This document shows positions 1 to 32,794 of a stretch of DNA of 32,794 nt, one piece after another. The translations under genes and the position numbers were made by a program. The DNA is from Thermoplasmatota archaeon (lineage in GTDB: Archaea > Thermoplasmatota > E2 > DHVEG-1), in NCBI GenBank assembly GCA_035561675.1, contig DATMXJ010000012.1:1-32794 (forward strand). Direction: 5' to 3'. Each line of letters starts with the position of its first letter. The first letter of the stretch is position 1. Below the pieces are notes generated by a model. That model had not been told where the DNA came from. It saw nothing but the letters and a program-made list of their open reading frames with translations, and made no database searches.

Positions 1-1
1 C

Positions 2-604
2 TGCACAGGAACGGAACATAAGAAGCTCGATGTCCCTGGTGAATCCGAGTTCATCGGAAAAGGAGTCTCTTATTGTGCGACCTGCGATGGTTTTTTCTTC
101 AAAGGAAAATGTGTTGTCGTGGTGGGTGGAGGCAACACCGCGTTGATGGAATCTATTTTTTTAAAAAAGCTCGGATGTAAGGAAGTCACTGTTGTACACC
201 GTCGTGGTCAATTTCGCGCGGAGAAGGTCTACGAGGAGGAAGCACGTGAGAAAGGGGTGCATTTTCTCTTCAATACCATCGTTGAGGAGATCCATGGAAA
301 GGAAAACGTCTCATCGGTAAGCCTTTTTAATTTAGAGACGAGTGCGCGATCAGAATTACTGGTGGAGGGCGTGTTTGCTTCTGTTGGGGTGTTACCTCAA
401 AACGAGATCGCAAAGGCATTGCAACTAAAGACGAACGATGACGGGTATGTCGTGGTCGATAGCGAACAACGTACAAGTGTTCGGGGTGTGTATGCCGCTG
501 GTGACATCACCGGTGGTCTGCGTCAGGTGGTCACCGCCTGTGCGAAAGGTGCGGTCGCTGCGTTGTCATCAACAGAGGTACTTGGGAAGAAATACCCTTA
601 CTGA
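2..604 (+). CDS. trxB: Thioredoxin-disulfide reductase, C-terminal ~200 aa (5' end lies outside the window)
   Basis: Frame 2 is open from base 2 and translates CTGTEHKKLDVPGESEFIGKGVSYCATCDGFFFKGK..., upstream of the ORF-track GTG at 119. It carries the redox-active CATC, VVVVGGGNTA, HRRGQFRA and YAAGD motifs typical of low-Mr TrxR. Confidence 0.9.
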   Translation, partial: CTGTEHKKLDVPGESEFIGKGVSYCATCDGFFFKGKCVVVVGGGNTALMESIFLKKLGCKEVTVVHRRGQFRAEKVYEEEAREKGVHFLFNTIVEEIHGKENVSSVSLFNLETSARSELLVEGVFASVGVLPQNEIAKALQLKTNDDGYVVVDSEQRTSVRGVYAAGDITGGLRQVVTACAKGAVAALSSTEVLGKKYPY

Positions 605-1044
605 AGCTTTGGTATCTGCTCGATTTTTTTCTTTTGTAGAAGCTTGATCAGGTCATCGCCGCTTTTTTTCACAGGATCACTGAGTGATCCTTGCATCGTT
701 TCTGGTTGAATTCCAATGAAAATAATACAGGGGACCTCATTTTCCAGGTATTTGATAAAAACGGAGAGTGGTATCCCATGTGTACTGAGGTGCATCGTCC
801 CGAGTTTTTCTCTTGGGATGATACGGATTTCACCAGGGGAAAGATTCATCTCTGCAGCATCGATGATGATGAGTGTTTTTGGTTTTTGTCGTTTGATGAC
901 CCCTGTGTAATTCTCTGGGATCGTCCCACAGTCAAGGACCATATCATGAGATGACTCTTGTTTCAATCGTTCAGCGATGTATGGCCCGATCCCATCATCG
1001 CCGCCCTCTTGATTGCCGATGCAGAGTATCAGAATGTCCTTCAT
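598..1044 (-). CDS. hycI: [NiFe]-hydrogenase maturation endopeptidase (HycI/HybD family)
   Basis: 148 aa. The N-terminus ILILCIGNQEGGDDGIGPYIAERL and the later HLSTHG are characteristic of hydrogenase C-terminal processing proteases. It lies next to hydrogenase genes. Confidence 0.85.
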   Translation of the reverse strand: MKDILILCIGNQEGGDDGIGPYIAERLKQESSHDMVLDCGTIPENYTGVIKRQKPKTLIIIDAAEMNLSPGEIRIIPREKLGTMHLSTHGIPLSVFIKYLENEVPCIIFIGIQPETMQGSLSDPVKKSGDDLIKLLQKKKIEQIPKLQ

Positions 1045-1062
1045 CGTCCCTTCAATTCAAAA

Positions 1063-1323
1063 TCATTTTGAATAAATAATCTTCTGATAGGTGAGGAGAA
1101 ACCACATGATGCCGGTCCCTGCGGTAGATATACTACTCAACAGCATGTCCAAGGTGAGAAACACATAGGCCATGACAGTCAGCAGGATTGCTGTGATAAG
1201 ATACATGGACAGCGACTGGCTTTTTGCCTCCTTATGGTGATAATTTCGAAAAATCGCGGGAATCGCGGTGATCATGAACCCGAAATTGATGATCGTTAGG
1301 ATAATATCCTGCCATTGCCACAT
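1063..1323 (-). CDS. Small 3-helix membrane protein, PQ-loop/SemiSWEET-like
   Basis: 86 aa with three hydrophobic helices. After helix 1 comes ITAIPAIFRNYHHKEAKSQSLSMY, which resembles the PQ-loop signature (PQ plus basic stretch plus S) but has PA instead of PQ. Confidence 0.45.
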   Translation of the reverse strand: MWQWQDIILTIINFGFMITAIPAIFRNYHHKEAKSQSLSMYLITAILLTVMAYVFLTLDMLLSSISTAGTGIMWFLLTYQKIIYSK

Positions 1324-1405
1324 ATGTCGCAGGGGATGGTAACAGAGAATATAAATAAATCTTTTCTATGGCGTATCATAAATAAACGATGTTCTTGGGG
1401 AAAGT

Positions 1406-2458
1406 ATGGCGAAGAAGATAACGCTTGCACAGGGTGCTGGTGGTGAACTGATGGACCAGCTTATTAAACAACACATCTTGCGTTTTTTTAACTTACAAGA
1501 CGCCGCGGAGGTTCCACTGACCGCTCTGGATGATGCCGCGGTTGTCGATGACATTGTGTTCTCCACGGATTCTCATACCGTGCAACCCCTGATTTTCCCT
1601 GGTGGTGATATCGGGTCACTTGCTGTCTGTGGGACCATTAATGATGTTTCTGTGGTTGGCGGGTCTCCTCTTGCGTTATCAGCAGGGTTCATCATCGAGG
1701 AGGGATTCTCCTTGGATACCTTTGAGACGATTGTCAAAAGCATGGGGCGTACGGCAAACAAGGCGCACGTCCCGATTGTCACGGGAGACACCAAGGTAGT
1801 CGAAAAAGGTGCGTTGCAGCAGTTCATGATCAACACCAGTGGCATTGGAAAACGAAGCCCTGCTCTGGAAAGAAATATAAAGGAAGTCAAAAGGTATAGA
1901 AAATTCAGGAGCCGCTGGTTACTTGACAGTAATCTTTCTGCGGGTGATACTCTGATTCTCTCCGGGAATGTCGGGGAACATGGTATCGCGTTGTTATCAT
2001 TCCGTGAGGGATACGGTTTTGAGACGACCATTCATTCAGATATCGCACCGTTAAACGGCTTGATGAGCGTTCTGCTTGCTGAAGGAGGCATTGTGTCTGC
2101 TAAGGATCCGACACGGGGTGGACTAGCAAACACGGTCAATGAGTTTTCAGAAAAATCACATGTCGGACTCCTTCTGTATGAAGACGCAATCCCCATACCA
2201 AAGGGTGTTCAATCCGCCTGTGATATGCTTGGTATCGATCCGTTGGAGATCGGCAATGAAGGGAAAGTTGTTCTTGGAGTGGTCAAGGAAAAAGCAGATG
2301 ATGTGCTTGCGATGTTGAAGAAACATCCGTTGGGAAAACATGCAGCTATCATCGGTGAAGCTACGGACAAGGTCTCCGGTGTCGTTCTGCAGACATCGGT
2401 TGGTGGTAAACGGATTTTACGTAAACCGCTTGGTGATCCTATCCCAAGGATTTGTTGA
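1406..2458 (+). CDS. hypE: Hydrogenase maturation protein HypE (carbamoyl dehydratase)
   Basis: 350 aa with a PurM-like fold signature: N-terminal ITLAQGAGG, DDAAV, GDTKVVEKG and the diagnostic C-terminal PRIC. Confidence 0.93.
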   Translation: MAKKITLAQGAGGELMDQLIKQHILRFFNLQDAAEVPLTALDDAAVVDDIVFSTDSHTVQPLIFPGGDIGSLAVCGTINDVSVVGGSPLALSAGFIIEEGFSLDTFETIVKSMGRTANKAHVPIVTGDTKVVEKGALQQFMINTSGIGKRSPALERNIKEVKRYRKFRSRWLLDSNLSAGDTLILSGNVGEHGIALLSFREGYGFETTIHSDIAPLNGLMSVLLAEGGIVSAKDPTRGGLANTVNEFSEKSHVGLLLYEDAIPIPKGVQSACDMLGIDPLEIGNEGKVVLGVVKEKADDVLAMLKKHPLGKHAAIIGEATDKVSGVVLQTSVGGKRILRKPLGDPIPRIC

Positions 2459-2512
2459 GTTTGGGGAGAACTTTTTAATAGTCTCATAGTTTACCTCAGT
2501 AGCAGACAACAG

Positions 2513-2968
2513 ATGAGGGGTGAATACGGTATCGCAAAAGGACTAGTAAAATCCTTTAAGAAAGCGTTATGGGTCTATCACATTAACTCAGGGTCCTGCA
2601 ATGGATGTGATATTGAGATCATTGCATCGCTCTGCCCCCGGTATGATATTGAACGGTTCGGTATCAAACTTGTCGGGTCTCCTCGTCACGCGGATGTGCT
2701 GCTCATCACCGGGCCGGTTTCACGGCAGATGGTTGACAAGGTGAAACGCACCTATGAGCAGATGCCTGATCCGAAAGCTGTGATCTGTGTCGGCAACTGC
2801 GGCAACACTGGGGATGTGTTCTATGAATCATATAATCTTGTCGGGCCTGTTGATAAAATCCTTCCTGTTGATGTGTACGTGATCGGATGTCCTCCTCGGC
2901 CGGAAAACATTATCCATGGGATAACAAAAGTATGGAAAAAGCTTGAGACCTTGGAGACAACCGCATGA
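2513..2968 (+). CDS. Group-4 [NiFe]-hydrogenase small subunit (NuoB/EchC/MbhJ-like)
   Basis: 151 aa. GSCNGCDIEI, GSPRHADVLLITGPV, CVGNCG and GCPPRPE give the four Cys of the single proximal [4Fe-4S] cluster of NuoB-type small subunits. Confidence 0.9.
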   Translation: MRGEYGIAKGLVKSFKKALWVYHINSGSCNGCDIEIIASLCPRYDIERFGIKLVGSPRHADVLLITGPVSRQMVDKVKRTYEQMPDPKAVICVGNCGNTGDVFYESYNLVGPVDKILPVDVYVIGCPPRPENIIHGITKVWKKLETLETTA

Positions 2969-3489
2969 TAAAGCCTGAAGATATCCTTGGTTCCTTCCAG
3001 ACGAATTTCCCAAATAGCATCACCGAACCTCGTATCGAACGTCGGACCGGTGGCACCCTGAAGACTGAAATCGTTCATCTGTGGTTTCATATCGAAGCCA
3101 GATTTCTCAAAGACGCGGTGAAGCATCTTTTCACGTTTGAACAGTACCCTCATTTTGCGGTATCTTCTGGCTATGACCTGGGGGATACCATTGAGCTTGT
3201 GTACCATTTCTCGTTGTTTCATGGTGAGCGGGGACGGGAGATTTCATTGAATATCACGGTTTCCCTGCCAAAGGAAAATCCTGTGATTGACACCATTACC
3301 GATCTTATCCCTGGGGCGTTGATCTCCGAGCAAGAAAAACAAGAGATGCTTGGGGTAAAAATACATGGGATCCCCAAGGACGTCCGGGTGTTTGTCGCAG
3401 ATGATTTCCCAAAGGATGTCTATCCCTGGCGTCGTGATGAAACCGGTCCAGCGAAACTCGTGCGGAATCTTCATGAGGGTGAATCATGA
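2965..3489 (+). CDS. Hydrogenase subunit, NuoC/30-kDa-subunit-like (EchD/MbhK position)
   Basis: 174 aa. ATGA overlaps with both neighbours indicate translational coupling. Its size and its position between the small and large subunits match NuoC-like subunits of group-4 enzymes. The sequence-level call is weaker than the context. Confidence 0.7.
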   Translation: MIKPEDILGSFQTNFPNSITEPRIERRTGGTLKTEIVHLWFHIEARFLKDAVKHLFTFEQYPHFAVSSGYDLGDTIELVYHFSLFHGERGREISLNITVSLPKENPVIDTITDLIPGALISEQEKQEMLGVKIHGIPKDVRVFVADDFPKDVYPWRRDETGPAKLVRNLHEGES

Positions 3490-4712
3490 CGACTACCTCA
3501 AAGACCACGTATCAGATTCCGATTGGTCCGATTCACCCTGCGTTGAAGGAGCCTGTGAACTTTACATTTGAAATCGATGGTGAGAAAATCATCAACGTCG
3601 ATGTACATCTTGGACATGTGCATCGGAGCATTGAATGGGCTGGGACGAAACGAAATTTCATTCAGATATTGTATCTTGCGGAGCGTATCTGTGGGATCTG
3701 CTCCTATTGTCATCCGATGTCTCTTGCTTTGGCTGTGGAACGTGCAGCGCACATACAAGTCCCAGATAGGGCAGAGTATCTTCGCGTGGTCCATGCAGAG
3801 TTGGAACGGATCGGCTCTCATATCCTCTGGGCGGGAGTCGCTGCCCATGAGATCGGGTTTGACTCCGTGTTGTTTTTAACGTGGCAAGTCCGGGAGACGG
3901 TCTTAGATCTTACCGAGTATCTGACTGGGAATCGGATCACGAAAGGGATCACGATGATTGGTGGGGTGCGACGCGATATCACTACTGAAATGGTCCCACG
4001 TATCCATGGGACGCTGCAGGATCTGAAGAAGCAGATGGAGAAGCTCCATCATGTGATGCTGGATGATTCCACGATTCAAATGCGTTGTCGGAACTGCGGG
4101 GTGTTGACCAAAGAAGACGCATTGAAGCTGTGCGCGGTCGGACCGACCGCTCGTGCATCTGGCGTGCGAAAGGATGTGCGTCTGGATCAGCCATATTTCG
4201 CGTTCGGTGACCTTGATTTTGAGTACACCACCCCCGATGTGCTTACCAACGAGGTCCATGGGGATGTATATGATCGTATCATCGTCCGGTTACTCGAGGT
4301 CAAACAATCCATTGATCTTATCGAGCAATGTCTTGACCGCATGCCTGCTGGAGACATTGTCGCTGAACCAGAGATCCCTGCTCTTCTGGCAGCGTTGAAG
4401 AAAGTGACTGGTGAGGGGATCGGACGGATGGAGGCTCCCCGTGGTGAGGTCTTTCATTATGTTCGACTCGCTGGATCAGAATCCCCGTATTCCTGGAAGG
4501 TTCGGGCACCCACGTACAATAATATCCTGCCTTGGATTCCTATGTTGCTGGGTCAGCAGATCGCAGACATCCCGATTATCGCAGCATCCATTGACCCCTG
4601 TATGTCCTGTACGAATCGAGTGACCATTGTTCATCACAACCAGCCAACGATGGTTGATCGTGAAAAACTCCATCAGTTAAGCATCGAGAAAACAAGGAGG
4701 CTGTGTCTATAA
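3486..4712 (+). CDS. Group-4 [NiFe]-hydrogenase large (catalytic) subunit (NuoD/EchE/MbhL-like)
   Basis: 408 aa. It has N-terminal IGPIHPALKEP, the L1 Ni-Fe ligand motif RICGICSYCH and the L2 motif DPCMSCTNR, followed by a 30-aa C-terminal extension (a putative HycI substrate). Confidence 0.92.
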   Translation: MTTTSKTTYQIPIGPIHPALKEPVNFTFEIDGEKIINVDVHLGHVHRSIEWAGTKRNFIQILYLAERICGICSYCHPMSLALAVERAAHIQVPDRAEYLRVVHAELERIGSHILWAGVAAHEIGFDSVLFLTWQVRETVLDLTEYLTGNRITKGITMIGGVRRDITTEMVPRIHGTLQDLKKQMEKLHHVMLDDSTIQMRCRNCGVLTKEDALKLCAVGPTARASGVRKDVRLDQPYFAFGDLDFEYTTPDVLTNEVHGDVYDRIIVRLLEVKQSIDLIEQCLDRMPAGDIVAEPEIPALLAALKKVTGEGIGRMEAPRGEVFHYVRLAGSESPYSWKVRAPTYNNILPWIPMLLGQQIADIPIIAASIDPCMSCTNRVTIVHHNQPTMVDREKLHQLSIEKTRRLCL

Positions 4713-5110
4713 GATACACGATGATTCCTCAGCTGCTTAGCCAGCTGTTCAAGAAGCCATTCACGAATAGGCATCCGAAGAAATATATCCCTTCATCTTC
4801 AACGACTTTTTTCACAGATGTTCAAAACGGAAAAGAAACGATGAACCCCCCTGTTGAAACCCCGGAGGGGTTCCGCGGGAAGATCGTCTATGAGAAGGAG
4901 AAATGTATCGGTTGTAAACTGTGTCTGAAGGTCTGCCCCTCTGAGGCTATTATTTTTAAGGACGAGGAGAAAAAGATCAAGATTTATCTTGCTCGCTGTA
5001 CCTTTTGTGCGCAATGTAATGATATCTGCCCAGTGAATTGTCTTCATATGAGCAACGAGTTTCTCCTAGCAGATACAGAAAAGTATTCGCCGTCCCTCAT
5101 CGTTGAATAA
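4703..5110 (+). CDS. 2x[4Fe-4S] ferredoxin-type hydrogenase subunit (NuoI/EchF/MbhN-like)
   Basis: 135 aa from the GTG at 4703; an alternative ATG lies at 4721. Two cluster motifs are present: CIGCKLCLKVCP and CTFCAQCNDICP. Confidence 0.85.
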   Translation: MSIRYTMIPQLLSQLFKKPFTNRHPKKYIPSSSTTFFTDVQNGKETMNPPVETPEGFRGKIVYEKEKCIGCKLCLKVCPSEAIIFKDEEKKIKIYLARCTFCAQCNDICPVNCLHMSNEFLLADTEKYSPSLIVE

Positions 5111-5153
5111 ACGAGAAATAGCTTTTAATAGGGTGTTGGTTGTCGGTATCTGT

Positions 5154-5384
5154 ATGGGGAAAAATCGGGATATCGCGAAGGTCCTTCTGTTGATTTTGAT
5201 TGGGATGTTCGTCCCGTTCCTTGGATCGATTACCCTTTCCTATGGGTTTGTGCCAAGAACAATTATTGTCACGTTTCTGTATTTCCTTGTCATTTTCGGA
5301 CTTGAGCTTGGGTTCGTGTACCTGTATTTTACTTTTAGCGGACGACGAGCGAACAAGAAAATGGAAGAGTACAAACCAAAATAA
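5154..5384 (+). CDS. Small hydrophobic membrane protein (76 aa, about 2 TM), function unknown
   Basis: The ORF-track TTG start at 5103 is trimmed to the ATG at 5154. The sequence MGKNRDIAKVLLLILIGMFVPFLG...IIVTFLYFLVIFGLELGFVYLYF has two clear hydrophobic spans and a basic tail. It is co-directional with, and directly behind, the hydrogenase genes. Confidence 0.5.
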   Translation: MGKNRDIAKVLLLILIGMFVPFLGSITLSYGFVPRTIIVTFLYFLVIFGLELGFVYLYFTFSGRRANKKMEEYKPK

Positions 5385-5490
5385 ATGGTACGGGTTTCTT
5401 GCTATACTTCTCCTTTTATTCGGGTTGTTTCTCAAAGGTAAAGGATAAATAGGAAAACTAGCATCAGGGGTGCAACGAGGTAAAACCATT

Positions 5491-5658
5491 ATGGTAGTAA
5501 AAGTTGATAAAGCAACGTGTACCGGCTGCGCAGCCTGCGCATCAGCATGCCCTGTTGAGGCGATCAAAGTCACTGAGAAAGCAGAGGTCAACGAGGACAC
5601 CTGCATCGATTGTGGCACCTGCGTCGATGAATGCCCAGTGCAGGCACTCAGTCTCTAA
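5491..5658 (+). CDS. Small 2x[4Fe-4S] ferredoxin (55 aa)
   Basis: CTGCAACASACP and CIDCGTCVDECP motifs. The ATG at 5491 sits 10 nt after GAGG and is preferred over the ORF-track GTG at 5470. Confidence 0.85.
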   Translation: MVVKVDKATCTGCAACASACPVEAIKVTEKAEVNEDTCIDCGTCVDECPVQALSL

Positions 5659-5673
5659 AATAATAAAGTTCGT

Positions 5674-6366
5674 TTATTTTTTCTTCTTTTTCCTTTCTAG
5701 TTTTTCTCGTACCTTTGGACTCGAAAGCTCTCTGATCGCATCTGCTGCAATCCAGCGTGCTGACTTTGAGTTTATGTTCTTGATTTCCTCTGCGGTCTTG
5801 AGTGCTTTTTTGTTCAGTGAAAGGTTTCTTTTCCCGATGTTGCGTAACGCCCAGTTCACCGCTTTTTTTACATAGTTCCTCTCATCCGTCGAATATGTGA
5901 TACAAAGGGGGAGAAAGTCTTCGAAATCATGGTCTGTCGCTGTCTTGTCATGGACCGTTAATCCTGCAATGAGGGAGAATGCGCCGCGTCTGACAAACTC
6001 TTTTTCTTTGTCCGCCCATTGGAACACTTTGTCGTATGCAAGTGGGCAACGATCAAAGAGGTTTGTGCATGCTTGGTCGCAGATGTCCCATGAGTCAAAA
6101 TCTTCTGCCCATGCATCCATCTGTTCTGAGGTGACCTGCTGTGGATCATCGATAAAGCAGGCGAGCAGTCGTGCGTCATGGATTTTGGAATCCCAGAGTT
6201 TGAGGGCAAGAGCATGGTTTATACCGATTTGCTTTGCAAGGGGCCGCAGGATGTAAATCGATATCCCAAGGTTGTTATGCTGGTTGATTCCGTAGCGTGT
6301 CATTCCTTTAACGTTTTCTGGATTTGCTAGGGAACGGAGTTTTGACATGATTTCGTCGTAGTCCAT
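5674..6366 (-). CDS. DNA alkylation repair protein (AlkD-like HEAT-repeat glycosylase family)
   Basis: 230 aa. The N-terminus LRSLANPENVKGMTRYGI...LGISIYILRPLAKQIG and the later W.D..DSWDICDQ and RNYVKKAVNWALRNIGKRN are typical of the DNA_alkylation family. Confidence 0.8.
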   Translation of the reverse strand: MDYDEIMSKLRSLANPENVKGMTRYGINQHNNLGISIYILRPLAKQIGINHALALKLWDSKIHDARLLACFIDDPQQVTSEQMDAWAEDFDSWDICDQACTNLFDRCPLAYDKVFQWADKEKEFVRRGAFSLIAGLTVHDKTATDHDFEDFLPLCITYSTDERNYVKKAVNWALRNIGKRNLSLNKKALKTAEEIKNINSKSARWIAADAIRELSSPKVREKLERKKKKK

Positions 6367-6395
6367 CGTGGTTCACGTGAATGCGTTATGTCTTT

Positions 6396-7019
6396 TTATT
6401 TCAATATTTTTCCGGTCTCAAGGAACCAGAGGTATAAGTCAAGTTCTGCGAGTGTCAATTTGGTGTTTCTGGCGATTTTTTGAAGATGGCCTTCGATTTT
6501 GAGATAGTTCTTTTTCGTCAGTTTTTTCGGTTGTTTGATGATGCGATATCGTGCGAGGATGTCAAGGATGTGGGTATCGATGATTGCGTAGTCATCGTAT
6601 CCGATGTTGCGCAGAAAATGGCTTGCTTCTTTATACCCGAGTCCTTTGATGTTGTCGACTAGCCATCTACGTCGTTGTTCATGTGGTAAGGTTTGAATCA
6701 TTGTGGGAAGAATATCTTTCTTTTTGGCTGATTCGACGATAAAGGCTGCTCTGGTGTTTGGGAATCGATATCCGTGCTGTCTGAGTTTTTTTGCTAGGGT
6801 TTCTTTGGTATCAGTGCAGAAACATTCAGAGAGTTGTGAGTGGATGTGGATGGTTCGCTCTGCGTTACAGTTGGCTGTCAGGATGCAGAAGGTGAGTTCT
6901 TGGAAGAGTTCCTCGGCGGAATGCGTATCAATGGTTTTGAACTCCTGAATTCGTCGGTGTATTTTTCTTTGTGTGTTGCTGTGTTTGAGGTCGTTGATGA
7001 CCGAAAGCAGATCGTTCAT
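6396..7019 (-). CDS. ogg: N-glycosylase/DNA lyase, archaeal Ogg2-type 8-oxoguanine glycosylase
   Basis: 207 aa. An HhH-GPD-like core, GLGYKEASHFLRNIGYDDYAIIDTHIL, supplies the catalytic Lys and Asp positions. Size and N-terminal layout match the M. jannaschii-type Ogg. Confidence 0.8.
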   Translation of the reverse strand: MNDLLSVINDLKHSNTQRKIHRRIQEFKTIDTHSAEELFQELTFCILTANCNAERTIHIHSQLSECFCTDTKETLAKKLRQHGYRFPNTRAAFIVESAKKKDILPTMIQTLPHEQRRRWLVDNIKGLGYKEASHFLRNIGYDDYAIIDTHILDILARYRIIKQPKKLTKKNYLKIEGHLQKIARNTKLTLAELDLYLWFLETGKILK

Positions 7020-7211
7020 GGTTTCTCCGTTTTAGAATGGGTGGGTGGAAAAAAAAGGTGGAGGGTGTAAAACAAACGAGGATTCTTAATTGGTGAGGAG
7101 AGGAGGAAAGGATGGGATGCAAAAAATATTTTTTCCCCGTTTGTTTTTACATCTCCACGTATGTTAACGTGAGGTGTTTGGTACCCTCTTAATTTATCTC
7201 CAATATACCCC

Positions 7212-7229
7212 TATTAACAATTGTTAATA
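7212..7229. promoter_or_regulatory. 18-bp perfect palindrome TATTAACAATTGTTAATA (candidate operator)
   Basis: Read directly from the sequence; it is its own reverse complement over 18 bp. It sits in the 341-nt divergent intergenic region between ogg and the HTH regulator gene. Confidence 0.5.
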
Positions 7230-7328
7230 CACCTACTGTATTTAAAACTATCGCATCCATGTCGACGAAAAGACAATCCATTACCCCCTTCTATTTTTAC
7301 CAATCTTTAAAAAAAATAAAAACATTAA

Positions 7329-7353
7329 TTATAAGTATAAATTAACAATTGTA
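7329..7353 (+). promoter_or_regulatory. TATA-like box (TTATAAGTATAAATT) overlapping a half-site copy (ATTAACAATTGT) of the upstream palindrome
   Basis: The AT-rich TATA-like element is centred about 25 nt upstream of the ATG at 7361, which suggests a leaderless or very short-leader mRNA. Bases 7341-7352 repeat 12 nt of the palindrome at 7213-7224. Confidence 0.45.
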
Positions 7354-7360
7354 CCCTTTG

Positions 7361-7696
7361 ATGAAACGCGTTCCCTGTGAATACGTGATATGGAATGGAC
7401 TTCCCCTTATCAGAAAAGAAATCGCAGAGAGCTTGATGACCAACTTCGGATTGAGCCAAAAACAAGCTGCAGAAAAACTCGGTATCACACCCGCAGCCGT
7501 CTGCCAGTACGTCTCTCACAAACGAGGAAATAAGACAATAGATGATGAAGAACTAAAAACAGAAATCAAACTTTCCGCACAACGCATCCTCAACTACACG
7601 GACGATGCCATGATCAAGGAGACCTGCCGTATCTGCAAGATTTTCATGGCAAAAGGGATCTTTCCTTCCGGATGTGACTCCTGCCCGCCTGAGTAA
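7361..7696 (+). CDS. HTH (XRE-like) transcriptional regulator with C-terminal Cys cluster
   Basis: The ORF-track TTG at 7349 is trimmed to the ATG at 7361. LSQKQAAEKLGITPAAVCQYVSHKRG is a helix-turn-helix. The C-terminus CRICKIF...GCDSC provides CxxC...CxxC. Confidence 0.7.
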   Translation: MKRVPCEYVIWNGLPLIRKEIAESLMTNFGLSQKQAAEKLGITPAAVCQYVSHKRGNKTIDDEELKTEIKLSAQRILNYTDDAMIKETCRICKIFMAKGIFPSGCDSCPPE

Positions 7697-7699
7697 AAC

Positions 7700-8644
7700 T
7701 TAACCCGGAGGAAAGAACACGGTAAATAGCGAGATGACCAAGGGGATACTGCCTAAGGAACAAATAAAACTCGCGACGAGAAACTGATTCACAATCGACT
7801 CATTCCCACCAACACGCTTCGTGAAAATCGGCAGCGCGGTGACCGGTGGCACAGCGCTTTGAAGTATCAGAAGCAACCCGATCTGATACGACGGTCTGAT
7901 GACCAACAAAGCTGCTAAAAAGATCAAAGGAAACAGCAGATTTTTTATCAGAACAAACTTCGCAATCTCTGTACTATATATCTTTCCTTTTCGCTGGAAA
8001 TCCAGGGATAGACTTCCACCGATCACCAGCATCAATAGGGGCACCGTCATCGCCCCAAGCATCGTAAGGATCGTAAGAACCATACCTGGGACATATGACT
8101 GGATGTCAGCAAACCGGATCATCAACGCAAGGATCGTGGAGATGAAAACGATATTAAAGATACGTCTCCAATTTATTTTTCTCTCGTTTTTCCCAAAAAA
8201 ATATGGATAAATGTTGAACAGGAAAGCAGGGTAAAAAATCATAAACAAAAATAAGGAAACAAGATACGGAGACGAAGCACCAAACATCCCGGTAAGAATC
8301 GCAAGAGGGAAAAACAACCCGTTATGCAAAAACAGACTCATGGCAAACTCACGTCTCGTCGTCTTTTTTGATGCAAACATAAATGCTCCGGTCAAGAGTG
8401 CTGCAAGGCCGGTAAAAACAACCCACCAGAGCGGAAGCACCCACCAGTCTGGTATCTCTTGAGGAGAAAAATTTGAGACGATGTTCACAAACACAAGACA
8501 GGGCAAAGCAAGGTCCAAGGCAAGATTCGAAAGGGCACCAAGTGCGTTTTCTGCGACAACCCTTCGTTGGACAATCAAAAAACCAAAAACACCAATACCA
8601 AGAAGAATAGCCACTGATTGGAATGTGATAGCGACAAGATCCAT
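7700..8644 (-). CDS. AEC-family (auxin efflux carrier-like) membrane transporter
   Basis: The start is trimmed to the ATG at 8644 (MDLVAITFQSV...). The protein is about 314 aa, polytopic, with about 10 hydrophobic helices in two halves separated by a basic loop (GKNERKINWRR), the layout of AEC permeases. Confidence 0.6.
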   Translation of the reverse strand: MDLVAITFQSVAILLGIGVFGFLIVQRRVVAENALGALSNLALDLALPCLVFVNIVSNFSPQEIPDWWVLPLWWVVFTGLAALLTGAFMFASKKTTRREFAMSLFLHNGLFFPLAILTGMFGASSPYLVSLFLFMIFYPAFLFNIYPYFFGKNERKINWRRIFNIVFISTILALMIRFADIQSYVPGMVLTILTMLGAMTVPLLMLVIGGSLSLDFQRKGKIYSTEIAKFVLIKNLLFPLIFLAALLVIRPSYQIGLLLILQSAVPPVTALPIFTKRVGGNESIVNQFLVASFICSLGSIPLVISLFTVFFPPG

Positions 8645-8789
8645 GGTATATTCATAATCTCGAAAACATCCAGGACTTAAAGAGATTACGATAAAGGAAA
8701 CCTTAGGAGTCTGGTTCTGAGAAGAAGCTAGATTTATAAACAAGGTTCTTTATCTCAGGGCGATTAATAGTACAGGGAGTTATGAATGT

Positions 8790-9224
8790 ATGAGAACGAC
8801 ATCGATACTTGATCTGATGACAGCAGATCATACAAAAATCCTGAAACTGTTAGGCGATGTTGAAAAAAGCATAGGCATTGAACTGGTATCCCTGATGAAG
8901 GTGTTTGATACCTTTGAATGGGAGCTCGAAAAACATATTTTCACTGAAGAAAAAGCGATTTTTTCCTCGTATAACCCAAGGAACATTTCTGAGGGTTATA
9001 AGATGGTCCCAGAGCTCATCCAGCAGCATAATGAGATCCTTAATCGCATCCGGGTCATGCGAAAGGACTTGATGTGGAATAAACCAGTGCAATATCCCGA
9101 GTTCAAAGAACTGATCATGGCTCACAAAACATTCGAGGAAACATCATTGTACCCGAAACTAGACCAAGAATTAACCAATGCACAAAAAGATGAAATCATA
9201 AAGAAAATCCGCGAAATCGTTTGA
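8790..9224 (+). CDS. Hemerythrin (HHE cation-binding) domain protein
   Basis: 144 aa. Spaced His/Glu ligand pattern: ADHTKIL, ELEKHIFTEE, IQQHNEIL, MAHKTFEE. Confidence 0.6.
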   Translation: MRTTSILDLMTADHTKILKLLGDVEKSIGIELVSLMKVFDTFEWELEKHIFTEEKAIFSSYNPRNISEGYKMVPELIQQHNEILNRIRVMRKDLMWNKPVQYPEFKELIMAHKTFEETSLYPKLDQELTNAQKDEIIKKIREIV

Positions 9225-9236
9225 GAATATCTTTTT

Positions 9237-9767
9237 TCACGACATCGTAAAAGGTTCAAATCGCTCCGCTTTTGCCTTACAGATAGGACAGATTGGTGGG
9301 GGTATTTCTCTGGCGCACAAATACCCGCACACGGTGCATCTCCAGACCCTGACAGCCCCTGTTTTTTTTCTTGCTATCGGTTGATCTGTTATTTCTTTTG
9401 GGACATTTGGTTTTTTTTCCGCTGCAGCAAGGACCACATCAATAATTTCCTGAGGTCTCCGTTCCGGAATCGGTCCTAACAGAGATGGATTATTTTTTAT
9501 CTTTTCATTGACAAACAATCCACAATAACACATCCCGTACTCATCGACATCAGCGTCGCGGTACTCACAAGGGCAGATGATGTCAACATCGTATTCTTTT
9601 GCGCCACTTGCGACACGACAGGGACAGGACCCGTACCCATATCGAGCAGTATTTGTTGCTAGACCATCGATGAGATCATTGTGGAGCTGTTGATCAGGGC
9701 ATATATAATACCCATTGTCTTTTGCGTTTTTTTTCATCGCCTCAATGATAGATTCTTTTCCAGTCAT
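9237..9767 (-). CDS. Ferredoxin:thioredoxin/disulfide reductase catalytic-subunit-like domain fused to a C-terminal rubredoxin-like domain
   Basis: FTR-beta Cys pattern CPCR-x13-CPC-x12-CYC (CPCRVASGAKEYDVDIICPCEYRDADVDEYGMCYCGLF), then WRCTVCGY...PPICPICKAKAERF (rubredoxin knuckles). Confidence 0.85.
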   Translation of the reverse strand: MTGKESIIEAMKKNAKDNGYYICPDQQLHNDLIDGLATNTARYGYGSCPCRVASGAKEYDVDIICPCEYRDADVDEYGMCYCGLFVNEKIKNNPSLLGPIPERRPQEIIDVVLAAAEKKPNVPKEITDQPIARKKTGAVRVWRCTVCGYLCAREIPPPICPICKAKAERFEPFTMS

Positions 9768-10051
9768 GAGCGGAGCTTCTCCATAATTTCTTTATCTTTG
9801 AATCCAAGAATCACATGTTTTCCATGATCGATTACGATGGTCGGATAAGTACGATACGGATTGTATTTTTTCACTTCATCGGTCGCCTCTATGTAATCGT
9901 TTCCTGTCAATGTATCGACATCCACATATTCAAAGGAGATATCAAGAGCTTTGAGAAGCTCCTTTGTTTTCTTGCACCATCCACAGGTGCTCAGGGTATA
10001 GACTTTCACGTGATGTGTCGTATTCTTCCCAGGGATTGTTTCGCGTTTCAT
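9764..10051 (-). CDS. Glutaredoxin/NrdH-like small thioredoxin-fold protein
   Basis: 95 aa with active site CGWC in VYTLSTCGWCKKTKELL and a TYPTIVI cis-Pro region. A 4-nt overlap with the downstream reductase gene indicates translational coupling. Confidence 0.85.
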   Translation of the reverse strand: MKRETIPGKNTTHHVKVYTLSTCGWCKKTKELLKALDISFEYVDVDTLTGNDYIEATDEVKKYNPYRTYPTIVIDHGKHVILGFKDKEIMEKLRS

Positions 10052-10145
10052 TGCGTTTATATTCTCTCGGGCTCTAAAAACTTTATGCTTCTTCGAAAAA
10101 CTAGTTTTAAATAGAATAAACCTATGTGAGACATGAGGTGAAAGC

Positions 10146-10340
10146 GTGACTGTTAATTATTATCAATGTCAAACGTGTAAGAAAAAGACTATCGTAAAAA
10201 CAAAGAAAGAGAAACCATCCTGCTGCGGAAAACCAATGAAGAAGATATCGGTTGATATCTGCCTTCAGCCAGATCATGCTGAACATTCTCGACCGATGGG
10301 AGAAGATGAACCGTGTGATGATTTCCGCGGTGGTAATTAA
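10146..10340 (+). CDS. Desulforedoxin-like small metal-binding protein (64 aa)
   Basis: YQCQTCKKK-x-CCGKPM reproduces the Cx2C...CCGxxM signature of the desulforedoxin / Dfx N-terminal domain. A GAGGTGA RBS precedes the GTG at 10146. Confidence 0.6.
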   Translation: MTVNYYQCQTCKKKTIVKTKKEKPSCCGKPMKKISVDICLQPDHAEHSRPMGEDEPCDDFRGGN

Positions 10341-10358
10341 AAGGAGAGCTGATGTGGT

Positions 10359-10481
10359 ATGGGAAAATGTGATGTCTGTAGTTGTGAATTTGAAGAAGAA
10401 GACATACGACACATAGCTATAAAAGGTAAACCAAAAAAGATTTGTCAGGAATGCGTCGCAGCAATCAAGGGATTTGCGTAA
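10359..10481 (+). CDS. Unlisted 40-aa Zn-ribbon protein (MGKCDVCSCEFEEEDIRHIAIKGKPKKICQECVAAIKGFA)
   Basis: My own translation; it is below the ORF-track size cutoff. AAGGAGAG lies 10 nt upstream of the ATG. The pattern is CxxC-x21-CxxC. The ORF fills the gap up to the convergent yjbQ stop exactly. Confidence 0.55.
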   Translation: MGKCDVCSCEFEEEDIRHIAIKGKPKKICQECVAAIKGFA

Positions 10482-10880
10482 TTACTTGTTTTTATTTGTG
10501 GAAATATATACGGTCCTGTGTCGTGGTCCGTCTCCTTCATAAAAAAAGATATGCTGCCAGGTCCCAAGGACAAGTTTTCCCTTCGCAATAAGTATGGTTA
10601 CCGATGAACCTAGTACGCTTGCCTTGATGTGCGCGTCACTGTTTCCTTCGGAATGATGATAGGATGCGTTTTCCGGTATCAATTTTTCTAATGTTTCGAT
10701 GATGTCTTGTTGGACGTCTGGGTCCGCCCCTTCGTTAATGGTGATGCCAGCCGTCGTATGCGGGACATAAACGATGAGGGACCCTTCATTGATATTTTCC
10801 TCTTTGACGAGTCGTTGGACCTCATCGGTGATATCGATCATCTGATTTCTTCTCTGCGATGAGATATGTAGTTCCTTCAT
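10482..10880 (-). CDS. yjbQ: YjbQ/UPF0047 family protein (secondary thiamine-phosphate synthase-like)
   Basis: 132 aa. IDITDEV, VPHTTAGITINEGADPDV, HSEGNSDAHIKA and GTWQHIFF.EGDGPR are hallmark UPF0047 blocks. Confidence 0.85.
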   Translation of the reverse strand: MKELHISSQRRNQMIDITDEVQRLVKEENINEGSLIVYVPHTTAGITINEGADPDVQQDIIETLEKLIPENASYHHSEGNSDAHIKASVLGSSVTILIAKGKLVLGTWQHIFFYEGDGPRHRTVYISTNKNK

Positions 10881-10970
10881 TAAGAAGGCTCATCTGTTTT
10901 TTTCTATTTAAACCGTGTTGATGAGAAAACCTTTTTGTACCACTGCCTGGTACAGCAGCTCCTGAAGACC

Positions 10971-11567
10971 ATGAAGCTTGCTCCAAGTGCGATCCTCTTT
11001 GATATGGATGGTGTCCTTGTCGATTCACTTGATTCCTGGTGGAAAGCGTTGAACAGTGCGTTACAGAGATTCAAACACCAAGAAATCACCCGTGAAGAAT
11101 TCATAATCACCTATTGGGGTCATGGCCTCAAAGCAAACCTCGAACGATTGCACCTGAACCCTGAGGTCGCCCGATTCTGCAATATCACCTACGGCAACCA
11201 TCTCGATCTTGTCACGATTTACCCTGATACGGAAAACACATTGAGAACCCTAGCGACCTACAAGAAGGTGGTGATTACAAATACTCCTTCTGATTGTGCA
11301 CGGCAGATTCTTCGGAAGTTTCATATCGAGCAGTATTTCGAGGCGATCATCACCAGTGATGATGTCGTCAGATCGAAACCTGACCCGGAGATCGTTTTCA
11401 AAGCATGTGAACGACTCGGTGTCTCTGTACAAAGCGTCCTGCTGATCGGTGATACGGAGAGTGACGTGAAAGCAGGGAAAGCAGCTGGATGTACAGTCGT
11501 TGGTGTGAATATCCCTGCGGATTTCATGATTCAGAGGCTTTCAGAATTACCTTCTCTCCTTCGTTAA
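10971..11567 (+). CDS. HAD-IA family hydrolase (phosphatase)
   Basis: The start is trimmed to the ATG at 10971. Motif I is ILFDMDGVLVDS, motif II VVITNT, motif III RSKPDPE, and motif IV IGDTESDVKAGKAAG. Confidence 0.85.
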   Translation: MKLAPSAILFDMDGVLVDSLDSWWKALNSALQRFKHQEITREEFIITYWGHGLKANLERLHLNPEVARFCNITYGNHLDLVTIYPDTENTLRTLATYKKVVITNTPSDCARQILRKFHIEQYFEAIITSDDVVRSKPDPEIVFKACERLGVSVQSVLLIGDTESDVKAGKAAGCTVVGVNIPADFMIQRLSELPSLLR

Positions 11568-11636
11568 AAGAGATGGTCGTTCCTTTTTTTCTTCTCAATC
11601 GGAATAGTTAAAAATAACCTATGAGATGCAAGGCAG

Positions 11637-12407
11637 GTGAGTACTATGGAGGAAGATATTCAAATCATTGAATATAAGAACATTGATCTTTCAAACTCGG
11701 TCCTTATTGAAGCGTTCCCCACGGTTGGGCTTGTCAGTTCCATCGCTGGTCATTTCCTTGTTGAGCAATTGAACCTGGAGGAGATTGGAACAATCAGCTC
11801 TCGTTATTTCATGCCCGCTGCAGTAATCCATAACGGAATGCCATCTCCCCCTGTGAGGATTTACGCAAGCAAAAAAATCTGTGGATCGAATGGTGATTGT
11901 GATCAGATTGTTGTGATTATCTCTGAGTTCATGCCGTCGGTTGATATCATCAAACCAGTCGCAAGCATGATATTGTCCTGGGCGCAGAAAAAGAAATGCA
12001 GTCATATTGTGACGTTAGAAGGGACCCATGGCCTGAATCCGAAAAAACCAAAAACATATGGGGTTGCCACGACACAGAAAATGAAAGACATCCTCAAGAA
12101 ATATTCCATTGAGGAAACAAAGGAAGGCATGATTACAGGGATCACTGGAGTCTTGCTCTTTGAGGGAGCACGGTTGAAACAGGATGTCCTGTGTCTTCTT
12201 GCTGAAGCTCATTCTTCGTATCCGGATTCTCGTGCGGCAGCCCTGCTTGTGGAAACACTTGATAAAATGCTACCTGAAATAAAGATAGACACCCAGCCGT
12301 TGTACAAGGAAGCAGATGACATCGAACAGAAGATCCGGTCTTTCATCAAACAAGCACAGCCGACCGCGCCGTCATCGGTTCCTCTTCAACCACAGATGTA
12401 CGGATAA
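11637..12407 (+). CDS. PAC2-family proteasome assembly chaperone / activator (PbaA/PbaB-like)
   Basis: 256 aa. LIEAFPTVGLVSSIAGHFLVEQL...PPVRIYAS is typical of archaeal PAC2 proteins. The C-terminus ends MYG (an HbYX-type tail). An alternative ATG start lies at 11646. Confidence 0.75.
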   Translation: MSTMEEDIQIIEYKNIDLSNSVLIEAFPTVGLVSSIAGHFLVEQLNLEEIGTISSRYFMPAAVIHNGMPSPPVRIYASKKICGSNGDCDQIVVIISEFMPSVDIIKPVASMILSWAQKKKCSHIVTLEGTHGLNPKKPKTYGVATTQKMKDILKKYSIEETKEGMITGITGVLLFEGARLKQDVLCLLAEAHSSYPDSRAAALLVETLDKMLPEIKIDTQPLYKEADDIEQKIRSFIKQAQPTAPSSVPLQPQMYG

Positions 12408-12415
12408 AGGGAGCG

Positions 12416-12976
12416 TTATTTGTTCGTATATCGATTCAAAAACACGAATTTCTCCAGGGGAAATCGTTCTGGTCTTTTCTTCTCAATCGCTGCCTGTTTT
12501 TCAGAAAGAATAGGATAGATGGTCGCTGCATGCTTCCCTACGTTTATCAACGTGATGACCTCAAGGTCCTCTGGGATACCAAGGATCTCCCTGGTTTTTT
12601 TCGGGCTGTATCCTGCGATAGGATGTGCCACTAAACCAAGTTCCGTTGCTCGTAGGATGAGAAACGCGGTCGCCATCCCAGTATCAAATTGATGGTACAC
12701 CCGCTCCCCAATTATGCAATCATATTCTTTCTTGCTGAGGACTACGATGATCATTGACGCGCGCTGCACCCATTCGTTTCCCTTTGAGATCGCCTCATGC
12801 ATTTTCTTTAGCATCTCTCGTTCATAAACGAAGACGAATCTCCAGGGCTGATTGTTGTTACATGATGCTGAGAGTTGTGCATGTAATGCAAGGTCCCTAA
12901 TTAAATCCTCAGTGATTTCAATAGGATCAAGCGAACGGTATGCTCGCCGATTTCGAATCGCTTCTTTCACATCCAT
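12416..12976 (-). CDS. Nitroreductase-family flavoprotein
   Basis: 186 aa. N-terminus AIRNRRAYRSL and NNQPWRFVFV are canonical nitroreductase-fold motifs. Confidence 0.85.
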   Translation of the reverse strand: MDVKEAIRNRRAYRSLDPIEITEDLIRDLALHAQLSASCNNNQPWRFVFVYEREMLKKMHEAISKGNEWVQRASMIIVVLSKKEYDCIIGERVYHQFDTGMATAFLILRATELGLVAHPIAGYSPKKTREILGIPEDLEVITLINVGKHAATIYPILSEKQAAIEKKRPERFPLEKFVFLNRYTNK

Positions 12977-13096
12977 GTTTTACCCCCATGACAGGGAAAT
13001 TGATTGAGATTAATTATCCCGTGGTCTCTTAAAGATTTCTCTTAGTCGAAATTGAAAAAGAAAACTATAAGATGGAGTGAGACTATTTCCTATCTC

Positions 13097-13339
13097 ATGG
13101 CAATCGGATTTGCGTTGTTAAGTATAAGCCCGCTTCATGAAAAAACGGTATATGAGAAACTCACCCATATATCGGAAATCATCGAGGTCCATCCGCTCTT
13201 TGGGGAATTCGATATCCTTGTGAAAATTCAAGCCTCTGATATCGACTCGATCGGAAGTATCGTGATTAACAAGATTCGATCGATTCAAGGGGTGATGGAT
13301 TCAAAAACATTGATCGGGACGAAGAGCTTATCCGGTTAA
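13097..13339 (+). CDS. Stand-alone Lrp/AsnC ligand-binding (RAM) domain protein
   Basis: The start is trimmed from the TTG at 13052 to the ATG at 13097. EVHPLFGEFDILVKIQASDIDSIGSIVINKIRSIQGV is the RAM-domain beta-alpha-beta-beta-alpha-beta pattern with no HTH in front. Confidence 0.65.
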   Translation: MAIGFALLSISPLHEKTVYEKLTHISEIIEVHPLFGEFDILVKIQASDIDSIGSIVINKIRSIQGVMDSKTLIGTKSLSG

Positions 13340-13499
13340 TACCTCATTCTCTCTTTATACCTGATAAAGTGCTGAGAATATTTTTTTTACATCCCATGTA
13401 ACGGTCTCGGTTGTCCATTGATATAATCATGGAACAATTATATTTACAGAGATACATTTATGTAGGAGAGATGTACATGTCTTCGAAAGGGGAATATCC

Positions 13500-15566
13500 A
13501 TGAAACGAAGGTATCTTACAACATTTTTACTTGTTCTGCTTCTTTTATCATCGATATCGACAGCCGTTACCCAAAAATGGACAAAAGACACCTCGACACT
13601 GCCGAAAAACACAATATATGTCGATGACAGCAACACCCAAGGACCATGGAATGGATCCTCCGAGTACCCCTATCAATCTATCAGCGACGGCATCCGGCAT
13701 GCAACAGACGGTGATACCATTTATGTTTTTAATGGGCTATATTCTGAGACCATCATAATCAATAAAACCATTTCTATCAGGGGGCAAGAGCAAGAGAACA
13801 CCATCATCGATGGATACAACAATGGTTCTGTTGTAACCGTCGCTAGCGAGGACGTATATCTCAGAAGATTCACGATACGGAACTCCGGCGGGTATCAGGG
13901 AGATGCAGGAATTGCTGTCCTTGCAAATACCACCACCATAACGGAATGTACCATCTACAGGGCACGCGCCGGCATATTTGTTCAAAAACAAAGCGAAACC
14001 ACCATCACCAACAGTCGATTCCATACGAACGGATTCGGTATTGTCTCTTCATCATCCGCATTTGTCACTATCGACCAATGTACCTTCTACCATAACGGCG
14101 CAGGCGTCTATCTCTTTAATTCCACTTGCGTCACCATCGCACACTCCTATGCAGATACCAACGGTATCGGATTCCTCTGTGAACGGTCGTCACACATCGA
14201 CATCTCAGAGTCAGCAGCTCGTGACAACGACGATAATGAGGGAGGGATGTTTTTCGTCGATAGCCAGTACATCAACATCCTCAACTCATATATTGTCCAT
14301 AATGGTGTTGGTGTGAATCTCGTCAATTCATCAGCCTGTTACATTGACTCGTGTAATTTTTCTCTTAGCACCCATTACTCCTGCAAATTACTAAAATCTG
14401 GATCCAGTATTCTGTTGACGAACTGTATTTTTACAAAAAGTCTTCGCTATGGACTTTTCGCTGAGGAAAGTGCTTTTACCATCTCTTGGAGCAACATCTA
14501 TGGAAACGAGAACTTTGGCCTCTATGCAACATCATCAGCGATTGATGCCAGGTACAACTGGTGGGGGGCCAAAACCGGACCAGCGCACAACGGTCTTGTC
14601 AGAGCGGATCGTGGAACCTGGAACCCCCGTGAGATATCTTATCGTCCGTGGCTGACGTTTCCGATGCCCGAGATCGGACCAGACTGGGATCTGGAGAAAA
14701 CATTCCAGAAACCGACCTATGCCGATCCATGGCCAGAGCAGATTCTCTTTCCTGGTCTTGACACGGATGCCGATGGAGCACCAGACTGGTGGGAAGTCAA
14801 ATGGGGATACTCCCCAACCGTTTGGGATGATCATCAGCATCTTGACCCTGACAACGACTCGCTGAACAATATTGAAGAATGCTACATGGATCAATTTGGT
14901 TCAAACCCGTTTGCAAAAGATTTGTTTCTTGAATTTGATTGGACCAAAAGCATTCAGGGGAACAGCACCAACAAACCACCGGAGGAAGAAATCACACAAA
15001 TGATCGAAGCGTTCGCCCGGCAGAACATCACCCTTCATGTTGACACAGGAGAACTTGGCGGTGGAGAAGAGCTCCCATCACAAACACATGTCTCTTATGC
15101 TGAGATCATCGACATCTATTGGAATTCTTTCCTTCATACTGATTTGAATAACCCTCGACAGCACATTTTCCATTATGGGATCATCTGCGATTACTCCGAG
15201 AGTGGTGGATTTGCAATCATGGGATGGAACCACCTGAACGCATTTATCATTAGTACGCAACTCTTAGCCGAAAAATATTCTTATTCTACCAAAGGCTGGC
15301 TTGCCACGGCTGCGTCGATGCATGAGGTTGGACACACCTGTGGTCTCATCGCCACTACTTTCGTAGGGATTGATAATCGTAATACGGTCAACCCGTTCTA
15401 CAAAGAATTCTGGGCGTACTTGCCTTACAAGAGTATGATGAACTATCATTACACCTATTCGTTCCTTGATTTCTCCGATGGTTCTCATGGACGAGGAGAT
15501 TTCAACGACTGGGCAAACCTTGATTTCTCTTTCTTTAAAAACACGGATTTTTCTTACCCTGTCTAA
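13500..15566 (+). CDS. Secreted right-handed beta-helix (PbH1/NosD-like) protein with C-terminal HEXXH metallopeptidase-like domain
   Basis: 688 aa with signal peptide MKRRYLTTFLLVLLLLSSISTA. Beta-helix rungs recur (ITNSRFHTNGFGI, IDQCTFYHNGAGV, IAHSYADTNGIGF, ILNSYIVHNGVGV) and there is an NWWG motif. Acidic DTDADGAPDWWE and DPDNDSLNNIEE loops are present. HEVGHTCGL lies at nt 15321-15347, followed by SMMNY. Confidence 0.75.
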   Translation: MKRRYLTTFLLVLLLLSSISTAVTQKWTKDTSTLPKNTIYVDDSNTQGPWNGSSEYPYQSISDGIRHATDGDTIYVFNGLYSETIIINKTISIRGQEQENTIIDGYNNGSVVTVASEDVYLRRFTIRNSGGYQGDAGIAVLANTTTITECTIYRARAGIFVQKQSETTITNSRFHTNGFGIVSSSSAFVTIDQCTFYHNGAGVYLFNSTCVTIAHSYADTNGIGFLCERSSHIDISESAARDNDDNEGGMFFVDSQYINILNSYIVHNGVGVNLVNSSACYIDSCNFSLSTHYSCKLLKSGSSILLTNCIFTKSLRYGLFAEESAFTISWSNIYGNENFGLYATSSAIDARYNWWGAKTGPAHNGLVRADRGTWNPREISYRPWLTFPMPEIGPDWDLEKTFQKPTYADPWPEQILFPGLDTDADGAPDWWEVKWGYSPTVWDDHQHLDPDNDSLNNIEECYMDQFGSNPFAKDLFLEFDWTKSIQGNSTNKPPEEEITQMIEAFARQNITLHVDTGELGGGEELPSQTHVSYAEIIDIYWNSFLHTDLNNPRQHIFHYGIICDYSESGGFAIMGWNHLNAFIISTQLLAEKYSYSTKGWLATAASMHEVGHTCGLIATTFVGIDNRNTVNPFYKEFWAYLPYKSMMNYHYTYSFLDFSDGSHGRGDFNDWANLDFSFFKNTDFSYPV

Positions 15567-16676
15567 TCAGTCTTCCTTCCATTTTGTCAAAAGGACCCCT
15601 GCAATGAAGAAGATCGCAGCAAAGATAACAACGATGCCACCATTGATGAGCGCTTCTGTTTGATTCATATAAATCATGGCATTGCGTAATCCTTCGTTGA
15701 CATAATACAATGGCAGTGCATGAGCGATTACCTGGATGATCGAAGGCATCGCATCCACAGCAAAAAAAGTGCCAGCCAGGAACATCATGGGAAAACTGAT
15801 TGCCCCCGCAGCCATATCTGCTGTTTCTTCTTCTTTGACGAACCGACCGATGATCATCCCGATACCTGAGAACAGAAAACTCGTGGCAATAATGATAATG
15901 ATGGTAAGCAGGTTGATGTTCACTTTGATTCCAAACGCGAGGATTCCAACGCCGATTGCAACCGAAGTTGAGATAAACGCAAGAAACAGCATGAATAGCA
16001 TTTTGGCAAGTATCCATTCTGACCTGGTGATCGGCGTGGTCAACAGCTTTCGGAGGATACCGTCTTTTCTGAATTTCGTGTTCCGTTCAATACTCCCATA
16101 AATGCTCTGCTGCATAATGGTAAAACCGATCATCCCTGGGATAAAAAAATCAATGAACCCGAAATTTTCTGTAACGGTGCTTTGTTCATCTAATCCAACA
16201 ACGGTTCTCCCATTGGAGAGCTGCATGTTCAACCCTTGCAACACACTGGAAATCACACTACGTAACACCTGATTGGTTTGCTGTTCTGTTGGATCAAAAT
16301 AATAGGTGAGATTGACTTTTATCGAAGGATCAGCAAACGAACGGGTGATGCTCGTTTCGTATCCTTGTGGGATGACGATGAGATTTTTGATGTTGTTCTC
16401 CTTGACATAATCGGCGGTCGTCTCATTCGTCGTAACGTTTTTAATAGTGAGGACACCTGTTTTGTTTAGGATGGTAACGAGACTCTGTGACATGCCCGTG
16501 TTATCAAGATCCTGGACGTATAACGTGTATTTGCTTTCGCCCATTCCTGAGAAGATCGCTCCAAAGAGAAGAATTAGCATAACCGGGAACAACAGGGACC
16601 AAAACACGGTGCCTCTGCTGCGGAACCAGCTGCGGATGCTAAAGAGAAAATCAATCCCGACTATTTTTAGATTCAT
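15567..16676 (-). CDS. ABC-2 type transporter permease
   Basis: 369 aa. An N-terminal TM helix is followed by a ~150-aa extracytoplasmic loop and five C-terminal TM helices. A 4-nt overlap links it to the upstream ATPase gene. Confidence 0.8.
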   Translation of the reverse strand: MNLKIVGIDFLFSIRSWFRSRGTVFWSLLFPVMLILLFGAIFSGMGESKYTLYVQDLDNTGMSQSLVTILNKTGVLTIKNVTTNETTADYVKENNIKNLIVIPQGYETSITRSFADPSIKVNLTYYFDPTEQQTNQVLRSVISSVLQGLNMQLSNGRTVVGLDEQSTVTENFGFIDFFIPGMIGFTIMQQSIYGSIERNTKFRKDGILRKLLTTPITRSEWILAKMLFMLFLAFISTSVAIGVGILAFGIKVNINLLTIIIIIATSFLFSGIGMIIGRFVKEEETADMAAGAISFPMMFLAGTFFAVDAMPSIIQVIAHALPLYYVNEGLRNAMIYMNQTEALINGGIVVIFAAIFFIAGVLLTKWKED

Positions 16677-17737
16677 GTTTCTACCTCCTCGATGAGTCGT
16701 GCTCCGGTCAGCTGGAGGAACACCTCTTCAAGGTTAGAGCCACGGATATCTAATCCATCGTACTCAATGCATTCATGACGAAGCTCTGAGAGAACCTCAA
16801 GGACCTTTTCCTTATAGTCAATTTTGATAGAAAGATTTCCGTTTCCGCTTGAGTGGACTTCAAATCCTTTCTCTTCCAACAGCTGTCGCGCCTCGTCTGA
16901 ATGGCAGTTTTTTATGTAAAGGGTCGTTTTTTCACCGTATCTGTTAAGGAGATCTTGCAATGTTCCTTCTGCGATGATTTTTCCTTTATGGATGATTGCG
17001 ATATGGTCAGCTAGATGTTCTGCTTCCTCCATGTAATGAGTGGTGAGGAACACGGTTTTCCCCTTGTTCCGTAGATTGGCGATCACCTGCCAGACTTCCC
17101 GGCGAGCCTTTGGGTCTAACCCTGTTGTCGGCTCATCAAGAAAGACGATCTCGGGGTCGTTGACTAGTGATAAGGCGACGCCGACCCGTTGTTTCAGTCC
17201 TCCTGAGAGGTTTCTGTACAATTTTTTTTCATGGGAACGTAAATCCATTGCATCCAGAATCTCATCGATGTTTGCTCGTTTCTTATATAGTTTTGAGAAA
17301 TACGTGAGTGTCTCACGTACGGTGAATCGTTCGAAGGAATGAAACTCCTGAGGTAAGATGCTGATGCGTTCTTTGATTTGGTTGAACCCTGTTTTTGTAT
17401 CGACGCCAAGCAGTTTGATGGCTCCGGTTGTCGGCGTTCGTATCGATTCTATCATTTCCACGGTGGTTGTCTTTCCTGCTCCGTTCGGTCCAAGGAATGC
17501 AAAAATCTCTCCTTTTTTGACGGCAAAGGAGATGTCATTGACCGCGATTAGGTCATCATAGACTTTTTTCAGATGAGACACTTCAATGGCAACGGTATTG
17601 TCTTGTTTATCCCCGAGGATGGTGAGCCGTCCTTTCATATGGCAGGCTGCACAGGTCACCACTTTTGTTTCTCCAGGGTCGCCGTAGAAGGTGGCGATTT
17701 CCCCACAGTTCGGGCATTTGAACCGTTGCTCTGTCAT
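16673..17737 (-). CDS. ABC transporter ATP-binding protein with N-terminal Zn-ribbon
   Basis: Walker A GPNGAGKTT, signature LSGGLKQR and Walker B IVFLDEPTTGLD. It is preceded by a ~45-aa extension, FKCPNCGE...VTCAACHMKG (CxxC...CxxC). Confidence 0.88.
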   Translation of the reverse strand: MTEQRFKCPNCGEIATFYGDPGETKVVTCAACHMKGRLTILGDKQDNTVAIEVSHLKKVYDDLIAVNDISFAVKKGEIFAFLGPNGAGKTTTVEMIESIRTPTTGAIKLLGVDTKTGFNQIKERISILPQEFHSFERFTVRETLTYFSKLYKKRANIDEILDAMDLRSHEKKLYRNLSGGLKQRVGVALSLVNDPEIVFLDEPTTGLDPKARREVWQVIANLRNKGKTVFLTTHYMEEAEHLADHIAIIHKGKIIAEGTLQDLLNRYGEKTTLYIKNCHSDEARQLLEEKGFEVHSSGNGNLSIKIDYKEKVLEVLSELRHECIEYDGLDIRGSNLEEVFLQLTGARLIEEVET

Positions 17738-17800
17738 GTCCTTCCTCTTCTGATATTTTATGTGATACCTGTGATTAAAACCATGTATATAGGTTTTATC

Positions 17801-18490
17801 CTATTGGAGGAGGATCTTTTTTTGTTGTTTCATCTGAGAATCAAAGGTATATACAATGGGTACCCCGGTAGGGATCTCGATTTTTGGGATCTCCTCATCG
17901 GAGATGTTTTCGACGTACTTTGTAATCGATCGGAGGCTGTTGCCATGAGCGACGATAAGCACGTTTTTACCTGCTTGGAGTTCCGGTATAATATTTTTTT
18001 TATAATATGGAAGGGTGCGTTCACAAGTATCTTTGAGGCTTTCCCCGTGGGGTGGGTTGATGTCGTAGCTGCGTCGCCAGATATGGACCTGGGCTTCTCC
18101 GTATTTCTTCATGGTCTCAGCCTTGTTAAGTCCCTGAAGATCACCATAGTATCGTTCCGCTAAATCCACGGATTGATAGATAGGAATCTCCTTGTCCCTT
18201 GTACCAGTATAATGCTCCCATGCATGGATTCGTTCTTCTTCATGATACAGGATCGGGATTCGTTCATCTGAGAGTTCAAGCAGAATATAATGCAGCGTCT
18301 GGATCGCCCTCATGAGATGGGAGACGTACATCGTGTCAAATCGTATGTCTTTGAGTTTCTTTCCAGCAGAGGAGGCTTCCTCTCTTCCTTTTGGTGAGAG
18401 TGGGACATCAACCCAGCCGGTGAATCTGTTCTCTAAATTCCATTGTGATTGCCCATGTCTGACCAATACCAAGGTTGCCAACGTCAACAC
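17801..18490 (-). CDS. gpmA: 2,3-bisphosphoglycerate-dependent phosphoglycerate mutase
   Basis: LVLVRHGQSQWNLENRFTGWVDVPLS (RHG catalytic motif) and AHGNSLR. The start is ambiguous: the ORF-track GTG at 18490 directly abuts the AAGGAG RBS, and a TTG at 18481 has better spacing. Confidence 0.88.
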   Translation of the reverse strand: MLTLATLVLVRHGQSQWNLENRFTGWVDVPLSPKGREEASSAGKKLKDIRFDTMYVSHLMRAIQTLHYILLELSDERIPILYHEEERIHAWEHYTGTRDKEIPIYQSVDLAERYYGDLQGLNKAETMKKYGEAQVHIWRRSYDINPPHGESLKDTCERTLPYYKKNIIPELQAGKNVLIVAHGNSLRSITKYVENISDEEIPKIEIPTGVPIVYTFDSQMKQQKKILLQ

Positions 18491-18494
18491 CTCC

Positions 18495-19997
18495 TTATAC
18501 TCCGTAGAGTGGATAATATTTCTCTTTTAGATATCCAATGAAGACTTTAGAATTTAACCCTTCGCCGCAGGTTTTCTGAATGATCTCATCAGCGGTCATC
18601 AACGAACCATATTGATATACATGTTCGGAGAGCCATTGTAAGATTGTTGTGAAATCACCTCGTGAGATTTCCTCTTGAACGGTCTGATGTTCTTTTTGGA
18701 ATTGTCTGAAGAGCTGTGATGCGTAGATAGTCCCAATCGCATAGGTGGGGAAATACCCGAAATCTCCCCCGCTCCAGTGCATATCCTGCAGGACACCTTC
18801 CCGGTCGTTTTTTGGGGCGATACCTAAGAACTCGGTGACTTTCTGATTCCAGCATGCTGGTAACTCTGCCACCGTGATTTTATCCTCCAGGAGATCGAGT
18901 TCCAGTTCGAAACGGAGGATCACATGAAGACAATATGTCAACTCGTCAGCCTCTGTTCTTATCAAGGTTGGTCTGACTTGATTGACTGCTTGATACCAAG
19001 TAACGGTATTCATGGTTTTACATTGATTTGGAGCAATCTTCTGGAATATCGGTGAAAAATAAGTCCAAAATGGTTTGCTTCGTGCTATCATATTTTCCCA
19101 GAACCTGGATTGTGATTCATGGATACCTAGAGATGGGGCGTCTGAGATGACCGTGTCTTTGTATTCACCTTTCAGGATTCCGAGCTCGTAGAGCGCATGA
19201 CCTGCCTCATGCGCTGTTGAGAAAAAAGACGATAGGAAACCTTCACGTTCGTAGTTGGTCGTAAATCTCACATCATCATCTCCCATCGAGGTGGTGAAAG
19301 GATGGGTGGACACATCAAGACGTGTCCGGTCAAACGGGAGGTTCATGTGGGTCAGCAGGATGCTGCAGAGCTTTTTTTGACAATTACTTTCCATTATTAG
19401 TTTTACAGGTTTTTGTTTTTGATACATGGCACTTGAGGTGATGGTCTGTAAGAGTTCTACAAGTTGTTGGCGTAAAATCGTGAATTCTTTTTGTAGGACA
19501 TCAACGGTCATACCTTCTTCGTAATCATCCAGCAAGGTGTTGTACGGGTGCCCTGGGAGTTTGACGTAATCATAGTATTGTTTTTCGAGCTCGACGATTT
19601 TTTCAAGATGTGGTTGAAACAAAGAGAACTTGTTTTTTTCTCGTGCCTCCTGCCAGACGCCGTATGCTATCGATGTGGTTTTTGTCATTTTTTCGACAAA
19701 TTCTGCTGGGAGCTTTCGAGCTTTTTCGACATCGCGATATAATTTGGTGACGACCAAATGATCTTTTTTTGATAGCGTGTTTGCAACGTCATCGAGTTTC
19801 TTCAAATGGGTATAGAGTGTTTCTGAGGTTACTCGTTCATGGGCCAATCGTGAGATGAGCGAGAGCTGGTCTGCTCGTTCTTCACTTCCTTTCGGTGGCA
19901 TGTAGGTCATCTGGTCCCATCCCAGCAGTGCAGCAATACCACCATAGAGGGATACTTCTTTTTGTTCCTTGTAGATATAATCCAGTGATTCCTTCAT
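18495..19997 (-). CDS. M32 carboxypeptidase (Taq-type metallocarboxypeptidase)
   Basis: HEAGHALYE zinc motif, DVSTHPFT, GIHESQSRFWEN and DMHWSGG blocks. The start is trimmed to the ATG at 19997, which follows GGAGAG; the ORF-track start at 20036 would overlap xth by 23 nt. Confidence 0.88.
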   Translation of the reverse strand: MKESLDYIYKEQKEVSLYGGIAALLGWDQMTYMPPKGSEERADQLSLISRLAHERVTSETLYTHLKKLDDVANTLSKKDHLVVTKLYRDVEKARKLPAEFVEKMTKTTSIAYGVWQEAREKNKFSLFQPHLEKIVELEKQYYDYVKLPGHPYNTLLDDYEEGMTVDVLQKEFTILRQQLVELLQTITSSAMYQKQKPVKLIMESNCQKKLCSILLTHMNLPFDRTRLDVSTHPFTTSMGDDDVRFTTNYEREGFLSSFFSTAHEAGHALYELGILKGEYKDTVISDAPSLGIHESQSRFWENMIARSKPFWTYFSPIFQKIAPNQCKTMNTVTWYQAVNQVRPTLIRTEADELTYCLHVILRFELELDLLEDKITVAELPACWNQKVTEFLGIAPKNDREGVLQDMHWSGGDFGYFPTYAIGTIYASQLFRQFQKEHQTVQEEISRGDFTTILQWLSEHVYQYGSLMTADEIIQKTCGEGLNSKVFIGYLKEKYYPLYGV

Positions 19998-20013
19998 AGC
20001 TTTCTCTCCTTCT

Positions 20014-20781
20014 TCATACGGTGATTTCGATGCCAACAGGGCAGTGATCCGATCCCATGACCTCTTGGCTGATGAACGCGTTTTTTATCTTTGGGAGAAA
20101 CTCCTTGTTGACGAAGAAATAGTCGATTCTCCAGCCGACGTTGCGTGTCCGTGCAGCGGTTTTCAGGTCCCACCAGGAGTAATGGTTTGGCTCTGGATGG
20201 AATCGTCGGAATGTGTCGGTATAGCCATGGTCGATGAACGTATCAATCCACGCCCGCTCCACTGGTAAGAACCCTGAGATGTGCTCGTTTTCCTTTGGTC
20301 GTGCAAGATCGATTTCTTTATGCGCGGTGTTGAGGTCACCGCAGACGATGATGTTTTGTTTTTGTGCTTTGAGGTTATCTGCGTAGCTGAGGAACTCGTC
20401 ATAGAAATCTAGTTTGTATTGGAGTCGTTCTTTGTTTTTCTTGCCGTTTGGGAAATAGATATTGAACAAGGTAAAGGAAGGAAACGTGGTGATAAGGATG
20501 CGTCCTTCGGTGTCGAACTCTTCTCTGCCGAAACCGTTTTTGACTGATAATGGTTTTTGTTTTGAAAATGTTGCGACACCGCTGTAGCCTTTTTTTTCTG
20601 CTGGGTTCCAGAATGTATAATACCCTGGGACGTTTCTGAGATGGGGTGGGAGCTGCTCCGGTGTTGCTTTTATCTCCTGGAGACACATGATGTCTGGTGA
20701 TTCTTTCAGAAACCAGGTGAAAAACCCTTTTTTGTCTATCGCTCTGATGCCATTGACGTTCCAGCAGAGTAGTTTCATCAA
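20014..20781 (-). CDS. xth: Exodeoxyribonuclease III (AP endonuclease)
   Basis: 255 aa. [26 protein letters not shown] and SDHCPV are ExoIII/APE1 family motifs. Confidence 0.9.
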
Positions 20782-20855
20782 AGAGTACCTCCTTTGTTTT
20801 TCTTAAGGAATTACTAGGTATTTCTTTTTCCCTTTATATGGTTTTGAATACGATG

Positions 20856-22076
20856 CTATGAGGTACGTTGGAGAAGAGCGATGTAGAATCCATCGGTTCG
20901 ATCGGTGTCCGGCCAGGTTCGTTTTTCATCCAATAGGCGAAATTCACTATGGTTCTTGAGAAATCGTTGGATCTGCTCTTCTCCTTCTGAAGGTAGGATG
21001 CTGCAGACGGAATAGACCATGTTGCCGTGGGGTTTGAGTAGTGTACAATATTTTTCGAGAAGGTCTTGCTGTAGGTCTCTCAGTCGTTCGAGATCCTTTG
21101 CTGTCAGTTTCCATCTGATGTCAGGATTTCTCTGTAGCGTCCCTAGTCCGGAACAGGGGACATCGAGAAGCAGTCGATCTACGGTTTCTTTTATCCTTTT
21201 ATAGATTTTCGAGGTGGTGATGAGTCGTGTCTCAATGGTGTCCACCCCTGCCTTTGCCGCTCGTTTTCGTAGCTCCCGTAGTCTCCATTCCTGGGTGTCC
21301 ATGGCGATGATCTTCCCTTTGTTCTTCAGTAACGCTGCGAGATGTAATGTTTTGCTTCCTTCCCCCGCGCAGGCGTCAACGATGCGCATCCCTGGTTGTG
21401 GGTCAAGGATCCGGCTGACCATCTGCGAAGCAGGGTCCTGGACCTCAAAGAGCCCTGCGTTGAAACTGTGAAGTTTGAAAACATTTATTTTCTCTTTAAT
21501 GAACAGCGCGTCAGGGTTCCCATCGATTGGTTCAGCAGCGATTCCTTCTTTCCTGAGAATCACCAGCAATTCCTTTGGCGATGTTTTCAGGGTGTTTGCT
21601 CTGATGACAAGCTCAGGTTTTTTATTTAACGAGACAAGCACTGGTTCCCATCGCATGCCCAGTTCTTTTTCCCCTTGAGCATCCAGCCAATCCGGGACTG
21701 ATTCTCGCAGGGCTCTTGAAATCTTTGTGGTTTTTATTCGTTGTAAGAGCTGCGTTGCGTCGAGGTCTTTTTTCTTTTGAAGAGCGGAGAGATCTCCTTT
21801 TTTTGAGAACAGGTAGATGGTGATGAGATTCTGGAGCTCTTTCTCATCAGCTGATGGCTCTGTATCGATGATGTACCACAGCGGTCTCCACCATCGGATG
21901 AGATCATAGATCGTATCGGAAAAGACTGCTCGTTTGCTCTCCTCCCATTCTGGATGGAGCTTCAAGGTATGTTCGATCGCCTTGGTCGCAAAGACGTTCT
22001 GCCAAAAAACTGCCCGTAATGTTTCAATCATCGCTGGGGTGAGTTCTTGAAGGGTCGTTCGTAGAGTTGTCGACAT
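20856..22076 (-). CDS. RsmB/NOL1/NOP2/Sun-family RNA m5C methyltransferase
   Basis: 406 aa. SAM motif DACAGEGSKT, catalytic LLDVPCSGLGTLQRNPDIRW and YSVCSILPSEGE, with an N-terminal helical (NusB-like) region. Confidence 0.85.
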   Translation of the reverse strand: MSTTLRTTLQELTPAMIETLRAVFWQNVFATKAIEHTLKLHPEWEESKRAVFSDTIYDLIRWWRPLWYIIDTEPSADEKELQNLITIYLFSKKGDLSALQKKKDLDATQLLQRIKTTKISRALRESVPDWLDAQGEKELGMRWEPVLVSLNKKPELVIRANTLKTSPKELLVILRKEGIAAEPIDGNPDALFIKEKINVFKLHSFNAGLFEVQDPASQMVSRILDPQPGMRIVDACAGEGSKTLHLAALLKNKGKIIAMDTQEWRLRELRKRAAKAGVDTIETRLITTSKIYKRIKETVDRLLLDVPCSGLGTLQRNPDIRWKLTAKDLERLRDLQQDLLEKYCTLLKPHGNMVYSVCSILPSEGEEQIQRFLKNHSEFRLLDEKRTWPDTDRTDGFYIALLQRTS

Positions 22077-22251
22077 GGGTGTTTTCTTCCTAGGATATCA
22101 TCTGTCATCGATACTTGATTAATAAATTCATTCGCTTTCTCGCAGGTTTCTTTTTGATACAATTTGGATGAATACTTTCACTCACCCCTACTCGAGATTT
22201 ATAACCATGAACGACCATTCCATGATTAATTGACTTTGAGTTACGGAGGAC

Positions 22252-22274
22252 ATGCCAGCCAGGAATGCTGGCAT
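22252..22274. other. 8-bp perfect stem / 7-nt loop hairpin (ATGCCAGC-caggaat-GCTGGCAT)
   Basis: Read directly from the sequence. It lies inside the 348-nt divergent intergenic region and not behind any gene end, so it is not a simple terminator. Confidence 0.4.
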
Positions 22275-22342
22275 TTCTGCCACTTTCCCTTTGCATCTGC
22301 ATCCCATCCCTCTCTCCTTTTTTTCTTTTTCATCCAAAAGGG

Positions 22343-22356
22343 TTTTATATATAAAA
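22343..22356. promoter_or_regulatory. Near-palindromic TATA element TTTTATATATAAAA, possibly bidirectional
   Basis: It lies about 70 nt upstream of the ATG at 22425 (GGAGGAG RBS at 22401) on the plus strand. On the minus strand it lies about 36-40 nt upstream of an SD-preceded mini-ORF. Confidence 0.4.
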
Positions 22357-22424
22357 CTCATAAAGAAATGTGATCACAACCGGAAAATGGAAGTGGTTTA
22401 GGAGGAGTACATATTTCAGAAAAA

Positions 22425-22655
22425 ATGTGTGAGATGTGTAAGCAAAAATTCCATCTCCAGGAGCATCAAAGTGGTTTGGTCTTTGATGATAAATTTTTCA
22501 TCTGTGAGGACTGCCGCACGAACACACCAGAACAGGAGATACTAGGATGGTCCCAAAGCACCATGCGTTCATCTGCTTCAGCGATGCCGATCTCCCTGTG
22601 GCTCATCCAAGAGCAGAATAAGGACAAGCCACCGTTCTCAAGAAGAAAAGAATAA
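22425..22655 (+). CDS. Small Zn-finger protein (76 aa), function unknown
   Basis: MCEMCKQK...FICEDCRT gives CxxC-x20-CxxC. A GGAGGAG RBS lies upstream. I do not recognise the family. Confidence 0.5.
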   Translation: MCEMCKQKFHLQEHQSGLVFDDKFFICEDCRTNTPEQEILGWSQSTMRSSASAMPISLWLIQEQNKDKPPFSRRKE

Positions 22656-22731
22656 CTCATCTACTGTGATGTTCTGGCCATCAGTAATCTATCAAAATCC
22701 TTTTTTATAGCCAGTATTATGCGGGTAGCGT

Positions 22732-23514
22732 ATGTTTATCATCAAACTCGGCGGGAGTGTTATTACCAATAAAGCAAAGGAATGCTGCTTCAAACAAGGC
22801 ATCATGGACCAGCTTGCTGCTGAAATAAAACATGCGAACAAACAGGTCATCTTAGTCCATGGTGCAGGATCGTTCGGTCATATCCTTGCGAAACAATATA
22901 AGTTAAATGACGGGTTCAGACAAAAAAAACAGGTTGAAGGATTCGCTCTCACGCAAGCGATGGTCCAACGGTTAAACAATCTGGTTCTCGCATCGTTGCA
23001 TAAGCATGATATCCCTGCAGTATCCATCCCACCACATGCAATCCTCTCCCTATCAGATCATAACCTCGCACGGGTCGATTACAACATATTCAAAAAATAC
23101 CTTGCCTTAGGGTTCATGCCCGTCAGTTTTGGTGATGTCGCCCTTGATAACCAACTTGGCTTTTCCATCTGTTCGGGGGACCTACTCATCCAACTGCTCG
23201 CAGCAGAGTTTAAACCAGAAAAAGTGATTTTCGTCATTGACGAAGACGGATTATACTCAGCCAATCCAAAGACCAACCCAAACGCGATCTTCTTTGATAA
23301 CACCACGGTAAAAGAGCTGGAAAAACTCACCACATCGTTAGATGCACATGCAGATGTGACCAAAGGAATGAAAGGAAAAATACACACCATCAAACAGATA
23401 GCAAAAACAGGGGTGGACACTATCGTATTGAATGGGAATATACATAACCGATTATATGATACCTTAAAGGGGAAGAAGGTACGATCCACCATCATATACG
23501 GAGATAAAATATGA
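22732..23514 (+). CDS. ipk: Isopentenyl phosphate kinase
   Basis: 260 aa amino-acid-kinase fold. IIKLGGSVITNK and VHGAGSFGH are the IPK signatures. It is clustered with fni and idsA. Confidence 0.88.
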   Translation: MFIIKLGGSVITNKAKECCFKQGIMDQLAAEIKHANKQVILVHGAGSFGHILAKQYKLNDGFRQKKQVEGFALTQAMVQRLNNLVLASLHKHDIPAVSIPPHAILSLSDHNLARVDYNIFKKYLALGFMPVSFGDVALDNQLGFSICSGDLLIQLLAAEFKPEKVIFVIDEDGLYSANPKTNPNAIFFDNTTVKELEKLTTSLDAHADVTKGMKGKIHTIKQIAKTGVDTIVLNGNIHNRLYDTLKGKKVRSTIIYGDKI

Positions 23515-24557
23515 ATCAAACGGAGGAACGGAAACGCGAACATGTGCAGATATCATTAAAAGAAAGCGTGTCTGCTCATTATAATTACTGGGACGACGTC
23601 CATCTGATGCACAACGCACTCCCGGAGATCAATGAAAACGATATCGATCTTTCGACCCAGCTGTTTGAGAAGAAACTCAGAGCCCCACTCATCATCTCAG
23701 GCATGACCGGTGGGTATCCCGAAGGAAAGAAGATCAACGAACATCTCGCAGCAGCCGCATCCACCTTCCAGATAGGCATGGGGGTCGGCTCCCAACGTGC
23801 TGCCCTTGAGAACCAGAAACTTGCGGAAACCTACAGCATCATCAAGGAATATGACATCCCATTGAAGATCGCAAACATCGGCGCATCCCAGATGGTCCTC
23901 TGGGATAGACAACAGATGCTTGAGAACGCAGGAAAGATCGTCGAGATGATCGATGCAGACGTGCTCGCCGTCTGTCTGAATTTCTTACAAGAGGCGATAC
24001 AGCCGGAAGGCGAAGCACAGGCGAAAGGATGCCTCGCGACCATAGATATGCTGTCCCGAGAGTTTAGCCTCCCGATCATCATCAAGGAAAGTGGCGCTGG
24101 TATCTCAGGCAAAATCGCGCACCAGCTGAAAAAGACGAAGATCCGTGGCATTGACGTCGGAGGCGCTGGCGGCACGTCGTTCTCTGCAGTGGAATATTAC
24201 CGCGCAAAGATGAAAGGCGACACCCATGACATGCGTGCAGGGCAAACATTCTGGGACTGGGGTATCCCGACGCCAACATGTGTCCTTGAGGTGGGAAAAG
24301 CAACCAGCTGGGAGCTGCCCATCATTGCGACCGGTGGAATCCGCCATGGACTGGATATCGCAAAAGCCCTGGTTCTTGGCGCAAGCGCAGCAGGCATGGC
24401 ACACGCCCTCCTCAAACCAGCATTGAAGGATAAAAAATCCCTTGAGCAGGAGCTTGATGTCATCACTCGAGAACTCCGCATCGCGATGTTCCTTGTCGGT
24501 GTCGATACAGTCGAAAAGCTATCAACGGTGGAAGTAAGATATGGATCTACAGACTGA
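23511..24557 (+). CDS. fni: Type 2 isopentenyl-diphosphate delta-isomerase (FMN-dependent)
   Basis: 348 aa. RKREHV, ISGMTGG, GVGSQR, GGAGGTSF and ATGGIRHGLDIAKALVLGA motifs. ATGA overlap with ipk. Confidence 0.92.
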   Translation: MNQTEERKREHVQISLKESVSAHYNYWDDVHLMHNALPEINENDIDLSTQLFEKKLRAPLIISGMTGGYPEGKKINEHLAAAASTFQIGMGVGSQRAALENQKLAETYSIIKEYDIPLKIANIGASQMVLWDRQQMLENAGKIVEMIDADVLAVCLNFLQEAIQPEGEAQAKGCLATIDMLSREFSLPIIIKESGAGISGKIAHQLKKTKIRGIDVGGAGGTSFSAVEYYRAKMKGDTHDMRAGQTFWDWGIPTPTCVLEVGKATSWELPIIATGGIRHGLDIAKALVLGASAAGMAHALLKPALKDKKSLEQELDVITRELRIAMFLVGVDTVEKLSTVEVRYGSTD

Positions 24558-25524
24558 ACTTGTAAAACGAGCGGCGATATTTAACACCTATTGGCAACAG
24601 TACCTGCAGATAAAAAAACCAACGAAGCTATACGAGGCGTCCCAACATCTCCCCGCTGCTGGTGGGAAACGGATCAGACCATTCCTCACCATGACCTCCT
24701 GCGAAAGTGTTTCAGGGGACATACTGAAAGCACTCCCACTTGCCACTGGACTAGAATTGATACATAATTTTACATTAGTCCATGACGATATCATGGATCA
24801 TTCCTTGCTACGGCGCAACCTTCCTGCGGTGCACGTCAAGTTCGGAGAACCCGCTGCAATCCTGGCGGGGGATTTGCTATTCGCGAAGGCTTTTGAGGCA
24901 CTCCTTAATACATCTGTTGATTTTTCGACCTATAAACTCCTGCAGCAGGATTTCATTGACGGTATCATAGCGATCTGTGAAGGACAACAAATGGATATGG
25001 AGTTTGAAAGACGCAAAACAGTCACAGAGCAGGAATATCTGAATATGATTGGAAAGAAAACCGGCGCGTTATTTGAGTTGGCCGGGAAAGGTGGTGGGTT
25101 GATTGGTGGTGGGAACCCATCAGAAATCGCTGCCTTAAAGACCTATGGGATGACGCTGGGTTTAGCGTTTCAGATTTGGGATGATTACCTTGACATGAGC
25201 AGCACGGCAACAACACTGGGAAAAGACATAGGCAACGATATCAGAAACGGAAAAAAGACGCTCATCGCGGTTCATAGTCTTATGCATGCGACCGGGAAAC
25301 ACAAGAAACTTCTTGAGGATGTGTTCGGAAACCATGCGGCATCGGAACATGATGTCACACTCGTCTACGACCTTTTCAAAGAACTCGGGTCTATCGAGTA
25401 CGCACAACGCCGTGCCTTACAGATGGTCAACCAGGCAAAAGATGCGATAAAACCCGTAAAATCATCTGATGCCAAAGAACTCCTCTATCAACTGATCGAG
25501 TATACCATCCAGCGAGAAAAGTGA
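24541..25524 (+). CDS. idsA: Polyprenyl (geranylgeranyl) diphosphate synthase
   Basis: 327 aa. First Asp-rich motif LVHDDIMD and second Asp-rich motif WDDYLD. GGKRIRP lies near the N-terminus. Confidence 0.9.
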   Translation: MDLQTELVKRAAIFNTYWQQYLQIKKPTKLYEASQHLPAAGGKRIRPFLTMTSCESVSGDILKALPLATGLELIHNFTLVHDDIMDHSLLRRNLPAVHVKFGEPAAILAGDLLFAKAFEALLNTSVDFSTYKLLQQDFIDGIIAICEGQQMDMEFERRKTVTEQEYLNMIGKKTGALFELAGKGGGLIGGGNPSEIAALKTYGMTLGLAFQIWDDYLDMSSTATTLGKDIGNDIRNGKKTLIAVHSLMHATGKHKKLLEDVFGNHAASEHDVTLVYDLFKELGSIEYAQRRALQMVNQAKDAIKPVKSSDAKELLYQLIEYTIQREK

Positions 25525-27242
25525 CTATGTCTGCTCAGAGGATACAGCGTGAGGCGCGCAAGTTCGCGTTACAGAATGCGGTGTCATTCAACAGCAAGGC
25601 GAACGAAAAAGCTGTCGTGGGGAAGGTCATCGCTGCATTAAAAAAAGACGGTGTGACCCCCGCAGAGATTATACCAATCGTCTCTCAAGTGGTGGCACAA
25701 GTCAATACCATGTCCGCTGCTGATCAGCTCGCTGAGCTCACCACGCTTGCACCTGAGTTGTTACAAAAAGAAAAGAAAGAAAGAGATTTCTCTCTGCCCC
25801 CGTTACCATTTGCTGAAAAAGGAAAGGTCGTGACTCGTTTTCCACCAGAGCCAAACGGGTATCTGCATATCGGTCATGCGAAGGCAGCCATCATAGACTC
25901 TGAATACGCCCGACTCTACGATGGGAAGTTCATTTTACGATTTGATGACACCAATCCAGAGAACGCACTCCTCGAATTTTATGACGCGCAAAAAGAAGAC
26001 CTACACTGGTTGGGGATACAATGGGATGTCGAATACCATACGTCTGATCATCTTCAGACGCATTACAAACTTGCTGAACAGCTCATCAGTCAAAGGGATG
26101 CATACATCTGCAAATGCACCCCTGAGGTGATCAGAGAAGGCAGGTACCATGCAAAGGCTTGCACGTGCCGAGAAAAGCTCGCCGGACCTGTTGGCCTGGA
26201 TCTGTGGAAGCAGATGCTTGCATCCCGTGAGACAAATTTGATTCTTCGATTGCATGGGGAGATGGACAGCGAGAACACCGCAATGCGGGACCCAACCTTG
26301 TTCCGAGTTATCAACACAGAACACCCATTGACTGGCGATACATACCATGTCTGGCCAACCTATGATTTCGCTGGCGCTGTGGAGGATAGCATCAGCGGAG
26401 TGACCCATCCCTTCCGAACCAAGGAGTACGAGTTACGAGACCAGGTGTATTTCCGAATTCTAAGCCTGTTGAACCTGCGGGCGCCCCATCTGATGGAGTT
26501 CTCCCGGTTATCGATCGACGGGATGCCGGTTTCCAAAAGAAAGATAAAACCCCTCATCGAACAGGGACTGGTCTCCGGGTTTGATGACGTCAGGTTACCG
26601 ACGTTGCGGGGGTTGAAGCGTCGGGGGATTGTTCCCGAGGCGATTAAGCAATTTGTGCTCCAGCAGGGTTTTTCAAAGGTCGAGTCGGTCGTCGATTTCA
26701 GTTTGGTCGAATCGGTGAACCGGAAGTATCTTGACTCCCGGGTGAAGCGTTATTACTTCGTCCCTGACCCCGTACAACTTGTCGTGAATGAGGCTCCGAA
26801 AAAAAAGGTAAAACTCTCTTTGCATCCTGATGCGACCATGGGTGATCGGACTATCCATACCGCTTCGACTTTTTTTATCCCACGACAAGATGTCCAGGTG
26901 ATGAAGATAGGCGATGTGTTTCGACTGAAGGGATTATATAACGTTAAAATCACAAAAATCGGTGAGACGCTTCATGGTGACTATGGGGGAGAAGAACTCA
27001 TTCCTGAGACTGCGAAGATTCAATGGACCACCGATGAATGTATCCCATTGAAGGTATTTGTCCCTGGGCTGATCTTCAAAGGGGATATCTTCAACCCGGA
27101 TAGTCTCCATGAGCTTCAAGGATGTGCCGAGAAAGCGGTCGCTGATGTGCCTGCTGGTGAGATCGTGCAATTTGAGCGTGTCGGTTTTGTCCGGCTAGAA
27201 AAGCAGAAGACAGGATGTGTGGGTTTTTTCGCTCATAAATAA
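25521..27242 (+). CDS. gltX: Glutamate--tRNA ligase, archaeal type
   Basis: 573 aa from the GTG at 25521; an ATG alternative lies at 25527. RFPPEPNGYLHIGHAKAA (HIGH), FRLDDTNP-like FILRFDDTNPE, and MPVSKRK in the KMSKS position. Confidence 0.92.
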   Translation: MTMSAQRIQREARKFALQNAVSFNSKANEKAVVGKVIAALKKDGVTPAEIIPIVSQVVAQVNTMSAADQLAELTTLAPELLQKEKKERDFSLPPLPFAEKGKVVTRFPPEPNGYLHIGHAKAAIIDSEYARLYDGKFILRFDDTNPENALLEFYDAQKEDLHWLGIQWDVEYHTSDHLQTHYKLAEQLISQRDAYICKCTPEVIREGRYHAKACTCREKLAGPVGLDLWKQMLASRETNLILRLHGEMDSENTAMRDPTLFRVINTEHPLTGDTYHVWPTYDFAGAVEDSISGVTHPFRTKEYELRDQVYFRILSLLNLRAPHLMEFSRLSIDGMPVSKRKIKPLIEQGLVSGFDDVRLPTLRGLKRRGIVPEAIKQFVLQQGFSKVESVVDFSLVESVNRKYLDSRVKRYYFVPDPVQLVVNEAPKKKVKLSLHPDATMGDRTIHTASTFFIPRQDVQVMKIGDVFRLKGLYNVKITKIGETLHGDYGGEELIPETAKIQWTTDECIPLKVFVPGLIFKGDIFNPDSLHELQGCAEKAVADVPAGEIVQFERVGFVRLEKQKTGCVGFFAHK

Positions 27243-27362
27243 TTTTTCTCTTTTGTATTAACGAGTTCCCGAAATCTCTTTCTCAACCTCAGTATAATCG
27301 TAGTAATTCTCACTTTGAAGGAAGGTATTTAAACATCAATGTGATTTCTTCTCCCTGCAGGG

Positions 27363-28073
27363 ATGCAGATAAAAAAAGGATGGGAATCGATGCGTTTCAT
27401 GAGTATAGTAGTAATTATGCTAGCATGTTTTTTCCTTGGGTCAACGGTCGTATGTCGCGCTGCCCCCGAACTCCAACCAGACATCGATATGACCACGATC
27501 GCGGTAATCATCACGGTCATCGCCTTACTGCTTGCGTTTTTCTTCCTCATGGGCGGTGTCAAATACGTCACCCCTGAGAACGTCCTTGACACTGAGATTC
27601 GAAAAAACCTCTATTCGTACATCGATGAGTACCCAGGAAGTCATCTTCGTGAGATCGCCAGAGAGCTTGATCTCAAGCCGAGCAATGCCGCCTGGCATCT
27701 ACGGAAACTTGAGCAGACCAATCTCATCAGAAGTAGAGCTATTGGTGGAAAAAAGGTTTATTACCTTGTTGAAGGAGGAATCGAGGCAAAACAGCGCGCG
27801 ATTTCAGAGTCAATCATGCGGAATAAAAACGCTCGAGACATCATGGCGTACCTTTCAGAGCATCCAGGCAAGCACCTCCTCGAGATCGCCCATGCACTTG
27901 CCATCAACCATCATGTGGTGAAATGGCATATCAATAAGCTCTATGAGGCTGAGCTCATCGAAGGAGACACCACGAACTCCGCGTACCCAATCTATTATCC
28001 CACAGAAATAGGACGGCAGTTCATGGAGACGTATACCGAGTTTCTGAAAACAACGGTCGAGAACGCTGCTTAG
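27363..28073 (+). CDS. Membrane-anchored protein with two tandem winged-helix (ArsR/MarR-like) domains
   Basis: N-terminal hydrophobic span MRFMSIVVIMLACFFLGSTVVC, a short loop, then a second TM TTIAVIITVIALLLAFFFLMGG. Two wHTH repeats follow: PGSHLREIARELDLKPSNAAWHLRKLEQTNLI and PGKHLLEIAHALAINHHVVKWHINKLYEAELI. An alternative ATG start lies at 27390. Confidence 0.7.
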   Translation: MQIKKGWESMRFMSIVVIMLACFFLGSTVVCRAAPELQPDIDMTTIAVIITVIALLLAFFFLMGGVKYVTPENVLDTEIRKNLYSYIDEYPGSHLREIARELDLKPSNAAWHLRKLEQTNLIRSRAIGGKKVYYLVEGGIEAKQRAISESIMRNKNARDIMAYLSEHPGKHLLEIAHALAINHHVVKWHINKLYEAELIEGDTTNSAYPIYYPTEIGRQFMETYTEFLKTTVENAA

Positions 28074-28342
28074 ATTCTGCCGACGTCAACGACTTCGACG
28101 TTTTCGACTTTTTTTATCTTCCCGAACTTTTCGACAATAGGATCAAGACCGCCCTCGACATCAGGGACTGCGATTGTCACATCAAGACCTCGAAGACCAA
28201 ACGCGATTTGTTTGACTTCGACGCGGCCGAGTCGAGCTGGTTTTTGGACGACTTTTTTTACTTCTTCGGTGATTAAATCCATATCCTTGTCGGAAATGAC
28301 TCCATCTGGCATGAGACGAATAAGTGCTATGACTTCCCCCAT
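28070..28342 (-). CDS. ef1b: Translation elongation factor aEF-1 beta
   Basis: 90 aa. MGEVIALIRLMPDG... and IAFGLRGLDV are typical of archaeal EF-1beta. A GGAGGA RBS is present. Confidence 0.88.
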   Translation of the reverse strand: MGEVIALIRLMPDGVISDKDMDLITEEVKKVVQKPARLGRVEVKQIAFGLRGLDVTIAVPDVEGGLDPIVEKFGKIKKVENVEVVDVGRI

Positions 28343-28354
28343 CGGGTTATCCTC

Positions 28355-28519
28355 CTATGGTCCTCTGAATCCACATTTCGGGCAGAGATAGTCAACGCTT
28401 TGTTCTCGGCAGTTTGCACAACGTCCAATCATGGTGTCGCAGGTTGGGCATTGGAATGTTGTCGAGCCTTGTTCAAGCAAGCCTTTTCCGCATGAAATGC
28501 ATCGATCAGCTTTTTTCAT
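28355..28519 (-). CDS. Unlisted 54-aa double Zn-ribbon protein (MKKADRCISCGKGLLEQGSTTFQCPTCDTMIGRCANCREQSVDYLCPKCGFRGP)
   Basis: My own translation; it is below the ORF-track cutoff. It has four CxxC knuckles and lies 12 nt upstream of, and co-directional with, aEF-1beta. This matches the conserved archaeal Zn-ribbon gene that precedes ef1b. Confidence 0.75.
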   Translation of the reverse strand: MKKADRCISCGKGLLEQGSTTFQCPTCDTMIGRCANCREQSVDYLCPKCGFRGP

Positions 28520-28578
28520 AGGGAAAACCGTATATCCTTCTCATTTTTAAACCTGACGCCCTGGTCTTTCCTGGAGGA

Positions 28579-29667
28579 TTACCCTTCTTTTTTCTCGATG
28601 GTTTCCAATGAAAACGAGGTGATCGATTTAAAAATCCGGTACTGAAAGACCGCCCCACATATGACGTTCATATGATACGAGATGAATCGGAATAATAACA
28701 CAAACACCCCGAGAAGATACTGATGTGTCGCACCGAGCAGAACACCGTATAACGCAGCCATCCCCAGTTCGGTGACCCCTGAGCTTCCTGGTGTCGTCGG
28801 AAGCATTACAATGATCAACAACAAGGCCTGTGCGGCATACGACTCGATAAAAAACGGGGGCAGACCCAATGCGAGAAGGATCATCGATGGGATCATAAAA
28901 CCAGTGGACCACATTAGGACTGTTAACCCCCCGGCAGTAAGAAACGATTTTCTCCCTTTAGTTAAAAAGAGCACCATGCTGGTATGAAAGTTATCAATCT
29001 CATGTTCAATTCGATGTACCACCTTTTTACTTCGCTCTGGTTTTTTCGAGAACCGACTCAGACGATTGCTGAATCGAAGTAACAACGCCTTGGTTTTTTC
29101 CGGGTATTTCAATGCTAACGCAAATAAAATGATACCTGACATAAATATGATGATACCGATAATCAATCCATAACTGATCAGCTTGACATCAATCCTTTCT
29201 TTAAAAACAAAAAAACCAAACGGGACAATCACTAAAATAAAAATCGCATCAATGAGTCGTTCTCCCAGAACAGCAGCTGTAGCCCCGCCAGTAGTTAATC
29301 CATCCTTATTCAACAAATAAATGCGCACAGGCTCCCCCCCAGCGACCGAGGGAGTAATCCCTGCGAGAAACTGGTTTGCAATCACAATCTTTGTTGCTTC
29401 CCACAGACTGATATGGACCTTCGAATCAATTGCTTTGCTGAGAACCTTTAATCGTGCTCCCCAGATAAACCAGTACAACACATTCAATGCGATTGCGATG
29501 CTGAAGAATAAAAAGAATTCGCCGCGAAACGACACCTGCGATAGATATTGGATTGTTTGTGCATCGATGGTAAAATACAAGATAAACACAATGATTGAAA
29601 GACTCAGGGCGATACTTACGAAAATAGAGATTTTTGTTTTGTTCCATTTCTTTTTCTCGTCTGTCAA
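28579..29667 (-). CDS. UPF0104 / LPG-synthase-TM (MprF flippase-like) family membrane protein
   Basis: 362 aa with about 8 TM helices. Basic N-terminus then TM, LAGITPSVAGGEPVRIYLL motif, and a cytoplasmic basic loop RFSKKPERSKK. Confidence 0.75.
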   Translation of the reverse strand: MTDEKKKWNKTKISIFVSIALSLSIIVFILYFTIDAQTIQYLSQVSFRGEFFLFFSIAIALNVLYWFIWGARLKVLSKAIDSKVHISLWEATKIVIANQFLAGITPSVAGGEPVRIYLLNKDGLTTGGATAAVLGERLIDAIFILVIVPFGFFVFKERIDVKLISYGLIIGIIIFMSGIILFALALKYPEKTKALLLRFSNRLSRFSKKPERSKKVVHRIEHEIDNFHTSMVLFLTKGRKSFLTAGGLTVLMWSTGFMIPSMILLALGLPPFFIESYAAQALLLIIVMLPTTPGSSGVTELGMAALYGVLLGATHQYLLGVFVLLFRFISYHMNVICGAVFQYRIFKSITSFSLETIEKKEG

Positions 29668-29778
29668 TAAAGAGGGTTATTTTATTGACGCTATAAGTCT
29701 CTTGTGGTAGATTCGAGAGTAGGAAAATAAAAAACCTTATGTCCTCCCACCAATTACGCCTCGTACTATTGAAGCATT

Positions 29779-30729
29779 ATGAAAAAATTACCGGTAAAAA
29801 AATACCTTCAAACCATGCGGTACGCAGCGACGAACTATCTCGCAAAAGAATGTATCTACCCTTTTTATGCCTCTTTTAAGGTCACCCATGTCTGCAGCCT
29901 GAAATGTGACTTCTGCAACGTGTGGCGGGAAAAGACATCGGACCTTTCAAAAGAAGACGTGTTCAAGGTTATCGATAATATCGCAAACTCAAGCATCATC
30001 GTCCTGAGTCTTGAGGGTGGGGACCCGCTCGTACGAAAGGATCTTGGGGAAATCCTGCAGTATGCCCATCAGAAACCATTCTACTTGTTTTTTACCACTA
30101 ACGGTCATCTTCTTGACAAACGACCGATGAAAGAGTACGGGAAACACATCGATTATCTGCATATCAGCATCGATGAGGGGCATGGAAACCTTGCGTTCTT
30201 TGACCGTCTGGAGGAGTTCCAAAGCTATGGTCCGGAGATCTGCATCCAAATCGTCGTCACCAGAGAAACCCTCCCGGCACTTGAAGAGAAAGTCAAACGG
30301 GTGTATGAGGTGAACGCCCGTACGGTCGTGATGCCAGCTTGTCATCTGGATGGGACTGATGATTTCTATCCTGATCCGAAACAGTTCCAAGGAGAAATAC
30401 TCCGCTTGAAACAGAAATACCCAAATACGATCACCACACCGAAAGGTTTTTTAGATAACATCAACAGACCACATGGTTGCTCCACCTCCTCAGTGATCAT
30501 CGACTCGGATGGCGGTCTGTTCTATCCGTGTCGGACCGTGGGAAAACACCTTTACAATTTCACGGAAGGCTCTTTTATGGAGTTCCTACGTACTCCAGAG
30601 GCGAAACAAGCAAGGACTGCGATGGATCAATGTGACCGCAGCTGTGGATGGTACCAGTATTTCGCCACTGACGTGTTCGCATCACCCCGCTCTCTGTATT
30701 CCTCCATTAGTCCGTACATCCTCAAATGA
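29779..30729 (+). CDS. Radical SAM enzyme with partial SPASM/twitch-like C-terminal Cys motif; substrate unknown
   Basis: 316 aa. CSLKCDFC (CX3CX2C, nt 29893-29916), LSLEGGDPLV (GGE-type SAM motif), and at the C-terminus C-x16-C containing Gx4C (GGLFYPC), then CDRSC. Confidence 0.8.
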   Translation: MKKLPVKKYLQTMRYAATNYLAKECIYPFYASFKVTHVCSLKCDFCNVWREKTSDLSKEDVFKVIDNIANSSIIVLSLEGGDPLVRKDLGEILQYAHQKPFYLFFTTNGHLLDKRPMKEYGKHIDYLHISIDEGHGNLAFFDRLEEFQSYGPEICIQIVVTRETLPALEEKVKRVYEVNARTVVMPACHLDGTDDFYPDPKQFQGEILRLKQKYPNTITTPKGFLDNINRPHGCSTSSVIIDSDGGLFYPCRTVGKHLYNFTEGSFMEFLRTPEAKQARTAMDQCDRSCGWYQYFATDVFASPRSLYSSISPYILK

Positions 30730-30799
30730 TCATCCTATTATTTTTTTTGATAACTCTTATGTAGTCATCGCTGGTTAACAACAACAGGACCCGACTCTT

Positions 30800-31972
30800 A
30801 TGAAGATACTCTTCACCACGGAATCATACTATCCGATTATTGATGGTGGCGCGATCGCACAGCACCGTATCGTCCATGAACTCATCAAGAAAGGCCATGA
30901 TGTCCGGGTGATCGCCCCGGCTTTCTCCTTTAAAAACATTGTGGAGAACGAGAACGGATCGACAATCTACAGACCACGCGCGTTCATTCTCCCATTTTAT
31001 ATGAACAATAAGTACCATTTCGCCCCCTTTCCATTTCTGTATGTGAAAAAAATCATTGAGGGATTCAAACCAGATGTCATCAACGTCTGCTCCCCATATC
31101 CGATAAGCATCTGTGCTATGATCTTGGCAAAAAAGAAACATATCCCGTTGGTCGGCTCGATCCATATCCTACCGGAAAATGTTCTTGCCCCCTTCTTTTC
31201 TTCTTCTTGGTATCCTACCCTGGTGAAATACATCTGGTCCTATCTCATCTATTTCTACAATCGTGTTGACTGGGCGACGGTTCCGACGCAGACTGGTGCG
31301 GTCATGTACCAGGAGAAAGGATTGAAGACACCGGTTAGTCCGATCTCCAATGGTGTCGATACAGAGATGTTCAAACCAACCAACAAGGGTGAATATCTGC
31401 GAAAAAGATTTAATCTCCCTGAAAAGCCACTCATCCTTTATACAGGGAGAATCAACCAGGAGAAAAACGTTGACGTGCTTGTAAAAGCGATCCCTTTTGT
31501 TCTCAAAAACGTCGATGCACATTTTCTTTTCTGCGGGTCAGGAGGTCTGAAACCAGACATGATGAAATTGACGCAACAGTTAGGTGTGGATGGGCACACC
31601 ACGTTTATCGATTTCCTGGATTGGGCTGATTACCCGAACATTTTTACGCTTGCTGACGTCTTTGTCATGCCAGCGGAATCAGAACTCCAAAGCATCGTCA
31701 CACTCGAGGCGATTGCTACCGGTGTACCACCAGTTGTGGTCAATAAAGGAGCGGTGCCTGAGCTTGCGAGTGCACAGAACGGGTTGGTTTTTGAACCACA
31801 AGACAGCAATCAACTTGCCAAAAACATCATTACTATCCTTTCCGATAAGCAACTGAGGGACACCATGAAAAAAAACAGTCTGAAACTGAGTGAACAGCAC
31901 TCCATGGATATCGTTGGAACCCAGTACGAACAGGTCTATGAAAAAGTCCTCAATCTCCCAAGGGAGAGTTAA
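30800..31972 (+). CDS. GT4-family (GT-B fold) glycosyltransferase
   Basis: 390 aa. N-terminus MKILFTTESYYPIIDGGA..H.....L.KKGHDV and a C-terminal EX7E region PAESELQSIVTLEAIATGVPPVV. Confidence 0.88.
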   Translation: MKILFTTESYYPIIDGGAIAQHRIVHELIKKGHDVRVIAPAFSFKNIVENENGSTIYRPRAFILPFYMNNKYHFAPFPFLYVKKIIEGFKPDVINVCSPYPISICAMILAKKKHIPLVGSIHILPENVLAPFFSSSWYPTLVKYIWSYLIYFYNRVDWATVPTQTGAVMYQEKGLKTPVSPISNGVDTEMFKPTNKGEYLRKRFNLPEKPLILYTGRINQEKNVDVLVKAIPFVLKNVDAHFLFCGSGGLKPDMMKLTQQLGVDGHTTFIDFLDWADYPNIFTLADVFVMPAESELQSIVTLEAIATGVPPVVVNKGAVPELASAQNGLVFEPQDSNQLAKNIITILSDKQLRDTMKKNSLKLSEQHSMDIVGTQYEQVYEKVLNLPRES

Positions 31973-32794
31973 GGGTCTGTTTTTTTCACCATGAGATGTT
32001 GTTCGATAAACGTCCAGTTGACGCTGTAGACTTCAGCCCAATGAATTTCTTCGTTATCCTGGTTGACCGTGGCGTTCCGGTAGACGAGCTCAAACGGTTC
32101 CTGTGAAAACTTCAGAAACGACTCGTTGGTCATATACACGCTCTGCAGGACACGGACGTTGACCGAGATATCGCGCATCACATCATCGATGAGCACATGC
32201 GTCACCACACGGTGGCTCTCCCCATCGAAATCAGTGATGCAGCCTACCCAGGTATCACACGTCCAGGTATCATTAGTACCTTCGAAGGTCGCGTCGATGC
32301 CTTCTGCCCATATCATTTTGGATAGCCGTAGGTCGGTGGCAACCAGGGAATCATTCCTATCAAGGTTGTCGTGGATCCATTGGATAGCATTGGCAGTCTC
32401 ATTCGGGATGCTTTCATCCATCCACTCTAGTGACGTGTACACGGGGTAGACCGCTACGGCGTTTGAAAACACCAGGCCGCAGACGACCAGGACAAACAGC
32501 GCCTGAATCGTGGGGTATGAGAGCTGTTTTTTGAGAATCAGCGACACTTTATGCTCCCTGGATCTGAAGAAGTACAAGACACCGACGGCAGCGAACAAAC
32601 ACGCAGGGACCGTAAGATATTCGACATGACGATCTGGGAACAATGTCGTATTTACCGTTACCAGTGAATAGATGAATGATGAAAGGATAGCGCATAACCA
32701 GGCTTGGAAGAACCAGTGGTTCTTCACATGTTTCAGGTATTCAACACCAAGGCATCCGAACCCGATGAAGAGCAGCATCGGGATTGAATATAGG
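31969..32794 (-). CDS. Polytopic membrane protein with ~165-aa C-terminal soluble domain (possibly the C-terminal part of a GT-C-type glycosyltransferase); N-terminus outside the window
   Basis: The frame stays open to the window edge upstream of the ORF-track ATG at 32778. Several TM helices are followed by a hydrophilic domain with multiple N-x-S/T sequons (NETA, NDSL, NDTW, NESF, NATV, NWTF). The product call is tentative. Confidence 0.55.
   Translation of the reverse strand, partial: LYSIPMLLFIGFGCLGVEYLKHVKNHWFFQAWLCAILSSFIYSLVTVNTTLFPDRHVEYLTVPACLFAAVGVLYFFRSREHKVSLILKKQLSYPTIQALFVLVVCGLVFSNAVAVYPVYTSLEWMDESIPNETANAIQWIHDNLDRNDSLVATDLRLSKMIWAEGIDATFEGTNDTWTCDTWVGCITDFDGESHRVVTHVLIDDVMRDISVNVRVLQSVYMTNESFLKFSQEPFELVYRNATVNQDNEEIHWAEVYSVNWTFIEQHLMVKKTDP

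Follow-up and report, generated by a model that had tools for sequence, protein, structure and literature searches.

A mbhJKLN cassette from a Thermoprofundales archaeon as the probable cytoplasmic arm of a split Mbh-type hydrogenase

Which kind of hydrogenase is formed by four hydrophilic [NiFe]-hydrogenase subunits whose genes stand apart from any membrane subunit, and where is the membrane half encoded? This question is raised by a 32.8-kb stretch of DNA (hereafter referred to as the window) from a mesophilic sediment archaeon of the Thermoprofundales (MBG-D, GTDB class E2). We consider it probable that the cassette encodes the cytoplasmic arm of an Mbh-type, ferredoxin-dependent, H2-evolving hydrogenase, with the membrane half encoded elsewhere.

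Gene layout and conserved ligands

The hydrogenase locus comprises the following features:

598-1044, minus strand: hycI, large-subunit C-terminal maturation endopeptidase (PF01750, E 2.7e-20)
1063-1323, minus strand: gene for an 86-aa small membrane protein, a conserved neighbour between hycI and hypE
1406-2458, plus strand: hypE, [NiFe] maturation, cyanide ligand synthesis (TIGR02124)
2472-2495, plus strand: putative archaeal promoter in front of mbhJKLN, a TATA-like TTTTTAATAG with GTTTACC after it
2513-2968, plus strand: mbhJ, 151-aa NuoB-like small subunit, proximal [4Fe-4S] (PF01058, E 6e-32)
2965-3489, plus strand: mbhK, 174-aa NuoC-like subunit (PF00329, E 1.5e-17)
3486-4712, plus strand: mbhL, 408-aa [NiFe] catalytic large subunit (PF00346 and PF00374)
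4703-5110, plus strand: mbhN, 135-aa NuoI-like 2x[4Fe-4S] subunit (Fer4), putative ferredoxin-facing electron entry
5154-5384, plus strand: gene for a 76-aa two-helix membrane protein, a conserved neighbour
5491-5658, plus strand: ferredoxin gene, 55 aa (62 aa from an upstream GTG), clostridial-type 2x[4Fe-4S]
5674-6366, minus strand: DNA-alkylation-repair gene, convergent to the cassette

An earlier sequence-only reading had identified the four subunits correctly, and Pfam and NCBIfam agree with it (PF01058, PF00329, PF00346 with PF00374, and Fer4). All of the ORFs, overlaps and motifs that it described were found in the sequence, including the ATGA overlaps at 2965-2968 (mbhJ/mbhK) and 3486-3489 (mbhK/mbhL) and the 10-nt overlap of mbhL and mbhN at 4703-4712, which were read directly from the letters. 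Both maturation genes scored above the NCBIfam equivalog cut-offs (TIGR00142 hycI, 133 bits against 119.1; TIGR02124 hypE, 376 bits against 251.6), and in every split-type relative hycI and hypE are transcribed divergently. The 86-aa protein between them had no Pfam or NCBIfam match and, on comparison, no similarity to Mbh membrane subunits; homologous ORFs occupy the equivalent place in three related loci (L001, L003, and L010).

The Ni-Fe cysteines, the E21 equivalent and the Fe-S ligands of Pyrococcus furiosus MBH are conserved in the window proteins. MbhL carries the motifs RICGICSYCH (C69/C72) and DPCMSCTNR (C372/C375), and its E22, C69, C72, C372, and C375 align with E21, C68, C71, C374, and C377 of P. 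furiosus MbhL (reference ligand residues from PMC9585477). All cluster-position cysteines of MbhJ are present in the alignment (C29, C32, C96, and C126), and MbhN has two CxxCxxCxxxCP motifs together with an N-terminal segment, IRYTMIPQLLSQLFKKPFTN, that also aligns with residues 2-25 of P. furiosus MbhN. We accept the earlier proposal of a matured, active [NiFe] enzyme. In such an enzyme, HypE and Hyp proteins encoded elsewhere would build the active site, and HycI would cut off the 30-aa tail that follows the arginine of DPCMSCTNR.

Mbh-type identity of the cassette

Judged by sequence, the cassette is mbhJ-mbhK-mbhL-mbhN, the peripheral arm of an Mbh-type group 4d hydrogenase. The best PDB matches were all subunits of P. 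furiosus MBH (PDB 6CFW), namely 6cfw_L for MbhL (E 6e-111, 374 bits, near-full-length), 6cfw_J for MbhJ (E 1.4e-57, 197 bits), and 6cfw_N for MbhN (E 2.4e-28, 102 bits), while mbhK occupies the same place as in canonical mbhA-N clusters. These closest solved relatives show that the Ech-type label given by the sequence-only reading was wrong. Loci with a 50-63% identical large subunit, including one in a Thermococcus MAG, have the canonical order mbhA-I, J, K, L, M, N, hycI. The enzyme falls into a known membrane-bound subgroup, group 4d, in which a published phylogeny places such MbhL proteins and for which a split operon has been described (PMC9585477). Escherichia coli formate hydrogenlyase (HycE/HycG/HycF; PDB 7Z0S; group 4a) has homologous large, small and Fe-S subunits, and its large subunit is processed by a HycI-type protease, hycI also being present in the window. 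However, the similarity is weaker (HycE, 253 bits), and the window has no fused NuoC domain, formate dehydrogenase partner, or HycC/HycD-type arm.

Location of the membrane arm

No NuoH- or NuoL-like gene (PF00146, PF00361) was found across the entire window, which bears out the earlier note of missing membrane subunits within these limits; the polytopic ORFs are a Mem_trans protein, an ABC-2 permease, an LPG_synthase_TM protein, and one without a family. This apparent lack arises because the window ends too early. On the JGI metagenome contig Ga0130025_1021932 (114,122 bp), the cassette occupies 16.2-18.8 kb (L001), with an MbhL 89% identical to that of the window, and window positions 1-14742 are colinear with the contig (nucleotide identity 76-77%, same gene order), the 76-aa and ferredoxin genes included. 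An independent Logan assembly (L002) also has the gene order of the window, so the mis-assembly considered earlier does not account for the locus.

On the same contig and strand, an orphan mbhA-I and mbhM operon lies at 61.06-66.53 kb (L086), 42 kb downstream of mbhN. Its order is MNHE, MrpF, MnhG, MbhD, MbhE, MnhB, and Oxidored_q2, followed by a 521-aa Proton_antipo_M protein, a 111-aa protein, and a 343-aa NADHdh protein, and the syntenic relative thereby has the same 14 subunit types as P. furiosus MBH. Orphan mbhH- and mbhM-like genes therefore share a contig with the cassette, and of the alternatives offered by the sequence-only reading, the evidence supports a hydrophilic arm docking on membrane subunits encoded elsewhere. 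By synteny with this relative, which is ~77% identical at the DNA level, the mbhABCDEFGHI-M operon of the window's genome is expected about 14-20 kb past the 3' end of the window, its place on the relative's contig corresponding to about 14.5 kb past this end.

Split arrangement among relatives

J-K-L-N without M was found in nearly all loci with at least 70% MbhL identity (L001-L007, L009, L010, and L014), one of which (L007) belongs to the published Thermoprofundales MAG M9B1D (PMC6461988). In L008, both modules are adjacent, J-K-L-N followed by A-I-M. We also found 80 metagenome loci with an MbhM that shares 66-92% identity with the MbhM of the colinear contig, and J, K, L, N, hycI, and hypE had no match in any of them. 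All ten genes stood in A-I-M order in 39 of these 80 loci; 27 reached at least 3 kb upstream of mbhA and 36 at least 3 kb downstream of mbhM. Identities between the Ga0130025 contig and L008 were 80% for M, 73% for L, 71% for H, 67% for N, and 62% for K, and mean identities across the 39 complete orphan loci were 74% for M, 64% for H, and 60% for I. On these values, MbhM, the docking subunit, is under constraint and as conserved as MbhL.

The split layout is already known: Liu et al. published it in 2022 (Mol Biol Evol 39:msac213; PMC9585477) for Thermoprofundales Subgroup E. That group 4d system shares with the window its lineage (Thermoplasmatota, class E2/MBG-D relatives) and a four-gene peripheral arm mbhJKLN without mbhM, and, as in the window's relatives, a separate mbhABCDEFGHIM arm lies elsewhere in the genome; there are no essential differences. 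The adjacent variant in L008 differs from it. Bathyarchaeia, too, have JKLN cassettes without mbhM (L074), and the claim that the arrangement is unique to Subgroup E (PMC9585477) looks too strong. Hyperthermophilic P. furiosus, by contrast, has all 14 genes in a single mbhA-N operon in which mbhM separates mbhL from mbhN, whereas the window's lineage has two operons with mbhM after mbhI. An ancestral mbhA-N operon has probably been rearranged in this lineage, with mbhM (the NuoH-like anchor) moving from between mbhL and mbhN to the end of a separate mbhABCDEFGHI-M operon.

Coupled or independent arms

An Ech-type (group 4e) enzyme truly without membrane subunits, a new soluble derivative, was the headline of the sequence-only reading, and we find it scarcely credible. 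The order small subunit, NuoC-like subunit, large subunit and 2x[4Fe-4S] subunit does resemble echC-D-E-F, the window is without any membrane subunit, and Ech (echABCDEF, in Methanosarcina barkeri and others) is likewise a ferredoxin-dependent group 4 [NiFe]-hydrogenase. Ech has just two membrane subunits, EchA and EchB, which its operon itself encodes, and it is without small subunits of the Mrp type. The membrane arm on the syntenic contig instead comprises ten Mbh/Mrp-type subunits (mbhA-I and mbhM, not echA/echB), all three tested subunits are nearest Mbh among group-4 enzymes with solved structures, and the nearest contiguous-operon relatives are mbhA-N clusters with Mrp-type small subunits, PF13244 MbhD, and PF20501 MbhE; the published group 4d placement argues in the same direction. 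It is also very unlikely that the window's genome alone has lost the membrane arm entirely, leaving the hydrophilic module as all that remains. Its own arm is unobserved, the syntenic contig differs by ~23% at the DNA level, and a ferredoxin gene has replaced hypF in the window's subclade, which points to ongoing rearrangement. Against such a loss, the window and the relative share one gene order across the comparable 14.7 kb, orphan arms are plentiful in metagenomes at matching levels of divergence, and no split-type relative was found without an arm, although fragments cannot score absence.

A further alternative, which we regard as rather unlikely, is that JKLN is a free-standing cytoplasmic ferredoxin:proton oxidoreductase without energy conservation and mbhA-I-M a separate Na+/H+ antiporter. 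Liu et al. proposed this reading, in which the two arms can work independently, and reported that peripheral-arm transcripts were far more abundant than membrane-arm transcripts, that recombinant MBP-MbhL evolved H2, and that mbhA-M partly restored the salt tolerance of E. coli KNabc (PMC9585477). The separate operons, tens of kilobases apart and each with its own predicted promoter, and the dedicated small ferredoxin gene after the cassette in the window are consistent with this. However, the published assay used a lone MBP-tagged large subunit from E. coli with methyl viologen, which does not make the native four-subunit arm soluble or independent. Moreover, the sole known role of MbhM is to anchor and couple the peripheral arm, and true Mrp antiporters have no MbhM-type subunit (PMC8165549), yet every orphan arm still ends in MbhM, one of the best-conserved subunits, and the interface subunit MbhI is likewise kept. 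MbhN also still matches its P. furiosus counterpart along the N-terminal segment, and the two modules are contiguous in L008. The JKLN arm most likely still docks on MbhM.

As the cytoplasmic arm of an Mbh-type enzyme, the cassette would take electrons from reduced ferredoxin into the two [4Fe-4S] clusters of MbhN; the donor may be the 55-aa ferredoxin encoded next to the cassette, once reduced by 2-oxoacid or aldehyde oxidoreductases. By way of MbhJ and its proximal cluster, the electrons would then reach the Ni-Fe site of MbhL, where protons would be reduced to H2. In MBH, MbhM is the anchor touched by MbhL and MbhJ (PMC8165549); docking here would follow the same contacts, with MbhI at the interface, and H2 formation would power the Mrp-like module, which would set up an ion gradient.

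Promoters and small neighbouring genes

Going by the predicted promoters, each arm is a transcription unit of its own, and a search for a specific regulatory element shared between them did not show one. Upstream of mbhJ, the TTTTTAATAG/GTTTACC motif occurs once in the window and is kept 50-90 nt from the gene in 11 of 12 split-type loci, in line with a putative promoter role.

The 76-aa protein had no family match in Pfam or NCBIfam and no similarity to Mbh subunits on comparison. Its gene is flanked by mbhN or hypF on one side and alkD on the other in L001, L002, L005, L006, and L014, is missing from L003, and is apparently preceded by a TATA-like element of its own. Given this element and the lack of Mbh similarity, the small-anchor tether suggested earlier is unsupported, and the protein is not demonstrably part of the enzyme. 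The 55-aa ferredoxin matched PF00037 (E 1.4e-16) and scored 51.7 bits with NF058577 FdxA_fam, under the 65-bit cut-off; it is a candidate electron donor. In the window's subclade, mbhN is followed by the 76-aa gene and this ferredoxin gene, the latter present only in the closest relatives (L001 and L002), whereas most relatives, the more distant ones, have hypF in its place.

Gene content and catalytic motifs of the cassette

We confirmed the cassette and the surrounding gene layout described in the earlier sequence-only reading, with which the ORF map agrees. The following features were assigned with Pfam and NCBIfam or from the ORF map:

598-1044, (-) strand, hycI (equivalog TIGR00142, cut-off passed)
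1063-1323, (-) strand, 86-aa membrane ORF (ORF map)
1406-2458, (+) strand, hypE (equivalog TIGR02124, cut-off passed)
2513-2968, (+) strand, mbhJ (PF01058)
2965-3489, (+) strand, mbhK (PF00329)
3486-4712, (+) strand, mbhL (PF00346 and PF00374)
4703-5110, (+) strand, mbhN (Fer4)
5154-5384, (+) strand, two-helix 76-aa protein (ORF map)
5491-5658, small 2x[4Fe-4S] ferredoxin (ORF map)
3' of the ferredoxin gene, convergent, DNA-alkylation-repair gene (ORF map)

Direct reading of the sequence recovered the coupling reported for the four mbh genes, namely the ATGA overlaps and the 10-nt overlap of the mbhN start with the mbhL end. Both of the Ni-Fe ligand pairs claimed for the large subunit are present in its translation, RICGICSYCH (C69, C72) and DPCMSCTNR (C372, C375), and these cysteines correspond to C68, C71, C374, and C377 of MbhL from the Pyrococcus furiosus membrane-bound hydrogenase (MBH) in the alignment; to our knowledge, Nuo and Ehr proteins lack the RxCGxCxxxH and DPCxxCxxR Ni-Fe ligand motifs. 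The NuoB-like small subunit MbhJ carries a full [4Fe-4S] ligand set in the aligned motifs (Cys 29, 32, 96, and 126), and the ligand set of the NuoI-like MbhN is complete in two [4Fe-4S] motifs, CIGCKLCLKVCP and CTFCAQCNDICP. The 30-aa tail noted after DPCMSCTNR was also read, with hycI and hypE nearby and both above their equivalog cut-offs. With its Ni-Fe motifs, Fe-S ligands, C-terminal extension, and maturation genes, the cassette has the makeup of a group 4 [NiFe]-hydrogenase catalytic module, for which gene identities and ligand conservation are shown. Among the polytopic proteins of the whole 32.8 kb, no match to PF00146 (NuoH-like) or PF00361 (NuoL-like) was detected, in line with the reported lack of a membrane subunit in the window. 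A possible mis-assembly around 5110-5400, raised earlier, was rejected because two independent assemblies share the same gene order. Archaeal housekeeping genes are present in the window (isopentenyl phosphate kinase, type-2 IDI, GGPP synthase, and archaeal-type Ogg), and Rfam and tRNA scans of its whole length returned zero matches.

Mbh-type identity of the hydrogenase

Ech hydrogenases (group 4e) are encoded by six genes, echABCDEF, have EchA (NuoL-like) and EchB (NuoH-like) as their only membrane subunits, and lack Mrp small subunits. In contrast, neither echA nor echB adjoins the cassette in the window, and the partner arm found in its relatives comprises MnhE, MrpF, MnhG, MbhD, MbhE, MnhB, and a NuoK-like protein together with MbhH, MbhI, and MbhM. 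We further compared the large, small, and NuoI-like subunits with all PDB chains, with no Ech structure or reference sequence among the comparators, and found that the top matches were P. furiosus MBH chains (PDB 6CFW, group 4d) with a clear lead over HycE/G/F, MbsL, and Nqo4. The large subunit matched MbhL (6cfw_L; residues 10-378 aligned, E = 6e-111, 374 bits; runner-up E. coli HycE, 253 bits), the small subunit MbhJ (6cfw_J, 197 bits), and the NuoI-like subunit MbhN (6cfw_N, N-terminal segment included, 102 bits). Close homologues of the large subunit carry the JGI annotation "membrane-bound hydrogenase subunit alpha". Because of the composition of the comparator set, the 4d-versus-4e call rests also on the operon type and on the tree of Liu et al. 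(2022; PMC9585477), who placed the hydrogenase in group 4d. As judged from these PDB matches, operon type, and tree, the cassette is Mbh-type, not Ech; the earlier "Ech-type" label is contradicted by the best matches to Mbh subunits and by the Mrp-type partner arm in relatives.

Gene order of the peripheral arm in relatives

In the canonical MBH layout, mbhA-N run uninterrupted as one operon, in which mbhM separates mbhL from mbhN. In contrast, mbhN abuts mbhL by an overlap in the window, which contains neither mbhM nor mbhA-I. Homologues of the large subunit number in the thousands. The closest ones (74-96% identity) all come from Thermoplasmatota MAGs and sediment metagenomes, and the nearest MbhL in the protein collection (96% identical) lies on a 2.6-kb contig. 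Scanning GTDB species representatives yielded 80 loci, which we annotated by a script covering ORFs, transmembrane helices, and BLAST matches. Loci with MbhL at most 63% identical (Atribacterota, Dehalococcoidia, Methanomicrobiales, other Thermoplasmata, and Thermococcus) have the canonical order of small Mrp-like membrane genes, the ~520-aa antiporter-like MbhH, MbhI, J, K, L, the ~335-aa 8-helix MbhM, and N, with hycI on the opposite strand after N. Nearly all loci with MbhL at least 70% identical (L001-L007, L009, L010, and L014) have the order hycI (on the (-) strand), hypE, J, K, L, and N, with M absent and hypF usually next after N. This JKLN-only cassette is shared by the window and 10 relatives, including MAG M9B1D (L007), a published Thermoprofundales (MBG-D) genome (PMC6461988), and the cassette locus on the JGI metagenome contig Ga0130025_1021932 (L001), which is colinear with window positions 1-14742 (76-77% nucleotide identity) and encodes an MbhL 89% identical to that of the window. 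The window departs from the canonical layout in gene order, not in the enzyme, and its lineage is a split-operon variant.

This arrangement is already known, since a split MBH was published in 2022: in an analysis of 146 Thermoprofundales genomes, the Subgroup E MBH cluster was described as split into an MbhJKLN peripheral arm and an MbhABCDEFGHIM membrane arm (PMC9585477). The window shares the JKLN layout of that cluster, a likeness of gene arrangement and not a subgroup assignment.

An orphan membrane arm at a second locus in relatives

In the Thermoplasmata MAG Bin3_14.8m (L008, 9031-17284; MbhL 76% identical), J-K-L-N comes first and mbhA-I-M second, both on one strand and only ~200 nt apart. 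The ten-gene membrane arm ends in MbhH, MbhI, and MbhM, with mbhM already moved to the end, and a layout intermediate between canonical and fully split is plausible. With the MbhM of this MAG as query, we recovered an MbhM (P0192) on Ga0130025_1021932 (114,122 bp), the same contig that carries the colinear cassette. There, mbhN ends at ~18.8 kb; after a gap of 42 kb, the orphan arm extends from 61.06 to 66.53 kb, in the same orientation. The arm encodes MNHE, MrpF, MnhG, MbhD, MbhE, MnhB, Oxidored_q2, a 521-aa Proton_antipo_M protein, a 111-aa protein, and a 343-aa NADHdh protein, so that all ten genes of the Mrp-type module with MbhM lie on one 114-kb contig with the cassette in this syntenic relative. 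Extrapolating from it, the membrane arm of the window's genome would lie, counted from the mbhN end at 5110, at roughly 47 kb, about 14.5 kb beyond position 32,794.

We then scanned metagenomes with P0192 and obtained 80 loci (66-92% identity). The orphan A-I-M order was found in every one of them, with all ten genes in 39; at least 3 kb of sequence was available upstream of mbhA in 27 loci and downstream of mbhM in 36. No peripheral-arm gene (J, K, L, or N) was matched in these 80 loci, nor was hycI or hypE; in the split-type relatives, mbhJKLN and mbhABCDEFGHIM occupy separate loci. The orphan arm recurs in other assemblies between the same neighbours: on the upstream side thyX and ribD_C, on the downstream side genes for archaeosortase, psd, and a CDP-alcohol phosphatidyltransferase. 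The interpretation given in the sequence-only reading is partly supported: the evidence favours its alternative of docking on membrane subunits encoded elsewhere, and "no membrane subunits" falls together with "Ech-type".

Docked or free operation of the peripheral arm

Between the Ga0130025 contig and L008, identity was 80% for MbhM, 73% for MbhL, 71% for MbhH, 67% for MbhN, and 62% for MbhK, and mean identity over the 39 complete loci was 74% for M, 64% for H, and 60% for I. Relative to canonical clusters, M (48-57%) keeps in step with L (50-59%). These values give no sign that constraint on MbhM relaxed once the arms had separated. As the MBH structure shows, MbhL and MbhJ both touch MbhM, the membrane anchor, and MbhI maintains the contact to the ion-translocating module; an MbhM-type anchor is absent from Mrp antiporters (PMC8165549). 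Since M and I are kept in every orphan arm, we infer that their retention is best explained by a JKLN arm that still docks on the membrane arm.

Liu et al. concluded the opposite, that the arms function independently; they reported a recombinant MBP-MbhL fusion that evolved H2, a membrane arm that partly rescued an antiporter-deficient E. coli strain, and transcripts of the peripheral arm at a higher level (PMC9585477). In our assessment, these assays, of which the one for H2 used a lone tagged large subunit and an artificial dye, do not establish a soluble or independent native four-subunit arm, and the retention and conservation of MbhM and MbhI argue, at the level of sequence, against its permanent independence. 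A part-time role is another proposal, in which mbhJKLN would at least at times be an unattached cytoplasmic ferredoxin:H+ oxidoreductase. Respiratory hydrogenase and ion pump would then be uncoupled in a natural, regulated way, and the cell could choose a docked (energy-conserving) or a free (redox-venting) mode. Such unattached operation has been suggested in print, though not demonstrated for the native four-subunit module (PMC9585477), and we regard it as rather improbable.

For the docked arm, homology suggests a path from reduced ferredoxin through the MbhN clusters and the MbhJ cluster to the MbhL Ni-Fe site and H2. The peripheral arm would be seated on MbhM and MbhI, and its turnover would drive the Mrp-like module. 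MbhL would likewise be matured by HypE, HycI, and the Hyp proteins encoded near the two arms in relatives, where hypF, hypC, hypD, hypA, and a NUBPL/ParA-type ATPase gene are found.

Group 4 hydrogenases are thought to be ancestral to respiratory complex I, and for this reason a member without any membrane subunit would be a notable exception. Here, judging from relatives, the membrane subunits sit at a second locus instead, in a split published in 2022. The remaining interest lies in a complex-I-like peripheral arm that is encoded apart from its anchor and either still assembles with it or works alone, a question already posed in the literature that bears on modular evolution models of complex I. 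When subunits seem to be "missing" from a 30-kb window, a genome-wide check is needed before a soluble derivative is proposed.

Promoters and flanking small membrane proteins

A BRE/TATA box followed ~10 nt on by an ATTACC-type element, (G/A)(A/T)TTACC, is conserved across the split clade upstream of mbhJ (window 2472-2495) and of mbhA (about 5480-5525 in L086, the orphan-arm locus on Ga0130025_1021932, and equivalents). When 12 peripheral loci were scored with a weight matrix built from mbhA promoters only, the mbhJ promoter was the top hit in 5 and took second place in 2 others, the near-identical L004 and L005. A regulatory element specific to both arms is not supported, and we do not claim co-regulation: the matrix is dominated by the generic BRE/TATA signal, and ATTAC also occurs at other conserved promoters, such as that of the NTPase_1 gene. 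Given this wider occurrence, the TTACC element probably belongs to the initiator region in general.

Two small conserved membrane proteins flank the hydrogenase genes, of 86 aa (1063-1323, (-) strand) and 76 aa (5154-5384, (+) strand). In the former, the first helix is PAIF...S-rich and may faintly resemble PQ-loop/semiSWEET proteins. Either protein as a substitute anchor was rejected for want of support, since neither has similarity to Mbh membrane subunits or any family match; the 76-aa gene stands after hypF in other genomes and is missing from L003. In the window's subclade, the ferredoxin gene and the 76-aa gene come directly after mbhN (window 5470-5658); in more distant split-type relatives (L003-L006 and L014), hypF takes this position, and it must lie elsewhere in the window's genome.

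Related loci and genomic neighbourhood

A Bathyarchaeia MAG (L074:7770-13050, on a 298-kb contig) encodes, in this order, hypA, a NUBPL/ParA-type ATPase, NuoB-like and NuoC-like subunits, a large subunit with intact Ni-Fe motifs, and a 2x[4Fe-4S] subunit, immediately followed by a FrhB/FdhB-like protein of 514 aa that contains CBS domains. Its L and N genes have no NuoH-like gene between them, and no ~335-aa 8-helix MbhM-type ORF is found in the genes flanking the cassette, polytopic ORFs further out being outside the Pfam scan. This suggests that M-less JKLN cassettes, possibly F420-linked, exist beyond Thermoprofundales, which is at odds with the uniqueness claimed in PMC9585477. In a Thermoproteales MAG (L077:5392-8359), hycI, J, K, L, and N, in that order, adjoin V/A-type ATPase subunit genes; N comes straight after L with M absent, and a downstream membrane arm is possible, as the contig stops inside N.

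Two loci (L011:9998-11230 and L012) have an orphan mbhL-like gene in the same context, without mbhJ, mbhK, or mbhN. Its products share 73% and 71% identity with the large subunit of the window and keep both CxxC Ni-Fe motifs as well as the C-terminal tail. The gene is flanked by those for rubrerythrin and desulfoferrodoxin, within an oxidative-stress cluster that comprises flavodiiron protein, rubredoxin, peroxiredoxin, ferritin, and SufBC. An assembly artefact is improbable, because two independent Thermoplasmatales MAG assemblies show this layout.

The cassette itself has a redox and stress neighbourhood (window 119-604 and 7349-12976) that is conserved in relatives and includes thioredoxin reductase, hemerythrin, YjbQ, and nitroreductase along with alkD and ogg for DNA repair; NrdD/NrdG lie upstream in the relatives. 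It also includes, at 9237-9767, a fusion protein in which the catalytic subunit of ferredoxin:thioredoxin reductase is joined to a rubredoxin-like domain.
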